Assembly: GCA_965262645.1 (NCBI GenBank)
Contig: CBDHFO010000017.1
Location: 1,784,582-1,848,581 of the forward strand
Reading direction: 5' to 3'
Length of the DNA stretch: 64,000 nucleotides
DNA from: Candidatus Marinacidobacterium sp.
GTDB taxonomy: Bacteria > Acidobacteriota > Vicinamibacteria > Marinacidobacterales > Marinacidobacteraceae
Shown: positions 1 through 64,000 of the stretch, piece after piece
Layout of the letters: the number at the start of each line of letters is the position of its first letter
Numbering within the stretch: position 1 is the stretch's first letter
Position numbers and translations under genes: made by a program
Notes under the pieces: model-generated
Seen by the model: only the letters and a program-made list of their open reading frames with translations
The model's database searches: none
What the model was told of the DNA's origin: nothing

Positions 1-12
1 TTCGGTAGCTGG

Positions 13-846
13 ATGGCCTGCAACAACGGTACGGGGCCATCTACCGTGCCCGCACCTCCCGCGGCGGAACCAGCTGCGTTACAAGAGGCTGCTGGGCCAT
101 CCACGACGATGGCGAGAGTTGCCGAAACGGCCGCGTTAACGGAGGACATCCCGCCGTGGCACGATTGCCTTCACGACGATGGCGGAAGCTGGCAAAGCGA
201 CGACGCCCGGCGGTGTGTGGCGATACAAAGTCTGAATACGGTTACTGGATGGCGGCGCACATGCGGACACAACACTGCGTATTTCTCCGTTCCTGATTAC
301 CAGTGCTGCGTCGACGATGGTCTTGGTCAGTGTGTTCCCGGGTCCGAACGGCCCTATTCGAGTCCACCTGAAGAAACGCCACCTCAAGAAACGGATCCTG
401 AAATAACGGAGCCGGAAGAAACAGAACCTGAGGGCGAGACGGGCCCCAAGGTATGGATCTACGGCACGAGCCCCTCAAAAGAAACGGAGCTGTGTGAAGG
501 CGACTACATTCACGTGGTCGGTATCCGCAGGTCCGAATCCGTGGGCGAACTTCGAGGATCCATGTACTTGGAGGATCCAGAAATGGAAGAGAGAGTGCTT
601 GAGTATTCGCCCATAACAGGGCCATTCCGTCTTGCAGATGGCGAGGATTCGATTACGACCTACGAACTGGACGAAAAGAGAATCGGCCGATGCCCTGACT
701 GCGGAGAGAAAAGGAATGTCGTCCTGGGAATCGACGACCTGATCTACACCGAAGACGATAGCGGCGACCCTGAGAGCTATCGGATCGGCGACGCTTTCGT
801 GTTTCAGGTCCGAAAGACGACGGACGAACTGTGTCTGCCCCAGTGA
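13..846 (+). CDS. hypothetical protein with Cys-containing ends and an acidic Pro/Glu/Thr-rich linker
   Basis: Only long sense-looking ORF here. ATG at 13. Linker PPEETPPQETDPEITEPEETEPEGETGPK. Visibly lower G+C than neighbours. No recognisable family motif. Confidence 0.4.
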   Translation: MACNNGTGPSTVPAPPAAEPAALQEAAGPSTTMARVAETAALTEDIPPWHDCLHDDGGSWQSDDARRCVAIQSLNTVTGWRRTCGHNTAYFSVPDYQCCVDDGLGQCVPGSERPYSSPPEETPPQETDPEITEPEETEPEGETGPKVWIYGTSPSKETELCEGDYIHVVGIRRSESVGELRGSMYLEDPEMEERVLEYSPITGPFRLADGEDSITTYELDEKRIGRCPDCGEKRNVVLGIDDLIYTEDDSGDPESYRIGDAFVFQVRKTTDELCLPQ

Positions 847-850
847 CGGG

Positions 851-2296
851 TCATTCCGCGCTGTCGTCGAAGGCGGCCAGGATCGCCCCCACCGTGGCGT
901 TCAGGTACTCGTCGAATCCGCCGGGGCTCGGGCCGAGCCGAACCACCACGATGTCCCGCGACGGGATCACCATGGTGATCTGGCCCATGTGGCCCGCCGC
1001 CCAGTAGGCATCGCTCGGGATGTCCGCGTGCCGCCCGCCGAGGTTCAGCCACCAAAGACCGCCGTATTCCCCGTTCTTTGCTCCCGGGGAGAGGCTGCTC
1101 ACGAACTCCGACCAGCCCTCGGGGAGGATGCGGTCGCCCTCGAAGACGCCGTCCCAGAGGTGGAGGAGCCCGAAACGCATCCAGTCGGCGGCGCTGCCGT
1201 ACTCGTAGCCGCTCAGGATGAAGTTGCCCCAGGGATCCGGTTCCAGCACGAAGTCGCGGGAACCGATCCGGTCGAACAGCATCCGCTGCGGGTGGGTGAG
1301 GTACTCCTTGCCGGCGTTTTCCACCGTCTCCCGCACGATCCGACCGAGCGTCAGCGGATCCGAGTTCCGGTAGCGGAATTCGGTCCCCGGCGGGATGCCG
1401 TAGGGCTGCCCCGACGCGTGTTCGAAGACGTTGAGCGAGTCGAAGTAGACCCGCATGTGCTCGTTTTCGGGAACGAGGGATGACGGCCCGTCGAATCCCG
1501 TGTTCGTCATGTCGAGCCCGCTGCTCATGGTCAGCAGATGCCGCATCAGGATGACCCCGCGCGGATCGCCCTCCTCGCGCCACTCGGCCACCGGCGCCGG
1601 GTCATCGAGTCCGAAGTGCCCCTTCTGCATGAGCACGCCGATCAGGGTCGCGGTGACGCTCTTGCCTTCCGACCAACTGATCTGGGGGGTGTTTCGGGTG
1701 AAGCCGGGCGCGTAACGCTCGCCCACGATCTTTCCACGGCGGACCACCGCGAGGGCCCGGGTGTTCTGCTCGGTGCCCATGGCGGCATCGAGCGCCGCGT
1801 CGAGCGCCGCCCGGTCCACGTCGGCCTGGTCCAGTTCTTCGGCTCCCACGTCCCCGAGCGGCCAGTCCTGTTGGTCTGCTGGCGGCTGGTTCCGGGGGAC
1901 CGGGACCGGCGTGAACCGCACCGAGTCGGCGCCGTCCTCAAGCATTGTGCACCCTTGGTCCCCGTGGTACTTCGCGGTGCGCGGCGCCACGTCGGCCGCC
2001 CACACCGTGGCGCTCTTCGCCTCCATGTCCACTTCCCACTCGAAGTCGTCCTGCCAGGCCCAGTCGTCGAAGGGACGGATGTCGTCGGCCAACACCGTCT
2101 CCGGTGAACGCTCGGTCACCCTCCCAACGACGAATACCCCGGAGCAGAGGTGGTGGGCGCCGATCCCGGCGGCGTACTTCCGGAAGCGGCCGTCATCGGC
2201 CTCCTCCGCGGGTTCGTCCCCGCCGCCGCATCCGGCAAGGAGCGCAAGCGCAACCCCCAGTCCCAGAAAAAAGCGCAAGTTCCGTGGTTCCGTCAT
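851..2296 (-). CDS. beta-lactamase-related serine hydrolase, lipoprotein (copy 1 of tandem pair)
   Basis: 481 aa. Lipobox LALLAGCGG. SxxK-type motif in ISWSEGKSVTATLIGVL. Overall class-C beta-lactamase / 6-aminohexanoate-dimer-hydrolase-like sequence. Confidence 0.8.
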   Translation of the reverse strand: MTEPRNLRFFLGLGVALALLAGCGGGDEPAEEADDGRFRKYAAGIGAHHLCSGVFVVGRVTERSPETVLADDIRPFDDWAWQDDFEWEVDMEAKSATVWAADVAPRTAKYHGDQGCTMLEDGADSVRFTPVPVPRNQPPADQQDWPLGDVGAEELDQADVDRAALDAALDAAMGTEQNTRALAVVRRGKIVGERYAPGFTRNTPQISWSEGKSVTATLIGVLMQKGHFGLDDPAPVAEWREEGDPRGVILMRHLLTMSSGLDMTNTGFDGPSSLVPENEHMRVYFDSLNVFEHASGQPYGIPPGTEFRYRNSDPLTLGRIVRETVENAGKEYLTHPQRMLFDRIGSRDFVLEPDPWGNFILSGYEYGSAADWMRFGLLHLWDGVFEGDRILPEGWSEFVSSLSPGAKNGEYGGLWWLNLGGRHADIPSDAYWAAGHMGQITMVIPSRDIVVVRLGPSPGGFDEYLNATVGAILAAFDDSAE

Positions 2297-2323
2297 CGGG
2301 CGTCCCTCCCGCGGAATTCGATT

Positions 2324-3769
2324 CTACGGGAACCGGTCGAAGGCGGCCAGAATCGCGGAAACGGTGGCGTTCAGGTAGTCGCCGAAGCCTCCGGGGCTTG
2401 GCCCGAGCCGCACCACCACCACGTCCCGCGACGGGATGACCATGGTGGTTTGCCCCATGAATCCCGAGGCCCAGTAGGCGTCGGTCGGGATATCCGGGTA
2501 GCGCCCGCCGAGGTTCAGCCACCAGAGTCCGCCGTACTCGCCCTCCTTCGCTCCCGGCGAGGGGCTGCTCACGAACTCCGACCAGCCTTCGGGCAGGATG
2601 CGGTCGCCCTCGAAGACGCCGTCCCAGAGGTGCAGGAGCCCGAAGCGCATCCAGTCGGCGGCGCTTCCGTACTCGTAGCCGCTCAGGATGAAGTTGCCCC
2701 AGGGGTCGGGCTCGAGCACGAAGTCGCGGGATCCGATGCGGTCGAAGAGCATCCGCTGCGGGTGGGTGAGGTATTCCTTGCCGCCCGTCTCGACGGTCTC
2801 CCGGACGATCCGCCCGAGAGTGAGCGGGTCGGAGTTCCGGTAGCGGAACTCGGTGCCCGGCGGGATGCCGTAGGGCTGCCCCGAAGCGTGCTCGAAGACG
2901 TTGAGCGCGTCGAAATAGACCCGCATGTGCTCGTTCTCGGGGACGAGCGATTCGGGGCCGTTGAGGCCCAGCATCGTCATGTCGAGCCCGCTGCTCATGG
3001 TGAGCAGGTGCCGCATCAGGATCACGCCGCGAGGATCGCCCTCCTCGCGCCATTCGGCCACCGGCGCCGGGTCATCGAGGCCGAAGTGGCCCTTTTGCAT
3101 CAGCACGCCGATCAGGGTTGCGGTGACGCTCTTGCCCTCCGACCAACTGATCTGCGGCGTGTTCCGCGTGAAGCCGGGTGCGTAGCGCTCGCCCACGATC
3201 TTCCCGTGGCGGACCACCGCGAGGGCCCGGGTGTTCTGCTCCTCGGTCCCGATGGCGGCGTCGAGCGCCGCGTCGAGCGCGGCCCGATCCACGCCCGTCT
3301 GATCGGGCTCCTCAGCGCCGATGTCGCCGAGCGGCCAGTCCTGCTCGTCCGCCGGGGGCTGGTCCCGGGGCACCGGGACCGGTGTGAAACGCACGGAATC
3401 GGCGCCGTCTTCCAGGAGAGTGCACCCCTGGTCCCCGTGGTACTTCGCGGTCCGCGGGGCCACGTCGGCCGCCCAGACGGTGGCGCTCATTGCCTCCGTG
3501 TCCACTTCCCACTCGAAGTCGTCCTGCCAGGCGAAACCGACGAAGGGCGCGATGTCCTCGGCGAGCACCGTCTCCGGCGACCGCTCGGTGACCCGTCCGA
3601 CGACGAAGGTGCCGGAACAGAGATGGTGCGCCGCGATCCCGGCGGCGTATTTCCGGAAGCGGCTGTCATCCGCCTCTTCCGCTGGTTCGCTTCCGCCTCC
3701 GCAGGCGGCGAGGATCGCGAGCGCGACCGCCAGTCCCAAAAAACTGCACCAGTTCCGTCGTTCCTTCAT
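2324..3769 (-). CDS. beta-lactamase-related serine hydrolase, lipoprotein (copy 2 of tandem pair)
   Basis: Internal ATG at 3769 (MKERRNWCSFLGLAVALAILAACGG) of the 816-aa track ORF gives 481 aa, co-linear and highly similar to 851-2296. The longer ORF upstream of it is Arg/Pro-rich read-through. Confidence 0.8.
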   Translation of the reverse strand: MKERRNWCSFLGLAVALAILAACGGGSEPAEEADDSRFRKYAAGIAAHHLCSGTFVVGRVTERSPETVLAEDIAPFVGFAWQDDFEWEVDTEAMSATVWAADVAPRTAKYHGDQGCTLLEDGADSVRFTPVPVPRDQPPADEQDWPLGDIGAEEPDQTGVDRAALDAALDAAIGTEEQNTRALAVVRHGKIVGERYAPGFTRNTPQISWSEGKSVTATLIGVLMQKGHFGLDDPAPVAEWREEGDPRGVILMRHLLTMSSGLDMTMLGLNGPESLVPENEHMRVYFDALNVFEHASGQPYGIPPGTEFRYRNSDPLTLGRIVRETVETGGKEYLTHPQRMLFDRIGSRDFVLEPDPWGNFILSGYEYGSAADWMRFGLLHLWDGVFEGDRILPEGWSEFVSSPSPGAKEGEYGGLWWLNLGGRYPDIPTDAYWASGFMGQTTMVIPSRDVVVVRLGPSPGGFGDYLNATVSAILAAFDRFP

Positions 3770-3837
3770 CGGGCGTCCCTCCCGTTCGGATCCGATTCTA
3801 CGGGAACGGAGCGGCTCACCCCGGAACGTGTCCGAGT

Positions 3838-5790
3838 TCAGCCGCCGAAGGCTTCCATCCGGGCCAGCGCTTCGGCGATCTGATCTTCCGACTGGAGCAT
3901 CGAAACCCTCGCGTAGCGGTCCCAGCGCTTCCCGAACGCGGTCCCCGGGAACATGAGGACCCGCGCCTCGGTGAGGAGGCGGCGGCAGAAGGATTCTGCT
4001 GAAAGGCCGAAGCGGGAAATGTCGGCCCAGACGAAGAAGCCGCCCCCGTGCGCGGCGGTCGGGATGCCGAGCCGGGCGAGCCCGTCGAGGAGCAGGCGCC
4101 GCCGCGGGGCGTAGATTTCCCGGAGCCGGGCGGGGAACGCTTCGCCCCCGGCCAGCGCCGCCGCTGCCGCTCGCTGCGAAAACAGCGGGCTCGGGCCGGA
4201 GAGCGCCGCCTTCGCGCGGGCGCAGGCGGCGATGGCGTCCGCCGGCCCGGTCAGGTAGCCGATCCGGAAGCCGGTCATCGCGTAGCTCTTGGAGACGCTT
4301 CCCATCGTCAGCGTCCGGTTGCGCATGCCGGGCAGCGTGGACGGCGACAGGACCGGTCCCTCCCCGTCGAGCGCCATGTCGGCGTAGACCTCGTCGGACA
4401 GCACCCAGAGGTGGTGGCGGTCCGCGATCCGGCAGAGGTCCTCGACCTCCCCGGCGCGGGTCCGGGCGCCGGTCGGGTTGGAGAAGTTCACGATGGCGAG
4501 CAGCCGGGGTCGCTCGGTCCGGCGGAGTGCTTCCTCGGTCGCGCCGGCGCGCATCCCGAAGTCTTCGTGTCCGTCCCCGTTCCTCCCGCCGCAGTTTCCG
4601 CCGCAGGGGACGGGGACCATGCGTCCCCGCGCGAGCGCGATGGCCTGTTCGTAGGAGGTGTAGCGGGGATCGGCCAGCAGCACCTCCTCGCGCTCGCCGA
4701 CCAGGGCGAGCATGGCGAGGGCGATGCCCTCCTGGGCGCCGCCGGTGACCAGGGTTTCGGTGTCCGGGTCCCAACGGACACCCGTCCGGGCCTCCTCGCG
4801 CTCGACGATCCGTTCGCGGAGCCAGCGTTGTCCGAGGGGGTCGAGCGGTTCGGTCTCGCCGATTCGGGCGCAGGCAGCCTCCAGAACCGACTCCGGGGCG
4901 TCGGCGTCGGGATCGCCCCGCCCGAGGCTCACGACTCCGTCGAGACTCGCGGCCAGTTCCATCAGCGAATAGCGCGAATCGTCCTTCCCGGGCTTGGCCA
5001 GCACGGGGCGCGGGCGCGGCTTTGCCGGCGCGGCCCCGAGCAGCAGCGCCGCGGTGCGCTGCGAGGGCGCGGCGGTGCAGATCGAGACCGCCTGTTTCAG
5101 GCTCCGCAGCCGGCCGAGCAACCGGGGCGGCGCCCGGAAGAAGCCCACCCGGAACGGCGCGAGTTCGGGCAGGCCGTCGAGCGAACCGACGAGCACCGCG
5201 TCTTCGCCAACTCCGGCGAGAAAGGACGCTTCCGCGTCGTCGCGGCCGAGCAACCGGTCCCCGCAGTCCACGATTTCAATCGGCGCGCCGCTACCTGCCT
5301 CCTCCGGCGTTGACACCCGGGCGACCGTGCCTTCGGTGGTCGGAGCGCCGCCAGTTCTCCCGGTGGGGGCCTCCAGACCGGCATCGCCAGCCGCAGGCTG
5401 GCGACAATCCACAAACAGATCGAGCAGCGCGCAGGCGGCGCGCACTCCGGGGTCCAGGTGGGTCGCCGGGGACAGGACCACAGTGGCGGGGGCGTCACCG
5501 CCCTCCGCCCGCGCCCCGGCGAGCGCGACAAAGAGCGCCTCCTGCCGCCCGGCGGTCACGACGACGGTGCCTCCGGCCGGCGCTCCGGCGGCCTCGATCC
5601 GCTGGGCAATGGCATCCTGCAATTCCGGAAGACCCGGGCGCGGCGTGTAGTGCGTCTCCCCGCCGAGCAGCGCGGATCGGAGCGCGGCGGCGTGCTCCGG
5701 AGCGAGTGCGGCCCCGGGGTCGGGGAGAGCCCGCCCCTCGCCCAGCGCGTGCGCCCGGTCGGAAACCGGAATGGGACAGAAGTGGGTCAT
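3838..5790 (-). CDS. class I/II PLP aminotransferase with an N-terminal degenerate aminotransferase-like half
   Basis: 650 aa. The C-terminal half has NFSNPTG and the PLP-lysine motif SVSKSYAMTGFRIGY. The N-terminal half repeats the fold signature (YTPRPGLPELQDAIA, VVVTAGRQEAL) but has VGSLDGL...FRVGFF where the lysine motif should be. Confidence 0.8.
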   Translation of the reverse strand: MTHFCPIPVSDRAHALGEGRALPDPGAALAPEHAAALRSALLGGETHYTPRPGLPELQDAIAQRIEAAGAPAGGTVVVTAGRQEALFVALAGARAEGGDAPATVVLSPATHLDPGVRAACALLDLFVDCRQPAAGDAGLEAPTGRTGGAPTTEGTVARVSTPEEAGSGAPIEIVDCGDRLLGRDDAEASFLAGVGEDAVLVGSLDGLPELAPFRVGFFRAPPRLLGRLRSLKQAVSICTAAPSQRTAALLLGAAPAKPRPRPVLAKPGKDDSRYSLMELAASLDGVVSLGRGDPDADAPESVLEAACARIGETEPLDPLGQRWLRERIVEREEARTGVRWDPDTETLVTGGAQEGIALAMLALVGEREEVLLADPRYTSYEQAIALARGRMVPVPCGGNCGGRNGDGHEDFGMRAGATEEALRRTERPRLLAIVNFSNPTGARTRAGEVEDLCRIADRHHLWVLSDEVYADMALDGEGPVLSPSTLPGMRNRTLTMGSVSKSYAMTGFRIGYLTGPADAIAACARAKAALSGPSPLFSQRAAAAALAGGEAFPARLREIYAPRRRLLLDGLARLGIPTAAHGGGFFVWADISRFGLSAESFCRRLLTEARVLMFPGTAFGKRWDRYARVSMLQSEDQIAEALARMEAFGG

Positions 5791-5840
5791 TCGCTAGTAG
5801 CCTGTGGATAAAGTGGCGTGAGCGCCGAGATCGGTGAGGC

Positions 5841-6032
5841 CCAGTTCTCCCGGTGGGGCCAGTTCTCCCGGTGGGGGCCCGGCTGACCCAGTTCTCCCGG
5901 TGGGGGCGGCGCGTGAGGGAGGAATACCTGGTGTATTTCGACCGAAACGCAACGATGAGCGGAACGAAGTGAAGCGGTTCAGGCGGGATGCATCGCCGGT
6001 CGAGCCCCCACCGGGAGAACTGGGCCGCGCCA
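5841..6032. repeat. three direct copies plus one inverted copy of the motif CCAGTTCTCCCGGTGGGGG in an intergenic region
   Basis: Copies read at 5841-5858, 5859-5877 and 5888-5906. Inverted copy CCCCCACCGGGAGAACTGG at 6014-6032. The same motif recurs near 11130, 22480, 48655 and 55507. Confidence 0.8.
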
Positions 6033-6038
6033 CTTTGT

Positions 6039-6848
6039 TCACAGGCTGCTAAGTTCCTCCCACGCCTCGCCGGGAAGCGGAAGGCCCCGGCCACGGACCA
6101 TGTCCGCCACCCGGTCGGCTTCGAACCGGTGCCCGTTCGGCGCCCTGTCCCCGGCGCCGGGGAGGAGGGCGAAGGCCGCGAACGCGGGACCGAGCGCCTC
6201 CGAGGATCCCCAGATCCGTTCGCCTGCGGGAAGGGCGGCTTCCTCGGCGCGGGAAAGCCCGGTGGGTTTGATGCGCCGCGCGCCGGGGGTGATCGTGTTC
6301 GCAACGATTCCGATGTCTCCGCACTCTTCGGCGAGCGCCTTGGCGAGGCCCTCGATCCCGAACTTGGTGGCGCAGTAGGCGCTCTCCTGGGGAAAGCCCA
6401 TGATGGCCGCCCGCGAGCTGGTGAGCAGGATGGAACCGCCGCTCCCCGCCCCGAGTTCGGGCATGAGTTCCCGAACGAGCAGGAATGCCGAACGCAGATT
6501 CACGGCCAGCATCTCGTCCCACTGCGCGTCCGTCGTCTCCTCTACGGATCGCAAGTGAAGCACCGCGGCGCAGTGGACGAGCGAGGTGAGGTCTCCCCGG
6601 GCAACCGCCCTTGCGCGTGCCGCCGCGTCGAGCGTGCTTTCCCGGTCAGAGAGGTCGCAGACCAGCGCGTGGAAGGGACCGGGCCCGCGGTCCGCCGCTG
6701 TCTCGACCGTCGCCTGGAGTTCTTCCCGCGAGCGGTCCAGCAGAATGCACTCCGCGCCCGCTTCGGCGAGCCCCAAGGCTGCCGAGGCGCCGAGCCCACG
6801 CGCGGCTCCGGTGACGAGGACCCGATGCCCCAGGAGTTGTTCGCCCAT
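6039..6848 (-). CDS. short-chain dehydrogenase/reductase (SDR) family oxidoreductase
   Basis: MGEQLLGHRVLVTGAARGLG (TGxxxGxG Rossmann motif) and YCATK (YxxxK active site). The ATG at 6848 shares one nucleotide with the upstream gene's TGA (TGATG). Confidence 0.85.
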   Translation of the reverse strand: MGEQLLGHRVLVTGAARGLGASAALGLAEAGAECILLDRSREELQATVETAADRGPGPFHALVCDLSDRESTLDAAARARAVARGDLTSLVHCAAVLHLRSVEETTDAQWDEMLAVNLRSAFLLVRELMPELGAGSGGSILLTSSRAAIMGFPQESAYCATKFGIEGLAKALAEECGDIGIVANTITPGARRIKPTGLSRAEEAALPAGERIWGSSEALGPAFAAFALLPGAGDRAPNGHRFEADRVADMVRGRGLPLPGEAWEELSSL

Positions 6849-8002
6849 CAGCCCGGCAGCACCCCCCGTAGGAGGTAGGCCGTGCCAAACCCCAGGTAGT
6901 TGCCGAATCCGTAGCCAAAGATCCCCATGATCACCGCGGGCGCGATCCGGTGTTTCCACTTGAGCGCCATCCCGAGCGCGAGCGCCGATCCGGGGCCACC
7001 CACCGCGGCTTGGCTGGCCAGCGTCAAGGTCGCCAGATCGAACCGCGCGAGCCACCCGATCCCGTAGACGACCACCGCGTGGATCAGGATGATGAGGATC
7101 ATGTAGAAGAAGAGCCAGGGTCCCGCCGCCACCACCTCGCGCACATCGGAGCCGGCGCCGATGACGATGAAGAAGAGGTGGAGGGCGAAGTAGGAGAGCA
7201 TCGCGGAGCCGCTGAGCCGCTGGATCGCCGGGATCTGCCCGAGAATCAGCGCGATCGTCGTGAGCCAGAGGACTTCCGGCACGCCGGGGAGGATCTGGGC
7301 GAAGAGCCCCGCCGCCGCCAGGGCGAGCAGCGGGATCGCCGCGAGGATCGCCAGATGGGTGATCGAAAGCGAGCCCTCGGTCCAGGTGCGGCGGAGCGCG
7401 TCGGTGTCCACCTCGGAGTCGTCGCCCGCGTCGTCGGCCGCATTCGGCAGTGCCCGCCGGAGGAAGACCCCGGCGAGCGCCGAAGCGAGCGCGACCTGGC
7501 CGAGCATCCAGGGCACCGTCGAAAGGTTGTCCACCACGAAGGCCCCCGCGAAGAGGCTGGGGGTCATCTCGAGCCCCTGGCCGACCGCGGCGAAGTTGAG
7601 CCCCCCGCCCCAAAACGCTCCGGCGAAGGTTCCGCCGAGCTTCCAGGTTTCCGGGCCCAGCAGCCCGGCGAAGAGCAGGCTGGAGACGAAGGCCCCCACG
7701 AACGTGCCGAACCCCGCGAGTCCGAAACCCACCACCATGCGGGGACCGGCGGCCTTCAGGTCGGCGAGCCGGGTCGAGAGCACGAACAGCACGATCGCGT
7801 AGGGGATCGCGTACCGCGAGAGCGAACTCATGAACTCGCCGCCGCGCGGAATGAGCCCGATATTGGCGAGCAGGATGCCGAGCAGGGTGCAGACGACCGC
7901 GGAGCTGATCTTCTGGATCGCGGAGTAGCGCTCCTCCGCCTGCCGCGCCGCGGCAATGATCAGCAGCAGGAAGGCGAGCAGCAGGAGTGGCTGGGCGATC
8001 AC
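6848..8002 (-). CDS. polytopic membrane protein, DUF819-like
   Basis: 384 aa, hydrophobic throughout with about 10-12 predicted TM segments. Sequence style recalled as DUF819. Tightly packed in the operon. Confidence 0.6.
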   Translation of the reverse strand: MIAQPLLLLAFLLLIIAAARQAEERYSAIQKISSAVVCTLLGILLANIGLIPRGGEFMSSLSRYAIPYAIVLFVLSTRLADLKAAGPRMVVGFGLAGFGTFVGAFVSSLLFAGLLGPETWKLGGTFAGAFWGGGLNFAAVGQGLEMTPSLFAGAFVVDNLSTVPWMLGQVALASALAGVFLRRALPNAADDAGDDSEVDTDALRRTWTEGSLSITHLAILAAIPLLALAAAGLFAQILPGVPEVLWLTTIALILGQIPAIQRLSGSAMLSYFALHLFFIVIGAGSDVREVVAAGPWLFFYMILIILIHAVVVYGIGWLARFDLATLTLASQAAVGGPGSALALGMALKWKHRIAPAVIMGIFGYGFGNYLGFGTAYLLRGVLPG

Positions 8003-9057
8003 GGAACGCTCCCCGCTTCACGCGGCTTTGGCTTCCGCTGTTGGGGGGGTTCGACCTCCACGAATTTCGCGTCGCCGCAGAAGAGGGCCCAGTCACCGGC
8101 CGTTGTCGAAGGATGGGTGCGGAAACCGAAGAGCACGCCGTCACAGGGCGCGTTCAGATCCTCGATCGGATTGCCGAGCAGGTCATGGATCCGGAGCAGA
8201 GTCTGCCCGGCGCGGATGGGTTGCTTCAGGTGATCCCCCGCCTGCCCGGCCGCCGGGCTCAGGATCCCGCTCGCACTCGCCCGTACCACGCTCTGACGAC
8301 CCCGCCAGAGGCGCGGCGCGTAGCGGGCTTCGCCTTCCAGCATGCCGTAGTGGCGGCAGACGTTGCCGATGGCGCGTTTCAGGATGTCCACGTTGGCGCG
8401 GAACTGGTTCGGCATGGTTCCGGCGCCGCCGCCGAGCTCCACCGTGATCGCGGGTTTGCCCGCGGGAGTCATCGCGGCCATCGGGGAACCCGCCGGGTGC
8501 GGGGTATCCAGCACGATGGTCCAGTCCGGCCCCATCGCCTGGGCGAGTTCAAGCCCCAACGGGTCTTCCGAGGTGGTGAAGATCGCTTCGCCGAGGTAGC
8601 AAATGGTGCCGCCGGAATGGAAGGTGATCTCGATGTCGGCGACGGCGGCGGCGGTTTCGGCATGGGTCGCGGCGATCCGGTCGGTGAGGTATCCCGTCGC
8701 GTTTCCGGGGTAGATCCGGTTCATGTCGTGGGAATGGGTGTCGCGGGGGTTGCCGCGGGCCATGGCCTCGAACGCCCCCACGTTCATCAGCGGAACCGCG
8801 ACCACCGCGCCGGTGAGGGCGTTCGGATCCAGCTCCCGGACGAACTCGGCGACCGCGAGCGTCCCCTCCTGTTCGTCACCGTGGATGCCGCCGTCAATCA
8901 GTAGCACCGGCCCGGGTCGGGCGCCGTTCGCGATCAGCACCGGGAACCCGAGCGGGGTCCCGTCCACCCGCTGGACGGCCGGAACGAAGCCGGTAGCGCG
9001 GCCACCGGGGGCGCAGCGAACCGGCCCGACCGAGATGTCCTGATCTTGTTTCGTCAT
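7999..9057 (-). CDS. succinylglutamate desuccinylase/aspartoacylase (AstE/AspA, M14-like) family zinc hydrolase
   Basis: GGIHGDEQEG zinc-binding motif. Start chosen at MTKQDQ (9057); the track ORF extends to 9102. 4-nt overlap with the downstream gene. Confidence 0.7.
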   Translation of the reverse strand: MTKQDQDISVGPVRCAPGGRATGFVPAVQRVDGTPLGFPVLIANGARPGPVLLIDGGIHGDEQEGTLAVAEFVRELDPNALTGAVVAVPLMNVGAFEAMARGNPRDTHSHDMNRIYPGNATGYLTDRIAATHAETAAAVADIEITFHSGGTICYLGEAIFTTSEDPLGLELAQAMGPDWTIVLDTPHPAGSPMAAMTPAGKPAITVELGGGAGTMPNQFRANVDILKRAIGNVCRHYGMLEGEARYAPRLWRGRQSVVRASASGILSPAAGQAGDHLKQPIRAGQTLLRIHDLLGNPIEDLNAPCDGVLFGFRTHPSTTAGDWALFCGDAKFVEVEPPQQRKPKPREAGSVP

Positions 9058-9082
9058 GTTGGGGTTGCTTTCCTTCCTGTTT

Positions 9083-10093
9083 TCAGGCCGTGCGGGCGGC
9101 ATGGTTGCGGATCGCGGCGGCGACGCGGACGAAGAGCTCCCGCTGGCCGCCGGCGCCGGCCCCGCCGGTATGCGGGGCCAGCACGAGCCGCGGGGTGTTC
9201 ACGAACGGATGGCCGGCGGGCAGGGGTTCCTCCCGGAACACGTCGAGCCCGGCGCCAGCGAGTCTCCCGTCCCGGAGCCGCTCCGCGAGCGCCGCTTCGT
9301 CCACCAGCCCGCCGCGGGCGGTATTCACGAGGATCGCTCCCGGCTTCATCCGGTCGAGCGTCGGACCGTCCAGCAGGTTTTCGGTTTCGGGGGTGTGGGG
9401 AAGGTGGAGGCTCAGGACGTCGGCGTGCGTGAGCAGGTCTTCGAGCGACGCTGCGGGTTCCGCACCGAGCCGGCGGTTCCAGGCGGCGGGCAGCGGATGC
9501 CGCTGGAAGTACCGGATGCGCATCCCGAAACCGGCGGCGCGGCGGGCGACCTCCTGGCCGATGGCGCCGAACCCGACGAGCCCCAGTTGCCGGCCGTCGA
9601 GGATGAAGGCGTCCTTCCGGCCCAGCCAGTTGAAGGCGAAGAGGCGTTCGGTGGTGACCTGCGGCTCGAGACCCCTTTCCCGGTAGGCGCCGGCCCGGAC
9701 CCCGTGGTCCCCTTCCACGATGCGACGAGCCACCGCCAGGAGCAGTCCCAGCGCGTGATCGGCGACCGCGATCGCGCCGGGATGGGGAATCGGAAGCACC
9801 GGAATCCCCCGGCTCCGGGCCGCCCGCAGGCTCACCGGAATCGGATTTCTTCCGAGCGCGATCACGAGCGATGGTTTCGCACAGTCCAGTTCCCGGGCTC
9901 CGAGGGGCCGTTTCCTGGCGATCAGGACATCGCTGTTCCGGATGGCCGCTTCGATCGCAGGGCGCGCGTCGTCTTCGGGAATCCTGAGCGCGAACCCCGA
10001 GAGCGCCTGGGTCGCGATCTGGCGCACTCCGTCGGGGGGGCGTTCACAAAACGCCACTACCGGCTGCGGGCGGGGGGTGGAACCTTGGGACAT
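9083..10093 (-). CDS. D-isomer-specific 2-hydroxyacid dehydrogenase, NAD-binding
   Basis: GLVGFGAIGQEVARR (GxGxxG), NTARGGLVDE and LAPHTGG catalytic-His region. Confidence 0.85.
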   Translation of the reverse strand: MSQGSTPRPQPVVAFCERPPDGVRQIATQALSGFALRIPEDDARPAIEAAIRNSDVLIARKRPLGARELDCAKPSLVIALGRNPIPVSLRAARSRGIPVLPIPHPGAIAVADHALGLLLAVARRIVEGDHGVRAGAYRERGLEPQVTTERLFAFNWLGRKDAFILDGRQLGLVGFGAIGQEVARRAAGFGMRIRYFQRHPLPAAWNRRLGAEPAASLEDLLTHADVLSLHLPHTPETENLLDGPTLDRMKPGAILVNTARGGLVDEAALAERLRDGRLAGAGLDVFREEPLPAGHPFVNTPRLVLAPHTGGAGAGGQRELFVRVAAAIRNHAARTA

Positions 10094-10097
10094 GGAT

Positions 10098-11036
10098 TCA
10101 GAGCACGACGAAGATCAGATAACCGGCGTAGCCGGCGAGCAGGATCGCGCCCTCGATTCGGGCCAGGCGCCGGCCGGTCAGCATGAAAAACCCGGCCAGC
10201 AGGGTGAGCAGCACCACCCCCGGCACTTCGGCGATCGCGAGGCGCGATTCGACCGCGACCGGCACGAAGCACGCCGAAACCCCGAGCGCACCGAACACGT
10301 TGAAGAGGTTGCTTCCGATCACGTTGCCGGCAACGATCTGGATCTGCCCGCGCCGGGCGGCAGCCACGCAGGTCGCCAGTTCGGGCAGCGAGGTTCCCAC
10401 CGCCACCAGCGTGAATCCGATGGTGATCTCGGAGGCTCCGAGGCTCCGGGCGATATCGGTGGCGCCCCGCACCAGAAGTTCGGCGCCCACGAGGAGCGTG
10501 ACGAGTCCGGCGATCGTTCCCGCCAGGCTCCGACCAAGGGGAGGCGCGCCGTCGCGCTCGTCCGCGCCGCTGCCCGCCTCCGCCTCGTGCCGGCTCCAGC
10601 GGATGGAAAGGATGTTGAACAGCGCGAGCAGCGCGACGAGCACAAATCCGACCGGCCGGGAAACCACCCCGTAGAGCGCGAGCGGCCACAGGAGGCAGGT
10701 GGCGGCGAGCATGAACCAGAACTCCCGGCGCAGCACCCCCCGCGGCACCGCAAAGGGAGTCAGAACCGCCGTAATCCCCAGGATGAGTCCGAGATTGGCC
10801 GCGTTGCTTCCGATGACGTTCCCGACCGCGAGTCCCGGACTACCCCGGAGCACCGCCACCAGGCTGGCGCCGATTTCGGGCGCCGAGGTTCCGTAGGCGA
10901 CGACGGTGAGCCCGATCACCAGGGGGCTGATGCGGAACCGGCGCGCGAGGCCCGAAGCCCCGTCCACGAGCCAGTTCGCGCCGAAGGTCAGTCCGACGAA
11001 CCCGAGGGCGGCAAAGACGCAGGCGAGGAGAGACAA
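10098..11036 (-). CDS. Ca2+/Na+ antiporter (CaCA / YrbG family)
   Basis: Two alpha-repeat signatures, AYGTSAPEIG and AVGTSLPELAT. 312 aa polytopic membrane protein. Confidence 0.85.
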   Translation of the reverse strand: MSLLACVFAALGFVGLTFGANWLVDGASGLARRFRISPLVIGLTVVAYGTSAPEIGASLVAVLRGSPGLAVGNVIGSNAANLGLILGITAVLTPFAVPRGVLRREFWFMLAATCLLWPLALYGVVSRPVGFVLVALLALFNILSIRWSRHEAEAGSGADERDGAPPLGRSLAGTIAGLVTLLVGAELLVRGATDIARSLGASEITIGFTLVAVGTSLPELATCVAAARRGQIQIVAGNVIGSNLFNVFGALGVSACFVPVAVESRLAIAEVPGVVLLTLLAGFFMLTGRRLARIEGAILLAGYAGYLIFVVL

Positions 11037-11118
11037 GCAGGGAGGCCGGCACGGTGCCGGCTACGCGCTGCGCCAGAGGTCCGAGCCTTGGGGCGGCGAC
11101 TCTAGCAGGGAGGGTGGG

Positions 11119-11320
11119 CCAGGAGCGCCGGTCAATTCTCCCGGTGGAGGCCTAGGAGCGCCGGTCTTCAGACCGGCATCGCGGCCCGACAGGGCCGCGA
11201 AACTCCCATCGCCAACCGCGAAAAAGCGCGGGGACGGCCAGGAGCGCCGTGTTCACACCGGCATCGCGCGGGAGCGCGAAACCCGCACCGATGGCGCTGC
11301 GTCATCCCCTGTCCGAGTTC
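11119..11320. repeat. mosaic REP/BIME-like element cluster
   Basis: Modules GGAGCGCCGGTCTTCAGACCGGCATCGCG, GCGAAACTCCCATCGCCAACCGCGAAAAAGCGCGGGGACGG and CATCGCGCGGGAGCGCGAAACC. Each recurs elsewhere in the window. Confidence 0.7.
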
Positions 11321-11427
11321 CGCCTGCGCCCATCCCGGATGGCGCGACCACCTATCGCTTCCCTCTCCCCGGCGCCGCGGACGCCGCAAGCGGCACCCCC
11401 GCGTGGCGCCCGGCGGGGCAGGGCCCG

Positions 11428-11844
11428 TCACATCGCGAGCAGGTACCCGAGGACGGCGAGCCACATCGTCATCGAGACGCCCAGCGCGCCCCATATGAGC
11501 CGTCGTTCTCGCCTGATCCCGTCCAGCTTGGCGGCGACAACCTCATTCGTCTTCTGGATCTCCGCGACGAACCGATGTTCCTGCGCGGCGAAGAGCTGGC
11601 GCATCTCCACCAGGACCGGCTGAACCTGGGTGGCGACGGCTGTCGAAACGATGGACTGCATGCCTTTCTCCGCAGTATAGGCGACCACCGCGTCCACGAG
11701 GGCGCAGAAGAGGGCGCCGTTGGCTCCGGGATTGGGGACGGTGTTGGCTGGCTGGGGTTCCGGTCGCGGACTGCCGGATGGCGAGGAGGTCTCGTCCGCC
11801 AGGTTGGGTGCGGTCTCGGCCTCGTTCGGTGCGGCGTCAGGCAT
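11428..11844 (-). CDS. small protein with Pro-rich N-terminus, helical core and C-terminal TM anchor (paralogue A)
   Basis: ATG at 11844 preceded by AAGGAGGA. Ends ...LIWGALGVSMTMWLAVLGYLLAM. Co-linear paralogue at 40950-41420. Confidence 0.6.
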   Translation of the reverse strand: MPDAAPNEAETAPNLADETSSPSGSPRPEPQPANTVPNPGANGALFCALVDAVVAYTAEKGMQSIVSTAVATQVQPVLVEMRQLFAAQEHRFVAEIQKTNEVVAAKLDGIRRERRLIWGALGVSMTMWLAVLGYLLAM

Positions 11845-12248
11845 CGGGAGTTCCTCCTTGGAGATGCGGCCAGCGGAAGACCCAATGTCTTCCACTACCT
11901 CCATAGACGGAATTCCGGTCCAATCCTTCTCACCGTTGGCGGGTGGTGTGGATAAATCGGCGTGAAGACGCCGCGGCTACCGGCCAGCTGCCCGGTCTCG
12001 CGCGCTGTGCGCACAGTTGCCTCCCAGAAGCGGAACACCAAGGTCCGCCCCTGCCTCGGGTTCGACAACGACGGCGAGCCGGCCGCCAAGCCGGATCATT
12101 TGATTTCTCCTACGCCTGCGGTTCTCTTCGTATCGGAATCTTTCTGCACTCTGGCTTCTTGCGGCAGTCTGGGCAACAAACGGGACACGGCCGGATGTCA
12201 CTGGTGCTCGCTTGATCTGCGTTTCCGCGCGCCTCTCCGGACCGGGCA

Positions 12249-14375
12249 TCAGGACAAGAAAGGACTCGGGCGCCCGTAGCTCAGGATCAGTAGTTCCTTC
12301 TTCGCGCGGGTCGCCGCGACGTAGAGCAGCGCGCGTTCCTTCGTCTCCGCCTTCTCCCGCTCAGCCGCATCCCCGGCGCCCGCGTAGGCCCTGGGCTGGG
12401 GCACGAGCCCGGCGTTCACGCTGGCGATCACGACGCGGTCGAATTCGAGTCCCTTGACGCGGTGCATGGTCGCGAGACGGACCCCCTCCTTCGTCCCGTC
12501 GTCCACCGTGTCCGGCCCCAGCCGGAAGACCGGCAGATCGCGATCCCGCAGCCCCCCCTCCAGCGAGTCGAGCTCCCGCTTCGTGGGAGCGACGATGCAC
12601 ACGCTGCGCAGGAGCCGCCCCTGCCCGCGCAGGCGCTCCAGGTACTGGACTATTCCCGCTGCCTGCTTCTCGCGGGACTCGAAGCGCTGGAGGAGCGGCT
12701 CGGGTCCGTGGGTCAGGGAACGGATCCGGTCGTCGTCCGCACCCCCGTCGAGATCGTCAATCGGACGGCCGCGGAGCAGGGTCGCGGCCCAGCCGCGGGT
12801 TTCCTCGGTGGTTCGGTAGTTGAGACGCAACTTGCGGGAGCGGCCGACGATGTTGATCCCACACCGGCTGAGTACGACCCGGCTCCGGCCGTAAATCCGC
12901 TGGTGCGCGTCCCCGACAAGGAACAGGTTGTCCTGACCTTCGGGGACGATGCGCCGCAATAGCCGGAACGCCTGCGCGCTCATGTCCTGGGCCTCGTCCA
13001 CGATGACCGACCGGTAGGCGAGTGCGGCTGCTCCGGCATCCAGCAGGCTGGCGGCGTCCCGGTAGGCGTCGTCCACCTCCTTCAGGCCGCGCTCGGCGAG
13101 CTGGGCGCGGTACTCCTCGAAGACGCGCCACACCTTGACCCGGGCGGCGCGGTTCAGCCGGGTGCCGCGCCCGACCCGCGAGACCCGCCGGTACTCCTCC
13201 TCCGTGGTCACCCCCCGGGCCAGCACTACCTGCTCCCACTCGTCCCCGTAGAACGCATCGGGGAACTCCAGCCCCGCGTCCTTCAGGTCGAGCGCGCGCT
13301 CCCAGGACTCGCCGTCCCGTCCGTACTGGACGCGGAAGTCGTAGCGCTGCCCCTGCAGGAAACCGCGAACCCAGCGGTCCAGGTTGGTCACCTCGATGCG
13401 GGCCTTTTCCTCCGGCGTGCAGATCAGGCGCAGGTTCTGCTCGATGTCCACTGCCAGGTTCCGGGTCCACGTCGTGAAGAGGATCCGGCCGCCGTCCGCC
13501 GCCTGCCGACCCAGTTGACGGGCGAGTTGACGGGCGAGCCAGCGCGCCCGGTGCATGGCGACCACCGTCTTGCCGGTGCCCGCGCCTCCGAGCACCCGCA
13601 CCGGGCCGTTCCAGTGGCGTTCCGCGAGCCGCCGCTGGGAGGGGTGGAGGAACACCCGCCAGCGCTCCAGCGGCGCATTCAGCATCGCCTCCAGCTCCAG
13701 TTGGTCGTGCGCGATGGCGAAGCGGGACTGTGAGTCGAGCCGGCCCAACGCCGCCCCGAAGTCGTCCGGGTCCACGGGGGACTCCGGCGCTTCCCGTTCG
13801 AGCACGAGCGCCTCGTAGGACTCGCCCGCCATGAGGAAGAAGAGCGCCTCGTAGGCTTCCACCGGCAGCCGAGCCTGCAAATCGTCAAGGTCCGGCTCAC
13901 TCCGGATCTCCCGAACCTCCGGCAGCATGGCCTCGGGAACGCCGAGCCGCACCAGCTCGCGGTCCCGCACCCCGTCGAACGCTTGTGGACCGCGGCCTGC
14001 GGCGGTCGGCGCCGCTTCCGGCGGCGCCGCGGACTGGGGCTCGTACACCTGGAGCGCCCCGGTCTCCCGGTTGATGCGGCATTCGTGGCGCTCCGCCCAG
14101 GCGTACGCCTCGTCGTGCTTGTCGGCCCAGAGCAGCAGGTGGACATTCCCCGTCGCGGGCTTCAGCACGATGGCGCGGTAGCCGCCGTCAATCCGCAGCG
14201 AGCGCATCGCCGCATCACGCGCCCCGTGGATGCGCTCGTAGTTGAGGCCGGTCGAGGTCGGGTTCGCGTTGAACTTCGTGATGAACGCGCGCACGCTGCG
14301 CTGCTGCGGGCGCGGCAGTTGCGCGAACGCCGACAGGAAGTCGGCGGACATGGCGATCTGGATGGCTTCCCGCAT
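12249..14375 (-). CDS. UvrD/REP-type superfamily-1 helicase with an N-terminal RelE/ParE-like domain of about 110 aa
   Basis: Motifs GGAGTGKT, VIVDEAQDMS, LNYRTT, MHRVKGLEFDRVVIA and LYVAATRAKKEL. N-terminus has ...SLRIDGGYRAIVLKPATGNVHLLLWADKHDEAY. GAGGAGGAG Shine-Dalgarno, and a GTGATG start overlapping the upstream TGA. Confidence 0.85.
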   Translation of the reverse strand: MREAIQIAMSADFLSAFAQLPRPQQRSVRAFITKFNANPTSTGLNYERIHGARDAAMRSLRIDGGYRAIVLKPATGNVHLLLWADKHDEAYAWAERHECRINRETGALQVYEPQSAAPPEAAPTAAGRGPQAFDGVRDRELVRLGVPEAMLPEVREIRSEPDLDDLQARLPVEAYEALFFLMAGESYEALVLEREAPESPVDPDDFGAALGRLDSQSRFAIAHDQLELEAMLNAPLERWRVFLHPSQRRLAERHWNGPVRVLGGAGTGKTVVAMHRARWLARQLARQLGRQAADGGRILFTTWTRNLAVDIEQNLRLICTPEEKARIEVTNLDRWVRGFLQGQRYDFRVQYGRDGESWERALDLKDAGLEFPDAFYGDEWEQVVLARGVTTEEEYRRVSRVGRGTRLNRAARVKVWRVFEEYRAQLAERGLKEVDDAYRDAASLLDAGAAALAYRSVIVDEAQDMSAQAFRLLRRIVPEGQDNLFLVGDAHQRIYGRSRVVLSRCGINIVGRSRKLRLNYRTTEETRGWAATLLRGRPIDDLDGGADDDRIRSLTHGPEPLLQRFESREKQAAGIVQYLERLRGQGRLLRSVCIVAPTKRELDSLEGGLRDRDLPVFRLGPDTVDDGTKEGVRLATMHRVKGLEFDRVVIASVNAGLVPQPRAYAGAGDAAEREKAETKERALLYVAATRAKKELLILSYGRPSPFLS

Positions 14376-17300
14376 CACTCCTCCTCAGAGAGGGCCGCGA
14401 CGATACCGGCCCCGCCCCCGGAGTGGTCCGGCCCGACGAACACCCGCCAGCCGGCTTCGCGAAACGCGCCCGCTCCGCCTTCTTGCTCGGAAAGCAGCAT
14501 GGCGACCTTCGCGCCGAGCCAGGCCGCCTCGGCCTCGGCGACCACCGTGCCCCCGTCACCCGCCAGTTCGAAGCCAACCTCCGGGACTGGCGCACCGCTG
14601 TCGGCGAGTGCCCGCAACAGCGGACGCGCCTCCGGCGCGGCCATCTCCACCGCCTCCCGCCACACCGCGTCGGCCACTTCCGGCTCGGAAGGCGGCTCGA
14701 GCTTCGGGCCGAACTCGGGGTAGCGCTGGCTTTCGATGCCGAGCCGGGTCGTCCAGAAGCCGCCGGGTAGGAATTGCAGGAGGTTGAACGCGCGGAGCGC
14801 GCCGTTCCAGGTTCGCCGGTAGTCCTTCGCACTCCGGCTCGCCTCGTCGTCGTGGAGGTGCAGGACCGCGACGGCCGCGTCCGGCTCCCCGCGCTCGACG
14901 GCGGTCAGGGGCAGGGCGAGGAAGAGGTCCACCGGCCCCGCCTCCTTGCCGATCCACTGGCCCCGCCCGGCAACGCACGCCGGCTCCGGCAACTCCGCCA
15001 GCCGGTCGCGCACCACTCCCGGCGACACTTTCTCCACCGCCGCCGCGAAGGCCGCCCGAAACTCCGGATCCTGCATCCGCTCGCGGTCGAAAAGCGCGCA
15101 GAGCCTCGTGAAGACGGCCCGCTTCCAGCGGAGCGGGTCCGGATCCCCGAGCCAGGCGACGAGCAGCGAGAGCGAAGACCCGCCGAGCCGGGAACGGAGC
15201 CCGCCGGTGTCCCAGCGCCCGTCGAGCGACTGCTGCAGCGGGTTCATATCGTGCTCCCCCAACTCCCCCGCCAGCAGGTCCGGCGCGTCGGCGCTCCCGC
15301 CGAAAGCTTCTTCGAGGTCGTACCAGGTGAGCGACCAGACAAGGTAGCCGGCGCCGGAGAGCGCCATCCGCTTTGCCGAGTCGTCGTCCGTCACGTCGCG
15401 GTGGTGTTCGAAGCCGTCCGTGAACACCGCCAGCGGCGGCGCTTCCGGCGTCCGGTGGGCCGGACGGATCAGGAAGTCGGGCCGGCACCGGATCCGGACG
15501 CCGTCGGCGGGGCCGAGTTCGACCTGCGGCTCGACGTACCAGGTGCGTTCCCCCACCCGCAGCACGTACCCGGGCCGGCCCCGGACCAGGTCGTGGCGGA
15601 CCCGGGCGCGCGGAGCGGTTCCCGCTTCCGGCGGCCTCCTGAGCGCCTCGATGAACCGCTCCTCCAGCCGGCTTTCGAGCAGCGCGTGGCTCCGCACCTC
15701 GTGGAGCCCTCGAACCTCCTGCAACGCGCCGGCGTGCGCCAGGATCAGATCGAGCACCTCGATGGCGGTCTTCCGCGAGGTCCGCGCCATGTCGCGGCTG
15801 CGGCGGTAGGCGAAGACGCAGCGGTGGCAGCCGTCCTTCGCCGGGTCGCGGGCGCAGACGCACGCGGCGAGGGCGTTCCGCGCCGTCCTGAACACGGAGA
15901 CCAGCTTCTCCGGCGCGGTCATCAACTCCTTCAGGTACCCCGTCCCGCCGGGCACGGTGTCGTAGAGCACCAGGTAGCCCTGGCGCGGCCCGCCGTCGGC
16001 TGTCGGGTATTCCGCGTTCTGCACCCGCAGGTGGTCAATGCGGCCCCCGAAGTGCCGCCGGAGCCCGAGCTCGAGCGCCGCGACGAAGGACACCGTGCGC
16101 CGGTCCGACCGGCCGCCGTCCGCGACCGGGAGCAGCATCCGGATCGCCTCGGACCGGAACTCGCGGTAGAGGTAGAGGCAGTCCGCGATGTCGCTGGCCC
16201 CGTTCCCGTCCGGCTCGCCGCGACCGCCCACCCCGCCGGAGCGTTCCTCGCGCCGCGCCGGACAGGACCGCGTGTGGCGCGGGCCATCGTCCCTCCGCCG
16301 CTGGACGGCGCCGCAGCGGCGGCAGATCCGGAATCCGGTGCGGGGCAGCTCGATCCCGGCGAAGGTCGTCCGCTGGCCGGCGTCATCGAGCCGGCCGAAG
16401 TTCAGGTCCCGGAAGGTTGCCGAGGCGACGTACTCGAAGCCGAAGACCGCCTCGGGCCGCTCCACCGCGAAGGCGCCGGCGACCGCGTCCGGATCCCAGT
16501 CGGTGAGCAGTTCGCGCGTGTAGAAGAGCGGTTCCCGGTCGTCGCGCTCGTCCATGATGCGGGTGCGGCGGTCGTCGCTGAGCGCGTGCACCACGCGGAG
16601 CCGCAGCATCTCGCGGAGCTGCCCCCGGTCCGCCCACATCGCGTCGCCGCAGCGAGGGCAGGCGCGGTGCTTGTCCCCACCCGCGACGTTCTCGCCGTAG
16701 GGGCACTCGCGGCAGAGCCGCCAGCGTTCGATCTCCGAGACGCGCACGTCCACCCGGTCAATGTCCACGTGCCGCCCGCCGGCGTAGAACTCGTTTTCCG
16801 GCGCGAACTCACTGAGCGCCGAGGCGGCGGGCCGCACGTACTCGTAGGTGTCGTGCTCGAAGTCGCGGCCCGTCGCTTCCTCGTCCGGGCGCCGCTCCCG
16901 GCCCCGGTAGATCACGGACTTCAGCGTCACCCCCTTCTCCGGGAAGGCGTAGTTGGGCAGCAGTCCCTCGTCGGTCAGGAAGTTGAACGTCGGCCGGCCG
17001 TTCATTTGCCGCAGCACCGATTGCAGCCCGCTCCGCTCCCGCCGCAGTTCCTTGACCTCCGCGTCGCCCGCCTCGTCCCGCGGCCCGCCGTCGAGCTTTC
17101 GGATCCGCCGCCCCAACAGACCGATCTCGGCCTTGAGCGCCTTCCGCTCGGCGACCACCTCCTCCAACCGATCCGCGATCTGCAGCACGCGCGAACCGCC
17201 GTCCTCCGCGTCCCCGAGCAGGAAGCGGCCCAGGGTTTCGCGCGAGGCGGGCTCCAGGTCGGGGGCGAACGCCGCGCCGAACGCTTCCAGAATCGAGGTG

Positions 17301-19111
17301 GCGCGGCGCTGCACGAAATCGAAGAAGGGGTAGGGGAACCGGTCCAACGCGCCCTTCTCGACGGCATCCAGGACGTCGCGGACTTGCCGCGGCACGGCCA
17401 GTTCGTCCACCCCGCTCGCCGACCAGCAGTCGAACGCGAACGCGGTGAGCTGGCGTTCGAGCACCGCCGAGGCGTTCAGGAACACCCCCGGCGGCTCGGT
17501 TCGGCCCGCCAGCATGTCGAGCGGTTCCGCGTAGAAGTAGAGGTCGTGCGGCCGGGCGGCGGCGATCGCCAGCGTGAAGGCGTTGCCGTCCCGGCGTCCT
17601 GCGCGCCCGCTGCGCTGGACGTAGTTCTCCGGCGCGGGCGGCGCGGAGGCGAGCGCCACGGTGGAGAGGTCGCCGATATCGATCCCGAGTTCCAGCGTCG
17701 GGGTCGCCGACAGCAGGTTCGGGTCCCAGGGCGCCGGGTCGGCCGCCGCGAAGCGCCGTTGCAGTTCCTCGCGCTGTTCGCGGGTGAGGAGCGCGGTGTG
17801 TTCGGCGGCCACTATCCGCCGCAGCGCGCTCCGCCGGTAGAGCTTGCCGAACCAGGTGGGTGCGGCGGGTTCGCAGCGGTCGTACGCGTCGCGTGAGCCC
17901 GGGTCAAGGCAGGGGAGCCCGAGCCAGAGATCCGCCTCGTCTTCCGGCACCACGAGCGGCCGGGACGCGCCCCCGCGCAGCACCCAGGCGCGCGGCGTCA
18001 CGAAAAAGCGTTCCGGGTCGAGCGCCCAGGCATGGGTGCCGCCGTGGGACGGCCCGACCGGGACCCGGCGCACGAGACCCGCGTCTTCAAGCGCCGCCAG
18101 CGCGTCGAGCAGCACTGCCGGGGCGTCCTGCATGGCGAGCGAGAGCGGCGGAAGCGCCAGCATCCTTTCGGTCCAGACGCGGTACCAGGAGCGCCGCGAC
18201 CCCCCGCCGGCGAGCGGTTCGAGTCCGTCGCCGGAGGCCCCGTCGGTCGGGAACACCGGGCGGGGTGAGCCCCGTCCGAATTCAGGGAGCGGGAGCTGTC
18301 CGCTCAGCCAGCGGATGGAGGCGCCGTTCCCGAGGAAACGGTCGTTCCCGTCGCTCCGGATCGCCCCGCGCTCCCGCAGCCGCCGCAGGATTCCGAGGAG
18401 CAACGCCCGCACCGTCTCCGCGGTGATCCCTCGCAGGCTGCCGAACTCTTCGCGAAGGCGGCGGTGCGCACTCGCGGCGGCGCGTTCGAAGCGCTCCCGG
18501 TCCACCCCGACGGCGGCGGCGCGGGTGCGCTCCAGCGTGCGGCCGATGGTGGACTTGTGGCCCAGCTCGGCGAGCGTTTCCCAGCGCAGGCGGTCCGCGA
18601 CCAGGTCCGGAAGGTCCGAGTCCGGCGGCAGCCGTCCGTCGCGCTGGAGCCGGGCGAAGTCCCGCAGCCAGTGGCGGTCCGGGGCGAGGAACTCCGCGAC
18701 GAAGCGCTCGGGGTCGAGCGCGCCGGGGTTCGCCTCCAGGTCCCGCCACCGCGCGACCACCGCGCCGTCGCCGCCCGCTGTCCCCGCGAGTTCCGCGAGC
18801 GAGATCCCGTCGCGCTCCGCGACCACCTGGGCGATGGCCGCCCGCGGGATGTTCGGCCAGGTGCGGGCGGCGATGAACCCCGCCCGGTGGGCGGCGTCCT
18901 GCACATTGTCGGAAAACGCGATGACCTTGCGGTCGTCGTTGTGGCGGGACGCGAACACCTGCCCCAGCGCGACGCTCAGCAGGTTGGACGCGCGCGCCCC
19001 GAAGATGAGGAGCGCCTCCCGCGCCCCGCAGAACGGGCAGTCCCGGCTCAGGCGGCGCACCGGCTTCCCGTCCCGGGGCCGGAAGGTCTCGGTGGCCTCG
19101 GGCAGGAACAC
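14375..19111 (-). CDS. C-terminal fragment of giant helicase: RecA2 lobe, DUF1998-like Zn-Cys clusters, PD-(D/E)xK/Vsr-like segment, unknown C-terminal domain
   Basis: QRSGRAGRRDGNAF (motif VI). Cys clusters CRECPYGENVAGGDKHRACPRCGD, CRRCGAV...SCP and CVCARDPAKDGCHRCVF. CRPDFLIRP...LAVFTDGFEHH. Same reading frame as 19136-20818, separated only by a TGA plus 8 sense codons. Confidence 0.8.
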   Translation of the reverse strand: MFLPEATETFRPRDGKPVRRLSRDCPFCGAREALLIFGARASNLLSVALGQVFASRHNDDRKVIAFSDNVQDAAHRAGFIAARTWPNIPRAAIAQVVAERDGISLAELAGTAGGDGAVVARWRDLEANPGALDPERFVAEFLAPDRHWLRDFARLQRDGRLPPDSDLPDLVADRLRWETLAELGHKSTIGRTLERTRAAAVGVDRERFERAAASAHRRLREEFGSLRGITAETVRALLLGILRRLRERGAIRSDGNDRFLGNGASIRWLSGQLPLPEFGRGSPRPVFPTDGASGDGLEPLAGGGSRRSWYRVWTERMLALPPLSLAMQDAPAVLLDALAALEDAGLVRRVPVGPSHGGTHAWALDPERFFVTPRAWVLRGGASRPLVVPEDEADLWLGLPCLDPGSRDAYDRCEPAAPTWFGKLYRRSALRRIVAAEHTALLTREQREELQRRFAAADPAPWDPNLLSATPTLELGIDIGDLSTVALASAPPAPENYVQRSGRAGRRDGNAFTLAIAAARPHDLYFYAEPLDMLAGRTEPPGVFLNASAVLERQLTAFAFDCWSASGVDELAVPRQVRDVLDAVEKGALDRFPYPFFDFVQRRATSILEAFGAAFAPDLEPASRETLGRFLLGDAEDGGSRVLQIADRLEEVVAERKALKAEIGLLGRRIRKLDGGPRDEAGDAEVKELRRERSGLQSVLRQMNGRPTFNFLTDEGLLPNYAFPEKGVTLKSVIYRGRERRPDEEATGRDFEHDTYEYVRPAASALSEFAPENEFYAGGRHVDIDRVDVRVSEIERWRLCRECPYGENVAGGDKHRACPRCGDAMWADRGQLREMLRLRVVHALSDDRRTRIMDERDDREPLFYTRELLTDWDPDAVAGAFAVERPEAVFGFEYVASATFRDLNFGRLDDAGQRTTFAGIELPRTGFRICRRCGAVQRRRDDGPRHTRSCPARREERSGGVGGRGEPDGNGASDIADCLYLYREFRSEAIRMLLPVADGGRSDRRTVSFVAALELGLRRHFGGRIDHLRVQNAEYPTADGGPRQGYLVLYDTVPGGTGYLKELMTAPEKLVSVFRTARNALAACVCARDPAKDGCHRCVFAYRRSRDMARTSRKTAIEVLDLILAHAGALQEVRGLHEVRSHALLESRLEERFIEALRRPPEAGTAPRARVRHDLVRGRPGYVLRVGERTWYVEPQVELGPADGVRIRCRPDFLIRPAHRTPEAPPLAVFTDGFEHHRDVTDDDSAKRMALSGAGYLVWSLTWYDLEEAFGGSADAPDLLAGELGEHDMNPLQQSLDGRWDTGGLRSRLGGSSLSLLVAWLGDPDPLRWKRAVFTRLCALFDRERMQDPEFRAAFAAAVEKVSPGVVRDRLAELPEPACVAGRGQWIGKEAGPVDLFLALPLTAVERGEPDAAVAVLHLHDDEASRSAKDYRRTWNGALRAFNLLQFLPGGFWTTRLGIESQRYPEFGPKLEPPSEPEVADAVWREAVEMAAPEARPLLRALADSGAPVPEVGFELAGDGGTVVAEAEAAWLGAKVAMLLSEQEGGAGAFREAGWRVFVGPDHSGGGAGIVAALSEEE

Positions 19112-19135
19112 CCGCGCCAGCCGGTCCGGCCTCCC

Positions 19136-20818
19136 TCAGTCGTCGCAGTCTTCGGTCCCGTGCCCCGCGCCGAGCCACCGGCAGTCGCAGAGCGTCTTCG
19201 GCTCGCCGCGCGCCCCGGCCGGCGGTTCGTCGGGGAAGAGGAAGACAACGTCCACGTCCCGCGCGAAGAAGCGGTTGTAGAAGACTTGCAGGTTCGCATC
19301 CAGCTTCCGGTCGCCGGCCCGCCGTACCGCGCCCCACCCCGTCCGGCGGCACTCGCGGCACTGGACGAGCGGCAGGTGGAGCGCCCCGTCTTCGGCGGCG
19401 AGGTCGTCGGAGTGCCGCAGCGCGTAGCGGGCGCCGCCGGGCGTCTCCACCGGCCGGACGCTGCACACCATCCGACGCAGCTCCCGGACCCAGAGGTGCA
19501 GCCCGACCCGGAGGAAGGGCTGGAGCCGCGCGCCTTCCCCGTCCCCCGCCCGGCGGCGCGCTGCCGAGATCAACGCACAGAGGCCGTTCAGCACTGCCTG
19601 CGCCTCGTCGTCGTCCGCGACCGGGAGGCTCGGCCGGAGCTGGTCCACCACCTCGGGGAGCGGGCGCGGGCGTCCGTCCAGCACCCGCAGCAGGTTCACG
19701 AAGGCGCTGTGCCCGGGCAGCCGCTCCGCGAGCGCGGCCCGCCACTCCTTGCCGCCGAAGTTCTCCGGCGCGACGGTCGGGAAAAACAGCGCGCCCACCG
19801 ACCGGAGGTAGTCCTCGCCGCTCCCGAAGCGGGCGGGGTCCGCCGCCCCGGCGACGTCCGGATGCGGCGTCAGCACGTCCGTGATCAGGCTTTCGCCGAG
19901 GAACTCGTCAATTCCCTGCCGCGACTCGCCCACGATGGCGTCCTCGTCGAAGTCCGCCTTGAAGACGGCGGACACGTAGTCGAGCAGCTTCCCCTCCTGC
20001 CTCGCCTCCCCGAGCGTCGCCGAGGTCCCCACGCAGATCAGATCCTCCCCCGCGCCGAGCCGCACCCGGAGCCGCCGGATGAGGCAGGCGAGGTCGGTCC
20101 CCTGCGCCCCGTCGAAGGTGTGCAGTTCGTCCACCACCAGGTAGCGCAGCGCGCCGGGCGCGTTCCGCCGCCAGAGCCGCTGGTCCGAGGGCCGGACCAG
20201 CAGGTAGTCCAGCATCTTGTAGTTCGTGAGCAGGATGTCCGGCGGCTGGTCGAGCAGGGTCTCCCGGTCCGTGATCACCCGCTCCGGCCCCATCCCCGTC
20301 GCCCGCGGCCCCGCCTTCGCGTCCTCCCCGATGAAGAGTCCCGCAGTCACCCGCCCCCGGAGCTCCGGATTCCGGTGGATCGTCGCCGCGATCCGCCCCG
20401 CCTGGTCCGTCGCCAGCGCGTTCATCGGGTAGATCAGGATCGCCTTGATCCCCGGCTTCCCCGCCTCCCGCCGGCAGTGGTCGAGCACCGGCCACAGGAA
20501 GCACTCCGTCTTCCCCGACCCCGTCCCGGTGGCCACCACCGTCGAGCGCCCGACTCCGCTCCTCAGCCGCTCCATCGCCCGCCGCTGGTGCCGGTAGGGC
20601 GTGAACCCGAGCGGAATCTCCGGAAACGGCTCCCCACCCTCCGCCGCCCGCTGGAACGGCAAGGCAACGGAGAGATATGGCCCCTTGACCAGGTTCTCCG
20701 GCGTCCCCAGGAAGTCGTCCACGACCCCCGCCAGAGCCGGATTCGACGGCCCGAACCCGGTCCGCAGAAAGTCCGAGAGCGCCGTGACCACCTCTGCGGC
20801 AACGGCGGACGGGATCAC
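19136..20818 (-). CDS. N-terminal fragment of giant helicase: DExH RecA1 lobe plus Zn-finger insertion
   Basis: ATGTGSGKTECF (motif I), LVVDELHTFDG (motif II, DELH), GTSATLG (motif III) and CRECRRTGWG. Ends at the in-frame TGA 19136-19138. Confidence 0.8.
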   Translation of the reverse strand: MIPSAVAAEVVTALSDFLRTGFGPSNPALAGVVDDFLGTPENLVKGPYLSVALPFQRAAEGGEPFPEIPLGFTPYRHQRRAMERLRSGVGRSTVVATGTGSGKTECFLWPVLDHCRREAGKPGIKAILIYPMNALATDQAGRIAATIHRNPELRGRVTAGLFIGEDAKAGPRATGMGPERVITDRETLLDQPPDILLTNYKMLDYLLVRPSDQRLWRRNAPGALRYLVVDELHTFDGAQGTDLACLIRRLRVRLGAGEDLICVGTSATLGEARQEGKLLDYVSAVFKADFDEDAIVGESRQGIDEFLGESLITDVLTPHPDVAGAADPARFGSGEDYLRSVGALFFPTVAPENFGGKEWRAALAERLPGHSAFVNLLRVLDGRPRPLPEVVDQLRPSLPVADDDEAQAVLNGLCALISAARRRAGDGEGARLQPFLRVGLHLWVRELRRMVCSVRPVETPGGARYALRHSDDLAAEDGALHLPLVQCRECRRTGWGAVRRAGDRKLDANLQVFYNRFFARDVDVVFLFPDEPPAGARGEPKTLCDCRWLGAGHGTEDCDD

Positions 20819-20878
20819 GGAACGTCGGCCAAACTGATTGGCGGGTTCAGCACGCCGGCCTCGTGTCCACAGCTCGGC

Positions 20879-21307
20879 TTACTTATGCAGCGCCACTCTC
20901 ATGTGTCGGGCCGCGTCGGTTGCGTTGAGAATCCGCATCCCGCGATAGGGATGGAGCGCCAGCAGGTCTCCGTCTCCACTAACGATCAGGTCCGCGCCAG
21001 CGGCGATTCCGGTGGCGATCACGACATCGTCGTCAGGGTCCGACGGAACAGTTCGCGGGACGGATTGCAGGGCGACGAACTCTGATGCGAGAGCGTACCG
21101 GGCCGCCAACTGGAGGGGAGTCTTCCGGTGTTGCAGAAATTTCGGCCGGAATTTCGGCCTGCCCAAGACCTCGACGAGTTCGGCCATCAGGCGGCGACTC
21201 GTGAACAACGTAACCCTTCGGTCGTCCGCGAGATCCAGAATGAGCTGCGGGTTTCCGCCCCAGAGCAAGCCCGAGACGACAGTGTTCGTGTCAAGAACCA
21301 GTCGCAC
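20879..21307 (-). CDS. PIN-domain toxin (VapC-like)
   Basis: LVLDTNTVVSGLL and DDDVVIATGIAAGADLIVSGDGDLL PIN signatures. Overlaps the upstream small antitoxin ORF. Confidence 0.8.
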   Translation of the reverse strand: MRLVLDTNTVVSGLLWGGNPQLILDLADDRRVTLFTSRRLMAELVEVLGRPKFRPKFLQHRKTPLQLAARYALASEFVALQSVPRTVPSDPDDDVVIATGIAAGADLIVSGDGDLLALHPYRGMRILNATDAARHMRVALHK

Positions 21308-21533
21308 GCCGCCGCCTTTCAGCGCGGACGGCGTTCACTTCTGCCTGGATCTCCTCCATCGTCATGGGTGGGATGTTGTCCGCTGCCATTCCCCGGGCGT
21401 CCCGAAGAAGTTCCCCGAGGTTAAACCGGCGGAGCTGCTCCCGAAAGATCGCCTCCACCGCGTCCGGAGCGAGAAGACCAGCCTTCTCGATCTCCCTCTC
21501 AAGATCCTCCGGCAGTTCCAGAGTGACAGCCAT
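21291..21533 (-). CDS. putative antitoxin partner of the PIN toxin
   Basis: 80-aa acidic/helical ORF overlapping the PIN gene start by 17 nt. Typical type II TA arrangement. Confidence 0.6.
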   Translation of the reverse strand: MAVTLELPEDLEREIEKAGLLAPDAVEAIFREQLRRFNLGELLRDARGMAADNIPPMTMEEIQAEVNAVRAERRRRATGS

Positions 21534-21606
21534 GATGTTCCCCGCGCCCCGCAGCCGAGGCGAACTCGCATCCTACCACCGCCCCCACCCCGGCCGGAGC
21601 GCCCCG

Positions 21607-21650
21607 GGAACGCCGGTGTTCACACCGGCACCGTCCGCCGAAGGCGGACG
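21607..21650. repeat. REP-like hairpin pair
   Basis: CCGGTGTTCACACCGG (21613-21628) and GTCCGCCGAAGGCGGAC (21633-21649). Confidence 0.5.
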
Positions 21651-21741
21651 AAACGCACAACTCTCCTACTCCCGGATGACGCTGCCGGCTTGGACCGCCG
21701 ACCAAGGCCTTCGGCGCTGTCCAGCTCCGGGAGCTCCAACC

Positions 21742-22353
21742 TCAGTGCTCGTTCGGAGAGCGGCCCCACGCTTCCAGACAGCTCAGGAGGAAGTCCACGG
21801 GAAGTGCTGCCGGATTCGAATAGCGCCCGTACGCGTTCAGACCCGGCATGGCGCAAAGCCAGCCCGTCTCACCCCGATTGCCGAAGAGGACATGAACCAC
21901 CGCCTGGGTTCGGGGAGCCTTGAAGGACAAGGAAATCTCTCCGTCCGGCGTCGGGTACACGTTCGGCGCCAATGGTTGGTGCGCAAGGGCACGCAGCGCC
22001 CTCCGCGCCGCTGACCGCGCCTCGTCGTCCACCGGAGGGAGCCCGTCCTCCTCGATCTCCTCATCAATGCCGTCCAGTTCCATCAGGGCTTCCGGCAGCC
22101 AACCTGCAACTGCCCCAACCTTCCCTCGCCCATCGGCGCGAGCCGCCACACCCCTCTTGCCCTTCGGCATCGCTGACGCGAGAGCACCCCTTAGAGCGGC
22201 CTCCAGGGCGGCAACCGCTTCGGGATTCACGGCGTCCGCCCCGCCCGCAACCTTCCCCGGATCATCCGGCAGGGTGATGTGCAGCGTCGTCACGACAGTC
22301 TTCTCGGCCTGCAAGAGCCAACCGGCCAATGTAGCACCGACCCGCCACACCAA
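21742..22353 (-). CDS. hypothetical protein (start uncertain)
   Basis: The C-terminal half reads like real protein (YPTPDGEISLSFKAPRTQAVVHVLFGNRGETGWLCAMPGLNAYGRY). The track start is TTG. No family motif recognised. Confidence 0.4.
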   Translation of the reverse strand: MVWRVGATLAGWLLQAEKTVVTTLHITLPDDPGKVAGGADAVNPEAVAALEAALRGALASAMPKGKRGVAARADGRGKVGAVAGWLPEALMELDGIDEEIEEDGLPPVDDEARSAARRALRALAHQPLAPNVYPTPDGEISLSFKAPRTQAVVHVLFGNRGETGWLCAMPGLNAYGRYSNPAALPVDFLLSCLEAWGRSPNEH

Positions 22354-22539
22354 CGACCGCGCCCCGTACCGCCCGCGAAGCCACGTCCAGGCGGGGGCCG
22401 CCGACCGAAAACGCAGCCACGCCGGAACACCGAGAGCCGCCGTCGGGGGTCAGAGACCGCCGACTTCCAGGTCGGCCCAGCCTCCCGGTGGGGGCCGCGC
22501 GGGAGCACGACCCCTCCCGGACAGCGCGACGCTACGCGT

Positions 22540-23385
22540 TCAAGCATCGCCGTCCGTCGGTTCAAGCCTTGGGGGCACCAGGTAGCCCGGCACGGAGATG
22601 TGGTATGTGGGATGAAACGTCCCGCCTTCGACAAGCGCCCGCGGCCCGGAACCGAACGCGACCCGCCCAGCGTCGAGATACTTTCGCCAACTGTGCCCGT
22701 GCCGGTCCGCAAAGACGAAGAACAGTCGGCGGACCTTCACGCTTCGGCAGGCTGCCAGCAGCGTCATGAGCGGTTCCGGCCGCATGGACACCAGCCCTTC
22801 AAAGATCTTGTCGAGATGGTCGAAGCTAGCGTTGCCGGGCAGTTCGTCCAGCGCCTCGAGGATCGCCCGTTCGGGAGACGAAGACCGGACGGGCCAGCGC
22901 CACACCTCGACCGCCAGTCCGCCAGCTCCCGCCGCGCCGCTGGCTTCCGTGATGCCGACAGGATCGTTTCCGAACAGCTTGCATTGGCGCAGGACCATCC
23001 GTTCCCGCATCGGCAGGCGTTTCAGCCAGGACGGCACGTCGCCGTAGAGATGGACGCGAGGCCTGCCCCCGAGGCTCAGATAGTGCACATGGCCGGCAAG
23101 ATCGAGGGCGCTCTCGCCGCCCAGGTGCACGTCGTAGCCCATGAGCCGTTGCAGCGAGACGAGGACGACTTCCCAGGACGCCCCACTCACCGCGACGTTT
23201 GCCGGCAGCGGACGGCGATAGACCCCGCGCAGCACCCGCTCAAGCCATCCCCGAGCGACGTAGCCGTGGATGGACTTGGGGTCGATTCCACGGGCTTTGA
23301 GCCATGGCGTATCGACCATGAAACCGGGCGGGACCGTGTCGAGTAGAGGCTTTAGCCGAGGCTCTCTTTGATGGCTCATAGCCAC
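22540..23385 (-). CDS. AbiEi-family (type IV TA antitoxin-like) transcriptional regulator, no cognate AbiEii adjacent
   Basis: N-terminal wHTH-like GFMVDTPWLKARGIDPKSIHGYVARGWLERVLRGVYRRP and ...SPERAILEALDELP, typical of AbiEi_4-type proteins (recalled, not searched). Confidence 0.65.
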   Translation of the reverse strand: MAMSHQREPRLKPLLDTVPPGFMVDTPWLKARGIDPKSIHGYVARGWLERVLRGVYRRPLPANVAVSGASWEVVLVSLQRLMGYDVHLGGESALDLAGHVHYLSLGGRPRVHLYGDVPSWLKRLPMRERMVLRQCKLFGNDPVGITEASGAAGAGGLAVEVWRWPVRSSSPERAILEALDELPGNASFDHLDKIFEGLVSMRPEPLMTLLAACRSVKVRRLFFVFADRHGHSWRKYLDAGRVAFGSGPRALVEGGTFHPTYHISVPGYLVPPRLEPTDGDA

Positions 23386-23634
23386 TAAATTACAAAACTA
23401 TCGCACTAGAGTCCAGAAGTTCTTTCCACAAGGTCCGATTGCATGGCTAACAACCATCTAAGTTGGCAAGTCGACACAGCATGCGGCTTCCTGCTGCCCA
23501 CCGCCAGGCCGCACTCGCAGTCCGCTGAGCGACCCCCTACCCCAGACAGCACCGCCGGCAACGGACCGCCGACCTCCGGTCGGCATCGCGCGGGAGCGCG
23601 AAACCGGCTTGGATGGCGCTGCGCTCTGTGAACG

Positions 23635-24546
23635 TCAATACGCCTCCACGCTGATCCAGCCCCGATCGAGGAAATGGCGGTACACCATCTCCCGACTCAG
23701 GTTGAGATCCTCGGCAACAGCAATACGGACAGCTGCCGACTCGCTGGGCTGTTTATCCGCCATCAGCCGATCCAGCTCCGCTGGCGGTAGCAACAGGTCG
23801 GCGGCAAAGCGGTTACAGCGGATCTCCACGCTCCGGCTCGCCGTCGGAAGGCGATCCAGTACGTCGGCGGGCACCGGATCGAGGCCGCTGGTCTCGCGGA
23901 GCAGGTGTCCGAGCTCGTGGAACAGGGTGAAGATCTGCCGCGTGGCGCTCCGCGAGCTGTTCACGTAGATGACCGGCAGCTCAGGGTCGTAGATCGAGAA
24001 GCCGCAGTAGTCGTCCTCGCGGAACGCGTCCTTGAAGACGAACACCCCGGCCTCGTAGAGCGCGTCGCGCCACTCCTTGAACGCCGTCGGCGTGTCGGTC
24101 CAGCCACGTTGATCTTCGAGGGAAACTCCGAGGATTGCCCGTACTTCCTCCGGATCGGGTGCGCTATCTCGAAACGCCGGCAAAATGGGCTGTTCAACCG
24201 GCCTGCGGCCCTCGGTGAGCTCGGTGAGGCTGATCTGGCACGCCTGCGCCTTGCGAACTAGCAGGTGCATGCGGGTCGGCAGTCCCGCGAACTCGCGCTC
24301 CGGCAGGGTCCGGAACGAGCGCGACGGCTCCGGTACGTCGGGTGGCTCCGGAAAGAACAGGACGGACACGGGCACTTTGAAGCGATCCGCCACGGATTCC
24401 AACTGGACGTAGGTGGGGGCCTTGCCGTGGGACTCCCAGGCGTGAATGTCACGGAAATGCAGCTCCGCCGCTTCGAGCGAGTAACCAGCGCGCTCACGCG
24501 CCCAGCCGATGAGATCGGGGTTGATCGCCAAGCGGTCGGAGGTCAT
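23635..24546 (-). CDS. XRE-type HTH fused to ImmA/IrrE (M78) metallopeptidase
   Basis: Start MTSDRL at 24546. HEXXH motif in LFHELGHLL. The N-terminus resembles a Cro/C1 HTH. Confidence 0.8.
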   Translation of the reverse strand: MTSDRLAINPDLIGWARERAGYSLEAAELHFRDIHAWESHGKAPTYVQLESVADRFKVPVSVLFFPEPPDVPEPSRSFRTLPEREFAGLPTRMHLLVRKAQACQISLTELTEGRRPVEQPILPAFRDSAPDPEEVRAILGVSLEDQRGWTDTPTAFKEWRDALYEAGVFVFKDAFREDDYCGFSIYDPELPVIYVNSSRSATRQIFTLFHELGHLLRETSGLDPVPADVLDRLPTASRSVEIRCNRFAADLLLPPAELDRLMADKQPSESAAVRIAVAEDLNLSREMVYRHFLDRGWISVEAY

Positions 24547-24999
24547 GGGGTGGGTGCCGGTCGGCGCGGAGGGTAGCGGAACGCGACTACCCCTCAAGTG
24601 ACCGGAACCCGCCCAGACGCCCGGACGACCGAGGCCACAGTCCCGCCATGCCAACGCGCCTGGACTCTCTCCTCAACCCCGGACTGCGCTGCCGGCGTGG
24701 ACCGCCGGACCTCTGGTCGGCACCGCGCACCTCTCGGCCCCGTATCGCGCCCCCACCAGAAGCGCGCTGCCCTCCTGGCAGGCGTGGCGCTCCGATGTCC
24801 TATGACTTCGACGGAGCCGTTCGCAGGCATTCCAGGCGAAAGTAGCGATGCGATACGGTTTGAGAGGACGGCTGTGACAAGGGCGCAGCGGTTCGACGTG
24901 CGTCCCGCGCAGGTTCAGGACTGCCGGAAGCGGGGAGAGCGGGATCCGATGGAGTGCGGCGCCCTCTGGTTCGCACGAGTCGGTCCGTCGCTCATGTCG

Positions 25000-25031
25000 T
25001 ATATTGGACCGCTCCCAGACGCCTGCGTCTG
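25000..25031 (+). promoter_or_regulatory. candidate -10 box plus palindromic operator upstream of the Zn-ribbon/methyltransferase module
   Basis: TATATT at 25000-25005, conspicuous in a G+C-rich genome. Perfect inverted repeat CAGACGC-ct-GCGTCTG at 25016-25031, about 40 nt upstream of the ATG at 25070. Confidence 0.3.
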
Positions 25032-25069
25032 CAGGCACACGTTCGGACGAGAGGAGTGCCCCGATCATC

Positions 25070-25327
25070 ATGGCAGATAACAGATTGCAGCTATTCTCAG
25101 TTCCAGCGACCTTTCTGGACGGAACAACGGTGGAAGTCAGAGCGGAGGGAAACAATGCGGCGTGGCATTGTCCGTGCGGCACCCCGCTGCCGTTGGTGGG
25201 GCGCTGCTATTACCAATTCGGACAGGACTGCCATACGGTGTGTCCGGACTGCGGACGGACTTACAGGGTTCACAAGGATGTCGCCACGAAACGAACGAAG
25301 TCTGTGGAAGAGGTCCCGCCGCTGTGA
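25070..25327 (+). CDS. small Zn-ribbon protein
   Basis: MADNRLQLF... with CPC...CPDC cysteines. GAGGAG upstream. The stop overlaps the next ORF's start (GTGA). Confidence 0.5.
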   Translation: MADNRLQLFSVPATFLDGTTVEVRAEGNNAAWHCPCGTPLPLVGRCYYQFGQDCHTVCPDCGRTYRVHKDVATKRTKSVEEVPPL

Positions 25328-25572
25328 CCCCCCCTGATGACTGCCCCTTGTGCGGGCGCAGACTGATCGAAGCCCACTGGATTTCCGAATACAGTCAGTT
25401 TCTCTTCACCTACCCTTCCTGCACCACGTTCACGATCCCCCCGGAACTGGACAAATCGTTCAGAACTGAGTTTAGGGGCGATCCCGACATTCCGCGCCTT
25501 TCCCGCTACCTGCGTGAGGCCGGAGAGGACGACAACAGGGAGATCACTGTCGAGTCGTGGCGCACTGTGTAG
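25324..25572 (+). CDS. small hypothetical protein with an N-terminal CPLCG knuckle
   Basis: GTG at 25324 overlaps the previous TGA. 82 codons. Ends 51 nt before the methyltransferase ATG. Confidence 0.35.
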   Translation: MTPPDDCPLCGRRLIEAHWISEYSQFLFTYPSCTTFTIPPELDKSFRTEFRGDPDIPRLSRYLREAGEDDNREITVESWRTV

Positions 25573-25623
25573 GACAACAATTGTCGCTTGTACTTGGGAT
25601 CGCGACTTGGTACGGTATGTGCT

Positions 25624-26838
25624 ATGGCGACAATCACCCTCCAGCGCAACGTCCAATTCCTGTATGAGGAACACCTAGCCCGGGCCGAGGCTCAGGCCCT
25701 CGGGTGTGGTCTGTGGGATCGCGACGAGGGCAGCCTGCGGCAGGTGCGAGTGGATGTCAATGGGGAGTCCTCTGCTGTGCTGCGCCGAGCGGCCTACGTG
25801 GGAGCCCTCGACGGGGAAGACACGATCTATGAGCAGTTGATCCGGCCCAAGTTCCAGGGTGGGGCTTTCAACAGGACCCGCTCCGTAAATCAGTACCTGA
25901 CCCATTGGATCTATCCGTATCGCGGGAAGTTCCACCCCCAGATGGTCCGTGCGCTCCTCAACATCCTGGGTGTCACGCGGGGATCTCTCGTGCTGGATCC
26001 GCAGGTTGGGAGCGGGACTACCGCACTGGAGGCATCGCTGCTCGGAATCCGGTGTATTGGCGTCGATATCTCCCCACTGTGCGTCCTGCTGACCCGGGTG
26101 AAGACCCGATCCGTCGAGGCGGTGGGCCCGCTCCGGGAGCGCGTAGAAGCGCTCCTAGATAACGAAACGCTAGATCCTGCCGACGCTTCGCTCGCCCTCG
26201 ACGATAACCCGCTCGTCGCCGACTTTGTCCAGGTGGCGCGGATGACGACTCTGAGTGACGTGTCGCGGCGGAAGCGGGACGGGCATACCTGGTTCCGGAG
26301 AAACCTGTCGGCCATGCTGGAATCTGTAGAAGCCCATGCCCAGGCCCTCAAGGTGTTCGACATCCGCCCTGGTCAGGTTTCCGCCATCCGGGGAGACGCG
26401 CGAAATCTGCGCGCCTCGGGAATCGAAGATGCGACGATCGACGCAGTTGTCACGTCGCCTCCCTATTCGATCGCACTGGACTACGTGAAGAACGACGAGC
26501 ACGCGCTGGAGGCCCTTGGGATAGATCTGGAAGCCCTCCGGATGGAAATGACGGGAGTTCGCGGCCAAGGGCCCAAGGAAAAAATGACCCTCTACAACGA
26601 AGACATACAGACGATGTTCTGTGAGGTAGCGCGAGTATTGAAACCCGGTGCGAAGGCCGCGTTCGTAGTCGGCGACGCTACCGTTGATGGGCGGGAGTTG
26701 ACCACGACCAAGGATATGAAGACCTGGGCAACGAGCGCCGGCCTAGAGTTCGAGGGGGAGGTTCAGAAGGTGATCTTCGGCCTCTACAGTACGATGAAGG
26801 ACGAAATGATCCTGTTGTTCAAGAAGCCCCCTCAATAG
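25624..26838 (+). CDS. DNA methyltransferase (N6-adenine or N4-cytosine, SPPY type)
   Basis: Motif I VLDPQVGSGTTALEA precedes motif IV VVTSPPYSIALDY. ATG at 25624 preferred over the track's TTG at 25588. Confidence 0.8.
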   Translation: MATITLQRNVQFLYEEHLARAEAQALGCGLWDRDEGSLRQVRVDVNGESSAVLRRAAYVGALDGEDTIYEQLIRPKFQGGAFNRTRSVNQYLTHWIYPYRGKFHPQMVRALLNILGVTRGSLVLDPQVGSGTTALEASLLGIRCIGVDISPLCVLLTRVKTRSVEAVGPLRERVEALLDNETLDPADASLALDDNPLVADFVQVARMTTLSDVSRRKRDGHTWFRRNLSAMLESVEAHAQALKVFDIRPGQVSAIRGDARNLRASGIEDATIDAVVTSPPYSIALDYVKNDEHALEALGIDLEALRMEMTGVRGQGPKEKMTLYNEDIQTMFCEVARVLKPGAKAAFVVGDATVDGRELTTTKDMKTWATSAGLEFEGEVQKVIFGLYSTMKDEMILLFKKPPQ

Positions 26839-27218
26839 GGCGGCAGCCTCTTCACGTGAATGCAGCGATGCCTGCGTCGCGGTCTAGGAGAGCGTCACGT
26901 GCCAGTGGCGCTCGATGCTCCAGGAGGACGTGAACGGCGTGACTAGCGCTACATCTAGCACCCCTTGGAGAATGCACGTATCGGGGTCCGACGCAGGAAG
27001 CACCGCGGCGTGCGAGGACGATGAGACGGCCCTTGGGGCGGCAAGGAAGCTGGAACATAGTCCGGACGTGCCGCACGATGGCCCAGAGGCGAGCCGGCTG
27101 GCGGAATGACGCGAACACAAGAACGACAAACCCTGATGTCAGCCGAAGTGTTGCGTCGTGCCGGAATCCTTGGGCTCGATGCTCTCCGACCCGTGTCGTC
27201 GGTTCTCGCCCGAGCGGA

Positions 27219-28310
27219 TTACAGAGTGCCGCTGACGATCTTGTCGTGCAGTATCAACATCGCGAGCGCGTCTAGCAGCACGAGGTACTTCAGGGCCATG
27301 TCCCTCGTCTCGAAGTCGGTAAAGGCTCCGTGGACGATACCGTGCCGGTTTATCTCGTGTCTGGGGTCGTCGATTTTGGCAGTGTCCCTCCAGAATGTCC
27401 CCGTCTTGAGAAAGCCGAGTATCAATTCAAGGACAGGCGCTGGAAATAAAAGAATACTCCGCGAAAACACAAGCGCCCCGAGTTGACTCACCATGTCCTT
27501 GAATCCGCTCTCGGGCGACTCACCGGCGACTAACAAGTAGTCCTTCACAATGCCTTCAAACTGGGGCACGAGCACGTAAATCGAACTAATCCAGTCGCCC
27601 TCAAGATACTCGTCAACTGCCTTCTGGATGTAGCGCAGCCTGCCGGGAAAGAACTGCGCCTCTTTCCACAGCGCCATCTTTTGTTGCCAAAACTCGACGT
27701 TGTACGTGGCAGACACGGTGTCTGCGAATTCCGACTCTTGCAGCTTTCCAGGGTTTCGGTGCGCATAAGCAATGACATTCGGAAAATAGCCGGGAGCCGG
27801 CGGCCAGTTGATGGTCGCCAGTTGTCGAAACTTGTCCACCGGTTTGACCGCCTCGAGAAACTCTCGCATACGGACGAAGTCCGCAATCGGTACCGGCATC
27901 AGTTGCCGGATTTCGTCAGACTCGCTCTGGGTAAAGTCGAAGGGGATCTGAAAATTCAAGAAAGCCGAACGAAGCAGGAAATACGATCGGGGCATCCCGT
28001 CCACAATCGGCGGCCCTAGCACGGCAGAGTCAACGTCGATGTCGTCGAGGTGCACCGTCTGCCCCACCTTCATGGCCTTCCGCGGCTTGACACTTACCCT
28101 GAGTTGTACTTGCTCGTTCAGCTCGACCGAATGGCCGGGCCCAGGCTGAACAACCCTGAATTGGTGAACATGCAACGGAAGGCCGGCGGCCGCGATTGCG
28201 CCTGACCTAACACGTCTACCGATCTCCGGCAGCACGAAGATCTGCAGCATTTGTGAGACAGGGCGATACAGCATGATTTCGCTCTGCGCTGGCTCCATGG
28301 CTTCGGTCAT
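27219..28310 (-). CDS. hypothetical protein with a C-terminal HEPN/Abi_C-like Rx4H motif
   Basis: 363 aa, lower G+C. ...DDPRHEINRHGIVHGAFTDFE fits Rx4HG of HEPN nucleases. The N-terminal region of about 250 aa is unrecognised. Confidence 0.55.
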   Translation of the reverse strand: MTEAMEPAQSEIMLYRPVSQMLQIFVLPEIGRRVRSGAIAAAGLPLHVHQFRVVQPGPGHSVELNEQVQLRVSVKPRKAMKVGQTVHLDDIDVDSAVLGPPIVDGMPRSYFLLRSAFLNFQIPFDFTQSESDEIRQLMPVPIADFVRMREFLEAVKPVDKFRQLATINWPPAPGYFPNVIAYAHRNPGKLQESEFADTVSATYNVEFWQQKMALWKEAQFFPGRLRYIQKAVDEYLEGDWISSIYVLVPQFEGIVKDYLLVAGESPESGFKDMVSQLGALVFSRSILLFPAPVLELILGFLKTGTFWRDTAKIDDPRHEINRHGIVHGAFTDFETRDMALKYLVLLDALAMLILHDKIVSGTL

Positions 28311-28648
28311 GTCAGGCCCGCACTCACGGCCGACACGCCCGTTCCTGTAAGCCGTTCAGTGTTTCCTGTTGAAACGGACCGCAATCGGCCTGTGAGCCAA
28401 CCCGCCCAGATGGAAGTGGGTCGCATCCCGGACGCGAGCACCTTTGGGAGCCGCTGGCCATCTTGTTGAGTCACTGGACGCGGGACTTGATCGCCCAGAC
28501 GCGCGACACGCAGACCGCGAGCGCGGAGTGTAGCCAACTTCGACTGCTGCCTAGCTTCTTTTGCCACAGATGCTGCCGCTCCCGGGCCAGTCTCTCCGGA
28601 CAGTACAAGCTTCCGGTTCTCGTTCCGAAGCCTGTTCACCAGCGTCAC
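28307..28648 (-). CDS. possible small ORF coupled (ATGA) to the HEPN-like gene
   Basis: GTG start. The stop overlaps the ATG at 28310. The sequence is Arg/Ala/Gly-rich and low-complexity, so it may be spurious. Confidence 0.25.
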   Translation of the reverse strand: MTLVNRLRNENRKLVLSGETGPGAAASVAKEARQQSKLATLRARGLRVARLGDQVPRPVTQQDGQRLPKVLASGMRPTSIWAGWLTGRLRSVSTGNTERLTGTGVSAVSAGLT

Positions 28649-28717
28649 AACCCTACGCCACCTCTCGAAGGAACTCTACGGGAGCGCATTTCCCAGACGA
28701 GGACACGCCACGCCAAT

Positions 28718-30496
28718 TCATGGTGCGACAAAGTCGGCCAGTCTATTCAAAAGATCCCGCATCTCGGTGGGGACTTCGTCGCGGCACATAGCGTCGATTA
28801 TGCCGGTCGGAGTGACGCTGATTCCGTAGCTCTCCTGCAGGTGTTGGTTAACTGCCGCTAGGGCTTCCTTGGCTGGAACCAGCTCCAGTCTTCGCTGTTC
28901 ACCGGCTGCCCAATCGGCCCGAAATGCCTCCACTGCCTCCTGGGTAGTCGTGGCATCTGCCTGCCTGCGATTTGAAGCTAGAACGAACTTTCGGCGGAAT
29001 GCGATGAATTGAGCTTCTACGTACGTCTCCTTCTCTTCCGCGAAGGCATTCAGGATTTGGGAACACTCGTCTACGTACTCCGTTTTCGTGCCCGTTCGCC
29101 GTATACGCTCGGCACATCGCGCGCGTGCAGCTCGATCAATAGCCTCAGGGACAAGCAAGAAGCTCTCTAACTCCTTACAACTGTGTATTGCGACAAGATC
29201 GCAATACTCCGCGCCACGTTGACGGATTTGGTTGCATTCCAAGTCGGACCGATAATCCCTGTCTAGCACAACGGCAGCGCGAACATCACATCCGAGTGCG
29301 AGCTCAAACCCATCCTTCAGAATCCGAGCTCGGTCCGGATTAAAGCCCTTCATCGGGACCACGGCAAATCCCGTGCGGTAGCCCAAGTCCTTCAGCCCGA
29401 GCTTGCGTGCGTATCTTGCGAGTATCTGAAAGTCCGTGCCCTCCACAAACACAACCCGACGAGTCTTCGCCAATTGCGTAAGCGTCGGATTCAGAGTTGA
29501 TCCGAGGCTCGAGAACACTTCGGCTAGATGCGTCGGTTCATGGATTCGTTTGGCCTGCTTCCTGCCCTTGTCTATCAGGACGAGCTCGCCCTCACCGGCC
29601 TCGGAAATGATCTCCGTTGAGTGAGTCGCGATCAGTACGTAGGGACCCAATTCGGCGAGTATGCTCAGCAGTTTTCGCTGAAGGTCGGAGTGTAGGTATA
29701 TGTCTGGCTCGTCGATCAGGAAGATGGAGGAGTACTTGGACTTGACGACGTGCGTGAGCATCTGGCACCAGACCTGAAACCCGAATCCTGTCCAACCGAT
29801 CTCTCGCGTAATTCGATCTTCGGTACAGAACATGTGGATCATCGGTTTCTCAAGCAATCTGGCGGGCTCCGGTGGTCCGATGTTCATCCCAGGCCATGTC
29901 TCCCGGAGCGCGCTTTGAAACCACTCAAAATCCCGGGGATAGTGGAGCCAAATGTTTCTGAAATTGCGGGCTGCGCGGTAATTGAACAAGGCGAGACGCG
30001 CGGTCTCCTTCTCATATAGGCGCTCGTCTTGCTCGACGGGGCCGAGAATGGGGACAAATCCGATCGGGCAGTTGAAGGAGGATCTGAACTGGCTAGGGGA
30101 CCGAACCTGTTTCTTTGGATCGTCGACAAACAGATGGCACTTTTCGGTTTCGGGGAAATACAGCACGAGTCGCTTGCCACCCGTGAGCGAAAAAGTGACG
30201 GATGCACGTTTGGATTCGTGGTAGTTGAAAAAGATGTTCTCGTCGCCGACTGAAAGTGCTTTTAGATCCACTGAATAGCCGAATCGGAGACCGTCGAGTC
30301 CTTCGACTAGTTCAGCTTTGCGTGCGTTGGCCTTCCGGATGCCTTCGGCGAGTATTCGAAATGCAGCGAGAACTGTTGATTTCCCGGCGTTGTTTGGCCC
30401 CACCATTATGTTGATGTGCCGCAGGTGCAGAGTGAATGCTTCGAACGCCTTGAATCGCTTGAAGGCTACTTTGGTGTATCGCAGAAGATCAGACAT
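28718..30496 (-). CDS. OLD-family / DUF4435-type ABC ATPase-Toprim nuclease
   Basis: Walker A GPNNAGKST. Walker B IFLIDEPDIYLH. LIATHSTEII. C-terminal Toprim-like VVFVEGTDFQIL and AAVVLDRDYRSD (E...DxD). Starts 12 nt after the methyltransferase stop. Confidence 0.8.
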   Translation of the reverse strand: MSDLLRYTKVAFKRFKAFEAFTLHLRHINIMVGPNNAGKSTVLAAFRILAEGIRKANARKAELVEGLDGLRFGYSVDLKALSVGDENIFFNYHESKRASVTFSLTGGKRLVLYFPETEKCHLFVDDPKKQVRSPSQFRSSFNCPIGFVPILGPVEQDERLYEKETARLALFNYRAARNFRNIWLHYPRDFEWFQSALRETWPGMNIGPPEPARLLEKPMIHMFCTEDRITREIGWTGFGFQVWCQMLTHVVKSKYSSIFLIDEPDIYLHSDLQRKLLSILAELGPYVLIATHSTEIISEAGEGELVLIDKGRKQAKRIHEPTHLAEVFSSLGSTLNPTLTQLAKTRRVVFVEGTDFQILARYARKLGLKDLGYRTGFAVVPMKGFNPDRARILKDGFELALGCDVRAAVVLDRDYRSDLECNQIRQRGAEYCDLVAIHSCKELESFLLVPEAIDRAARARCAERIRRTGTKTEYVDECSQILNAFAEEKETYVEAQFIAFRRKFVLASNRRQADATTTQEAVEAFRADWAAGEQRRLELVPAKEALAAVNQHLQESYGISVTPTGIIDAMCRDEVPTEMRDLLNRLADFVAP

Positions 30497-33400
30497 CGTC
30501 GAAGGGTGTCAAGGAAGGCGATCCAGGAACATGGACCAAGCTGTGCGGTAGTCGTCCTCGCGGTTGGGGCGAGTGAAGGGGGCTTCGTAGGTGATGGTGC
30601 GCTCGTGGGGGCCGGTGGGGAGGGTGTCGTCGAGGATGGTGCGGGTGATGGTGGCGTCGGGGAGGTCGCGGATGTCCTCCCAGCCGAGGGAGAGGTTGGT
30701 TCGGGTGGAGGTCGGCGTCTGGAGGGTGTAGGAGGTGTCCTTGGGGTTGGCCTTGCGGGGGAGCCCGACGCCGGGCAGGCCCTTGGAAGCGGTGAAGACG
30801 ATGCGGCCGGTGGCGTCGTACCAGGTGTCGGCTTCGTATTGGCGGAGGACGGGAAACTGGATGCGGTAGATGGTGAGGAGTTCGTCGACGGTGAGGCCGA
30901 GGGCCATGGCGGAGAGTACGTCAATCTCGACGAGGGCTTGGCGGCGGGCGTAATCGGTGCGGAGGGCGACGTCGCGATGCCATTCGGACGTGAGACCGGA
31001 GAAGAAGTCGGGCGGCAGCCGCGGATCGGCCTTGCTCCAGGCGTCGCGGCGAAAGGCGTCAATATGGCGTTCTTCGGAGGCTGCACCGAGTCCGGCGAGG
31101 TGAGCAGCGCAGATCTCCCGCCAGAGATCGGCGTAGTGCGTGGTCAGACAGGAAAGAGATAACGCGCGTACCCGAAGGCTGAGGCGAACACGGCGTCCTA
31201 GATCAGCCCTCAGGACGGGTAGTTGGACGAGTCGAGATGGCCACAAGTCGCTGGTTCCGCTGATCTTGACCAAGAAATCAAGTGGTATGCATTGGGTTAT
31301 GGCCATGAAGTCGACCGCACATGCATTCTTCCGGAATGTAGTTGCCAGAAGTGTGTTGATCGAGGAGGAGGAAGGGATAGCCAGAGCGGTTACCAGCGTC
31401 CTTTCCCGCTCAGAGTTGATCATTCGGCGACTGATCACACGGTAGTAATCGGTAATCGGCCGCGCTGCCTGTTGCCCTGGTTCAATCCAACTAACTCGTG
31501 GCGTTCTCGCGGCGTACTCGGCGGGGACACACGCGGGGACGTAGTTTGTCCGGGGCAGGTAGTTATCGGGCAGTGCCGTAAGGTCCAAGGCATCGTAATC
31601 GCTGTTGAGCGTGCAGCGCCTCCGTGGCGTCTTGTTGAAGGGATTGCCGACAAAGAAATGAGGCCCCGAGAGCACCAGAGTGCCTGGACGCTCCGCGAAA
31701 CGCGTCTCTCGCCGGATGGTCCCATCCCGTTGAGACACAGATTCGTGCCAGTGCGCGCTGATTGTGATGTTGCCTGTTAGATCTCCCAGACGGTGTTCGT
31801 GAGCGGCCAGTTTCTTCAGAACACCAAGCAGCACATCTGCGTGTAGGGCCAGTAGGCGCGCTTCCGTTGCCGGTACGTCGGTATCGCTGGATAGCGCTGC
31901 GAAGATCCTTAGCGCCGCCCTATCCACTGTGATCACGCGGGCCCGATGCCCGGCCTGGTTCCACTGACCGTTGTTGTCCCTGAGCCCGGGTGCTAGACCG
32001 CTCCCGTCGTGTTCGAGACAGGCATCCACCGTTGTCGGGGCGTAAAGGTTGGCGATATGGATGAACTCGGGGGATGACAGCGAGCGGCCATACACATTGA
32101 CGCTGAATGTGGTGTGGTGATGCACCTCGGAGAACAGCCGTTTCTCGTTCTGAAACTGGAAGTGCGAGCGCAGACGTGGGTAAAGCCCCGCGCGGAACTC
32201 TCCGCCCTTCGGGTCGTCGTACACGCCCTCGGGATGGAGGAAGCCGGCAACGCCGCGATCGCTTCCGATCATCCAACCTTGTGGCAGGAAGCACTTGAAC
32301 AGGTTGGTCTGCTGTCCTGTCAACAGGGGGTAGTTTTGGCCCGAGTTCAGAAACGCCTGCGTCGCCTCCGCCTCCTCGACTTCCCCAATCCACGCATCCC
32401 TTAGCCCCTTATGGCGGTCGAACGCCGCCGCGCGCTGCTTCGACAACTCCGCCGCCGGTAGCGTCCGCAGCGCAAACGCCGGGTTCCGCTCCCCCAGTAC
32501 TCCGCGTTCCTCCCACTCCACCTTGATCCACGGCGGGTTCCCCAGCACCAGATCGAACCCGCCTCGCGCCTTGCCATCCTGTCCCGCCCCGTAAAACAGG
32601 TCCGCGAACGCCAGCTCCCAGTGATGGAACCGGCGCTGCCGCGCGAGCTCGTCCACGAACCGGAGCCTCGGGAACTGCTCGAACAGCTTCTCCAGGTCCA
32701 GCATCCCGACCTCGTCCGTGATCCGCTGCGCGATGTCCGCCGCGTGCTCGGCGTCGGCGTAGTCGTCCCCGAACAGGCTCCGCACCTGCGTTCCGACCTC
32801 CGGGTGGTACACCGATCCGGTCAGCACCAGGCTCACCTCGTTCAGGAAGTCCTGCCGGCTCGGCAACCGCTCGGACTCGCGGACCGGCCAGAACCAGAGC
32901 GCGCACCAGTAGTCCATCACCAGCTTCAGCCGCCGGTAGGGGCTGGCCGTCCGCGTCCCCTCGCTCAGCACCCCCTGGGCGCGGATGCGGTCCTTCCACG
33001 CATTCGAGGTCGCCTTCCCGGCCGGAGCGCCGTCCCGGCCCCACACCGGAAGCGGGTCCTCCGTCTCCCGGTGGTCCCCGCCGAGCTGCTCCGTCTGGAG
33101 CGCCCACAGCTTGTCCACCTGATCCGACAGCGACTCCAGTTCCTCGATCTCGCCCTCGTCGAACCCTCGGACGAACTCCTTGCGCCACATGGCCATCCGC
33201 TTGAAGTGTTCCGGCTCCAGCGCCTTCGCGTCCTTGTTCCGGTACGCCGCCATCCCCGGGTCCGGGAGCAGGAAGTGATAGACCGAGCCCGGCGGACGCC
33301 GCATCTCCTGGTTCAGCGCGGGCGGCACCCGCTCCGGGGCCTCGGCATACCAGAGGTCCGCCTTCCGCGCCGGGCGGAGCCGGTCGGCCGGGTACACCTG

Positions 33401-35094
33401 CCGCCGCGCGCCGATCAGCGAGTTCCCAACGACGAGCTGGAAACCGAACCACGGGACGTGGCCATCCTTGTGGATGCAGTTCAGCCACAGCGAGATCTCG
33501 GCCAGTTCCACCGCCACCGGGTTCAGGTCCACGCCGTACACGTTGCGGTCGGCGATGTAGTGCCGCACCTTCTGCAGCTCGTCGGCGTAGTCCGCGTGGG
33601 GGATGCGCTTGCCGAGTTCCCGTTGCCGCCGCTCCAGGTAGCGCTCCGCGAGCTGGTTCACGGCCTCGTTCAGGAACGCGGCGGACCCCATCGCCGGCTC
33701 GCAGATCGTGAGGTCGAGGATGCGCTCGGCGGGCATGTCGTCGGGGATCAGTTCCTTCAGCGAGTACTTGACGACGCAGCGGGTCAGCGATTCGGGGGTG
33801 TAGTAGCTGGCCGACTTCTTCCGGTCCCGCCCGGCGAGCCGGTAGATGAAGCGGCCCTGCCGGTGGACGCGGAGCGTCTTCCGCCCGTGCTCGTCCCGGT
33901 CGTACACCCGCTCGGCCTCGTCGTACTGGTGGAGGTCGCGGGCCGGGACGAACCAGGCGTTCTTCAGGTCGTCCGGGTCGTCCTTCGCCTTCTTGACTTC
34001 GTAGAGGTCCTCCTCCGCGAAGAACCCGCGGTAGGACAGCAGCGCCTCATAGACCGCGCCGAGCTGGTTGATGCCGAGCTGGGCGTAGGAGATGCGTCCG
34101 CGCCGGCCCCGGCGTCCGCGCGCCGGACGGCTCAGCGACATCAGCCGGATGACCGGCTGCAGCACCCGGTTCCGCAGCTTCACCTTGTCGAGCAGCGGCG
34201 TGGCGCCCTCCCGGAACAGGGCGCTGTCGAGCTTGCGGATGTGGAAGGCGTCCTGGCCGTAGCGGAGCTTTCCGGACGCCCCCTCGAAACCGTCCCGGAT
34301 CAGCCGGAAGAGCAACTGGATGGAGTCGTGGAGGTAGAAGCCGTCGAGCGCCTCCTCGCTGTGGAGCGGGACCATTTCGAGGTCGCGCAGACGCTCCAGG
34401 CTGTAGCCCATGCGGTAAGCGTCCGCGTTCATCGGCGCGTAGCCGAGGTCCGGGCGGGCCTCGATGTAGAAGAGGAACAGCAGTCGGTACATGTACCGGA
34501 GGCATTCGAGCCCGAGCTCTCCCGCCAGTTCGTCGTCGAGGTCGTACACCTTGTCCTTGCGGACCTCGCGCAGGTAGCGGATCGCTTCGTTCCCGATCGC
34601 TTCGATGGCCTCCCGGAGGGCGTACTTCAGGTCCTCGGAAACCGCGAAGGCGTGCTTGTGGCTGTTCTCGTCGAGGCGATCGAGGAGGCTCTGGCCGTCG
34701 GGCGGCAGGAGGGAGTCCCGGTGCAGCAGCGCCGCCGTCGCCTTCAGGGTGGCGTCCTCGCCGCGGCCGAGAATCTCGTCGAGGTCGAAGCGGAGCAGCC
34801 GGTTGTGCGTCCACTTCCCCCGCTCGATCAGCAGGATGCGGTCGAAGGTGAGCAAGAGCACCCAGCGCGGCGGGTAGTCCCGCCCGAAGACGCCGCGCGT
34901 GATCACTTCGTTCCAGGTGGCGTCGAGCAGTTCCTTCGGCGGCGGCGCCTCCCCGTCGAACTGCGTCGGGTGCGGGTGCAGGGTGAGCGGATCGTCGCCT
35001 TCGCCCTCCGTGTCGAGCGCGTCGAGCACGAAGAGCTGCGCCGACCCGTCCCGGAAGCCGTCCGCGCCGAGCGCCGGCAGCGGGTTGCCGTCGT

Positions 35095-35098
35095 CTAG
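35095..35098. repeat. target-site duplication CTAG (left copy)
   Basis: CTAG directly abuts the IS inverted repeat. Identical CTAG at 36738-36741. The duplication could be read as CTAGGAG, because the IR begins with GAG. Confidence 0.7.
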
Positions 35099-36737
35099 GA
35101 GTCTGCGCCGCAGGAAGTCGTTTCACTGGCGGATTTGACGTGGCGGCGCGTTTGTGATGGGGTGGTGATGTTCATATAAGTCTTTGATATAGTGTGTTTT
35201 ATGCTGGCTCGGATGAGCTGGGTCGAGTTGGAGGAGCAAGGCATGCCGACGAGATTTCGAGCGTATCAGCCGGATCAGATCCTGCTGCTGCCGCCGAAGC
35301 TGAAGGACTGGGTTCCCGAGGGGCACTTGGCGCACCAGGTGAGCGACGTGGTGGACAAGCTGGATCTTTCGGCGTTTTACGCTCCGTATGAGGGGGACGG
35401 CCGTCGGAACGCGCCGTATTCGCCGGCGATGATGGTGAAGGTGTTGATCTACGGGTATGCGACGGGGGTGTTTTCGTCGCGGGGGATCGCGCGGAAGTTG
35501 GAGGAGGATGTGGCGTTTCGGATGCTGGGGGCGGGGAACTTTCCGAAGCATCGGACGGTCTGCGAGTTTCGGTGGCGTCATCTGAAGGATTTCCGGAAGT
35601 TGTTTTGTGAGGTGGTTCGGGTGTCGCGTGAGATGGGGTTGGTTCGCTTCGGGACGCTATCGATCGACGGGACGAAGGTTCGGGCGAACGCGAGCAAGCG
35701 GAAGGCGATGAGTTACGACCGGCTGGTTCAGGAGGAGGCGCGGCTTCGGGAGGAGATCGCGGGTTTGACGTCGACGGCGGCGCGGGTGGACGGGGAGGAG
35801 GACGCACGCTTGGGGAAGGAGGTGCGAGGCGACGAGTTGCCGGAGGAGTTGCGTCGGCGGGAGGATCGGCTGCAGGCGATCGAGGCGGCGCGGGAGCGAC
35901 TGGAGGCGGCGCAGCGTCGGGCGGACGATGAGCGGGGGCGGCAGCCGGGGCAGGATCGCCCGGCGAAAGGCGGGAGCCCCTACAAGCGCCAGTACGGCGA
36001 GCCGGAACCGAAGGCGCAGAGCAACTTCACGGACCCTCAGAGTCGGATCATGAAGACGAGCACGGAGGGCTTCCAGCAGAGCTACAACGCGCAGACGGCG
36101 GTGGATGACGCGCACCAGATCGTGGTGGGGGCGAACGTGGGAGCGGGGGCCAACGATGTGGAGCAGTTGCTTCCCATGCTGGACGCGGTGGAGGAGACCC
36201 TGGGCGCGCCGCCGGCGGAGGTTCTGGCGGATGCGGGATACGCCAGCGAGGCGAACCTTCGGGAGTTGGAGGAGCGCGGCATCGCGGGGTATGTGGCGCT
36301 CGGTCGGGAGGGGAAGAAGCGGGCGGCGGTGGACCCGGCGAAACGCCCGGCGACGGATCGGATGAAGAAGAAGCTGGAGACGGAGGCGGGCCGCGCCCGC
36401 TACGCCCGCCGGAAGTGGCTGTCCGAAGCGCCGAACGGCTGGATCAAGGAGGTGCTTGGTTTTCGCCGCTTCAGCTTCCGGGGTCTCGCGAAAGTGCAGG
36501 CCGAGTGGAACCTGGTGTGCCTGGCCGTGAACATCAAGCGGATCGGAGCGCTCACAACCGCCTGATGGGACTCCCCGAAACCGCTCGCCGCGGGTCCCAA
36601 CCGGGAATACGCCGCGTTGGCGCCGTTTCGGCCACTCCCAACCGGTCGCTGGCCCCGAGGTCACGCCAAAATCCGAATTCCGCGCTCGTTCCGAACGTAT
36701 CTACGCCCCATCCGCACAACTCCTGCGACGCAGGCTC
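35099..36737 (+). mobile_element. IS element, IS1182/IS5-like, about 1.64 kb
   Basis: Terminal inverted repeats GAGTCTGCGCCGCAGGAAGT (left) and the reverse complement of the right end, GAGCCTGCGTCGCAGGAGTT (16/20 matches). Single transposase ORF. CTAG duplication. Confidence 0.85.
35243..36565 (+). CDS. IS1182-family (IS4/IS5 superfamily DDE) transposase
   Basis: MPTRFRAYQPDQILLLPPKLKDWVPEGHLAHQV...YSPAMMVKVLIYGYATGVFSSRGIA...LSIDGTKVRANAS...ADAGYASEANL. GGAGGAG lies 7 nt upstream of the ATG at 35243. Confidence 0.85.
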   Translation: MPTRFRAYQPDQILLLPPKLKDWVPEGHLAHQVSDVVDKLDLSAFYAPYEGDGRRNAPYSPAMMVKVLIYGYATGVFSSRGIARKLEEDVAFRMLGAGNFPKHRTVCEFRWRHLKDFRKLFCEVVRVSREMGLVRFGTLSIDGTKVRANASKRKAMSYDRLVQEEARLREEIAGLTSTAARVDGEEDARLGKEVRGDELPEELRRREDRLQAIEAARERLEAAQRRADDERGRQPGQDRPAKGGSPYKRQYGEPEPKAQSNFTDPQSRIMKTSTEGFQQSYNAQTAVDDAHQIVVGANVGAGANDVEQLLPMLDAVEETLGAPPAEVLADAGYASEANLRELEERGIAGYVALGREGKKRAAVDPAKRPATDRMKKKLETEAGRARYARRKWLSEAPNGWIKEVLGFRRFSFRGLAKVQAEWNLVCLAVNIKRIGALTTA

Positions 36738-36741
36738 CTAG
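36738..36741. repeat. target-site duplication CTAG (right copy)
   Basis: See 35095-35098. Confidence 0.7.
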
Positions 36742-37042
36742 GAGGTGGTCGCCCGGATGCCAGCCGTGGCCGAGCGGGTAGAGGATCTTGCGGAGCCAGT
36801 CCCGTTGCAGCTTCAGTCGGGACTCGGGACGGCGTTCCCGCTGGTACTCGGCGCGGCGTCGCCGGTATTCGCCGGCGAGCGCTCGCAGCCGCTCGTACGG
36901 GGGCTTGTCGCCGTTCGCGGCGTCCTTGCGCCAGGCGTCGGTGGTCTCGCCGATGTCACGGCTGAAGATCTCGGAAAGGTAGTGGTGGCTGTAGAACTCG
37001 TTCTCGTTGTGGATGCCGACGAACGCGGCCGCCGGCTTCGAA

Positions 37043-40012
37043 CTACGCGGAGGCATTTGCGTCTTCACCCCCGGTCAGGACGCAGATCACCTTGATCCAC
37101 GGCTGCCTCTCGGTGGTCATGGTCTCCTGGATCCAGTCGAGGTACTCCCCGAAGATGTCCTCGATCTCCTGCCGTTGCTGCGCCGCGAGGCGTTGCTTGA
37201 GCGTTTCCGCCTGCCGGGACGTCGCCAGCATCTCTTCGATGCGAGCGTGTTGCCGGTGTTTGAGGTCTTCGAGGGCCGCCATCTCCCCGTTCAGCTTGGC
37301 GTTGATGTGGTCCTCGAATGCCTTCCGGCGGTCGGTGAACCGCCGCCGGGCGCGCTCCACCGCGTTAGGGAGACGCTGGCGCAGCCCTGCCTGGTCCACC
37401 GGGATCCCGCGGTTCGGGATCTCTTTGCGTCCGAGCCCGGTGCGGTCCAGGAGGTCAGGGAAGGCGACCAGCGCCTCGAACCGGCCGCCCCGGTAGGTGA
37501 CGCCGATCCATTCGTACACCAGGGGGTGCCCCTTGCGGTTCGGGACCAGGCCCGAGCACACGAACACCGCCTCGTCCGGCGCGAGCCCCGGGATTCCCGC
37601 CAGCACCGGCGCCTCGCGCCGCCCGAACGCCGCGAGCATCCGGTCGTCGAGCCAGCTCACCACCGGGTTCAGGCGCCACAGGTATTGGAGCGCGGGCCAG
37701 GCGGTCTCCTCCCGGCGGCTCTCCGTGATCGCTGCGGCCATGCGACCGCGGTCGGCGGTCAGCACGAAACGCCCGTCCTTCGGCATCACCTCGCGGGGGA
37801 AGGAGCCGAACCGGTGTTTCAGGTCTTCGGGGGCGTCCAGCGTCAGGGTCGAGGACTCCGGGTGCGCCTCGAAATGGAGTCCGGCGTTTCCCGGGGCGTT
37901 TCCCTGCCGCGCCCGGAGGCGGTCGAGGCCGGCCCGGCAGTAGGCGAACTCATCCGGGAAGAGGGATAGCGGGGCTTCCAGCGCGGGCGCATTCTCGGCC
38001 GCGGAGGAGGGGGCGGCGTCGGCGGCGCCGTTCCCGCCCAGGAAGAGTGCGAGCAGGTCGTCTCCCTCGCTCCCCTCGTCCGCGCTGTGCTCAAGGCGCT
38101 CGTCGAAACGCTTCGCGTCCTCCCCGGCGGCCACCGCCTGCTCGGTGATGTCCTCCTCCGCCTTGATGTCGCGGACGTTCATGAACGCGGAGGGGTCGCC
38201 GATGTTGCGGTACGCCTGCTCGTCCTTGTCCTGGAGCACTTCGAGGATGCGCTGGTCGCCGCGGATCGTGGGGTTCGCGCTCTCGCTGGTCAGATAGACG
38301 ATCTGCGGGGTGCGCTCCTGTCCGTAGCGGTCCACCCGGCCGTTGCGCTGGGAGAAGACCATGAGCGACCACGGCATGTCGAAGTGGATGAGCCGGTGGC
38401 AGGTGTAGTGGAGGTTGATCCCCTCGGAGGCGACATCGGAACAGACCAGCAGCCGCACCGGGGACTTCGCGTGGCCGAAGGCTTCCACCGCCCGTTGCTG
38501 ATCCACATCGGACATCCCGCCGTGGAGGGTGTCCAGTTGGCCGACGCGGAGGCGCAGGTCGCTCGACAGGCGCTCCCGGAGCCAGCGGAGGGTCTCGATC
38601 CGCTCGGTGAAGATGACGAGCCGGTCCTCCGGGTCGGTGGGGCGCCAGCGGAAAGGCTGGCCGCCGCGGATCGCTTTGAGGAGGGCCTGGTACTTGGCGA
38701 AGTCGGTAGCCTCGATACGGCTCACCGCCTCGTCGAGAGCGCGGAGGGACTCCACCTCGCCGGCGACCGCCGGGGTTTCGGCGCCGTCCCGTTCGCGCTC
38801 CCGGCGGGCGAGGCGCGTCCTGATGGTGGCGCGACAGGCCGCCGGACTCGAAAAGAGGGCCTTTTCGAGAGTGACGAGGAAGAGGTCGCGGCGGGTGGTC
38901 CCGTCGGGAGCGGAAGCCGTCCGCGAGCCCGCGATCCGGACCGCGAGCAGCGCTTCGTAAGCGGCTTCTTCGGCCGGCGAGGCCCGGAACCGGCAGCGCA
39001 CGATCTCGCGGTCGCGGAAGGCGTCCTTGACTTGGTGTTGGACGTCCTTCTTGAAGCGGCGGATCACGAGTCCCTTGTCGCGGAAGTCCTCCCGCGAGTA
39101 GTGCTCCGGGTCGGTGATCGCGGTGGCGTCCAGCATGTTCATCAGGCTGGCGAAGCTGCGCGCCCGTCCGTCGTGCGGGGTTGCCGAGAGCATGATCAGG
39201 GTGTCCGAGCGGCGCGCCAGCAGGCGGGCGAGCCGGCTGCGCAGCGAGCGCGAGCCGCGGTCGGCGACGTTCTGCGCCTCGTCAATCACGATGATGTCCC
39301 ACCAGGCGTTTTCGAGGTAGGTCCGGTACTCGGCGTCCTGCTTCAGGGTGTCTATCGAGATGATCGACTTGTCGTAGTAATGAAAGGGGTTGTGGTTCGT
39401 GGGGATGCGGCTGCGGACCCGCTGAATCCCGATGGAGTCGAGCCGGGTGAGCGGGATCGTGAAGCGGTTCCAGAACTCCTTCTGGAACTGGGTCAACATG
39501 CTCTTGACGGCGAGCACGAGGATCCGCCGGCCCCGTCCGCGGGCGATCAGCTCGCTGACCAGGATTCCCGCTTCGAGGGTCTTCCCGAGTCCCACTGCGT
39601 CGGCGATGAGGATGCGCTGCCGGGGCTGGCGGAGCGCCTGGCGGGCGGGGTCCAACTGGTAGGGGACGAGATCCATGGCGGCGGTGTGGCCGACGTGGAT
39701 CCGTTCGTCGCTCGGCACGGCCTGGCGCAACTGGCTCTCCATGAAGAGGAGGCTGTCAGCGAAGCGGGGGGAGCGGTCCGGAACCAGGACAGTGCGGGCG
39801 GGGTCGAGCACCTCGATCTGGGGTTCGATCGCGGTGAGGAAGATCGCCTCCCGCTCGCGGACGAGTTCCGAGACGCCGACACAGAGGAGTTGCTGTCCGC
39901 CGGCGGCGGAAGGGTCCACGCTGCGGACGACCCACTCGGCGTCCCGGATCAGCACCCGGGCGCCGGGGGCGAAGGTGATCTCGGGTGCTGTGGTGGTCGG
40001 CGCTCCGGGCAT
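37043..40012 (-). CDS. SNF2-family helicase (DrmD-like)
   Basis: Motifs ADAVGLGKTLEAG, IIVIDEAQNV, MLSATPHDG, CSDVASEGINLH and FSQRNGRVDRYGQ. 989 aa. Its 3' end overlaps the methyltransferase start. Confidence 0.85.
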   Translation of the reverse strand: MPGAPTTTAPEITFAPGARVLIRDAEWVVRSVDPSAAGGQQLLCVGVSELVREREAIFLTAIEPQIEVLDPARTVLVPDRSPRFADSLLFMESQLRQAVPSDERIHVGHTAAMDLVPYQLDPARQALRQPRQRILIADAVGLGKTLEAGILVSELIARGRGRRILVLAVKSMLTQFQKEFWNRFTIPLTRLDSIGIQRVRSRIPTNHNPFHYYDKSIISIDTLKQDAEYRTYLENAWWDIIVIDEAQNVADRGSRSLRSRLARLLARRSDTLIMLSATPHDGRARSFASLMNMLDATAITDPEHYSREDFRDKGLVIRRFKKDVQHQVKDAFRDREIVRCRFRASPAEEAAYEALLAVRIAGSRTASAPDGTTRRDLFLVTLEKALFSSPAACRATIRTRLARRERERDGAETPAVAGEVESLRALDEAVSRIEATDFAKYQALLKAIRGGQPFRWRPTDPEDRLVIFTERIETLRWLRERLSSDLRLRVGQLDTLHGGMSDVDQQRAVEAFGHAKSPVRLLVCSDVASEGINLHYTCHRLIHFDMPWSLMVFSQRNGRVDRYGQERTPQIVYLTSESANPTIRGDQRILEVLQDKDEQAYRNIGDPSAFMNVRDIKAEEDITEQAVAAGEDAKRFDERLEHSADEGSEGDDLLALFLGGNGAADAAPSSAAENAPALEAPLSLFPDEFAYCRAGLDRLRARQGNAPGNAGLHFEAHPESSTLTLDAPEDLKHRFGSFPREVMPKDGRFVLTADRGRMAAAITESRREETAWPALQYLWRLNPVVSWLDDRMLAAFGRREAPVLAGIPGLAPDEAVFVCSGLVPNRKGHPLVYEWIGVTYRGGRFEALVAFPDLLDRTGLGRKEIPNRGIPVDQAGLRQRLPNAVERARRRFTDRRKAFEDHINAKLNGEMAALEDLKHRQHARIEEMLATSRQAETLKQRLAAQQRQEIEDIFGEYLDWIQETMTTERQPWIKVICVLTGGEDANASA

Positions 40013-40102
40013 GGCTCGAACTCAGTGTACGAAGGAGCCGGTCCCCGGCGGTCCGGCTGCCGCGTACGGTTCTTGTTGGCGTGCTTGCCCTGCCCCGCGC
40101 CT

Positions 40103-40526
40103 TCACGCGCTGGGAAGCAACACCGCGACATCCGCGTGGAGGGTCGCAAACCCGGAATCGAGCGTCGTGACGCGACCGCGGCGGCGGGCCAGTTCGGCGA
40201 GCCACGCGTCCGTCACCTGGTGGTGGCCCTGCAGGTTCCGGTGGGGCACCTCCAAATAGTCGAGCGGATCGTCCCACCACTCATGACGCGGATGCTCGGA
40301 CACCGCGCGCAATGCCTCCCACGCCGCCGCCGCAGTGCCCTCGACGGAGACGCGCATGTGCATGCGCAGCAGCGTGCCCTGCGTGGTGGGACAGGTGGCG
40401 AATCGATCCTCCCCGAGTTCGGCGAACCCCCCGAGGTCGGCGAACCATGTGATGCGCGCGCTGGTGATGAATGTGCGCCCTCACCGCGAGCGCCACCAGC
40501 ACATTCCCGTCCGCCAGCCGGGTCAC
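40103..40526 (-). pseudogene. vapC-like PIN toxin gene with a frameshift
   Basis: Frame A: VTRLADGNVLVALAVRAHIHHQRAH. Frame B continues WFADLGGFAELGEDRFATCPTTQGTLLRMHMRV...VTDAWLAELARRRGRVTTLDSGF. The switch lies near 40440-40450. Confidence 0.7.
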
Positions 40527-40771
40527 GCGGCGTCGTCTTCGTCTTCGATGCTCTGGATTGTCTCGGCCGTCACTACCTGTCTGCCGTCGCAGACGAGAAG
40601 CCCGTTGCGGCGCTCGCCGCCGCGGGCGGGTTCGCCGCGGCGGGGCTCCGTTGTGCGCAGTGCGCGACGGACGAGCCGGTTCACGGCGGCGCTGATGCTG
40701 CAATCCTCAGCCTTGGCGAGCGCCACGGCCGCTGCGTAGAGATCGGCCTCGAGGTTGATCGTCAATCGCAT
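40523..40771 (-). CDS. VapB-type antitoxin (RHH-like)
   Basis: MRLTINLEADLYAAAVALAKAEDCSISAAVNRLVRRAL. The stop overlaps the vapC GTG (GTGA). Confidence 0.6.
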   Translation of the reverse strand: MRLTINLEADLYAAAVALAKAEDCSISAAVNRLVRRALRTTEPRRGEPARGGERRNGLLVCDGRQVVTAETIQSIEDEDDAA

Positions 40772-40949
40772 GGTTCCGTCGTGGTGCGCTGGTGCACTGG
40801 TCTCAATCATCTCGATCCCGGCTCCGCCACAGCGTCCTGATGGTGCGCCACTGTGACCCGCGGGGCCTTCGTACTGGAGCCGGGGCCGCGGACCGCCGGT
40901 TCATGACTCCTCGTTCCGGGGAAGGGGCCGCTCCGGCAGCGACGGCTGG

Positions 40950-41420
40950 TCAGCCCGCGAGCAGGTAGCCGAGGACCGCGAGCCACATGGTCAGCAAGAC
41001 ACCCAGCGCGCCCCAGATGAGCCGCAACTCGCGCCTGATGGCGTCCAGTTTGACGGCGACCAGCTCGTTCGTCTTCCGGATCTCCGCGGCGAACCGTTGT
41101 TCCTGCGCGGCGAACCGCTGTTCCTGCGCTGCGAACCGCTGTTCCTGCGCTGCGAAGAGCTGGCGCATCTCCAACAGAATCGGCTGAACCGCGGTGGCGA
41201 CTTCTGCTGAAACCATGGACTGCATGCCCTTTTCCGCAGTATAGGCCACGATCGCATCGGCCCCCGCGTTGACCAGGGCGCGGAAGAGATTGCCGTTGCC
41301 GCCCGGCTTTGAGCCCGCGTTGGCTGGCTGTACTTCGGGTCGTGAACCGCCGGATGGCGGGGAAGTCGGGTCCGGCGGGTTGGCAGCGGTCTCGGCCTCG
41401 TTCGGCGGCGCATGGGGCAT
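40950..41420 (-). CDS. small protein with Pro-rich N-terminus, helical core and C-terminal TM anchor (paralogue B)
   Basis: ATG at 41420 preceded by GGAGGAG. Co-linear with 11428-11844. Carries AAQEQRF x3. Confidence 0.6.
   Translation of the reverse strand: MPHAPPNEAETAANPPDPTSPPSGGSRPEVQPANAGSKPGGNGNLFRALVNAGADAIVAYTAEKGMQSMVSAEVATAVQPILLEMRQLFAAQEQRFAAQEQRFAAQEQRFAAEIRKTNELVAVKLDAIRRELRLIWGALGVLLTMWLAVLGYLLAG
41089..41151. repeat. in-frame 21-bp tandem repeat x3 inside paralogue B
   Basis: GCGAACCG(T/C)TGTTCCTGCGC(G/T) three times, encoding AAQEQRF repeats. Paralogue A has a single unit. Confidence 0.85.
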
Positions 41421-41639
41421 GGGGAACTCCTCCGTCAAGGGGCGGTCGGCGGAAAGACGCGATGTCTTCTCCTCCTCACATAGACGGAAATCCGGCCGGA
41501 TCCTTCTCACTTGCGGCGGCGTGTGGAAAAGTCGGCGTGAAGACGCCCCGGCTCGGCAGCCGCCCGGCATGAAAAAGCGCGGCCCCCGGCTGGTGGCGGT
41601 GAGCATTCTTGCCATCCGGGTTTGAAGCGGGTGCGGTAC

Positions 41640-41960
41640 TCACGTTGGTGTCGCGGAGCGTCATCGGTGCTGGGTTCGCGCTCCCGCGCGATGCCGGTCT
41701 GAAGACCGGCGCTCCTTGCGTGGGTGACGTTGCGCCACCCTCGTTGCCTGCTGCGCCATGCGGGGACTGGCGATGGGAGTTTCGCTTGACAGCCGTCTGG
41801 GCGGCGTTTCGCCATCCCGGGTTGGGTCCCGGTAATGGCCTAATAGAGCGACGGGAGTTTCGCGGCCTTCGGCCGCGATGCCGGTCTGAAGACCGGCGTT
41901 CCTACCCGGCGTTCCTACCCTGCGGGGAGCGATGCTGGTGTGACGACCGGCGCTCCTGGC
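41640..41960. repeat. dense REP/BIME-like element cluster
   Basis: GGTTCGCGCTCCCGCGCGATGCCGGTCTGAAGACCGGCGCTCC, GGCGATGGGAGTTTCGC, GCGATGCCGGTCTGAAGACCGGCGTTCC and GCGATGCTGGTGTGACGACCGGCGCTCC. Confidence 0.7.
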
Positions 41961-42126
41961 GCGACGGCATTTTTGTAGCTACTGCCCTTCCTGACTTTTG
42001 GGCGACCCGGGATCGTCATGAGACTGTCAACAATGCTGGGTGGAAAACGATTCCATGCCGGGGGCAAGGCTCCGGTTCGGGCTGAATTCTCTTGGCCCTG
42101 CGGCAGGCGTCCGGTTCCCCAGAGGA

Positions 42127-42158
42127 GTTTTCCACAGAATGTGGACAATGTGGAAAAC
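42127..42158. promoter_or_regulatory. candidate operator upstream of the efflux operon
   Basis: Perfect 10-bp inverted repeat GTTTTCCACA-12 nt-TGTGGAAAAC, with a third half-site TGTGGACA in the spacer. About 250 nt upstream of the TolC-like start. Confidence 0.35.
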
Positions 42159-42408
42159 CCCGAGGGCCTGCGTGTCCCGCGTCCGTAGTTGGGCGGGACC
42201 GGCGGCGGGCTAGAGTTTCGGCGGAACACACGAACGGGCTGGATCGTTGATTCCGGTTACCTGATCGTGCGTCGCCCGCGTGGGCCATGAGGGTCCGGGA
42301 CGGGACTCCCGCGACCGGGCGAAGAGCGAGTCTTCTGCCGCTCGAAGAGCGTGCCCGATCCGGACGCGGCGGAGGGACGGACTCCGTCGAAAGGAGAAAG
42401 GAGAAGCG

Positions 42409-43977
42409 ATGAAATTTCTCGAAGCACGTGGCAACTCCCGCCGGGGAACCGTTGCCACGATGGCGCTCCTCCTGGCGCTGCCGGGGGCGGCTGCCGCCCG
42501 GAGTCTGGGCCAAAGTCCAGGAGATTCGCGGGAAAGCGCCATCACCGACCGGGTTCTGGACCAGTACCGCGACCTCCTGGCGCAGGAAACCCTCGCCTTC
42601 ACGATTTCCCAGGCGGTGGATGTTGCGTCCGAGCTGCACCCCGAAGTGCGTCTCAATCGCGAGCGCCTGGCCGAGTTCCCCAGTCTGGTCCGGGAGGCGC
42701 GTTCGCCCTACCTGCCCCAGCTCGACCTCAACCTGCAATTCGCCCAGACCCGCGACCCGGGATTCCGGAACAGTCCCTTCTTTTCCCGGCTCATCGACGA
42801 TCCGGGCGCCTCTCCCTTCGGGGGCGGCGACGTGGGGGATTTCGGCGGTGCGTTCACCTTCGGCACCTATCTGTGGAACTTCCAGGCTTCCCAGGTTCTC
42901 TGGAGTTTCGGCCTGCGCCCGGCGCTTCGCGGGGTCGAAGTCGGACGCGTGCGCGTCGAGGCCGATCTCCAGGAAGTGCAGAACCGGGTCGCGCGCGACA
43001 CCGCCACCCGGCTCTATTCCTATCTCCTCGGGTTGCGCACCCGCGATGTTCTCAGCCAGGCGGTCGAAACCAGCGAACGTGGATTGGCGCTTGCCCGCGA
43101 CCGGGTCGAACTCGGGGCGGCCGCGCGTCTCGACGTCCTGCGGGCCAGAGTGCAGGTTTCCCGCCTCCGCCGCCAGTTGTCGAATGCGGAGGATTCCCTG
43201 GCGGTGGAACGCGCCGGAATCAACGCGCTGGTAGGCCGGGAGCAGTCGAAGGCGATCGAGGTCCTGGATGCACTGGAACTGCCGGACCCGCTGCCGCGGG
43301 TGTTGCCGGCCGAGGCGCTGATGGAACTCGCCGGTCAGCAGCGTCCGGCGGTCCGCCGGTTCGCACTCGACCGCGAGCTGCTCGACGTCCAGACCAGTCT
43401 GGCGCTGGCGGATGCGCGTCCGGAAGTTCGCGGGAGCGCCTCGTACGGGATCAACACCTTCACGTTCGAAAACACGCACGACATGGCCCTGCACAACTGG
43501 AACGCCGGGGTTTCGCTGACCTGGAATCTCTTCGACGGGTTCGGCAGCGGTTCCCGGGTCGCGAGTCTCCGGTCGCGGGTGACCCAGAATGACTGGGAGC
43601 AGAACGAGTACGAGTCCACCCTCGAAGTGACGCTGCGGAACGCCACCGCGAACTGGGAGGCGGCGCTTACCGCAATCGAGGAAGCGACGCTCGCGCTGGA
43701 AGAGGCCGCGGAAGCGGAACGGGTCGCTACGGAAGAACTCGAGGCCGGAGCCGCGACTCCCTATCTCGTCATGGAGATGGTCCAGGCCCTGCGGGAAGTG
43801 GAACTCGAGCGGGCGCAGCACACCCACGATGCCCTGAACGCCCTGGCGGAGTTGAAGTACCTCGTCGGCTACCCCGCGAACGCCCCGCATTCGGTGATCG
43901 CCGACACGATTCCCGTCCGCGCTGCGGATGTTTCGGAAGCTGGGCACTCGATGCCCGAATTGGAGGAACGCCGGTGA
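42409..43977 (+). CDS. TolC-family outer-membrane efflux protein
   Basis: AAGGAGAAAGGAG upstream of the ATG at 42409. Signal peptide. Repeated coiled-coil halves typical of OMF proteins. ATGA overlap with the next gene. Confidence 0.85.
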   Translation: MKFLEARGNSRRGTVATMALLLALPGAAAARSLGQSPGDSRESAITDRVLDQYRDLLAQETLAFTISQAVDVASELHPEVRLNRERLAEFPSLVREARSPYLPQLDLNLQFAQTRDPGFRNSPFFSRLIDDPGASPFGGGDVGDFGGAFTFGTYLWNFQASQVLWSFGLRPALRGVEVGRVRVEADLQEVQNRVARDTATRLYSYLLGLRTRDVLSQAVETSERGLALARDRVELGAAARLDVLRARVQVSRLRRQLSNAEDSLAVERAGINALVGREQSKAIEVLDALELPDPLPRVLPAEALMELAGQQRPAVRRFALDRELLDVQTSLALADARPEVRGSASYGINTFTFENTHDMALHNWNAGVSLTWNLFDGFGSGSRVASLRSRVTQNDWEQNEYESTLEVTLRNATANWEAALTAIEEATLALEEAAEAERVATEELEAGAATPYLVMEMVQALREVELERAQHTHDALNALAELKYLVGYPANAPHSVIADTIPVRAADVSEAGHSMPELEERR

Positions 43978-45116
43978 AAGTCACCGCCAATCTGAAGGCG
44001 CCGGCGAGGAGCCGGCGCAGGTGGGACCTCGCGGTTCCGCGGGCCTCCGGCCGAGGGCTGCTTCTCGCGCTCGCGGCGGCGCCCCTGCTCCTTTCGGGCG
44101 CCGGCTGCGGCCAGGATGACGGCTTCGCTGCCGAACCGGCAACAGACGCTGCCGCCCCGGACACCCGTCCGATCGTGGAGGCTTCCGTCATCGCACCGGG
44201 CTTCCTCGCCGACGTGCTCGAAATCGCGGGCCGGCTGGAGCCGCGGGCGGAGGTAATGGTGTCTTCGGAACTGGGCGGTGCGGTAGAGGAAGTGCTTTTC
44301 GACAAGGGAGACCGGGTGGAACGGGGCGCGCTGCTGGCCCGGGTCGGTTCGGACCTGCTGCGGGCGGCGCTGGCCGAAGCCGAGGCGGAACTCGAAGGGG
44401 CGCGCCTGGAGTACACCCAGGCACAGCAACTGGTCGAGCGTGAGGCGAGTCCCCTGCAGGACTTTTTGGGGGCGGAAGTGAACGTGAAGCGTTTCGAGGC
44501 CCGGGTCGAGTCGGCGCGCCTCCGCCTGACCCGTTCCGAGATCACCGCGCCGGCTTCCGGAGTGATCGTCCAGCGGGACATCGAGCCTGGTGAAGTGCTC
44601 GGCCCCGGGAGCCCCGTCGCGGTGCTCCACGACACCGCGGTCCTGCGCGCGACGATCGGAATTCCGGAGACCGACATCTCGTTCTTCTCGGTGGGAAGTC
44701 CGGCAGCGGTCAGCCTCGACGCCTACCCGGATCGGTCCTTCGATGGCCGAATCACCTACATCGCGCCGACCGCCACCCGGCCCCGCCGGAGTTTCGAGGC
44801 CGAGGTGGAGGTCGACAACGCGGATGGAACGCTGCGCTCAGGCTTGATTGTGCGCACCGGGCTGCAGCGCCGGGTCTTCGAAGACGCGGTCGTGGTCGCC
44901 CGCGACGCTCTCGTGGAGCGGGACGGGATCCTCCACGCCTTCGTGCTCGAAGACGGGGCCGCGGGCCTCCGGTCGATCACTCTCGGTCCCGACGAGGATG
45001 ACCGGGTGGTGATCACCGCCGGCCTCGAGGTCGGCGAAACGCTGATCACGAACGGACACCGAAACCTGGTCGACGGCCAGCCGGTCCGGGTGGCGTCCGC
45101 ATCCCGGACGAACTGA
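43974..45116 (+). CDS. RND efflux periplasmic adaptor (MFP/HlyD family)
   Basis: Lipoyl/beta-barrel signatures (ITAPASGVIVQRDIEPGEVL) and its position between OMF and RND genes. Confidence 0.85.
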   Translation: MKVTANLKAPARSRRRWDLAVPRASGRGLLLALAAAPLLLSGAGCGQDDGFAAEPATDAAAPDTRPIVEASVIAPGFLADVLEIAGRLEPRAEVMVSSELGGAVEEVLFDKGDRVERGALLARVGSDLLRAALAEAEAELEGARLEYTQAQQLVEREASPLQDFLGAEVNVKRFEARVESARLRLTRSEITAPASGVIVQRDIEPGEVLGPGSPVAVLHDTAVLRATIGIPETDISFFSVGSPAAVSLDAYPDRSFDGRITYIAPTATRPRRSFEAEVEVDNADGTLRSGLIVRTGLQRRVFEDAVVVARDALVERDGILHAFVLEDGAAGLRSITLGPDEDDRVVITAGLEVGETLITNGHRNLVDGQPVRVASASRTN

Positions 45117-45132
45117 GCGAAGAGAACGGGTC

Positions 45133-48100
45133 GTGAGAGTCACGAAGTACGCCATCCGGCATCGCCTGTCGGTCTATTTCCTGATCCTCATCCTCTGTCT
45201 CGGGGGGGTCGGGGTCTATGTCTCCATGCCGCGGGAGTCGTTCCCCGAGGTGAAGATCCCCTTCATCCTCGTCTACACGATCTATCCGGGCGTCAGCCCG
45301 ACGGACATGGAGACGCTCGTCACCCGGCCCATCGAAACCGAGCTCAAGGCGGTTTCCGGGATCAAGGAGATCAGTTCGACGACGAGCGAGGGGCTCTCGA
45401 GTATCGCGGTCGAGTTCAATCCGGAAACGGATCTCGAGACCGCGCTCGCGAGCGTTCGCGAAAAGGTGGACCTGGCGAAATCCGACCTTCCTCCCGAAGC
45501 CGAGGATCCGCGGGTCCAGGACATGGACTTCTCCCAGGTCCCGATCATGATGATCACGCTCTCGGGCCCGGTCGGGAGCCAGCGGCTCACCGAGGTGGCC
45601 GAGGAGATCCAGGAGGATCTCGAGGCGCTGCCCGGGGTCAACCGGGTCAACGTGATCGGCGGCCGGGTACGCGAGGTCCACGTGCAGGTGGACCCCAAGC
45701 GGCTGGCGTTCTTCGAACTCAGCCTCACTGACGTCGTCGTCGCGGTAGCCCGGGAGAACCGGAACGTGCCCGGCGGCGAAATCGCGGTGGGGGGACTCGA
45801 ATATCTGGTCCGCCTCCCAGCCGAAGTGCGGCTGCCGTCCGAGATCGAGGACTTCGTGATCAAGGTCAGGGACGGCGATCCCGTCTTCGTCCGCGATGTG
45901 GCCGAGGTGGTCTTCGGTTTCGAGGATGAGACCAGCCGGTCCCGGGTGGATCGGGAGCCCTCGGTCACGCTGAGCGTCGAAAAGCGCACCGGCGCCAACC
46001 TCGTCGGAGTCGCCGACCTGGTGAACGCCGAGCTCGGGCGTTGGGACGAAATGCTCCCCGAAGGGATCAACACCGCGGTGGTGGGGGACATCTCCGTCGA
46101 GATCCGGCGGATGGTGAACGAGCTGGAGAACAACGTCATCTCCGGGTTGCTGCTGGTGATCGGGTGTCTGATGGCGTTCGTGGGATTCCGCAACGCCTTC
46201 TTCGTGGGAGTGGCGATCCCGCTCTCGATGATGGCCTCGTTCCTGGTGCTGGGCTGGATCGGCTACACGCTCAACATGATGGTGCTGTTCAGCCTCATCC
46301 TCATGCTCGGGATGCTCGTGGACAACGCGGTGGTGATCGTCGAGAACATCTACCGGCACCGGGAGCACGGCGACGCGGGGCCGGAGGCCGCCTACGAGGC
46401 CACCGTCGAGGTGGCCCGCCCGGTCATCGCCTCCACCATCACCACCCTCTGCGCGTTTTCACCCCTGCTGATCTGGCCGGGGATCATCGGCGACTTCATG
46501 TCCTACCTGCCGGTGACGCTCATCATCGGCCTTTCGGCGTCGCTGGTGGTGGCGCTGATCATCAACCCGACGCTCTGCGCCTATCTGATGAAACCGCCGC
46601 GGCACGGGGTCAAGAAGGCCAACACGGAAGAACACGCGTTCCGCCGTTCCTACCGTCGCCTGCTCGAGTGGTCGCTCCGCCCGGGTCCGGATTCGGGGAC
46701 CAGGTCCTGGTTCCTTCGGAACTGGGCGCTCCCCGCGGGTTTCGTGCTGTTCCTGGGAATCGGAATGGCGCTCGCGCTGGTCGGCATGTTTTTCCAGACC
46801 AGCGCCCTGCTCCCGGCGGTGGCGGTGTTCGCTGGTCTGGGCGTGCTTGCGTTCGCGCTCCAGGGAGTCTGTTGGTTCGTCTGGAGCCTGATCCGCCGTC
46901 CCTTCCGCTGGTCGCCGTACCTCACCGATCACCGCTCCGGATGGATCTGGATGATGTGCGCCATCCTGGTTGGAACGGTTGGCGTCTATACCCAGATCGG
47001 GAAGGGGGTGGAGCTCTTCCCGGAGGTCGAGCCCCGGCAGATCTCCATCGATGTCGAGACGACCGCCGGCTCCAGCCTCGACGCGTCCGACGGGGTGGTT
47101 CGGCGCATCGAGGAACTGACCACCGGCACCGTTGACATGAAGCACCAGGTGGCGAACGTGGGCTCCACGGGAGTCAGCATGAGTCCGGGAGGAGGCGGCG
47201 GGAGTCCGAACCAGAGTCAGGTCACGCTCTACCTGGAGGAGCGGGCCGACCGTCAGGTCCGCAACACCTTCACCACCATGGAGGTGGTGCGGGCCGGACT
47301 GGCCGACATCGTCGGAGCCAACATCAAGGTGGACGCTCCCCAGGACGGCCCCCCCACCGGTGCTCCGGTCTCGGTCCGTATCCTGGGGGACGAGCTGGAC
47401 GAGATCGGCCGGCTTGCGGAGGAGGTGAAGACCCGAATCCGCGGCATCGAGGGACTCGTGAACCTGGACGACGACCTTGAGGGCGGGAAACCCGAGCTCC
47501 GCGTGGAGGTGGACCGGGAGGAGGCGATGCGCTCGGGCGTCAACACCCAGATCATCGCCGCCACCGTGCAGACCGGCATTCTGGGCGCCGAGGCCTCGAA
47601 GTACCGGGTCGGTGAGGACGAGCACGACATCCGGGTTCGGCTGGCGCCCGACGCCCGGGCATCCCTGGACGACATCGGCGAACTCACCGTGCCCGACGAG
47701 GACGGAATCCCGGTTCCCATCCGGACCGTCGCCAAGCTGACGCACGGCGTTGGTCCCGCGGCGGTACGCCGGGTGGACCTCAACCGGGTGGCAACGATCG
47801 AGGGTGACGTGGTCCGCGAATCCGGCCGCACCGAGGCGGGCGTGCGCGAGGAAGTGGCCGCCGAACTCGACGCGATGGTTTGGCCGCCCGGCTACCGGTG
47901 GGAGTTCTCCGGCGCCAACCAGGAGGAACAGCAAGCGACGGCCTTCCTCTCGCGGGCCTTCGTCATCGCATTGCTGCTCATCATGATGGTGCTGGTCACC
48001 CAGTTCGATTCGCTGATCCTGCCGCTCACCATCATCACCTCGGTCGCCCTGTCGGTGATCGGCGTGCTCTGGGGGTTGATGCTGACCGGGACCGCGTTCG

Positions 48101-48549
48101 GGATCATCATGACCGGCATCGGGGTGATCTCGCTCGCCGGGATCGTGGTCAACAACGCGATCGTCCTCTGCGACTTTGTCCGCCAGCTCCGCGAGCGAGG
48201 TTTGAGCCGCCACGATGCGGTGGTGGAGGCGGGCTCCATCCGGCTCCGCCCGGTCCTGCTGACGGCCGTGACCACGGTCCTCGGACTCATTCCCCTGACG
48301 CTCGGACTCAACATCGACTTCTTCAGCCTCTCCTTCTCCACGGGCGGAGAGAGTTCGCAGTTTTGGGCATCGATGGGCGTCGCGGTGATCTTCGGGCTCA
48401 CGGTCGCGACCGTTCTGACCCTCGTGGTGGTCCCGGTCACCTACGACAGCCTCGACGGCCTTTCCGAGGCCCTCGCGGACTGGCGCGCGAAACGTCAGCG
48501 CGGCATCGAGCCGATGGAAGAGGGAGCCCTCCATCCGGCGGGTACCTAG
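45133..48549 (+). CDS. RND efflux permease (AcrB/CzcA superfamily)
   Basis: 1138 aa, 12-TM architecture, typical N-terminus IRHRLSVYFLILILCLGG and conserved TM4-region motifs. Confidence 0.9.
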   Translation: MRVTKYAIRHRLSVYFLILILCLGGVGVYVSMPRESFPEVKIPFILVYTIYPGVSPTDMETLVTRPIETELKAVSGIKEISSTTSEGLSSIAVEFNPETDLETALASVREKVDLAKSDLPPEAEDPRVQDMDFSQVPIMMITLSGPVGSQRLTEVAEEIQEDLEALPGVNRVNVIGGRVREVHVQVDPKRLAFFELSLTDVVVAVARENRNVPGGEIAVGGLEYLVRLPAEVRLPSEIEDFVIKVRDGDPVFVRDVAEVVFGFEDETSRSRVDREPSVTLSVEKRTGANLVGVADLVNAELGRWDEMLPEGINTAVVGDISVEIRRMVNELENNVISGLLLVIGCLMAFVGFRNAFFVGVAIPLSMMASFLVLGWIGYTLNMMVLFSLILMLGMLVDNAVVIVENIYRHREHGDAGPEAAYEATVEVARPVIASTITTLCAFSPLLIWPGIIGDFMSYLPVTLIIGLSASLVVALIINPTLCAYLMKPPRHGVKKANTEEHAFRRSYRRLLEWSLRPGPDSGTRSWFLRNWALPAGFVLFLGIGMALALVGMFFQTSALLPAVAVFAGLGVLAFALQGVCWFVWSLIRRPFRWSPYLTDHRSGWIWMMCAILVGTVGVYTQIGKGVELFPEVEPRQISIDVETTAGSSLDASDGVVRRIEELTTGTVDMKHQVANVGSTGVSMSPGGGGGSPNQSQVTLYLEERADRQVRNTFTTMEVVRAGLADIVGANIKVDAPQDGPPTGAPVSVRILGDELDEIGRLAEEVKTRIRGIEGLVNLDDDLEGGKPELRVEVDREEAMRSGVNTQIIAATVQTGILGAEASKYRVGEDEHDIRVRLAPDARASLDDIGELTVPDEDGIPVPIRTVAKLTHGVGPAAVRRVDLNRVATIEGDVVRESGRTEAGVREEVAAELDAMVWPPGYRWEFSGANQEEQQATAFLSRAFVIALLLIMMVLVTQFDSLILPLTIITSVALSVIGVLWGLMLTGTAFGIIMTGIGVISLAGIVVNNAIVLCDFVRQLRERGLSRHDAVVEAGSIRLRPVLLTAVTTVLGLIPLTLGLNIDFFSLSFSTGGESSQFWASMGVAVIFGLTVATVLTLVVVPVTYDSLDGLSEALADWRAKRQRGIEPMEEGALHPAGT

Positions 48550-48770
48550 CCAGGAGCGCCGGTGTTCACACCGGCATCGCCCGCACAGCGGGCGAAACTC
48601 CCATCGCCAATCGAGAAGAAGCACGGGGACGGTCAGGAGCGCCGGTGTTCACGCCCCCACCGGGAGAACTGGCCAGCATCGCCCGCACAGCGGGCGAAAC
48701 TCCTATCGCCAATCGGGACGAAGCGCGGGGACGGCTTGGAACGCCGACCTCTGGCCACGTACCCCTCAAG
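48550..48770. repeat. mosaic REP/BIME-like element cluster (two tandem composite units)
   Basis: CAGGAGCGCCGGTGTTCACACCGGCATCGCCCGCACAGCGGGCGAAACTCCCATCGCCAATCG... repeated about 85 nt later with a CCCCCACCGGGAGAACTGG module. Confidence 0.7.
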
Positions 48771-48842
48771 GGCAGGATGGCGTAGACCAAACTCAGGATT
48801 ACCGAATAGCCGGGGCGCGACGCCGTTTCGCCGGCTCGGCCC

Positions 48843-50105
48843 TCACGGACCCAGCGCACCGCACGGGATGACCCAAACCCCGTCGCTCCGGCGGTATCCG
48901 TAACCGCTCCCCACGATCACCCCGAGGGCGGCGGGTTTGCCCAGCGCCGCGGGGTCTACGCGCTGCGCGAACTGCAGCAGGTTTGCGGCCGCCTCCTCGA
49001 TGCGACCCGTCCCCAGCTTGATCTCGAATCCAGCCCAGCGGCCGGGGCTCCCTTCCACGATCGCATCCACCTCAAGACCGGTGTTGTCCCGGTAGTGGTA
49101 CACCCTTGCTCCGGCCGCTTGGGCATAGACGCGCAGGTCGCGGATGACCATGGACTCGAACAGGAATCCGAACCACGCGAAGTCCCCTAGTAAGTGGTCA
49201 GGTCCGACGCCAAGCGCAGCCACCGCGAGAGAGGGATCCACGAAATGTCGTTTCGGCGAGGTCCGAAGGCGGGAACGGGAGCGAAGCCGCGGCGCCCAGG
49301 GCGGCTGGTCTTCGACGACCATCAGTCGTTCGAGCGCCGCCAGGTACTCGCGGGCGGTAGGCGGCTTCAGGTAGTCGTCCGGCCCGTTTACGTCACGGGT
49401 GATCGTCGCGAGCGAAGCGTGGGTGGCCACGTTGCGCGCCAGCGAATGAAGGAAACGCCGCACCCTCTCGGGGTCGCGCCGGACCCCGTCCACTCGTTCG
49501 AGATCCACCCGGCAGACATCTTCCAGATAGTCCCGGTTGGCCAGCATGGCTGCCAGTGCTGGGGAATTGAGATGTCCCGGCCAGCCGCCGACGCACAGGA
49601 GTTCCGCCAACTCTTCGGCGGAAAACTGTGCGGCGCCCCCGGCTATCGCCTCTCCGTCGAGAAGAGCGCCGAGGGAGATCTCGCCGCTCGAGCGGCCAAG
49701 TTCCGAGAGTGACATCGGCCGCAACCGAAGGCGGCTTATCCTGCCGGCGCCGGTGTGGCGGGTCGCGTCGTCGGGTGGAACCGCAGAGCCGGTAAGGATG
49801 AACTGATTTGACGCGCGACGCTCGTCAACGGCGCGCCGGACATGGTTCCAGAGGATCGGAGCGAGTTGCCATTCGTCAATCAGCCGCGGTGTTTCTCCTT
49901 TGAGAACGAAGCTTGGATCCACGGCGAGCGCCTCGCGCGCCGCCTGGTCCACATCCAGCAGCACCTCGCTCGCCGCGGCGCGCCTTCCGGTCTCGGTTTT
50001 GCCGCAGGCCCGCGCGCCTTCCAGCAGGACGGCGCCCGCTGAAGTGAGACGGTCGGCGAGTTCCCGATCGGCGATGCGGGGACGGTAGTTTCGTGCTTTG
50101 GGCAA
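48843..50105 (-). CDS. AAA-type ATPase with DUF4143-like C-terminal region (paralogue 1)
   Basis: LLEGARACGKTETGRR P-loop. Co-linear with 52305-53561. Confidence 0.8.
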   Translation of the reverse strand: MPKARNYRPRIADRELADRLTSAGAVLLEGARACGKTETGRRAAASEVLLDVDQAAREALAVDPSFVLKGETPRLIDEWQLAPILWNHVRRAVDERRASNQFILTGSAVPPDDATRHTGAGRISRLRLRPMSLSELGRSSGEISLGALLDGEAIAGGAAQFSAEELAELLCVGGWPGHLNSPALAAMLANRDYLEDVCRVDLERVDGVRRDPERVRRFLHSLARNVATHASLATITRDVNGPDDYLKPPTAREYLAALERLMVVEDQPPWAPRLRSRSRLRTSPKRHFVDPSLAVAALGVGPDHLLGDFAWFGFLFESMVIRDLRVYAQAAGARVYHYRDNTGLEVDAIVEGSPGRWAGFEIKLGTGRIEEAAANLLQFAQRVDPAALGKPAALGVIVGSGYGYRRSDGVWVIPCGALGP

Positions 50106-50160
50106 GGCGCTGCGGTTCTCGGAAAGAGGACTCGCGAGGAGAGAAACTAGCGGGTCAATC

Positions 50161-50225
50161 GATGTTTTGCAACGATTACAGCATCACTTTTGCAACGACT
50201 TCAACATCTGATTCGCAATAGCGAC
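50161..50225. repeat. iteron-like direct repeats upstream of ATPase paralogue 1
   Basis: ATGTTTTGCAACGAT / CACTTTTGCAACGAC / CTGATTCGCAATAGCGAC at about 22-bp spacing. Confidence 0.5.
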
Positions 50226-50252
50226 AGGCACGGCGGGTTCCCCTACCCGGAG

Positions 50253-50279
50253 GAAAGTGTGAAAGGGGCGCGCGCCCCT
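50253..50279 (-). terminator. intrinsic terminator-like hairpin downstream of the GGT gene
   Basis: AGGGGCGCGCGCCCCT palindrome. On the minus strand it is followed by TTCACACTTTC. The 16-nt GAAAGTGTGAAAGGGG is shared with 63814-63829. Confidence 0.45.
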
Positions 50280-50304
50280 AACGCTGATCGAGACTACCGG
50301 CCGT

Positions 50305-52224
50305 TCAGAATCCGAGCGACGCAGTCTCCCGCCTCACGTCCCCCGCCGCGATCATCAGCCCGGTTTCCGGGTCGCGCCAGGTCACCGTGGGAGCGCACGC
50401 GCGCCAGTTCCACAGGCCCCACGAGCGCACGTCGTGGCCCATGGCGCGTAACGCCTCGGCCGTCTCGGCCGGGATCCGGTCCTCCAGGTTGAGGACCGCG
50501 GGATTGAGGTTCACCTCGCTCCCGGTGCCCGGGAAGTTGTAGCTGCCGAAACGGGGCTGGTCCAGGGCCTGCTCGGGGGACATCCCCCACACCACCACGT
50601 TCAGAAAGACCTGCAGGAGAGACTGCAACTGCTGGTCGCCGCCGGGGGTGGAGAGCCCCATGAACGGCTGGCCATCCTTCATCACCAGCAGGGGCGAGTT
50701 GGAATTGCGAGGGCGCTTCCCGGGCGCCATCACGTTGGCCAGCTCGGGGTCCAGGTTGAACTGGTACATCCGGCCGCCCAGCCCGAATCCCCATCCCGGG
50801 ATCATGGGGGTGGAGGTGTGGCCATCGCTCTCGGTGAAGGAGAACACGTTGCCCTCCCCGTCCATGACATTCAGGGAGGAGGTGTCGCTGGAGTGGGCTG
50901 CACGCTCGGCGTCGTCCGATTGCGGGTGGTCACGGGTAGTGCGATTCGACATCGGCGCCACGAAGCTCGTCGGTGCGTCGTCCGCCACCGCCGCCATCCG
51001 TTCCGGATCGCCCCACGGAGGCATGTCCTGAAACGCGCTCTTCTCGTCGATGAGCCCAATGCGCTCGCGCGCGTACGGCTTCCCGTACAACCCCTCCGGA
51101 GCAGGCACGAAATCCGGATCCCCGACGTGCTTGTGGACATCCGACATCGCCAGGTTGATCACTTGCGAGACGAGGTGGATGTACTCCGGCGTGTTGTAGC
51201 CGAGGGCGCGCAGGTCGTAGTTCTCCAGCATGTTGAGCATCAGGATGATGCGCGGCCCCTGGCTCCATCCGGCGCCCGTGTGGACGTCGTAGCCGTTGAA
51301 GCTGGTTCCGAGAGGCTCCTCCCAGCGACTCTCGTATCCCGCCAGGTCCTCGTAGCGGACGATGCCGTCGTGCTCCCGGAAGAAACGGTCCACGTCGCGG
51401 GCCGGGTCGCCCCGGTAGAAGGCGTCCCGGGCGGCGCGGATCCCTTCGGAACGACTTCCTCCCGCCGCCAGCGCCTGCCGCTCGGCCTCCATCAGGTAGC
51501 GGATGAGCCGCCCCAGGTCGGCGTTTACCATGAGGTCGCCCAGACGCTGCTCACCGACTCCGTTAGGGAACCAGAAGTCGCGGTTGTAGGGAAAGGCGAG
51601 GATCCCGTCCAGGTGGTCCTCGATCATCCGCTTCTGCATCTTGTAGAGGTGATAGCCCTCCTCCGCGATGCGCAGCGCCGGCGCCGCGGCCTCGCTGAAG
51701 CTGAGGGTGCCGAAGCGGTCGAGAGCGGCGAGCCAGACATCCACGTCCGCCGGAATCAGCGCGTTGTTGATGGGCGACTTGCCGTGTTCGAGAAAGTAGT
51801 CGAGGGTGGCGAGCGCGGGCGAGGTCCCCGCCCCGACCCGGGTGAGCACGCGGTCCTCGGCGGCGCTGTAGAGGATGAGCGGCGCGACCCCGGTCCATCC
51901 TGCGTAGTCCATCTTGAGCACCTTGAGCGCCATCCCCGCGGTCACTCCGGCATCGAAGGCGTTGCCCCCGGCCTTGAGCACGTCGTACCCGGCCTGGGTG
52001 GCCAGGTAGTGCCCCGAGGAGATCACCCCGTGCGTGCCCATGACGCGCGGCCGCATGGCCTCGACGTTGTCGGCGCTGTGGACGTGGCCGTAACTTTGGA
52101 ACGGGGCGATGGTGGCGAAAACGCCTTCCGCGGGCGCGGCTTCCTCCGGAGCGCTGACGTCCGGACCACCGCACGCGCTGAATGTCAGGGCCGCGACCGC
52201 GACCACCCATGCCAGATGCTTCAT
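50305..52224 (-). CDS. ggt: gamma-glutamyltransferase, secreted/lipoprotein
   Basis: Start MKHLAWVVAVAALTFSACGG at 52224. GGT-family sequence, including the autoprocessing region ...HSSDTSSLNVMDGEGNVFSFTES. Confidence 0.85.
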   Translation of the reverse strand: MKHLAWVVAVAALTFSACGGPDVSAPEEAAPAEGVFATIAPFQSYGHVHSADNVEAMRPRVMGTHGVISSGHYLATQAGYDVLKAGGNAFDAGVTAGMALKVLKMDYAGWTGVAPLILYSAAEDRVLTRVGAGTSPALATLDYFLEHGKSPINNALIPADVDVWLAALDRFGTLSFSEAAAPALRIAEEGYHLYKMQKRMIEDHLDGILAFPYNRDFWFPNGVGEQRLGDLMVNADLGRLIRYLMEAERQALAAGGSRSEGIRAARDAFYRGDPARDVDRFFREHDGIVRYEDLAGYESRWEEPLGTSFNGYDVHTGAGWSQGPRIILMLNMLENYDLRALGYNTPEYIHLVSQVINLAMSDVHKHVGDPDFVPAPEGLYGKPYARERIGLIDEKSAFQDMPPWGDPERMAAVADDAPTSFVAPMSNRTTRDHPQSDDAERAAHSSDTSSLNVMDGEGNVFSFTESDGHTSTPMIPGWGFGLGGRMYQFNLDPELANVMAPGKRPRNSNSPLLVMKDGQPFMGLSTPGGDQQLQSLLQVFLNVVVWGMSPEQALDQPRFGSYNFPGTGSEVNLNPAVLNLEDRIPAETAEALRAMGHDVRSWGLWNWRACAPTVTWRDPETGLMIAAGDVRRETASLGF

Positions 52225-52304
52225 CGCGTCATCCTCCTGCTTCTGAGGGATATCTTCTGGAACCGCCGGGAAGACGGCAACCCCCAATCCGCGCAGAGGA
52301 ACTT

Positions 52305-53561
52305 CTACGGCCCGAGCGCGCCCACTGGGACGACGCTGACCCCGTTCTCCATTCGGTATCCGCCGCCGCCCGGAACGATTACACACAGCGCCGAGGGCTC
52401 GCTGTAGCCGTCCCGATTCCCTCGCAACCGGTCCCGGAGCCGGAGAAGACTGGCCACGCCATCGTCCACCCAGCGGTCGCCGAGTTTGACCTCAAAGGCC
52501 GCCCAACGGCCGTCTCCCGCATCCACGATGGCGTCCACCTCCAGGCCGTCTTTCTCGCGGTAGTGGAAGACCTCGGCATCGGCGGCCTGCGCGTAGATGC
52601 GCAGGTCTCGGACGACCAGCGACTCGAAAAGGAAGCCGAGGAATCGCAGGTCCTTCATGAGCCGTGCCGGGGTTGCCTTGAGCGCCGCGACCGCCAGCGA
52701 TGGATCCGTGAAGTGCCGCACCGGCGTCGTCCGAAGCGCCGTCCGCGAGCGTAGATGCGGCGACCAGGCAGGCTGGTTTTCCACCACCATCAATCGCTCG
52801 AGAGCATCGAGGTAGTCCGCAGCGGTGTCCGCTTTCAGCGCGCGGTCCGATCCGCCGGCGTCGGAAGCGAGGCGGGACACGGAGACCGGAGTGGCGACGT
52901 TCCGCGCCAGCGAACCCAGCAGGCGTCCGACTCTGACCGGATCCCGCGCTTTTCCGTCGACGCGCGGAAGGTCAACCCGGCGAATCTCCTCAAGATAGTC
53001 GCGGTTGGTGCGGAGGTTCCGTTCGATCGGCGCATCGAGGTTTCCAGGCCAGCCGCCGACCGACAGGACTTCCGCGACCGACGAGACCGTCAACGCCGAT
53101 GGCTTCGCGGGTGGCCGGTTGCCGTCAAGCAGTTCTCCGAGAGAATTGTCGCCGCTCGAAATACCCAGTTCGAACAGCGACATGGGACGCATCCTGAGAC
53201 GGGAAAAACGTCCGGCGCCGGTGTGGCGGGTGACGTCGTCGGCGGGGACGGCAGACCCGGTGAGGATGAACTGGCCCGGTTCGCTCCGATCATCCACCGC
53301 CCGGCGCACGTGGTTCCAGATCGAAGGAGCAACCTGCCATTCGTCAAAGAGGCGGGGGATGGCGCCGGCAAGAGCCGCAGACGGGTCCGCGTCCACCATC
53401 CGGCGTGCGTTCTCGTCGGTGTCCAGCAGCGCTTCGCTCGCGGCAAGCCGGCGGGCCGTCGAGGTCTTGCCGCATGCTCTTGGTCCTTCGATGACGACAG
53501 CCCCCGCTCTCTGCAGGCGGTCCGACAGTTCGGAGTCAACGATGCGGGGCAGGTAGCGCAT
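52305..53561 (-). CDS. AAA-type ATPase with DUF4143-like C-terminal region (paralogue 2)
   Basis: Start MRYLPRIVDSEL at 53561. VIEGPRACGKTSTARR P-loop. Confidence 0.8.
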   Translation of the reverse strand: MRYLPRIVDSELSDRLQRAGAVVIEGPRACGKTSTARRLAASEALLDTDENARRMVDADPSAALAGAIPRLFDEWQVAPSIWNHVRRAVDDRSEPGQFILTGSAVPADDVTRHTGAGRFSRLRMRPMSLFELGISSGDNSLGELLDGNRPPAKPSALTVSSVAEVLSVGGWPGNLDAPIERNLRTNRDYLEEIRRVDLPRVDGKARDPVRVGRLLGSLARNVATPVSVSRLASDAGGSDRALKADTAADYLDALERLMVVENQPAWSPHLRSRTALRTTPVRHFTDPSLAVAALKATPARLMKDLRFLGFLFESLVVRDLRIYAQAADAEVFHYREKDGLEVDAIVDAGDGRWAAFEVKLGDRWVDDGVASLLRLRDRLRGNRDGYSEPSALCVIVPGGGGYRMENGVSVVPVGALGP

Positions 53562-53616
53562 GATCGGGTTTGGCAGCCGTATCGCCTCCGAGGCACCGCG
53601 GAGGGGCCGTCCACGG

Positions 53617-53702
53617 GGGTGATTCGGCGACAGTTTACAGGGATATTTGGCGATAGTCCAGCGGGTGATATGGCGATAATCTACCGGGTGATTTGGCGAC
53701 AC
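53617..53702. repeat. four iteron-like direct repeats upstream of ATPase paralogue 2
   Basis: GGGTGATTCGGCGACAG, GGGATATTTGGCGATAG, GGGTGATATGGCGATAA and GGGTGATTTGGCGACAC, spaced 22-24 bp. Confidence 0.6.
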
Positions 53703-53875
53703 GTGCCGGGAATTCGCGCGCCAGGACGAGGTGGACATTCGCGTTGATCCGTTGCTTGCAATCGCCCTTCCGAGTCGTCATCCTGACTCGTCGAGCCTTG
53801 CGGTCCGCGGCGAGCGCCGTCGTGGCGCCCGCGGCTGCCAGGACCACCGGATCCTGACGGAAAGGAAACGAAGCC

Positions 53876-55330
53876 ATGAAGCGGAGAACCTCGATCGCGC
53901 AAGCCACGGTGGCCGCGCTCAGCCTCCTGGTCCTCGCTGCCTGCGGCCCTACGACGACCGGATCCGGGACCGGATCCGGGACCGGTTCCGGCGGTCCGAC
54001 CAATCCGGAAGTCGACGCGATCTTCGCCGACCTTCGGGGCGACCGGCCCGGGGCGGCGGTGGGGGTCCGATGGAATGGTGAGGTGGTCCATCGTGCCGGG
54101 TACGGCACCGCGCACCTCGATCACGCCGTCCCCATCACGCCGGAAACGGTCTTCGACATCGCGTCGATATCCAAGCAGTTCGGCGCCATGGCCGCTCTGC
54201 TTCTCGAATCCGAAGGCAACCTCGACCTCGATGCGGATGTGCGCGGCTACGTCCCTGAACTGCCCGACTTCGGCGCGGTAATCACGGCGCGCCACCTGAT
54301 CCACCACACGAGCGGGATTCGCGACTGGCCGCACACGATGGCGCTCGGCGGGATCGGCTTCACCGATGTCATCTCGTTCGAGAAGATCCTGCGGATGCTC
54401 TACCACCAGCGGGCGATCAACTTCCCGCCCGGCTCGGAGTACGCCTATTCGAACACGGCCTACAACCTGCTGGCGCGCGTGATCGAGGTGCAGTCGGGGA
54501 TGACGTTCCGCGACTACACCGAATCGCGGATCTTCGCGCCCCTCGGGATGACCCGCACCCACTTCTCGGACGACTACCTGGAGGTTGTGCCCGGCCGGGC
54601 GGAGTCTTACGCGCCAGTCGTCGATGGCGAGGGCTTCCAGCGGATGCCCAACCAGCTCACCGCGCTGGCTTCCTCGTCGCTGAACACCACCATCGACGAC
54701 TTCATCCTCTGGATGCGCAACTATGAGACCGGGCAGGTCGGCGGCGAGGAGATGCTTCGCACGATGGTGCAGCAGGGCGTGCTCACGAACGGCGACACCC
54801 TGGACTACGCCCATGGCCTGACCGTGACTGAATATCGGGGGCTGCCGACCTTCGGTCACGGGGGTTCGTGGGTGGGTTACCGCACCAATTTCGTGCGCTT
54901 CCCGGAGCAGAACCTTTCGATCGCGGTCTTTTGCAACGTTGCGGACTGCGATCCTGCCGAACGGGCTCGCAGCGTGGCCGAGGTTTACATCGGCGATCTC
55001 TTAGGGCCCGAGCCGGAGGACGCCGAGCCCGAGCCCGACCCCGAAGGCCCCGAACTGACCGCCGAGGCGTTGCAGGAGTACGCGGGCAGCTATCGCAGCC
55101 CTGAACTGGACAGCACCTACGATCTCGAAGTCGATGCGGAGGCCCGTCTCGTGGCCAGCCATTGGCGCAACGACCCGACCGTGCTCTCACCGACCGGTGC
55201 CGACACCTTCACGGGCGACCAGTGGTTCCTGCCCGAAGTGCGCTTCGTTCGCGACGGCGCGGGTCGGATCAACGGCTTCACCGTGACCGGCGGGAGAGTG
55301 CGCGACCTGATCTTCGAGCGGCAGGAGTAA
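53876..55330 (+). CDS. class-C beta-lactamase-related serine hydrolase, lipoprotein
   Basis: Lipobox LVLAACG, then SxxK (ASISKQF), YxN (YSNTAYN) and HGG (FGHGGSWVGY). Confidence 0.85.
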   Translation: MKRRTSIAQATVAALSLLVLAACGPTTTGSGTGSGTGSGGPTNPEVDAIFADLRGDRPGAAVGVRWNGEVVHRAGYGTAHLDHAVPITPETVFDIASISKQFGAMAALLLESEGNLDLDADVRGYVPELPDFGAVITARHLIHHTSGIRDWPHTMALGGIGFTDVISFEKILRMLYHQRAINFPPGSEYAYSNTAYNLLARVIEVQSGMTFRDYTESRIFAPLGMTRTHFSDDYLEVVPGRAESYAPVVDGEGFQRMPNQLTALASSSLNTTIDDFILWMRNYETGQVGGEEMLRTMVQQGVLTNGDTLDYAHGLTVTEYRGLPTFGHGGSWVGYRTNFVRFPEQNLSIAVFCNVADCDPAERARSVAEVYIGDLLGPEPEDAEPEPDPEGPELTAEALQEYAGSYRSPELDSTYDLEVDAEARLVASHWRNDPTVLSPTGADTFTGDQWFLPEVRFVRDGAGRINGFTVTGGRVRDLIFERQE

Positions 55331-55374
55331 CAGGCGGAGTCGCGTATCGCTGCTCCCCCGCATGGCGCAGGGGC

Positions 55375-55440
55375 CGGGAACGCCGGCCTTCGGCCGGCAT
55401 CGCGCGGGAGCGCGAAACCAGCGCCGCTGACGTTGCGCCA
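55375..55440. repeat. REP-like element
   Basis: GGAACGCCGGCCTTCGGCCGGCATCGCGCGGGAGCGCGAAACCAGCGCCGCTGACGTTGCGCC. Confidence 0.6.
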
Positions 55441-55609
55441 TACCAAGGTGAAGGCCGCGGCTTTTTCATGACGGGCGGGGTGTGCAGGAGAAACCGATCA
55501 TGTGGGTTTCTCCCGGTGGGGGCCCGAAGGGAGGCGAAGCGCAAGACGGAAACAGCCCCGGATGGCTCAGACGTCGGTTCGACGAGGGCAGCAGTCTGAG
55601 AAATGCGGG

Positions 55610-57349
55610 CTACGACTCGGGCTCAGCCGAGATCGTGAATACCGACCTGCCCCGCGAAAACGTCTCCAGGATCGGGATGAACTCCAGGTTCTCCGGGTCC
55701 GCGGTCAGCGGGCTCTCTCCCAGAATCACCAGGTCCGCCTGCTTTCCGACCGTGATCGAACCCTTGGTGTCCTCCTCGAAGTACTGGTAGGCGCCTCCGA
55801 GCGTCACCGCGTGTAGCGCCTGCATCACCGTCGGCCGCTGGTGCGGCCCGAGGATGTGCCCGCTGCGGGTCTTGCGGTTCACGGTGATCGAGACCAGGCG
55901 CATCATGTGCGGCGGGACCACCGAGGCGTCGTTGTGGACCGTGAAGTTCACCCCCCGTTCGAGGGCCCAACCCACCGGGCTGACGTTGTTGCCCCGCTCC
56001 TCGCCGAAGCTGCGCCGGTGCCAGTCGCCCCAGAAGAAGGAGTGCGCCGCGAAGAACGAGGGCACGACGTTCAACTCCGCGGCGCGGTCGAGCTGGTCCG
56101 CGCGCATGAGCTGGGCGTGGATGATGACGGAGCGATGGTCGGGCATGGGATCCATGTCCGCGACCGCTTCGTCCACTCCGTCGATCATGAGATCCATCGC
56201 CGCATCGCCGTTGGAGTGCACGATGATCGGGATGCCCGCCTCGATCAACTGGTCCGCCTGGGCCTTGTACTCGTCGGGATCCATCACGCCGTAGGCCACA
56301 TAGTCCGGCGGCGCGCCCGGCGGGCCCTCCTCGTACGGGATCGTGACCCAGGCCGTGCGTCCCTGGGGAGAGCCGTCCAGCATGAGCTTCACCCCGGCCA
56401 CCCGGAACCCGCTGCGGTATCCCCGCGTGTAAGGCACGCCCGGGACCTCGTCGGGCGCGCCGAGCTTGCGAATGAAGGCCGCGACATCCGCCTTGAAGGG
56501 CTCCCGGTCGGCGGCCGCCTGGAGGATCGCCGCGTGCTCGGGGGTGATTCCGCCGTCCTGGATGGTGGTTGTGCCGTGGCTCAGGTAAATGTCGATGGAC
56601 TGGCGGATCAGGTCGCCGAGCGCCTCCCCGGACGGAGTGGGCCTCCGTTCGAACGCCAGCAGTCCGCGGGCGGTTTCTTCCAGCACCCCGTCGGGCTCCA
56701 TCGAGCCCTCGATGCGGCGGATCAGGCCGCCGGGCGGATCCGGCGTGTCGGCGGTGATGTTGCTGGCCGCGAGCAGGGCGGAGTTGGTCGCGACCAGGTG
56801 TCCCGACACATGGGTGAGGATGATGGGATGTTCGGTCGACGCGCGGTCCAGATCCTCGCGAGTGGGATGGCGGCCCTCCTCGAGCAGAGAGTCGTCGTAG
56901 CCGCGTCCGGTCACCGGCTCTCCGGGAGGAATGTCGTGCTCGTCGATCCACGCCCGGACCTTGCGCACGATGTCGTCGATGTTGTTCACGTCTCCCACCG
57001 GCGGCGGGTGCAGCCCCACCAGCAACACCTGGTCGCGGCCCGCTCCCAGGAAGTGGCCGTGGGCGTCGATGAAGCCGGGCAGGAGCGCGTGGTCTCCCAG
57101 ATCCACCACCCGCGTGGACGGCGCTTCGAGCGCCATCACCTCGTCCATCGGTCCGGCGGCCACGATGGTTTCGCCACGCACTGCGACCGCTTCCACGGTG
57201 GGACGTCGCGGGTCCATGGTGACGATGTGGTCGCCGTGGAAGATCGTGTCCGCCGGGTCGGCTTCCTGAGCACAACCCGCGAGAACCACGGAAAAAATGA
57301 ACGCGAGAACGACAAGGGCCTGATTCGACCTGCGCATAACTCTCTCCAC
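55610..57349 (-). CDS. amidohydrolase-family metal-dependent hydrolase, secreted
   Basis: GFIDAHGHF (HxH). N-terminal signal/lipobox VVLAGCAQ. Alternative start at 57337. Confidence 0.85.
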   Translation of the reverse strand: MERVMRRSNQALVVLAFIFSVVLAGCAQEADPADTIFHGDHIVTMDPRRPTVEAVAVRGETIVAAGPMDEVMALEAPSTRVVDLGDHALLPGFIDAHGHFLGAGRDQVLLVGLHPPPVGDVNNIDDIVRKVRAWIDEHDIPPGEPVTGRGYDDSLLEEGRHPTREDLDRASTEHPIILTHVSGHLVATNSALLAASNITADTPDPPGGLIRRIEGSMEPDGVLEETARGLLAFERRPTPSGEALGDLIRQSIDIYLSHGTTTIQDGGITPEHAAILQAAADREPFKADVAAFIRKLGAPDEVPGVPYTRGYRSGFRVAGVKLMLDGSPQGRTAWVTIPYEEGPPGAPPDYVAYGVMDPDEYKAQADQLIEAGIPIIVHSNGDAAMDLMIDGVDEAVADMDPMPDHRSVIIHAQLMRADQLDRAAELNVVPSFFAAHSFFWGDWHRRSFGEERGNNVSPVGWALERGVNFTVHNDASVVPPHMMRLVSITVNRKTRSGHILGPHQRPTVMQALHAVTLGGAYQYFEEDTKGSITVGKQADLVILGESPLTADPENLEFIPILETFSRGRSVFTISAEPES

Positions 57350-57500
57350 AACGGTCAGGGACTGATGTGGGCAGCGTACGGCTGTGCGTCGCGCCCGGTC
57401 AAGCCGCCGCCGTCCCCGGGGGCCATGTACCTCCGTGGGAATTCCTGGTCGTGGCCGTTGCCACGTTGGGAGCCCTCGCCTGACTAGCCAGCAGTCCAGA

Positions 57501-57562
57501 GGGTAATTCGGCGATAGTCCAGAGGGTAATTCGGCGACAGCCTGGAGGCTGATTCAGCGGCC
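57501..57562. repeat. orphan set of the same iteron-like repeats
   Basis: GGGTAATTCGGCGATAG, GGGTAATTCGGCGACAG and AGGCTGATTCAGCGGCC at 22-23 bp spacing. No DUF4143 gene follows. Confidence 0.55.
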
Positions 57563-57737
57563 AGGTGGCAGGCGATTCGCTGCGTTCCGCGGCCCGGAGG
57601 GAGCCGTCGCATCTCCAGCCCATCCTCCGGTGCCCGCATCGTTTCGCTCCCCACCTGGCGATCCGGCGCCAGAACCGAGGTCCATCGCGGTCTGAACCCG
57701 TCCACTCCCAGGCGCGTACTCCAACTCTGTCAACTCC

Positions 57738-58721
57738 TCAAATCACATTCTCGTCCAGTTCCCCGATCCCATTGACACGCGTCCGAATGTCGCGTTGAGC
57801 GCGCGTCTTCATCTGTCCGACGGAGGCTAATGTCGACGCATCGCGTCCTCTCTGCATCCTGCTAATCCACCATATTCGATAGTCGTTCGACGGATTGTTC
57901 AGCCGCCGAACGATGATGTCCACTGTGTCCTGCGAAGTGCGATCAGTGATAAGGATGGACGACACAGATTTTTGAGGGACGGTAATGACCGCAATATCCT
58001 TTCCAGACTGCTGTGTCTTCGACAATTCCGTAATCAAGCGCCACTCTTGTTCATACTCCCAGGCAGCCCCTTTGCGAGACATGAATGCGTATGCGTTTTC
58101 TTGGTTGACAACGCGCGGATCAATAACATACGGAAGCTCATTCACATAGTTCACCTGTCTGATTATCGAAGTACCGAGTAGGTGCCTCACCCAAAGGTCG
58201 ACGTTGTAGCCGATGACAACGCCTCGGCAATCGTCAGCGTAATGCGACCACATTTTCACATCATTCCCCCGAGTCGAAAATGATGTGACTCCGTATCGTT
58301 TTGACAACTGGTCAGAGGTGAGTTCCGCTCCATACCCGAAGGGATTCTTTTGGCGACGTCGTTCCACATCATCGGCAGAAACGGACGATGCTGGGAACAA
58401 TGCGGTTAGAGTCAAAGCGTATTCTTGATTGATGGCCTCGCGATTTCTCTCGCCGTCAGCGAACGTGGGTTTGAAATTGATTTCGTTGATGTCGTTTAGT
58501 TCGTTGGGCGGCGTGGCGCGGAAAGAACACGCCTTCTCATTAGGCAGAGCACTGTCCAATCGATGGGCAGGGATGTATCTGTATAGCACCTGTGGAGGTT
58601 GAGAAAACTGGTCAACAAACGTCTGATCTGGATCCATTAGCCGTGCGCGCCAAAACTGCTTTTGCATCTTCGCGTGCCCAGATGCGTCTATGGAATTCAA
58701 CAGGTCTCGTGTCTTGAACAT
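57738..58721 (-). CDS. DUF2971-like protein (low G+C)
   Basis: ...VLYRYIPAHRLDSAL... and KMWSHYADDCRGVVIGY resemble the DUF2971 signature (recalled). Much lower G+C than the flanks. Confidence 0.55.
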   Translation of the reverse strand: MFKTRDLLNSIDASGHAKMQKQFWRARLMDPDQTFVDQFSQPPQVLYRYIPAHRLDSALPNEKACSFRATPPNELNDINEINFKPTFADGERNREAINQEYALTLTALFPASSVSADDVERRRQKNPFGYGAELTSDQLSKRYGVTSFSTRGNDVKMWSHYADDCRGVVIGYNVDLWVRHLLGTSIIRQVNYVNELPYVIDPRVVNQENAYAFMSRKGAAWEYEQEWRLITELSKTQQSGKDIAVITVPQKSVSSILITDRTSQDTVDIIVRRLNNPSNDYRIWWISRMQRGRDASTLASVGQMKTRAQRDIRTRVNGIGELDENVI

Positions 58722-58980
58722 ACGGATGGAGTGCGGAGAGCGTTAGCGATGTCCGGATTCAGATTCGGCGAATTCAGATTCACGGAAGTTGTCCGGGCCG
58801 TTTGCGGAGTCCGAGCCGGTCAGAATGCACCGCGGAACGGCGATGGCTGCCGCCGGAATTTCGGCCACCTGAACTTTGCCGCCGGTACTCGTACGCGAAT
58901 TGCCTACGGGAAGCATCTCATTAGGAGCAAGGGGTCCTTCGGCGTCGCGGCTGGGCTGGGCCGGGGAAACGAATCCGACC

Positions 58981-61023
58981 TCATCGCGAACCGGAGCTTC
59001 CGAGCGACGCACGCACTGCACTCGGGCGCAGTGCGTCGATTCGAATGGTCGTCTGGCGCTCGTATCCGTCTTCGTGGAACCCCTCGCGCTTGAATTGGAT
59101 CAGTCCGTCCGGGTCCAGGAAGAAGGTCGTGGGGTACCCGGCGATCTCGAAGTCCAAGTTCTTGCCTTCGTCGTCGAAGAGCACCGGGAAGGCGTAACCG
59201 TTTTCTAGGAGTAACTCGCTCACATCCGCGCGGGAGGAGCCCGCTGTCGCGAGGGTGAGGAATACGACTTCGTCGTCGCCTTCGTACTTCTCCAGTAGCT
59301 TCACGAAATGCGGGAACTCTGCGAGGCAGTATCCGCACCATGACGCCCAGAACTTGAGAACGACGACCTTGCCGGCCAGGTCGCGGAGCGCCCACTCGAC
59401 GCCGTTCTGATCGGGCAGGGCGAGGTCGGGCGGTTTGAGGTCAAGACGCTCGCCGAGGGCCCTTACTTCCAGCTCCGCCTGCACGACGGGTTGCCGCACC
59501 GCGAGCCGTTCATCGACGACCTCGGCCGGTAGACCGGCGGCCGCAGCGGCCTCTTCCGCGGCGCGGCGCCAGTCTCCACCGTGGGCGAGCGCTTCCACGA
59601 GCATGTCGAAGCCGCGCTCGGACTCGTGGGTGCGCATGAGATGGCGCCCGAACTCCGCGAGCGTCTGGCTGCCCGGAGACTCCGTCGCAAGCTGCTCGAA
59701 CAGCCGGCCCGCCGCTTCGATTTCGCCCAGCTGCGCCAACGCGCGAGCCTGCAGGACGCGGGCGGTGGTGACAGCGGACTGCCTGGAACGCTCCCGCGCC
59801 TCGCCCCTTCCGGGACGTAGGTAGCCCGGACGGTCGGCGCGTAGTGCCTCCTCCAGATTGATCGCCTGCTCCAGAACCCTCTGTGGTTCGATTCCGTAGT
59901 AGAGCAGGCGGCTCAGCGACGAGATGCGCCCGGGGGTCCGCCAAGTGATCTGGTCCATGACCGCTCCAAAGAGGGATTCGGCGTACTGCGGTGCGAGCCC
60001 TGGTCTCTGTGGCTCGGTCGCCGTGGAAATGGGGTCGTTGCCTTGCTTCGATTCCTCGGCCACGGATTGATCCGCTATCGCCCTGACAACTGACACGCGG
60101 CGGAAGACCCATGCGGAACGCTCGGGCAGCCTCGGCGAGTTCATTCCCTCGCCGATGATTCGCGACAACTCATCCATTGACTCTGCGGCCAACGGACCGT
60201 TGCGAAGGGTCCGAAAGAGGGTCTGGAACTTTCTGACCAGCTCCCAGTAGTGCAGATCGTCAGCCAGCACCCCGCGGTCTGGGGCCGCTAGCAGCCGCGA
60301 GAGCCAGAATTCCGCCTCAGCGCCAGACCCGAGGAAGTCGAAGCCCTTCGCCAGCCGGTAGAGGATCGGTGCCCCGACCTCGTTGATGTCCCTGTTCCGC
60401 GCCGCCAACTCGTCAAGCTCCGTGCGGATCGCGTCCTTCAGAACTTGGCTCCGATTACCCTCTTCCAGATCCGCGAGTGCCACCTGAGCCTCGCCGAGGT
60501 GATGGAGAAACACCGGGTTGTGTGCCTTTGCTTCACGACGGTTCATCAGGACCGCGTTGTAAGCCTCGAGTTGCCCTAGATCCGCTGCCACTTTCTGGGC
60601 GTTGCCGTACAGCTCGGGTCGCTGACTCGCGTTGCGTAGTGCGTCGGGAAGGACTTGCAACAGCTTCTCCCAGTGCCTGCGATCCATCTCAATCGTTCCA
60701 GCCCAGCGCAGCGCATGGAAATACCCGCCCCACGCCGCTGCATCCCCCGGCTCAAGTGCGAGGACACGCTCCCACGCCTTGGCCGCCTTCGCATGCAGGT
60801 CGAAGTAGCGGGCGAGCAGAGCGTATTGGCGATGCGCCTCTGCGTCTTCAGGCTTGGCAGTCCGGGCCGCATCGAAGCGGTGCATGGCGCGCTCGAGATG
60901 GATCGCTTTGAGGGCGGCGGCAGCGTCGGCCATGAGATCGGAATGGGGGCGAGCGTCGGTGCACGCGGAAGCGAGCGCGAGGGCAGCGAGGGTGGGGACG
61001 AGGGAAGAGAGACAGCGTTTCAA
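58981..61023 (-). CDS. TPR-repeat lipoprotein with C-terminal TlpA/ResA-like thioredoxin domain
   Basis: Lipobox LALASAC. TPR-like helical repeats. VVLKFWASWCGYCLAEFP (CxxC). Confidence 0.8.
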   Translation of the reverse strand: MKRCLSSLVPTLAALALASACTDARPHSDLMADAAAALKAIHLERAMHRFDAARTAKPEDAEAHRQYALLARYFDLHAKAAKAWERVLALEPGDAAAWGGYFHALRWAGTIEMDRRHWEKLLQVLPDALRNASQRPELYGNAQKVAADLGQLEAYNAVLMNRREAKAHNPVFLHHLGEAQVALADLEEGNRSQVLKDAIRTELDELAARNRDINEVGAPILYRLAKGFDFLGSGAEAEFWLSRLLAAPDRGVLADDLHYWELVRKFQTLFRTLRNGPLAAESMDELSRIIGEGMNSPRLPERSAWVFRRVSVVRAIADQSVAEESKQGNDPISTATEPQRPGLAPQYAESLFGAVMDQITWRTPGRISSLSRLLYYGIEPQRVLEQAINLEEALRADRPGYLRPGRGEARERSRQSAVTTARVLQARALAQLGEIEAAGRLFEQLATESPGSQTLAEFGRHLMRTHESERGFDMLVEALAHGGDWRRAAEEAAAAAGLPAEVVDERLAVRQPVVQAELEVRALGERLDLKPPDLALPDQNGVEWALRDLAGKVVVLKFWASWCGYCLAEFPHFVKLLEKYEGDDEVVFLTLATAGSSRADVSELLLENGYAFPVLFDDEGKNLDFEIAGYPTTFFLDPDGLIQFKREGFHEDGYERQTTIRIDALRPSAVRASLGSSGSR

Positions 61024-61381
61024 TGGGATGGCCTTGTTGGGGGCGAATATATGTGATCAGGGTGCAGGGGGGCAGCGACTGTCGAGCGGCGTAGCGGGAT
61101 GGACATTGTTCGGCCGCTCCTGGAGAGAATCGGCCGGGGGTCAAGACGTGGAGCATCATGTGAATCCGTGTCACGCGGTGTCCTGGGATCAATAACTTAC
61201 GTTCGTAGTCCTATTCCCGCCGGCGCTTCTCCAAGTTAGGGATGGCAAGCCGCACGGCGTCACGGTAGATGTGCAATTGCGTCTCGCATCTCGGAGTCAG
61301 TGTTTCCTTAGCAATCTCGGGGGGAGTGACCGAGACGGTTGGCTCGGTTGGGGGCTTAGCGGGGCCGGAGCTCGTGTCTAG

Positions 61382-62032
61382 CTAGTCGGCCAGGAACGCT
61401 CCCCAAGATTCCATGAGCGCGCGGCGGCGCTCAAATAGGTCGGAGCGGAAGTACGCCCCCTCGACTCCTCCCACCGTGTGCGCCAGCGCCGCCTCTGCGA
61501 GCTCTCGCGGCGCGCCCGTCTCCGCGCACCAGTCGCGGAAGGCAGAGCGGAATCCGTGAACTGTCGCCCGATCCGCAAGTCCCCGCTCTCGGAGAATCTT
61601 CGTCAGCGTCATATTGGAGAGTTTCCAACCGCGCTGGCGACCCGGAAAGACCAGGGCGCTGCCGTCGTCGACGCCGCGCGCCCGCTCCAGGACGGCCATC
61701 GCCTCCGGCGAAAGGGGAACCCGATGGGGCGCTCCGGTCTTCGTCCGATCACCGGGGATGCGCCACTCGCAGGCCTCAGTATCTATCTCGCTCCATCGCG
61801 CTCCGCGAGGCTCCCCGGATCGCGCCGCCGTCAGGACCAGGAACCGGAGGCAAAGTTTGGCCGCCTTGCTCGCCTTCGACCCATCCACGGTTTCAAGCGC
61901 CGCCGCTACTTCCCGGTACGGCAGCGCCCGGAAGTGCGCCTTGACGGCCGGCATGGCCGGCAGCGCGCCCTCGATTCCTTCCCCGGCCACGTTCTGCTCG
62001 ACGTAGCCATGCGCCCAACACCATCGCAGCAC
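61382..62032 (-). pseudogene. 5'-truncated tyrosine recombinase (P4-type integrase) fragment, catalytic domain retained
   Basis: LTAARSGE (Arg), HGFRSAFRDW (HxxR) and GVEGAYFRSD (Tyr). An in-frame TAG five codons upstream of the first start leaves about 180 N-terminal codons missing. Confidence 0.8.
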
Positions 62033-62190
62033 CGGACGCTTTTGCTGCTAGAGGCGGTGAGCGGTCGCACTATCCGGGATCGTGAGAGGATGCGACACGC
62101 ACGTCAGCGGAGCGCAGCGTCATCAGCCCTGGTTTCGCGCTCCCGCGCGATGCCGACCGGAGGTCGGCGTTCCAAGCCGTCCCCGCGCTT
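61811..62190. repeat. direct repeat of about 0.38 kb, copy 1 (integrase 5' part plus REP-like element)
   Basis: Near-identical to 63358-63740, e.g. CCGGATCG(C/A)GCCGCCGTCAGGA(C/T)CAGGAACCGGAGGCAAAGTTTGGCCGCC... through ...CGCGATGCCGACC(G/A)GAGGTCGGCGTTCCAAGC. Confidence 0.75.
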
Positions 62191-62242
62191 TTTCGCGCTC
62201 GGCACTACGCGTTTTCCCCCGCCTGTGCCCCATCTGACCTGA

Positions 62243-62962
62243 TCAGCCGTACGCACTCCCGCCCGCCTTCGGCGGGCTGTGCCGACCAGGAGTGGGGTCG
62301 TCATTCCCGATGCCGCGTCTTCGGGTGAGCACGCGCCAGGTCAGGGCGCTGAGCTTTTCCGCGGCTATCTCCACCGGCGCCATGCATGCGATGCTCGGGA
62401 CCTCCGGAGGGTCGCGCCGAGCTTCGGCAACAAAGCTCCTGACGGGCCGTTCTTCCGGTGAAACCGCGGGCACGCCGAAAGTCACATCGAGAGAGATCTT
62501 GCGCCGCAGGATGGGCGACTGATCGAACACGAACGGATAGGCAATCTCGCACTTGAAGGTGCGACTTGCATTGCGTACCTGTATGTCTTCCTCCCGAATC
62601 GTCCACTCCGCGGTGTTGCGGAGTGCCTCGATCAACGCCTCGCGGCAGCTTCGGCGCCGAGAGCGTTTGGGATCAATCCCGGGGGCGAAGAGCCTGAAAT
62701 CGAGATCTTCCGAGAACCGCTTGACCAGACCGTATCCCTTGGACAGGCTGGTACCACCGCAAAAGGCAGCGCGCCATCCTTCCTTCTGCGCGCCCTGCAC
62801 CACGGCAACAACCCGCACGGCGTGCCAGTCCTTCTCGACCAGCGACGGATCGACACCGAGCTCCGCTGCGATCGCGAGGAGAAGCTGCCTATCCGGAAGA
62901 GCGCTCAAAGACGATGTTCTGCCCACCGTAGCGGATCTTGCGTGAGAAGCGGCCCTTGACAC
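62243..62962 (-). CDS. AbiEii/AbiGii-family nucleotidyltransferase toxin (start uncertain)
   Basis: FCGGTSLSKGYGLVKRFSEDLDFRLF signature. A TTG at 62908 would reduce the overlap with the upstream gene. Confidence 0.8.
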   Translation of the reverse strand: MSRAASHARSATVGRTSSLSALPDRQLLLAIAAELGVDPSLVEKDWHAVRVVAVVQGAQKEGWRAAFCGGTSLSKGYGLVKRFSEDLDFRLFAPGIDPKRSRRRSCREALIEALRNTAEWTIREEDIQVRNASRTFKCEIAYPFVFDQSPILRRKISLDVTFGVPAVSPEERPVRSFVAEARRDPPEVPSIACMAPVEIAAEKLSALTWRVLTRRRGIGNDDPTPGRHSPPKAGGSAYG

Positions 62963-63314
62963 CGATCACCCGGCCGGTAGGAACCTGGGTCGAGGTCCCT
63001 TCGTTATAGGCTCGGTCAAATGTTGACGGTGCCGTTTTCACCTTCAACCGGTCGAGTGCCTCGGCCGCGAGCATCGGGAGTGGCTGTTGCGGGACCGTGG
63101 CACGAGAAATCGGGGCGGTCGCGGACCGGGCATAGAGCCCGTAGCCGATTCTCACGAGTCGGTCCCCGTCGGCCAACCGCTTCAAGCCACGACCAACCTG
63201 GTCGTAGCCACCCAGATCCCGAAAGTCGCTCCGCACGAAAACATTCCTCGCCTTCTGGCGCTGAATACGCAGCGCAATACGCTCCTCAAGAGTCCGATTC
63301 CGACTTCGTTTCAT
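62889..63314 (-). CDS. AbiEi-type (DUF6088-like) antitoxin
   Basis: Start MKRSRNRTLEERIAL at 63314. ...VFVRSDFRDLGGYDQVGRGLKRLADGDRLVRIGYGLYAR... Sits immediately upstream of the AbiEii gene. Confidence 0.6.
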   Translation of the reverse strand: MKRSRNRTLEERIALRIQRQKARNVFVRSDFRDLGGYDQVGRGLKRLADGDRLVRIGYGLYARSATAPISRATVPQQPLPMLAAEALDRLKVKTAPSTFDRAYNEGTSTQVPTGRVIGVKGRFSRKIRYGGQNIVFERSSG

Positions 63315-63357
63315 GTCAGGCCAGAGTATACAAAAATACGACAAGTCGCGCCTCGCG

Positions 63358-63652
63358 CCTCCCCGGATCGAGCCGCCGTCAGGATCAGGAACCGGAGGCA
63401 AAGTTTGGCCGCCTTGCTCGCCTTCGACCCGTCCACGGTTTCAAGCGCCGCCGCTACTTCCCGGTACGGCAGCGCCCGGAAGTGCGCCTTGACGGCCGGC
63501 ATGGCCGGCAGCGCGCCCTCGATTCCTTTCCCGGTCACGTTCTGCTCGACGTAGCCATGCGCCCAACACCAACGTAGCACGGCGCGCTTTCGCTGCTGGA
63601 GGCGGTGAGCGGTCGCACTATTCGGGATTGTGAGAGGGTGCGACGCTCACGT
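63358..63652 (-). pseudogene. second integrase fragment, truncated at both ends
   Basis: ...NSATAHRLQQRKRAVLRWCWAHGYVEQNV...LTAARSGEARGA, after which homology breaks at the AbiE cassette junction. Confidence 0.75.
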
Positions 63653-63740
63653 CAGTAGAGCGCAGCTTAATCAGCGCTGGTTTCGCGCTCCCGCGCGATG
63701 CCGACCAGAGGTCGGCGTTCCAAGCGGTCCCGGCGTTTCA
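63358..63740. repeat. direct repeat of about 0.38 kb, copy 2
   Basis: See 61811-62190. Confidence 0.75.
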
Positions 63741-63813
63741 TGCGTGGTGGCGTACTGCCGAACGCGCAAAAACAATGGCAGCGAACTTCGTTCGCTGCCC
63801 GCGTGACCGGGGG

Positions 63814-63846
63814 GAAAGTGTGAAAGGGGGGACCCCCCTTTCACAA
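63814..63846. terminator. G/C-rich hairpin, terminator-like (possibly bidirectional)
   Basis: TGTGAAAGGGGGG-acc-CCCCTTTCACA followed by AAAAAG. Shares GAAAGTGTGAAAGGGG with 50253-50268. Confidence 0.4.
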
Positions 63847-64000
63847 AAAGACAGCTCGAATCGCGAATCCCGGAGGGATTTGCGATTTCCGGCGCGCAGC
63901 GCCGGACGGTTCGCTGACGGGGCCTTGGACTACATCGAGCCTCGGCGACGAAACGCTCTACGGAACAAAAGGCCCCGTCAGCGGACCGCCCGGTCGAGCG

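Follow-up and report, generated by a model that had tools for sequence, protein, structure and literature searches.

ARMADA type II is a four-gene anti-phage system of which the E. coli locus has been tested, and its ArmC in E. coli O157:H7 corresponds to Sakai ECs_5263 and EDL933 Z5901 (Bell et al. 2025, PMC12458937, 10.1101/2025.09.22.677730). In E. coli, all four genes are required for defence, and the same holds for the Walker A/B motifs of ArmC (PMC12458937, section 6). Large helicases of the same YprA-family branch are found in Druantia types I-III, where DruE combines RecA1, a helical insert, a Zn module, RecA2, an OB-CON-DUF1998 part and a C-terminal nuclease region. The related helicase of DISARM is naturally divided over two proteins, DrmA and DrmB (PMC12458937), which in class I DISARM are accompanied by DrmC, DrmD and DrmMI. 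The founding member of the helicase family, MrfA/YprA of B. subtilis (PDB 6znp), has the DEAD, Helicase_C and MZB core in common with ArmC, but is a 751-aa DNA-repair helicase without inserts, nuclease or defence partners.

Here, we analysed a 64,000-nucleotide stretch of DNA (the window) from a high-GC environmental bacterium, a host unlike that of the E. coli ARMADA II system. Based on sequence comparison, the window contains an ARMADA II locus in which armC is interrupted by a stop codon at Cys561 and armB is split by an insertion sequence (IS), so that the system would be dead and armC a young pseudogene, an explanation that we consider, as a whole, to be correct with a probability of roughly 0.9. 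The features of the locus are listed in Table 1.

Table 1. Features of the armA-armD region, in the order of the minus strand (positions are those of the window).
Feature	Position	Strand	Details
armA, SNF2/BrxHII/DrmD-like helicase, 989 aa	37043..40012	-	Pfam SNF2-rel_dom + Helicase_C
armB 5' fragment, ~first 110 codons	36742..37068	-	cut off by IS
IS inside armB	35095..36741	+	transposase 35192-36565 (+); Pfam DDE_Tnp_1, DUF772, DDE_Tnp_1_6
armB 3' part, PglX/type IIG-like N6-adenine methyltransferase	30509..35094	-	ORF of 1506 aa from 35029
Variable cargo, ~9.7 kb, unrelated defence and toxin-antitoxin genes	20819..30508	.	GC 57-67%; Pfam, PADLOC, composition
OLD/GajA-like ATPase (cargo)	28718-30496	-	
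Type II MTase (cargo)	25588-26838	+	
IrrE/M78 peptidase (cargo)	23635-24654	-	
AbiEi-like (cargo)	22540-23385	-	
80-aa ORF and PIN_3 toxin (cargo)	20879-21533	-	
armC N-terminal fragment, 560 codons	19139..20818	-	Pfam DEAD 1.9e-21; N-terminus MIPSAV... agrees with orthologues
Premature TGA in armC	19136..19138	-	stands for TGC (Cys561); changed base: + strand 19136, T here, G elsewhere
armC C-terminal part, 1586 codons	14375..19135	-	Pfam Helicase_C + MZB (DUF1998); alignment to E. coli ArmC
armD, GajB-like UvrD/SF1 helicase with N-terminal extra domain, 709 aa, intact	12249..14378	-	Pfam UvrD-helicase + UvrD_C; PADLOC GajB

The ORF listing gives two minus-strand ORFs for armC, 19136..20818 (560 aa) and 14375..19111 (1578 aa), and the latter is annotated as a separate 1578-aa protein (P0175) in a public NCBI/ENA assembly. 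A sequence-only reading of this DNA had proposed that both are parts of the same gene, interrupted by an in-frame TGA that looked like a recent nonsense mutation or a sequencing error. Translation of 14375-20950 in one frame bore out the single gene and yielded one internal stop, ...GTEDCDD*GRPDRLARVFLP..., which is followed by eight sense codons and then by the GTG at 19111. With the stop ignored, armC comprises 2,147 codons in a single frame of which this TGA is the sole break. The fragments are no chance juxtaposition, since each of the 120 best matches in the database is a single protein of ~2,000-2,900 aa that spans both parts; the more distant homologues with names come from MAGs of Vicinamibacterales, Bryobacterales, Longimicrobiales and Gammaproteobacteria. 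As had been suggested, the orthologues reveal which codon was lost: the 201 aligned bases around the stop differ at two positions from a 99% amino acid-identical orthologue (P0001, locus L001), one being TGC versus TGA and the other lying ~85 nt downstream. Cysteine is found at position 561 in 18 of the 18 fetched homologues and in E. coli ArmC, and this column is Cys in 50 of 60 ArmC sequences from species-representative genomes.

The domain content of the two parts agrees with the view that neither is a complete helicase. The N-terminal fragment contains the NTR, RecA1 (GSGKT, DELH, SAT), a helical insert and the first part of a Cys-rich Zn module, and the C-terminal part contains the remainder of this module (CPFCG), RecA2 (QRSGRAGR), a coiled-coil/HTH region, OB-CON-DUF1998 (MZB), a restriction-endonuclease-like domain (RPDF...FTDGFEHH) and ~320 aa of further C-terminal domains. 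The Pfam matches of the YprA-family core (DEAD, Helicase_C and DUF1998/MZB), which are contiguous in P0001, are here divided over two fragments. All motifs quoted in the earlier reading were found (GSGKT, DELH, SAT, CRECRRTGW, CDCRWLG, CPFCGA, QRSGRAGR, DGCHRC and RPDFLI...FTDGFEHH), and we also agree with it on the Cys-rich insertion that separates the RecA lobes, on the DUF1998 clusters and on a C-terminal segment resembling Vsr/restriction endonucleases. For ARMADA II, a Vsr-type (PD-(D/E)xK) nuclease domain is expected at the C-terminus of ArmC. In this C-terminal region, RPDF...F(T/M)DGF..H...K is an invariant motif of ArmC, and structure models of this region (pLDDT 83 and 81) predict a restriction-endonuclease-like fold. 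The best PDB neighbours of the nuclease-like domain model (pLDDT 81) were TnsA (E 0.03, probability 0.90) and BsoBI 1dc1 (E 0.18), and 1dc1 is also the neighbour given in Table S2 of PMC12458937. A Pfam scan of the armC product gave no Vsr match, comparison of the C-terminal 453 aa with the PDB by sequence gave nothing below E = 0.6, and Foldseek with the whole C-terminal model returned only weak nuclease matches (E > 0.03).

Within the Zn module, which in ARMADA II is expected at the start of RecA2, C487, C490, C594 and C597 are conserved in all 60 species-level ArmC sequences, and C544, C546, C558 and C561 in 49-53 of these 60. Cys561 would be the fourth zinc ligand of this CxC...CxxC cluster, to judge from the spacing. 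The second Cys cluster is absent from ~10 of the 60 ArmC sequences, therefore it cannot be essential throughout the family; truncation of armC, however, takes away far more than one presumed ligand.

The assignment to ArmC rests on full-length similarity. In BLASTP, the armC product aligned end to end with E. coli Sakai ArmC (38% identity over 2192 columns, 1388 bits), whereas alignment with E. coli DruE was local only (124 bits). The two ArmC proteins are collinear and have in common their invariant Cys clusters, DUF1998 and, near the C-terminus, the nuclease motif RPDF...DGF..H. By this similarity, the gene is armC, encoding a YprA-family SF2 helicase and predicted nuclease of the ARMADA type II anti-phage system. 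The earlier reading had instead seen a resemblance to DruE of Druantia or to a DrmA-DrmB fusion of DISARM, and the HMM searches that it had proposed indeed returned MZB (DUF1998) from Pfam, and DruE3 (6.5e-53) and DruE1 (3.3e-45) as the best PADLOC matches, with weaker matches to DrmA. DruE tops the PADLOC scoring because PADLOC (2023) has no ArmC models. The nearest PDB structures by sequence, which might also seem to favour such an assignment, are the large ~2,000-aa helicases 9tu7 and 9wae, and MrfA. However, the DruE HMM and PDB matches are confined to the helicase motifs and DUF1998, and E. coli DruE and both of the large helicases nearest in the PDB resemble the protein at motif level only. 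Moreover, the Druantia partners DruH (type III), DruA-D (type I) and DruM/F/G (type II) were absent among the neighbours in Pfam and PADLOC searches, and the Pfam scan of the armC product detected no PLD family, in contrast to the tandem PLD-like nuclease domains of type III DruE. With class I DISARM there are correspondences, ArmA matching DrmD, ArmB matching DrmMI and ArmC corresponding to DrmA plus DrmB, but helicase and DUF1998 are fused in ArmC orthologues, the break here lies elsewhere, inside the Zn module, the window has no DrmC/PLD gene, and there is an extra UvrD-like ArmD. With ArmA, ArmB and ArmD as partners, membership of Druantia or DISARM was rejected as very improbable.

The partner genes follow the ARMADA II pattern. 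ArmA, for which ARMADA II predicts a BrxHII/RapA/DrmD-like SNF2 helicase upstream on the same strand, is 52% identical over its full length to E. coli Sakai ArmA, with PADLOC matches to DrmD (3.7e-97) and also BrxHII, and armA is apparently undamaged. ArmD is 48% identical to E. coli ArmD over its full length from residue 1, including the N-terminus with its putative RelE-like fold. The GTG start of armD and the stop of armC share the four bases GTGA, which reproduces the 4-nt armC/armD overlap of E. coli. The gene armB spans 30509-37068 on the minus strand including the IS. A 135-aa ORF (36661-37068) matches E. coli ArmB over residues 2-114 (E = 5e-20), and the 3' part is 49% identical to E. 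coli ArmB from E. coli residue 137 on, with Pfam Eco57I and N6_Mtase and PADLOC REase_MTase_IIG (3e-260, profile positions 178-1573) and DrmMI matches. The order armA, armB, cargo, armC and armD on the minus strand keeps that of ARMADA II, but the genes are not contiguous: those of E. coli abut, and here armB and armC are separated by the cargo.

Comparable cargo is found at the armB-armC junction of other ARMADA II loci. In 22 of 48 other loci that we inspected, this junction holds an insert of 0.7-9.3 kb, and a further 6 lack armB within 10 kb upstream. No conserved extra gene was found in these inserts, and families recur only among close relatives. A tRNA-Glu that ARAGORN placed at 21603-21675 was not confirmed by Rfam.

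The sequence-only reading had noticed neither the wider operon nor the IS in armB. The IS ends in imperfect 21-nt terminal inverted repeats (35095-35115 and 36721-36741) with CTAG on both flanks, and in-silico removal of 35099-36741 (1643 nt) gives back one armB ORF of 1640 aa. A contig of run X3, from the source sample, spans the right IS junction with 0 differences, whereas runs X6 and X9 contain the exact empty site, in which the joint 35096->36740 skips 1643 nt. Related strains in other samples thus lack both lesions, as seen in two runs for the IS site and in four for the TGA site.

That the TGA is a single-base change and that close relatives carry TGC could point to an error in the deposited assembly, the true genome having TGC, and the earlier reading had left this option standing next to a recent mutation. 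It had suggested a read check at 19136-19138, for which we used Logan contigs, assembled independently from each run. Four separate runs of the one source sample (X1-X4) have T at 19136 and zero differences from the window across 18700-19600 at depths of 20-54, although in such contigs a minority TGC allele is possible. Variant bubbles were retained elsewhere in the same runs, and none at 19136. Runs X5, X6, X7 and X9, from other samples, carry G at this position at full depth. The stop in armC is real, and an artefact of sequencing or assembly is highly unlikely.

Selenoproteins are classically recognised by an in-frame UGA where homologues have a conserved Cys, and here the UGA aligns exactly with such a Cys, so that it might be read as selenocysteine, replacing Cys at a metal ligand, or otherwise be read through to give a full-length product. 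Against this, the stop allele is private to one sample, the related strains in the four runs from other samples having TGC, and no stop occurs at this codon in any of the 59 species-level ArmC genes that are uninterrupted. Folding of the 82 nt that begin with the UGA was no more stable than that of shuffled sequences (z = -0.51), and Rfam gave no match at E <= 10 in this area, hence no signal of a SECIS hairpin, and a tRNA-Sec was not found in the window. Furthermore, TGA ends 16 of the 22 confident genes in the window, armC itself among them, on which ground an alternative genetic code was rejected. Selenocysteine or read-through was likewise rejected, and we regard any such recoding as extremely improbable.

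It could also be argued that the interruption yields a functional split helicase, with a translational restart at GTG 19111 and assembly of the two products (560 and 1578 aa) into active ArmC. The fragments share one frame, with 27 nt between them, GGGAGG follows the TGA, and the division of the related DISARM helicase provides a precedent. However, GGGAGG is 18 nt away from the GTG and belongs to a Gly-Arg coding sequence that is the same in the intact orthologue, and nothing has therefore evolved for a restart. The break falls inside the Zn module instead of at a domain border and removes one presumed ligand, and armB is broken as well. Orthologues naturally divided at this point, which according to the earlier reading would indicate a genuine two-subunit enzyme, were found neither among the 120 best homologues nor in the species-level set, and a natural two-subunit helicase was rejected as very doubtful.

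What remains is a nonsense mutation, which is probably recent, making armC a young pseudogene. Codon changes in armC on the branch of the window (27 synonymous, 11 nonsynonymous) were counted alongside those on the intact sister branch (36 and 12), and in this comparison the window's armC had no stops or frameshifts beyond the TGA. One C-to-A transversion on the coding strand changed the TGC of Cys561 into TGA in this lineage, so that translation would end after RecA1, at a conserved Cys of the Cys-rich module between the RecA lobes. The truncated product would be without RecA2 (motifs IV-VI), the OB-CON-DUF1998 canopy and the C-terminal nuclease, and is therefore predicted to be incapable of ATP hydrolysis, DNA translocation or DNA cutting. 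Independently, armB, encoding the PglX-like methyltransferase, is split by the IS after ~codon 110. Since all four genes are needed in E. coli, a locus with armB and armC disrupted is predicted to be inactive; judged from genetic work on the 38%-identical orthologue in E. coli, phage resistance has almost certainly been lost. Translation of armD may be reduced as well, through lost translational coupling.

Conceivably, the two lesions are causally linked: if the IS in armB left the host DNA unmarked, ArmC could have become self-toxic and the Cys561 stop would have been selected as a suppressor. We consider this improbable, but if true, ArmB methylation would be what lets ARMADA II distinguish self from non-self, as in restriction-modification. 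That a methyltransferase and an effector are both broken in one locus is a lead on ARMADA self-recognition.

Genome annotation should treat the two 'helicase' ORFs as a single armC pseudogene belonging to an ARMADA II locus, and not call them DruE; PADLOC-era models mislabel the ArmC clade. The finding is of modest importance: the locus is an ordinary decaying member of a known defence system, and one more case of the rapid, lineage-private decay of a costly one, here with two independent lesions in one operon of a community-derived genome. Cargo is often inserted between armB and armC, which is a lead on how defence islands grow.

On the minus strand, the region 14375-20818 contains two ORFs in the same frame (560 and 1578 aa), and translation of frame 14375-20950 (-) gave a single internal stop (...GTEDCDD*GRPDRLARVFLP...). 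Pfam placed a DEAD domain in the N-terminal part, and Helicase_C and MZB (DUF1998) domains in the C-terminal part. The sequence-only reading, which had described one large helicase gene interrupted by an in-frame TGA, thus described the sequence accurately. Both parts have a GC3 of 0.92-0.94, as expected for real genes at the 64-74% GC of this sequence. When the read-through protein was used as a query, the best 120 of thousands of homologues were single proteins of ~2,000-2,900 aa.

The gene had been likened to DruE or a DrmA-DrmB fusion. PADLOC (2023 models) gave DruE as the top score, limited to the helicase motifs and DUF1998, and the closest solved structures by sequence, MrfA and a pair of unnamed large helicases (9tu7, 9wae), matched at motif level only. 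Bell et al. 2025 (PMC12458937) divide the YprA family into clades and define ARMADA type II, consisting of ArmA (BrxHII-like SNF2 helicase), ArmB (PglX-like methyltransferase), ArmC (YprA-like helicase with a Vsr-type nuclease at the C-terminus) and ArmD (GajB-like UvrD helicase with a RelE-like N-terminus). As a reference we used the locus of E. coli O157:H7 that was tested in PMC12458937 and 10.1101/2025.09.22.677730 (Sakai ECs_5259-5264). P0001, an intact orthologue of the interrupted protein, could be aligned over its whole length with E. coli ArmC (38% identity, 1388 bits), whereas its match to E. coli DruE was local only (124 bits), and DruE was rejected. Because the neighbouring genes also match ArmA, ArmB and ArmD, the sequence comparison identifies the interrupted gene as armC of an ARMADA II system; the superfamily proposed earlier thus stands, but the family does not. 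The 4-nt overlap of the armD start with the armC stop is common to the window and E. coli.

Features of the ARMADA II locus and its cargo
Feature	Coordinates	Strand	Remarks
armD	12249-14378	-	48% identical to E. coli ArmD from residue 1
armC, C-terminal ORF	14375-19111	-
armC, N-terminal ORF	19136-20818	-
PIN_3 toxin and 80-aa upstream ORF	20879-21533	-	directly in front of armC
Solo AbiEi-like antitoxin gene	22540-23385	-	without AbiEii
IrrE/M78 peptidase	23635-24654	-	RmrA/CapP-like
Type II DNA methyltransferase	25588-26838	+	strand opposite to other cargo
Two ORFs, 113 and 363 aa	27219-28648	-	downstream of ATPase; function not assigned
OLD/GajA/AriA-like ATPase	28718-30496	-
armB ORF	30509-35029	-	49% identical to E. 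coli ArmB, from ArmB residue 137
IS	35095-36741		inverted repeats 35095-35115 and 36721-36741, CTAG flanking both sides
DDE transposase gene	35192-36565	+	between armA and armB ORF; DDE_Tnp_1/DUF772
135-aa ORF	36661-37068	-	matches E. coli ArmB residues 2-114
armA	37043-40012	-	52% identical to E. coli ArmA

P0001 is also the closest homologue (99% identical), and alignment with orthologues, proposed as a check in the sequence-only reading, showed a Cys at the position of the stop in 18/18 homologues compared, P0001 included. Over 201 aligned bases around the stop, L001, the contig encoding P0001, differs from the window at 2 positions, TGC for TGA and another base ~85 nt downstream, and the change that created the stop is G to T at 19136 on the plus strand. 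Four public runs of the one source sample (X1-X4) contain the armC stretch completely, with 0 differences across 18700-19600 at depths of 20-54; these are Logan contigs, from which rare variants are lost, and the source population may still include a Cys allele at low frequency. Four runs that differ in sample and organism label (X5, X6, X7 and X9) contain closely related sequence with G at 19136, which gives Cys, at full depth in 4/4. Moreover, the C-terminal ORF is separately recorded as the 1578-aa protein P0175 (NCBI/ENA assembly, 4.50-Mb contig). A one-off assembly error is therefore not the origin of the stop, and the TGA at 19136-19138 is a real allele that is confined to the source lineage. 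Between the two origins considered earlier, X1-X4 and the TGC in L001 support a recent nonsense mutation, and the four concordant runs argue against a sequencing error.

The residue lost to the stop is C561, the final Cys of a CxC...CxxC cluster. The cluster is part of the Zn-binding module, which Bell et al. (PMC12458937) describe as a beta-barrel inserted where RecA2 begins. Across 13 aligned sequences, E. coli ArmC among them, eight Cys residues are invariant (C487, C490, C544, C546, C558, C561, C594 and C597); among species-level ArmC sequences, C487, C490, C594 and C597 are present in 60/60, and C544, C546, C558 and C561 in 49-53/60. The truncated protein retains RecA1 and the helical insert, and lacks RecA2 (QRSGRAGR), the coiled-coil/HTH region, OB-CON-DUF1998 and the nuclease region. 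SF2 helicases require both RecA lobes for ATP hydrolysis, so that, going by this established knowledge, the N-terminal ArmC fragment could not be an active motor.

The C-terminal 453 aa, modelled from an 11-sequence alignment (pLDDT 83, pTM 0.69), form several alpha/beta domains, and the model as a whole has only weak neighbours in the PDB (BsmI, TnsA, PaqCI and R2 endonuclease domains, all E > 0.03). The first domain alone, with the invariant residues RPDF...FTDGFEHH...K (pLDDT 81), matched TnsA best (E 0.03, probability 0.90), followed by BsoBI (1dc1), a neighbour that Bell et al. (PMC12458937) also list for what they call the 'active Vsr domain' in ArmC. These matches fit a nuclease of the restriction-endonuclease fold, and do not prove the specific 'Vsr' label.

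Recoding of the UGA, as selenocysteine or by programmed read-through, is very unlikely, since TGA terminates 16/22 confident window genes, armC among them, the 82 nt that start at the UGA are no more stably folded than their shuffles (z = -0.51), Rfam at gathering score gave 0 matches in the window, and at E <= 10 gave 0 around the stop site, and no tRNA-Sec was found in the window. Furthermore, species-representative genomes supplied 63 homologous genes of nearly full length; of these, 59 were retained as uninterrupted, and 0/59 have a stop at the Cys561 codon. ARAGORN reported a tRNA-Glu(ttc) at 21603-21675 (-), where Rfam has no tRNA at gathering score or E <= 1; this is probably a false positive. 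It is conceivable that ribosomes restart at GTG 19111 after the stop. However, the GGGAGG following the stop sits 18 nt from this GTG, and is plain Gly-Arg coding sequence that is found in the intact orthologue too. Naturally split orthologues, which the earlier reading had associated with a genuine two-subunit helicase, were not found either: none is split at this position.

The armB gene (30509-37068, -) is split by a 1.64-kb IS after about codon 110. When 35099-36741 (1643 nt) is excised in silico, armB becomes one uninterrupted frame of 1640 aa; armB is thus also knocked out. The insertion is absent from both related populations checked, as X6 and X9 contain the exact empty site (joint 35096->36740, skipping 1643 nt, depth 30-36). 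In the source sample, an X3 contig spans the right IS junction with 0 differences. The depth of the IS is several-fold above that of its flanks, indicating that it is multi-copy. X1 also contains a second, ~5-10% diverged armB that lacks the IS. A related IS (L087 1-512 versus window 36073-36584, 82% identical) is located in a different place in the close relative L087, adjoining a region that matches the window at ~28.9 kb, next to the OLD-like ATPase gene that the window also has.

The armB-armC gap consists of ~9.7 kb of lower-GC DNA (20819-30508), whose cargo genes were identified by Pfam and PADLOC. Part of this cargo is common to close relatives; L001 is 98% identical to the window over 12249-23605, and L087, a 4.195-Mb contig that is circular per its record name, has an intact armC (2149 aa). 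In a survey of 48 other ARMADA II loci, armB and armC were adjacent in 20, separated by 0.7-9.3 kb in 22, and in 6 there was no armB within 10 kb upstream, while armC and armD were adjacent almost always. The inserted genes are heterogeneous and differ between lineages (L007-L086). The junction between armB and armC thus resembles a slot for cargo; the available text of the 2025 preprint calls the gene order strict, and we found no mention of such a slot there. A rare break in the usually tight armC-armD pair occurs in a Vicinamibacterales MAG (L002/L007 16603-24053, 8.54-Mb contig), where ~7.5 kb with an FGE-sulfatase gene, IS21-type transposase genes and a resolvase separates the two. At 80% likeness, X1-X4 contain many divergent contigs on conserved armC parts (window 18800-19050 and 19230-19530), with indels that differ across the Zn module; thus, the source sample is a community with several different ArmC-type genes.

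[quoted passage not shown] Because protection in E. coli needs all four genes, we infer that the window's locus would be inactive. The armC stop is young: the window branch has 11 nonsynonymous and 27 synonymous codon changes, versus 12 and 36 on the intact sister branch, and in this comparison the window armC has no further stops or frameshifts. On the simplest reading, a first hit in either gene killed the system and left the second neutral. It is possible that armB was lost first, rendering ArmC toxic and selecting for the armC nonsense mutation, but the viability of E. coli ∆armB mutants speaks against this. Independent ArmC inactivations occur in relatives: in P0171 an in-frame deletion joins ArmC, at residue ~1024, with the C-terminus of ArmD; a frameshift divides P0127 from P0128, which lie on the same 5.05-Mb contig; and frameshifts or deletions affect genes at the loci L011 and L083, and two to three of the 63 species-level ArmC genes overall. 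The observation is thus confirmed: armC of this ARMADA II system has a true nonsense mutation of recent origin, and armB bears an IS in addition. The locus, as a decaying member of a known system, is of low general interest.

Follow-up and report, generated by a model that had tools for sequence, protein, structure and literature searches.

The giant DEAD/DUF1998 helicase gene and the UvrD-like helicase gene that follows it almost certainly correspond to armC and armD in a copy of the anti-phage system ARMADA type II, whose armA and armB genes lie upstream on the same strand of the window (i.e. the whole 64-kb stretch of DNA analysed here). Rather than a new two-helicase system, the locus is an ordinary representative of a known family, and a decaying one. 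Reports of 2025-2026 (Bell et al. 2025, PMC12458937; mBio 2026, PMC13463889) gave ARMADA type II (armABCD) its name and validated it by experiment. It unites exactly the two kinds of helicase (DUF1998 and SF1 UvrD-type) for which the original prediction gave no named system; the new module put forward there is thus matched by an existing subtype. The genes of the system and their lesions are the following:

37043..40012, minus strand: armA, a BrxHII/RapA-like SNF2 helicase of 989 aa, apparently intact (Pfam SNF2-rel_dom and Helicase_C)
36742..37056, minus strand: armB 5' fragment (first ~105 codons), separated from the rest by an IS element
~35099-36737, plus strand: IS element in armB (35095..36741 with its duplications; transposase ORF 35192..36565, Pfam DDE_Tnp_1 and DUF772)
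30509..35098, minus strand: armB 3' part (ORF 30509..35029), a PglX-like/type IIG-like N6-adenine methyltransferase (Pfam Eco57I/N6_Mtase)
19139..20818, minus strand: armC codons 1-560 (Pfam DEAD; PADLOC DruE3, 6.5e-53)
19136-19138, minus strand: armC codon 561, an in-frame TGA in place of an invariant cysteine of a CxxC motif (nonsense mutation)
14375..19135, minus strand: armC codons 562-2147 (Pfam Helicase_C and MZB; PADLOC DruE1, 3.2e-45)
12249..14378, minus strand: armD, its start overlapping the armC stop (Pfam UvrD-helicase/UvrD_C; PADLOC GajB, 1.5e-26)

By comparison with the reference E. coli armABCD locus (which adjoins druE, and whose positions fit the residue numbers of the published mutants), the window proteins were found to be 52, 48, 38 and 48% identical end to end to ArmA, ArmB, ArmC and ArmD, respectively. 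The alignments covered residues 13-983 of ArmA, 10-1628 of the repaired ArmB and 7-708 of ArmD, and the one with E. coli ArmC (2191 columns, 1385 bits) started at residue 1 and continued to residue 2136. Single losses of armA, armB, armC or armD abolish protection in E. coli, where protection also depends on the ArmB NPPW motif and on the ATPase motifs of the other three proteins, and is direct, without cell death (PMC12458937; PMC13463889). All the residues proven important in that system are conserved in the window, in which we recovered the Walker A Lys and Walker B Asp of ArmA, the NPPW and GxG motifs of ArmB, K103 and D230 of ArmC, and K270 and D461 of ArmD. Judged by its sequence, the window ArmC is a YprA helicase in a single chain from the ARMADA/Druantia branch, and its lineage is that of ArmC, not of DruE or DrmA.

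Upstream, the armA product matched the PADLOC models DrmD (3.7e-97) and BrxHII (1.7e-59), while the 3' part of armB matched REase_MTase_IIG (865 bits) and DrmMI (178 bits). The translation of the armB 5' fragment begins with MPPRSSKPAAAFVGIHNENEFYSHHYLSEIF and aligned from residue 2 of E. coli ArmB; the PglX-like ArmB of ARMADA II is present here as ancestry, not as an intact gene. The order armA-armB-armC-armD is kept on one strand, although with a 9.7-kb insert at the armB|armC junction, which fits poorly with the strict, compact gene order emphasized in the published description.

The architecture of the helicase pair was as originally described. The giant gene (20818..14375, minus strand, 2147 codons; Pfam DEAD, Helicase_C and MZB, i.e. 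DUF1998) ends in a TGA at 14377-14375 (minus strand) that lies within the GTGATG start of the 709-aa UvrD-like ORF, with GAGGAGGAG immediately 5' of this start; both the GTG (14378-14376) and the ATG (14375-14373) are in frame with the ORF. The single transcript and coupled translation suggested for the pair are consistent with this overlap and with its conservation in relatives (1 nt in the loci L001 and L083/L084, ATGA in E. coli). The pair also shares its strand with the SNF2 and methyltransferase genes, as had been noted.

Within ArmC, codons 1-560 hold the N-terminal region (including the stretch in which ARMADA ArmC has a BrxA-like insert), RecA1 (GSGKTE, DELH) and the first part of the zinc-binding module, and codons 562-2147 hold RecA2, OB-CON-DUF1998 (MZB) and C-terminal nuclease-like domains. 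Published ARMADA ArmC has a C-terminal Vsr-type PD-(D/E)xK nuclease, in many cases with inactive EEP and Vsr domains after it; our Foldseek, Pfam and PDB-sequence profile searches did not reproduce the Vsr-type assignment. The last 458 aa were modelled by AF2 as three alpha/beta modules (pLDDT 87), and a Foldseek search of this model (a query that probably spans several domains) against the PDB returned nothing significant, the best weak matches being PD-(D/E)xK enzymes (BsmI, TnsA and R2 endonuclease, all with E > 0.03). A Pfam search of the region (E up to 5) gave nothing useful, and a profile of its first domain against PDB sequences gave chance matches only. The alignment with E. coli ArmC does extend across this region. 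Since the structure and profile searches gave nothing, the Vsr label stems from the literature and from an invariant motif (RPDF...DGF.xH...D.S.KR) that, in our reading, resembles that of Vsr/DUF559.

In ArmD, a helical linker connects a RelE-like N-terminal domain (~8-112) to a GajB-like UvrD SF1 helicase (~245-709). The AF2 model of ArmD residues 1-250 (pLDDT 70.7) has an alpha-alpha-beta4-alpha-beta2 core, and in Foldseek searches against the PDB the N-terminus returned RelE/YoeB/YafQ/ParE/HigB-type toxins at ranks 1-41 (best E 5e-4, TM normalized to target <=0.74) and such toxins throughout the top 50 except at rank 42 (an insecticidal toxin). The modelled N-terminus thus matches the RelE-family toxin fold, while a Pfam search of it (E up to 5) yielded nothing useful.

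The adjacency of armC and armD is far above chance. Of 53 related loci, spread over many phyla, in which the ArmC C-terminus was complete and 2.5 kb or more of sequence followed it, 52 had an ArmD homologue after ArmC on the same strand, 45 of them within 200 bp. ArmC homologues are single chains of 2100-2200 aa. In the genome collection, Vicinamibacterales MAGs come closest (59%); the near-identical contigs belong to metagenome assemblies in ENA. Such tight coupling and conservation could suggest that armC and armD form an independent defence module working without the SNF2 and methyltransferase genes, as the original prediction had allowed. The near-identical relative L001, in which no armB occurs within 10 kb upstream, points the same way, as do 6 of the 50 loci with 10 kb of room; L001 shares with the window, as a unit, a block extending from AbiEi to armD, with its breakpoint at a 43-bp repeat. 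These missing armB genes also count against the ARMADA II assignment. We nevertheless regard independence as very unlikely, because all four genes are required in E. coli. Moreover, ArmB lies upstream of ArmC on the same strand in 43 of the 50 loci, the order A-B-C-D holds in 31 of the 32 loci where all four genes were seen, and armA and armB occur in the window itself. A 10-kb flank can overlook armB, since the armB|armC junction commonly holds cargo, which can reach at least 9 kb. The other suggestion, that the pair is the displaced DrmAB-like effector of the SNF2-methyltransferase genes, proved half right: it belongs with those genes in one four-gene system, but is not DrmAB-like in detail (its DruE matches are far stronger than those to DrmA).

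In the window, Pfam and PADLOC scans resolved the cargo at this junction as follows:

20879..30496, mixed strands: whole cargo block, ~9.7 kb, of lower G+C (0.57-0.67)
28718..30496, minus strand: ABC/OLD-like ATPase
27219..28310, minus strand: 363-aa protein without matches, partner of the ABC ATPase
25588..26838, plus strand: type II DNA methylase
23635..24654, minus strand: IrrE/M78 peptidase
22540..23385, minus strand: AbiEi
21742..22353, minus strand: 203-aa protein without matches, following AbiEi in place of AbiEii
ending near 21294, minus strand: small antitoxin-like ORF (~85-93 aa)
20879..21307, minus strand: PIN toxin

For the proteins without matches, Pfam searches at E up to 5 gave nothing useful. 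Embedded cargo at armB|armC was present in 22 of 46 related loci (1-9 kb in about half of those sampled), and the relatives bear different cargo. Whether the armB|armC junction of ARMADA II is a favoured docking site for embedded, co-oriented defence cassettes is, in our judgement, an evenly balanced question. If it is, the 363-aa and 203-aa passengers may represent new defence genes that share the regulation of ARMADA or back it up, and the 43-bp repeat bounding the AbiEi-to-armD block could mark a route of cassette exchange. Embedded defence genes are known from Hma, BREX, DISARM and type I R-M loci ('guilt by embedding'; Payne et al. 2024, bioRxiv 10.1101/2024.01.29.577857), while we found no report of them for ARMADA in the literature searched. 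The apparent role of the junction as an embedded-defence hotspot is the one modestly new point here, and it offers a cheap place to search for new defence genes.

The window copy of ARMADA II is predicted to be inactive, being genetically dead or dying. In armB, the IS element (a single copy within the 64-kb window) is flanked by 4-bp CTAG target duplications (35095-35098 and 36738-36741) and carries 21-nt terminal inverted repeats (35095-35115 and 36721-36741, 90% complementary); removing it together with one CTAG copy rejoins the gene in frame, with 1633 open codons from the ATG at 37056. In armC, the interruption that talk of a 'repaired pair' had implied is one in-frame TGA, which splits the giant gene into the same-frame ORFs 19136..20818 and 14375..19111. 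The aligned position is Cys in 120 of 120 homologues; the armC of L001 (98.4% identical) has TGC at codon 561, and in syntenic relatives at 90% identity both ArmB (1630 aa) and ArmC (2133 aa) are intact. The TGC-to-TGA change at this zinc-binding cysteine would separate RecA1 from RecA2. As a single-base change, it could also be an assembly or sequencing error, in which case armC would be intact.

We consider it highly improbable that the TGA is functional, i.e. that it encodes selenocysteine at the zinc ligand, undergoes programmed readthrough or marks a deliberate DrmA/DrmB-like split. It does replace a Cys codon (a classic Cys/Sec position), it is directly followed by GGGAGG, with a GTG 25 nt downstream, and split YprA helicases exist in DISARM. 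Yet no second TGA and no Sec/Cys alternation occurred among the 120 homologues, and no SECIS-like fold was found downstream, where the RNA folds no better than shuffled sequence (z = -0.97). A normal ribosome-binding site would lie closer to its start codon than GGGAGG does to the GTG (~18 nt), the split falls inside the zinc module between RecA1 and RecA2 instead of at the DrmA/DrmB boundary, and armB of the same locus is disrupted as well. Read as ARMADA II, the locus is a clear natural example of a large defence system in decay, with an IS in the methyltransferase gene, a nonsense change in the effector, and armA and armD still open.

That the locus is instead a Druantia system, in which a DruE-type helicase has acquired an unusual partner, seems hardly credible, even though the best PADLOC matches of both armC fragments are DruE1 and DruE3 (E 1e-45 to 1e-53). 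These matches are limited to the helicase cores, and the restricted similarity to the adjacent E. coli DruE (111+105 bits) stands against an end-to-end match to ArmC. The neighbouring genes gave no match to DruH (as had been noted), DruA-D or DruM/F/G; neither they nor the helicase hold a PLD domain. Furthermore, PADLOC-DB v2.0.0 (2023) predates ARMADA and contains no models of it, so that the 2023 models miss ARMADA II and give its parts the wrong names DruE and GajB. Loci with long embedded cargo will escape tools that look for a compact armABCD operon. Gabija, suggested by the GajB match of ArmD and a weak GajA match of the embedded ATPase, was rejected, since ArmD is orthologous to E. coli ArmD over its full length and the ATPase is part of separate cargo, at a distance of 14 kb. 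DISARM class 1 was set aside on account of the single-chain helicase, DrmA matches of 5e-10 or weaker, and the lack of a PLD gene (DrmC).

In an intact ARMADA II, the roles of the individual proteins are inferred, in E. coli as well. By domain content and analogy to DISARM and BREX, ArmA and ArmB may form a methylation-linked self/non-self module, and ArmC may be the effector, in which a YprA-type ssDNA translocase and a DUF1998 canopy would be joined to a C-terminal PD-(D/E)xK-type nuclease attacking phage DNA. ArmD would be made in step with ArmC via the overlapping stop and start, and the same reasoning suggests that it works with ArmC as a second motor or as a sensor bearing the RelE-fold domain.

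The closest known system is the ARMADA II of E. coli NCTC 12900 / EDL933 O-island 172, with which the window shares the four proteins, their order, strand and catalytic motifs, as well as the RelE-like N-terminus of ArmD joined to its UvrD core and the overlap of the armC stop with the armD start. It differs in the IS-interrupted armB, in the premature TGA of armC, and in the 9.7 kb of unrelated defence genes that separate armB from armC (which overlap by 1 nt in E. coli); no Druantia III or Zorya II adjoins it, and its host is high-G+C and uncultured. DISARM class 1 (DrmD, DrmMI, DrmA, DrmB, DrmC) likewise combines an SNF2 helicase, a large adenine methyltransferase and a YprA-family DUF1998 helicase, and ArmA matches DrmD models and ArmB DrmMI models; however, it has one gene for the DrmA helicase and another for the DrmB DUF1998 protein, with that of the PLD nuclease DrmC next in order, whereas the window has helicase and DUF1998 in one chain, an additional UvrD-like ArmD and no DrmC. 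Druantia type III (DruH-DruE) has a giant YprA-family helicase-nuclease of the same branch, but the window lacks DruH, its ArmC C-terminus is not PLD, and the partners are ArmA, ArmB and ArmD. The helicase core of ArmD resembles Gabija GajB (1.5e-26), although it carries a RelE-fold N-terminal domain and is coupled to ArmC, not to the OLD-family nuclease GajA. With the embedding seen in Hma, BREX, DISARM and type I R-M loci, the ARMADA II loci have in common co-oriented defence cassettes nested between the genes of a multi-gene system and cargo families such as ABC ATPases (HEC-01, GajA, AriA), GmrSD and others; unlike in those loci, the cargo of ARMADA II concentrates at one junction, armB|armC.

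Coding frames across the G+C-rich window (0.57-0.74 per 2 kb) were chosen by third-position G+C, and the genes were then scanned with Pfam and PADLOC. In the order of minus-strand transcription, they comprise an SNF2 helicase, a short ORF, an insertion sequence (IS, on the plus strand), a methyltransferase, a cargo of lower G+C and the helicase genes armC and armD. An RND efflux pump lies upstream of this locus and housekeeping genes (Na/Ca exchanger, dehydrogenase, aminotransferase) lie downstream of armD.

Features of the arm locus (window positions)
37043..40012, minus: SNF2 helicase (armA); best PADLOC matches DrmD and BrxHII
start ATG 37056, minus: short ORF between SNF2 helicase and IS (5' part of armB)
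35192..36565, plus: IS transposase
30509..35029, minus: 1506-aa methyltransferase (armB main ORF); PADLOC type IIG 865 bits, DrmMI 178 bits
28718..30496, minus: ABC/OLD-like ATPase, 592 aa; AAA_21/AAA_15, weak NsnB, Old, GajA, AriA, HEC-01A
27219..28310, minus: 363-aa protein following the ATPase; no Pfam/PADLOC match
25588..26838, plus: type II DNA methylase inside the cargo, adjoining the IrrE/M78 peptidase in opposite orientation
within 23635-26838, minus: IrrE/M78-type metallopeptidase, 339 aa; PADLOC RmrA/CapP-like
22540..23385, minus: AbiEi_3-type antitoxin/regulator
21742..22353, minus: 203-aa protein following AbiEi; no Pfam/PADLOC match
19136..20818, minus: armC fragment 1; Pfam DEAD
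14375..19111, minus: armC fragment 2; Pfam Helicase_C and MZB (DUF1998)
12249..14378, minus: armD, 709-codon ORF; Pfam UvrD-helicase/UvrD_C

The two armC ORFs share one frame upstream of armD and are split by a single in-frame TGA (19136-19138). The armC stop (TGA, 14377-14375) is contained in a GTGATG that offers two in-frame armD starts (GTG, 14378; ATG, 14375), with GAGGAGGAG immediately 5' of the overlap. The original prediction, a giant DUF1998 helicase gene overlapping the start of a UvrD-like one, thus described the ORFs, the overlap and the Pfam domains correctly, and we agree that no PLD domain or DruH is found among the neighbouring genes scanned with Pfam and PADLOC. Its view that the pairing was new is wrong: ARMADA type II, the published four-gene anti-phage system armABCD, has the domain content and gene order of the window (Bell et al. 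2025, PMC12458937). PADLOC-DB v2.0.0 (2023) labels the armC fragments DruE (E 1e-45 to 1e-53) and armD GajB.

By using an Enterobacter locus from a genome scan as a bridge, we reached the corresponding E. coli arm locus, which is present in 526 of 5426 complete E. coli genomes. The one retrieved carries druE followed by four genes (952, 1643, 2113 and 704 aa), with a 1-nt overlap at the armB-armC junction and an ATGA overlap between armC and armD. End-to-end identities between window and E. coli are 52% for ArmA, 48% for ArmB (repaired), 38% for ArmC and 48% for ArmD (43% over its N-terminal 240 residues). Window ArmC scores 1385 bits against E. coli ArmC, versus 111+105 bits, from the helicase cores only, against E. 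coli DruE. The residues mutated by Bell et al. (ArmA K136/D236, ArmB N971/G605, ArmC K110/D234, ArmD K266/D454; PMC12458937) are found at exactly those positions in the retrieved locus, and all are kept in the window. The window thus holds an ARMADA type II locus, in a decayed state.

Full-length homologues number in the thousands for both ArmC and ArmD. Scanning the ArmC alignment against one genome per species yielded 80 loci from many bacterial groups, including Acidobacteriota, Gemmatimonadota (Longimicrobiales), Proteobacteria, Clostridia, Bacilli, Cyanobacteria, Actinomycetota, Bacteroidota, Verrucomicrobia and Thermotogae, in which the four genes were placed by tblastn with the window proteins as queries. 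A same-strand ArmD lies 3' of ArmC in 52 of 53 judgeable loci (within 200 bp in 45 of these). The proposed test of how regularly the two helicase genes adjoin thus has a strongly positive outcome, which is explained by their membership of a named system. Of the 50 loci whose upstream flank reaches 10 kb, 43 have a same-strand ArmB in that flank, and the order A-B-C-D holds in 31 of the 32 where all four genes were seen. A few loci, among them the closest genome-collection relatives, have armC-armD gaps, of 1.8-7.5 kb in these relatives (L002, 16558-24068; L009, 16498-20225; L048, 16804-18594; L075, 16405-19789; L033, 16273-18468); the armC-armD coupling is therefore not inviolable. IS21-type transposase/IstB genes, a serine recombinase, an ABC ATPase, AbiEii or unknown ORFs occupy the inserts.

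The window copy is distinguished by two lesions and by the cargo between armB and armC. The armB gene is split by the IS: its main ORF lacks some 125-180 N-terminal positions of the best PADLOC profile, and the transposase gene is bracketed by 21-nt inverted repeats (35095-35115 and 36721-36741), each of which has CTAG at its outer end. Deleting 35099-36741 fuses the short ORF (ATG 37056) with the main one into an open armB of 1633 codons, whose product can be aligned to E. coli ArmB starting at residue 2. In armC, codon 561 is TGA where 120 of 120 homologues have Cys (the second of a CxxC). The near-identical metagenomic relative L001 (98.4% DNA identity in armC) has TGC there, and its other armC differences comprise 65 synonymous and 35 non-synonymous base changes, so that the lesion is a single C-to-A nonsense change in a frame that has not generally collapsed. 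The TGA could conceivably be a sequencing error; a selenocysteine reading is unsupported, since the downstream RNA folds no better than shuffled sequence (z = -0.97). In the syntenic relatives L083/L084 (90% ArmC identity, same downstream housekeeping genes), ArmB (1630 aa) and armC-armD are intact, and the cargo of about 7 kb differs in part from that of the window.

Defence in E. coli, which is direct and non-abortive, requires all four genes, the Walker motif in each of the three helicases and the NPPW motif of the methyltransferase (Bell et al. 2025, PMC12458937). An independent system, one of the two options first offered for the helicase pair, is therefore unlikely; the reading of one operon, linked to the SNF2-methyltransferase genes, stands. 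By analogy with DISARM class 1 and BREX, ArmA and ArmB would act as a methylation-linked discrimination module; ArmC would be the helicase-nuclease effector on phage DNA, and ArmD, made in step with it through the stop/start overlap, would work together with ArmC. As each gene is required in E. coli, the window copy is most likely inactive, and we infer that none of this mechanism operates there, since neither ArmB nor ArmC can be produced in full.

ArmD residues 1-250, modelled with AlphaFold2 from a 38-row alignment (mean pLDDT 70.7), fold into two helices and then a four-stranded sheet. When the model is compared with PDB folds, every match from rank 1 to rank 41 is a RelE, YoeB, YafQ, ParE or HigB-type toxin, as are the remainder of the top 50 except rank 42 (an unrelated insecticidal toxin); with a best E of 5e-4 and a target-normalised TM of up to 0.74, the model confirms a predicted RelE-like domain at the N-terminus. 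The last 458 residues of ArmC (model pLDDT 87) form three alpha/beta modules and one helical module, for which Foldseek gave no significant PDB match (PD-(D/E)xK enzymes weakly), and Pfam and a profile search of PDB sequences gave nothing. An invariant RPDF...DGF.xH...D.S.KR pattern in this region is, as we read it, similar to the Vsr/DUF559 motif.

Immediately downstream of armD lies a 158-aa ORF without hits (11431-11904, minus), and its paralogue, 66% identical, lies just upstream of armA (40950-41615, minus); the 29-kb ARMADA island is thus bordered on both sides by related genes in direct orientation. Elsewhere in the window (48843-53738), a gamma-glutamyltranspeptidase gene has a DUF4143/AAA_14 ATPase gene on either side, the two being paralogous (48843..50105 and 52305..53738, minus). 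A direct repeat of 43 bp, its copies 90.7% identical (11259-11301 and 23581-23623; a shorter copy at 21604-21633), sits just past the stops of the 158-aa ORF and the IrrE gene. Homology with L001 (11.4 kb, 98.1% identical) runs from ~23608, within this repeat, to exactly the armD stop (12249); the repeat thus marks a recombination breakpoint bounding the AbiEi-203aa-antitoxin/PIN-armC-armD block. In L083/L084, which also carry a full AbiEi gene upstream of armC, a 67-aa AbiEi C-terminal fragment (91% identical) recurs downstream of armD (18774-18974), which suggests repeat-mediated rearrangement around armCD.

The 9.7 kb between armB and armC in the window hold, in order, the ABC/OLD-like ATPase, a 363-aa protein without Pfam or PADLOC match, the methylase, the IrrE/M78 peptidase, AbiEi, the 203-aa protein, and an antitoxin-like ORF with a PIN toxin. 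The ATPase starts 12 nt past the armB stop and, with the 363-aa protein, is a candidate embedded two-gene system of the 'ABC ATPase + unknown effector' kind. No AbiEii nucleotidyltransferase follows AbiEi; the 203-aa protein in its place, kept with AbiEi beside armC in relatives (98% identity in L001, 54% in L083/L084), may be a different toxin partner. Across the 46 loci with both gene ends visible, the armB-armC gap is at most 250 bp in 24 and 0.95-9.2 kb in 22; in 20 of these 22 the gap has a lower G+C than the locus as a whole, and the gap ORFs are mostly co-oriented with the arm genes. Among 70 gap ORFs, AAA_21/AAA_15 ABC ATPases are the commonest Pfam families, followed by GmrSD, dynamin-like, AbiEii, Uma2, patatin, Schlafen/AlbA_2 and SIR2; mad3, AriA, HEC-01A, Old, GajA, LeoBC, AbiLi and PtuA are the commonest PADLOC matches. 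We found no mention of embedding in ARMADA in Bell et al. or the later papers searched, and consider this apparent armB-armC hotspot, with its uncharacterised passengers, a modest lead. Cargo at this junction is the 'embedding' that Payne et al. (2024, bioRxiv 10.1101/2024.01.29.577857) reported in Hma, BREX, DISARM and type I R-M systems.

What the first reader, a model, noticed from the sequence alone, without database searches (positions are those of the whole stretch)
30509..40012. DISARM class-1-like core (SNF2 helicase plus ~1,640-codon NPPW adenine methyltransferase) without the canonical DrmA/B/C neighbours
The gene at 37043-40012 (-) carries a full SNF2 motif set. Its 3' end overlaps the start of a giant gamma-class N6A methyltransferase (EPAMGSAAF, GNPPW). 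An SNF2 helicase (DrmD) paired with a large adenine methyltransferase (DrmMI) is the signature of class 1 DISARM, which normally continues with DrmA (helicase), DrmB (DUF1998) and DrmC (PLD). Here the gene 12 nt downstream is an OLD/Toprim ATPase, followed by a HEPN-like gene. The only helicase/DUF1998 protein lies about 9.7 kb further on the same strand, and I see no PLD-type ORF. Either a DISARM locus was pulled apart by later cargo, or this is a non-canonical SNF2-methyltransferase system with different effectors.
Basis: partly seen in the sequence, partly recalled or inferred. Interest (0 to 1): 0.75.

Follow-up and report, generated by a model that had tools for sequence, protein, structure and literature searches.

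The report
Broken ARMADA type II defence locus
The SNF2 helicase and giant methyltransferase are the first two genes of a recently described four-gene anti-phage system (ARMADA type II); here 9.7 kb of unrelated defence genes separates them from the other two genes, and the copy is probably dead because a transposable element and a premature stop codon interrupt it.

Summary
The interpretation needs one correction and one extension.

**Identity.** The SNF2 gene (37043-40012, -) and the roughly 1,640-codon NPPW methyltransferase are not an orphan DISARM core. They are armA and armB of an ARMADA type II system (Bell et al. 2025; mBio 2026). The DUF1998 helicase 9.7 kb downstream (14375-20818) is the cognate armC, and the UvrD-like gene after it (12249-14378) is armD.

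**Evidence.** All four proteins align end to end with the experimentally validated E. coli O157:H7 ArmA-D, at 52, 48, 38 and 48% identity.

**Cargo.** The OLD-like ATPase and the 363-aa HEPN-like gene are lower-GC cargo, not partners. They are essentially absent from 80 homologous loci.

**State of this copy.**
- A 1,639-bp IS1182-family element with a CTAG target duplication splits armB.
- A TGA in armC replaces a conserved CxxC cysteine.
- Every arm gene is essential in E. coli, so this copy is probably inactive.

**Possibly new.** Across the sampled loci the armB-armC junction is a hypervariable slot. It holds at least 1 kb of cargo in 45 of 60 loci, and the cargo includes complete Zorya and Mokosh systems. 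The ARMADA papers I read do not mention this.

The parts
37043..40012 (-). armA: BrxHII/RapA-like SNF2 helicase, 989 aa, intact
   Evidence: Pfam SNF2-rel_dom and Helicase_C. It is 52% identical to E. coli Sakai ArmA (ECs_5261), residues 13-983 against 5-951 of 952. The Walker A and B residues equivalent to K136 and D236 are conserved. The closest solved structure is RapA. It lies directly upstream of armB in 52 of 68 homologous loci, with a gap of 110 nt or less.
36742..37068 (-). armB 5' fragment, about 110 codons of true armB. The likely start is the ATG at 37056. The present ORF runs on into the IS and stops at 36661.
   Evidence: It aligns to residues 2-114 of E. coli ArmB.
35095..36741 (+). 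IS1182-family insertion sequence. The element spans 35099-36737 (1,639 bp) with imperfect terminal inverted repeats, and its transposase gene is at 35192-36565 (+). The CTAG target-site duplication lies at 35095-35098 and 36738-36741.
   Evidence: Inverted repeat I1. NCBIfam transpos_IS1182 at 377 bits, cut-off 270. The relative L002 shows the empty site, with alignment blocks meeting at window 35100/36740. The same insertion is present in an independent contig, L085, which is 99.89% identical over 24.5 kb.
30509..35098 (-). armB 3' fragment: PglX-like gamma-class N6-adenine methyltransferase with EPAMGSAAF and GNPPW. The reconstructed armB is 1,638 aa.
   Evidence: Reconstruction gives a single frame. 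It is 48% identical to E. coli ArmB, residues 15-1633 against 2-1637 of 1644. The G605 and N971 equivalents are conserved. Intact homologues are 1,620-1,700 aa.
20819..30508 (.). 9.7-kb cargo inserted between armB and armC.
- OLD-like ATPase, 28718-30496 (-)
- 363-aa HEPN-like protein, 27219-28310 (-)
- N6/N4 DNA methyltransferase, 25588-26838 (+)
- M78/ImmA-like peptidase, 23635-24654 (-)
- AbiEi antitoxin, 22540-23385 (-)
- PIN_3 protein, 20879-21307 (-)
- several small unassigned ORFs
   Evidence: Family hits. GC is 0.61 overall (0.56 at 27.2-30.5 kb), against 0.66-0.73 for the arm genes. None of these genes is conserved next to armB in other loci. Homology with L002 ends at the armB stop codon.
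14375..20818 (-). armC: YprA-family DExH helicase with DUF1998/MZB and a C-terminal nuclease region, 2,147 codons. It is interrupted by an in-frame TGA at 19136-19138 (codon 561).
   Evidence: Pfam DEAD, Helicase_C and MZB. It is 38% identical to E. coli ArmC over residues 1-2136 against 1-2111 of 2113. It scores 1,387 bits to ArmC against 220 bits to E. coli DruE. The TGA aligns with the second Cys of a CxxC motif, which is Cys in 43 of 54 homologues. The K110 and D234 equivalents are conserved.
12249..14378 (-). [quoted passage not shown] Its start overlaps the armC stop by 4 nt.
   Evidence: Pfam UvrD-helicase and UvrD_C. It is 48% identical to E. coli ArmD, residues 9-710 against 7-701 of 704, with 53 of the first 100 positions identical. 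The K266 and D454 equivalents are conserved. It follows armC at 110 nt or less in 25 of 29 loci.

Best explanation
The region is the front half of an ARMADA type II anti-phage locus, which spans window 12249-40012 on the minus strand.

**The four genes**
- armA: an SNF2/BrxHII-like helicase.
- armB: a PglX-like N6-adenine methyltransferase.
- armC: a YprA-family DExH helicase fused to OB-CON-DUF1998 and a C-terminal nuclease region.
- armD: a GajB-like UvrD helicase with an extra N-terminal domain.

**How the system works**
Shown in E. coli by others: the system gives direct, non-abortive protection against many phages. All four genes are required, as are the ATPase motifs of ArmA, ArmC and ArmD and the NPPW motif of ArmB.

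Inferred only, by analogy with DISARM and BREX: ArmB marks host DNA. The three motor proteins load on unmodified or replicating phage DNA, and the ArmC nuclease destroys it.

**What is particular to this window**
1. A 9.7-kb block of unrelated, lower-GC defence-type genes sits between armB and armC. It contains an OLD-like ATPase, a HEPN-like protein, an orphan methyltransferase, an M78 peptidase, AbiEi and a PIN protein. This junction carries variable cargo in most homologous loci.
2. An IS1182-family element split armB after about codon 110.
3. armC carries a TGA in place of a conserved zinc-motif cysteine.

The system is therefore most likely inactive. The inactivation looks recent, because all other motifs and frames are intact.
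For: **Identity**
- Full-length, collinear alignments to E. coli O157:H7 Sakai ECs_5261-5264 (ArmA-D) give 963, 1482, 1387 and 638 bits.
- ArmC scores 1,387 bits to E. coli ArmC against 220 bits to E. coli DruE.
- The definition and experiments are in 10.1101/2025.09.15.676423 and PMC13463889.

**Conserved cassette**
- Across 80 genome loci from many phyla the order SNF2 - methyltransferase - YprA helicase - UvrD recurs.
- Seven fully compact four-gene versions are L034, L046, L050, L065, L074, L077 and L080.

**Cargo**
- OLD has one weak hit and the 363-aa protein has none in those loci.
- Cargo GC is lower than the arm genes.
- The syntenic relative L002 shares armA, armB and the efflux-operon flank but carries different genes after armB.

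**Insertion sequence**
- Terminal inverted repeats, a CTAG duplication and frame restoration on removal.
- An IS1182 transposase.
- An empty site in L002, and the same insertion in the independent contig L085.

**Premature stop**
-.

**Motifs**
- All eight residues that were mutated experimentally in E. coli are conserved.
Against: - The TGA in armC is seen only in this window. The independent contig does not reach that position, so an assembly error cannot be excluded. A selenocysteine reading is formally possible because the TGA sits at a Cys position, but the downstream fold is no better than shuffled sequence (z = -0.97).
- The Vsr-type nuclease of ArmC and the RelE-like domain of ArmD rest on the published structure-based assignment. 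No Pfam model hit those regions here.
- Methylation by ArmB, and discrimination of self from non-self by that mark, is not shown in the papers I read.
- PADLOC 2.0 and NCBIfam 20.0 contain no ARMADA models, so no curated HMM threshold could be applied.
Confidence: 0.9

Rival explanations
1. A class 1 DISARM locus (DrmD + DrmMI + DrmA/DrmB, with or without DrmC) whose core was separated from DrmA/B by inserted cargo.
For: - The best PADLOC family for the SNF2 protein is DrmD (PDLC02621, 325 bits), and the methyltransferase hits DrmMI models.
- The same overall logic applies: SNF2 + N6A methyltransferase + DUF1998 helicase.
- ARMADA is itself described as DISARM-related.
Against: - NCBIfam DISARM_DrmD scores 358 bits, below the 610 cut-off, and covers only the N-terminal half.
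- DrmMI matches only about 170 core residues, at 178 bits. The whole protein matches another model at 865 bits.
- The helicase hits DrmA models at 36 bits or less. In homologues it is one fused protein of about 2,100 aa.
- There is no HKD/PLD motif.
- A conserved UvrD-like fourth gene is present, and all four genes are orthologous to E. coli ArmA-D.
Confidence: 0.03
2. A non-canonical SNF2-methyltransferase system that uses the adjacent OLD-type ATPase/nuclease and the HEPN-like protein as its effectors.
For: - Only 12 nt separate the methyltransferase stop from the OLD-like start, and both are on the same strand.
- Both downstream proteins look like defence effectors.
Against: - Among 80 homologous loci, OLD has one weak hit (47 bits) and the 363-aa protein has none. 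The YprA helicase is present in at least 55.
- GC falls from about 0.66-0.69 in armA/armB to 0.56 across these two genes.
- Homologues of the 363-aa protein stand alone, without OLD or armAB neighbours.
- The 81%-identical relative L002 has other genes at this position.
Confidence: 0.02
3. A plain type IIG/IIL restriction-modification enzyme with an accessory helicase, as the best PADLOC label (REase_MTase_IIG) would suggest.
For: PADLOC PDLC03614 'REase_MTase_IIG' matches nearly the full length at 865 bits. Pfam Eco57I and MmeI_Mtase also hit.
Against: - No nuclease domain was detected.
- No PDB sequence relative was found, even with a profile.
- The protein is 42-85% identical over its full length across phyla. 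It therefore lacks the variable target-recognition region expected of type IIG enzymes.
- It is almost always embedded in the four-gene cassette.
- The validated E. coli ArmB belongs to the same family, so the PADLOC label is most likely a naming carry-over from REBASE predictions. That last point is my inference.
Confidence: 0.03
4. The locus is ARMADA type II, but armC is not really broken. The TGA would be an assembly error or would be decoded (selenocysteine or readthrough), or the two armC pieces (560 aa + 1,578 aa, with a GTG restart 25 nt downstream) would work as a split protein.
For: - The related ENA contigs appear to be long-read assemblies, and gene calls are split in two of them: SNF2 in L002 and AbiEi in L085.
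- The TGA sits at a Cys position.
- A GTG start lies 8 codons after the stop.
Against: - Split gene calls of that kind more often reflect insertion or deletion errors than a single-base substitution, and this is a clean in-frame TGC/TGT-to-TGA-type change.
- No significant SECIS-like structure was found.
- The break falls inside the helicase core region, not at the helicase/DUF1998 boundary where natural splits occur.
- Regardless, armB is IS-disrupted in two independent contigs, and armB is essential in E. coli.
Confidence: 0.12

Closest known systems
ARMADA type II (armABCD), e.g. E. coli O157:H7 Sakai ECs_5261-5264 = EDL933 Z5899-Z5902; Bell et al. 2025 bioRxiv 10.1101/2025.09.15.676423; mBio 2026 PMC13463889
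   Same: - The same four proteins occur in the same order and at the same sizes: 989/952, 1638/1644, 2147/2113 and 709/704 aa.
- Identity is 52, 48, 38 and 48% end to end.
- All experimentally essential motifs are conserved.
- The armA/armB and armC/armD start-stop overlaps are retained.
   Different: - armB and armC are 9.7 kb apart here, against 2 nt in E. coli.
- An IS interrupts armB.
- armC has a premature TGA.
- The host is a roughly 67% GC environmental bacterium, probably Acidobacteriota judging from the nearest ArmB homologues.
- The locus lies in a chromosomal island next to an RND efflux operon. It is not in a tRNA-integrated element with Zorya II and Druantia III.
Class 1 DISARM (DrmD, DrmMI, DrmA, DrmB, DrmC)
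   Same: Both have an SNF2 helicase followed by a large N6-adenine methyltransferase, plus a YprA-type helicase with DUF1998. ArmA and ArmB are homologous to DrmD and DrmMI.
   Different: - The helicase and DUF1998 parts are fused and belong to the ARMADA/Druantia branch.
- The nuclease is fused to ArmC rather than being a separate PLD DrmC.
- There is an additional UvrD-like ArmD.
- Scores fall below the DrmD cut-off, and DrmMI matches only the core.
Druantia type III (DruH, DruE)
   Same: ArmC and DruE are sister YprA-family helicases of about 2,100 aa. The best PADLOC families for the armC pieces are DruE models, and the closest solved structures are roughly 2,000-aa helicases.
   Different: There is no DruH. 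ArmC scores 220 bits to E. coli DruE against 1,387 bits to ArmC. Druantia III has no SNF2, methyltransferase or UvrD partners.
Operons of other defence systems with embedded accessory genes, e.g. type I R-M hsd loci carrying PrrC or Abi genes, and BREX loci with embedded type IV restriction. This comparison rests on my own knowledge and was not tested here.
   Same: Unrelated defence genes are nested between the modification and restriction halves of a multi-gene system.
   Different: Here the slot is occupied in about three quarters of sampled loci, and it holds entire multi-gene systems such as Zorya I, Zorya II and Mokosh.

Membership tests
ARMADA type II | ArmA: a BrxHII/RapA-like SNF2 helicase encoded first | tested here: met
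   Pfam SNF2-rel_dom and Helicase_C. RapA is the closest solved structure. It is 52% identical end to end with E. coli ArmA.
ARMADA type II | ArmB: a PglX-like N6-adenine methyltransferase (NPPW) encoded second | tested here: met
   The reconstructed 1,638-aa protein is 48% identical to E. coli ArmB over its full length. The GxG and NPPW motifs are conserved. The gene is IS-disrupted in this copy.
ARMADA type II | ArmC: a YprA-family DExH helicase fused to OB-CON-DUF1998, belonging to the ARMADA clade and not the Druantia or DISARM clades | tested here: met
   DEAD, Helicase_C and MZB (PF09369) domains. It scores 1,387 bits to E. coli ArmC, 220 bits to E. coli DruE and 36 bits or less to PADLOC DrmA. 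No formal phylogeny was built.
ARMADA type II | A Vsr-type (PD-(D/E)xK) nuclease domain at the ArmC C-terminus | tested here: inconclusive
   The last 500 aa have no Pfam hit at E <= 0.5. The region does align collinearly with E. coli ArmC at 25-35% identity per 100 residues. It also shares a segment with ZorE2. The fold was not modelled.
ARMADA type II | [quoted passage not shown] | tested here: met
   UvrD-helicase and UvrD_C domains and GajB hits. The alignment to E. coli ArmD covers residues 9-710, with 53 of the first 100 positions identical. There is a 4-nt start/stop overlap with armC. The RelE fold itself was not tested: no Pfam hit.
ARMADA type II | Strict gene order armA-armB-armC-armD | tested here: met
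   The order and strand are as defined. Contiguity is broken by 9.7 kb between armB and armC, as it is in 45 of 60 homologous loci with at least 1 kb there.
ARMADA type II | Anti-phage activity that requires all four genes | not testable with these tools
   Shown for the E. coli systems only. It is predicted to be lost here because of the IS in armB and the TGA in armC.
DISARM class 1 | DrmD SNF2 helicase | tested here: inconclusive
   DrmD is the best PADLOC family (325 bits, N-terminal half only). NCBIfam DISARM_DrmD scores 358 bits, below the 610 cut-off.
DISARM class 1 | DrmMI methyltransferase | tested here: not met
   The DrmMI models match only the catalytic core, at 178 bits or less. 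PDLC03614 matches the full length at 865 bits.
DISARM class 1 | A DrmA helicase with the OB-CON-DUF1998 module on a separate DrmB protein | tested here: not met
   Homologues are single proteins of about 2,100-2,190 aa. The split in the window is a nonsense codon at residue 561, not at the helicase/DUF1998 boundary.
DISARM class 1 | DrmC PLD nuclease | tested here: not met
   There is no HxKx4D...G[ST]xN motif in six frames. No PLD family appeared among the scanned proteins.
Type IIG restriction-modification enzyme | Nuclease and methyltransferase in one polypeptide with a variable target-recognition domain | tested here: inconclusive
   The PADLOC REase_MTase_IIG model matches the full length. 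However, no nuclease domain was found and there is no PDB relative. The whole protein is conserved at 42-85% identity across phyla.
Gabija (GajA OLD-type + GajB UvrD) | Adjacent GajA and GajB genes | tested here: not met
   The OLD-like gene (28718-30496) and the GajB-like gene (12249-14378) are 14 kb apart. The latter is ArmD.

The most novel reading that the evidence does not exclude
ARMADA type II operons may contain a built-in, hypervariable cargo slot between armB and armC where other defence systems accumulate and turn over. The window's 9.7-kb OLD/HEPN/AbiEi/PIN block would be one instance.

**Evidence from the sampled loci**
- The armB-armC gap has a median of 2.9 kb, and 45 of 60 loci carry at least 1 kb there. 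By contrast the median is 32 nt for armA-armB and 65 nt for armC-armD.
- The 161 cargo ORFs fall into 138 sequence clusters.
- The cargo includes complete Zorya II, Zorya I-type genes, Mokosh MkoA, AbiEi and others.
- Cargo GC is lower than the flanking arm genes in 45 of 45 loci.
- Diverged relics of armB 3' ends lie inside the cargo in three loci. This hints at cassette exchange by recombination between ARMADA loci.

**Status in the literature**
The ARMADA papers I could read describe a 'strict gene order' and do not mention this. E. coli loci are compact.
Probability: 0.5. Interest if true: 0.55.

Novelty: new member of a known kind. Interest (0 to 1): 0.4.

Why it matters
For annotation: an SNF2 helicase paired with a giant NPPW methyltransferase should now be read as armA-armB. 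The partners armC and armD should be looked for up to about 10 kb or more downstream. PADLOC 2.0 and NCBIfam 20.0 would mislabel the four genes as DrmD, type IIG R-M, DruE and GajB.

For biology: this locus shows an ARMADA system in decay, with an IS in the methyltransferase and a nonsense codon in the helicase-nuclease.

The family-wide comparison suggests that ARMADA II commonly carries other defence systems inside its own operon. Zorya II, known to co-localise with ARMADA II in E. coli, is one of them. If that holds, it offers natural material for studying synergy between nested systems and how defence islands grow.

Tried and rejected
- **Hma system.** I considered PADLOC's Hma (helicase-methylase-ATPase) system because SNF2 + methyltransferase + ATPase fits the name and HmaA scored 171 bits. 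I dropped it once synteny showed that the OLD-like ATPase is not conserved.
- **Gabija.** The OLD-like and UvrD-like genes are 14 kb apart, and the UvrD-like gene is ArmD.
- **Selenocysteine at the armC TGA.** The downstream fold is not significant.
- **Source contig.** The look-up of encoding contigs on the window's ArmA and on P0003 returned nothing. P0001 gave the independent contig L085.
- **EDL933 record.** The accession NC_002655.2 is not in the collection, so I used Sakai instead.
- **Homologue search with the armC N-fragment.** It returned mostly truncated or partial proteins and no near-identical relative. It served only for the CxxC column count.
- **Promoter and terminator scan of the cargo.** Matches were at or below the shuffle expectation, so it was uninformative.
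- **Fold search for the 363-aa protein.** The best match was a HEPN protein at only E = 0.64.
- **Profile search of PDB sequences with ArmB.** No hit.
Full report
**1. What is in the window**

The window is about 67% GC, and spurious ORFs abound. I therefore picked genes by third-position GC and then by family scans.

On the minus strand, the ORF at 37043-40012 encodes a 989-aa SNF2 helicase (Pfam SNF2-rel_dom, Helicase_C). Downstream, the 'giant methyltransferase' is not one ORF. There is a 135-codon piece (36661-37068) and a 1,506-codon piece (30509-35029), and between them on the plus strand lies a 457-aa transposase gene (35192-36565).

The transposase scores 377 bits on NCBIfam transpos_IS1182, above the cut-off of 270. 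Imperfect inverted repeats sit at 35095-35115 and 36721-36741, and CTAG occurs at both ends. Deleting 35099-36741, that is the 1,639-bp element plus one CTAG, gives a single 1,638-codon frame that carries EPAMGSAAF and GNPPW.

**2. Family scans**

- *SNF2 protein.* PADLOC ranks DrmD first (PDLC02621, 325 bits), but only for residues 12-408. NCBIfam DISARM_DrmD gives 358 bits against a cut-off of 610.
- *Methyltransferase.* It matches PADLOC 'REase_MTase_IIG' PDLC03614 almost end to end (865 bits). The DrmMI models match only about 170 core residues, at 178 bits or less.
- *Gene 12 nt downstream (28718-30496).* It is an ABC/OLD-type ATPase (AAA_21, AAA_15; weak GajA, Old and NsnB hits). Its Toprim match is sub-threshold.
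- *363-aa gene (27219-28310).* It has no HMM hit.
- *ORFs at 19136-20818 and 14375-19111.* They are in the same frame and separated by one stop codon. Together they hit DruE models, DEAD, Helicase_C and MZB/DUF1998.
- *ORF at 12249-14378.* It is a UvrD/GajB-like helicase.

**3. Synteny decides the question**

The methyltransferase family is very large, with at least 8,000 database hits, and is conserved over its whole length. Intact members are 1,620-1,700 aa.

A scan of one genome per species returned 80 loci from Pseudomonadota, Acidobacteriota, Cyanobacteriota, Bacillota, Bacteroidota, Verrucomicrobiota and others, at 42-82% identity. I searched the window's proteins against ORFs and six-frame translations of those loci.

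- The SNF2 homologue is present in 66 loci, usually directly upstream.
- Homologues of the DUF1998 helicase are present in 55-57 loci, always downstream on the same strand.
- The UvrD-like gene is in 26 loci. It lies immediately after the helicase wherever the locus extends far enough.
- The OLD-like protein has one weak hit, and the 363-aa protein has none.

Seven loci carry the four genes back to back: L034, L046, L050, L065, L074, L077 and L080. The conserved unit is thus SNF2 (about 960 aa) - methyltransferase (about 1,640 aa) - helicase/DUF1998 (about 2,100-2,190 aa) - UvrD-like (about 700 aa).

**4. This unit has a name**

A literature search found that Bell et al. (bioRxiv 10.1101/2025.09.15.676423) define ARMADA, the 'disARM-related Antiviral Defense Array'. 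Type II has the strict order:

- ArmA, a BrxHII/RapA-like SNF2 helicase;
- ArmB, a PglX-like methyltransferase;
- ArmC, a YprA-like helicase with OB-CON-DUF1998 and a C-terminal Vsr-type nuclease;

In E. coli the system gives direct, non-abortive protection. Deleting any one gene abolishes it. So does mutating the Walker motifs of ArmA and ArmC, the Walker A motif of ArmD, or NPPW of ArmB. An mBio 2026 paper (PMC13463889) confirms this for armABCD = Z5899-Z5902 of EDL933.

**5. Direct membership test**

I fetched the orthologous locus of E. coli O157:H7 Sakai, ECs_5261-5264, whose proteins are 952, 1644, 2113 and 704 aa. I then aligned the window's proteins to them.

| Protein | Identity | Window residues | E. 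coli residues |
|---|---|---|---|
| ArmA | 52% | 13-983 | 5-951 |
| ArmB (reconstructed) | 48% | 15-1633 | 2-1637 |
| ArmC (read through the stop) | 38% | 1-2136 | 1-2111 |
| ArmD | 48% | 9-710 | 7-701 |

The window's ArmC scores 1,387 bits to E. coli ArmC and 220 bits to the neighbouring E. coli DruE. All eight experimentally mutated residues are conserved in the window.

NCBIfam 20.0 has no ARMADA model: even the E. coli ArmB, ArmC and ArmD pass no cut-off. PADLOC 2.0 predates the system. That explains the mixed DrmD / type IIG / DruE / GajB labels.

**6. State of this copy**

*The IS in armB.* It is real. The 81%-identical relative L002 is syntenic with the window on the RND-efflux side. 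Its alignment blocks meet at window 35100/36740 with a 4-nt overlap, which is an empty site. An independent ENA contig (L085, sample ERZ25068833) is 99.89% identical over 24.5 kb and carries the same insertion and the same cargo.

*The TGA in armC (19136-19138).* It aligns with the second cysteine of a CxxC motif that is Cys in 43 of 54 homologues. It is therefore most simply a Cys-to-stop substitution. The RNA downstream folds no better than shuffled sequence (z = -0.97), so a SECIS element is not supported. This site is not covered by the independent contig, so an assembly error remains possible.

*Conclusion.* Because each arm gene is essential in E. coli, the locus is probably inactive. 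Everything else is intact, so the decay looks recent.

*Other decayed copies.* IS disruption of armB recurs elsewhere. L060 has an ISL3 transposase inside armB (306 bits, cut-off 180).

**7. The 9.7 kb between armB and armC is cargo**

It contains:

- the OLD-like ATPase;
- the 363-aa protein;
- a plus-strand N6/N4 methyltransferase;
- an M78/ImmA-like peptidase;
- AbiEi (268 bits);
- a PIN_3 protein.

GC is 0.61 overall and 0.56 over the OLD/363-aa end, against 0.66-0.73 for the arm genes. Homology to L002 stops at the armB stop codon.

The 363-aa protein belongs to a family of about 100 members. In three other genomes it stands alone, with no OLD neighbour. It has an invariant Rx4H motif. 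The AlphaFold model is confident (pLDDT 88), and its best PDB match is a HEPN protein, but only at E = 0.64. 'HEPN-like' is therefore plausible but unproven.

The flanks of the whole island are ordinary metabolic and transport genes.

**8. A family-wide pattern seen in passing**

| Junction | Median gap | Tight (≤110 nt) | ≥1 kb |
|---|---|---|---|
| armA-armB | 32 nt | 52 of 68 | 8 of 68 |
| armB-armC | 2.9 kb | 10 of 60 | 45 of 60 |
| armC-armD | 65 nt | 25 of 29 | 0 of 29 |

The armB-armC gap reaches the 8.7-kb limit of what the flanks allow.

- The 161 cargo ORFs form 138 sequence clusters.
- 113 of them are co-oriented with the arm genes.
- Cargo GC is lower than armB+armC in 45 of 45 loci, by 5.4 points on average.
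- PADLOC finds whole systems there. Zorya II is in L079 (ZorA2 588, ZorB2 319, ZorE2 391 bits), and its three genes have cluster homologues in L024 and L041. Zorya I-type ZorA and ZorD, full-length Mokosh MkoA (1,732 bits), AbiEi, GajB-like and HEC proteins also occur.
- Three loci keep diverged relics of an armB 3' end inside the cargo, 69-86% identical to the resident copy.

The Bell et al. text describes a strict gene order and does not mention such insertions. In E. coli the junction is 2 nt, and it is contiguous in 431 of 526 genomes that carry it.

My ORF calling in the loci was crude (greedy longest ORFs). The sample is the 80 best of at least 576 hits, with 10-kb flanks, so the numbers are indicative.

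**9. Verdict**

It belongs to an already described system, ARMADA type II, and OLD/HEPN are bystanders. The instance itself is an ordinary member, though degenerate. The nested-cargo pattern is the only part that may be new.

Noticed in passing
L003-L082 (armB-armC junctions); window 20819-30508: The armB-armC junction of ARMADA II is a hypervariable cargo slot. It holds at least 1 kb in 45 of 60 loci, and its 161 ORFs fall into 138 clusters. Cargo GC is lower than the arm genes in 45 of 45 loci. The armA-armB and armC-armD junctions are tight by comparison.
   Followed up: partly
L079:16951-20557; also L024 and L041: A complete Zorya type II (ZorA2, ZorB2, ZorE2) is nested between armB and armC in Halomonas almeriensis. 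Homologous three-gene sets occur in Billgrantia and Luteimonas. This echoes the Zorya II-ARMADA II co-localisation known from E. coli.
   Followed up: partly
L043:15268-20151; L017:15053-22825: A full-length Mokosh MkoA (1,732 bits) lies in the armB-armC slot of L043. L017 has a four-ORF set in the same slot (711, 254, 615 and 1,010 aa). The cargo census found strong Zorya type I ZorA and ZorD hits, but I did not check which loci they came from.
   Followed up: partly
L048:17848-22873 and L075:12930-17976: A second SNF2 protein in the cargo slot matches PADLOC DrmD PDLC02623 end to end (854 bits). An unassigned protein of about 620 aa follows it. This may be another two-gene module riding inside ARMADA.
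   Followed up: no
L014:19859-20083, L032:10849-11370, L062:15414-15539: Short relics of armB 3' ends lie inside the cargo. They are only 69-86% identical at the DNA level to the resident armB end. That suggests past cassette exchange between ARMADA loci.
   Followed up: partly
window 19136-19138: The in-frame TGA in armC falls exactly on the second Cys of a conserved CxxC zinc motif. It is most likely a nonsense mutation. A selenocysteine reading is not supported by the downstream fold.
   Followed up: yes
window 27219-28310 (-): This 363-aa protein belongs to a small uncharacterised family of about 100 members with an invariant NRHGIxHG (Rx4H) motif. Its confident AlphaFold model has no significant PDB match. 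It occurs as a stand-alone gene in other genomes.
   Followed up: partly
window 20879-26838: The rest of the cargo comprises AbiEi (22540-23385) with no recognisable AbiEii partner, an M78/ImmA-like peptidase (23635-24654), an orphan N6/N4 DNA methyltransferase on the opposite strand (25588-26838), and a PIN_3 protein (20879-21307) just upstream of armC.
   Followed up: partly
L060:11923-13149; L013:10001-19318: Other decayed or rearranged ARMADA loci turned up. An ISL3 transposase is inserted in armB of a Candidatus Multivorans MAG. A Bryobacterales MAG has two armB copies tail to tail.
   Followed up: partly
window 14411-14650 (ArmC C-terminus); L024, L041, L067, L079 ZorE genes: The last 80 or so residues of ArmC are homologous to the C-terminal part of ZorE2 (PADLOC ZorE2 hit at 29 bits; tblastn 45-55 bits). 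The two systems appear to share a domain.
   Followed up: no
PADLOC PDLC03614 / NCBIfam 20.0: The PADLOC model labelled 'Type IIG restriction enzyme-methyltransferase' (PDLC03614) matches ArmB end to end. NCBIfam has no ARMADA model. RefSeq names E. coli ArmB 'class I SAM-dependent DNA methyltransferase'. Automated annotation therefore hides this system.
   Followed up: partly
window 42280-48549 (+) and L002:11-6100: A TolC-like outer-membrane factor and an RND permease flank armA in both the window and the 81%-identical relative L002. The ARMADA island thus occupies the same chromosomal site in both lineages, while its internal cargo differs.
   Followed up: partly
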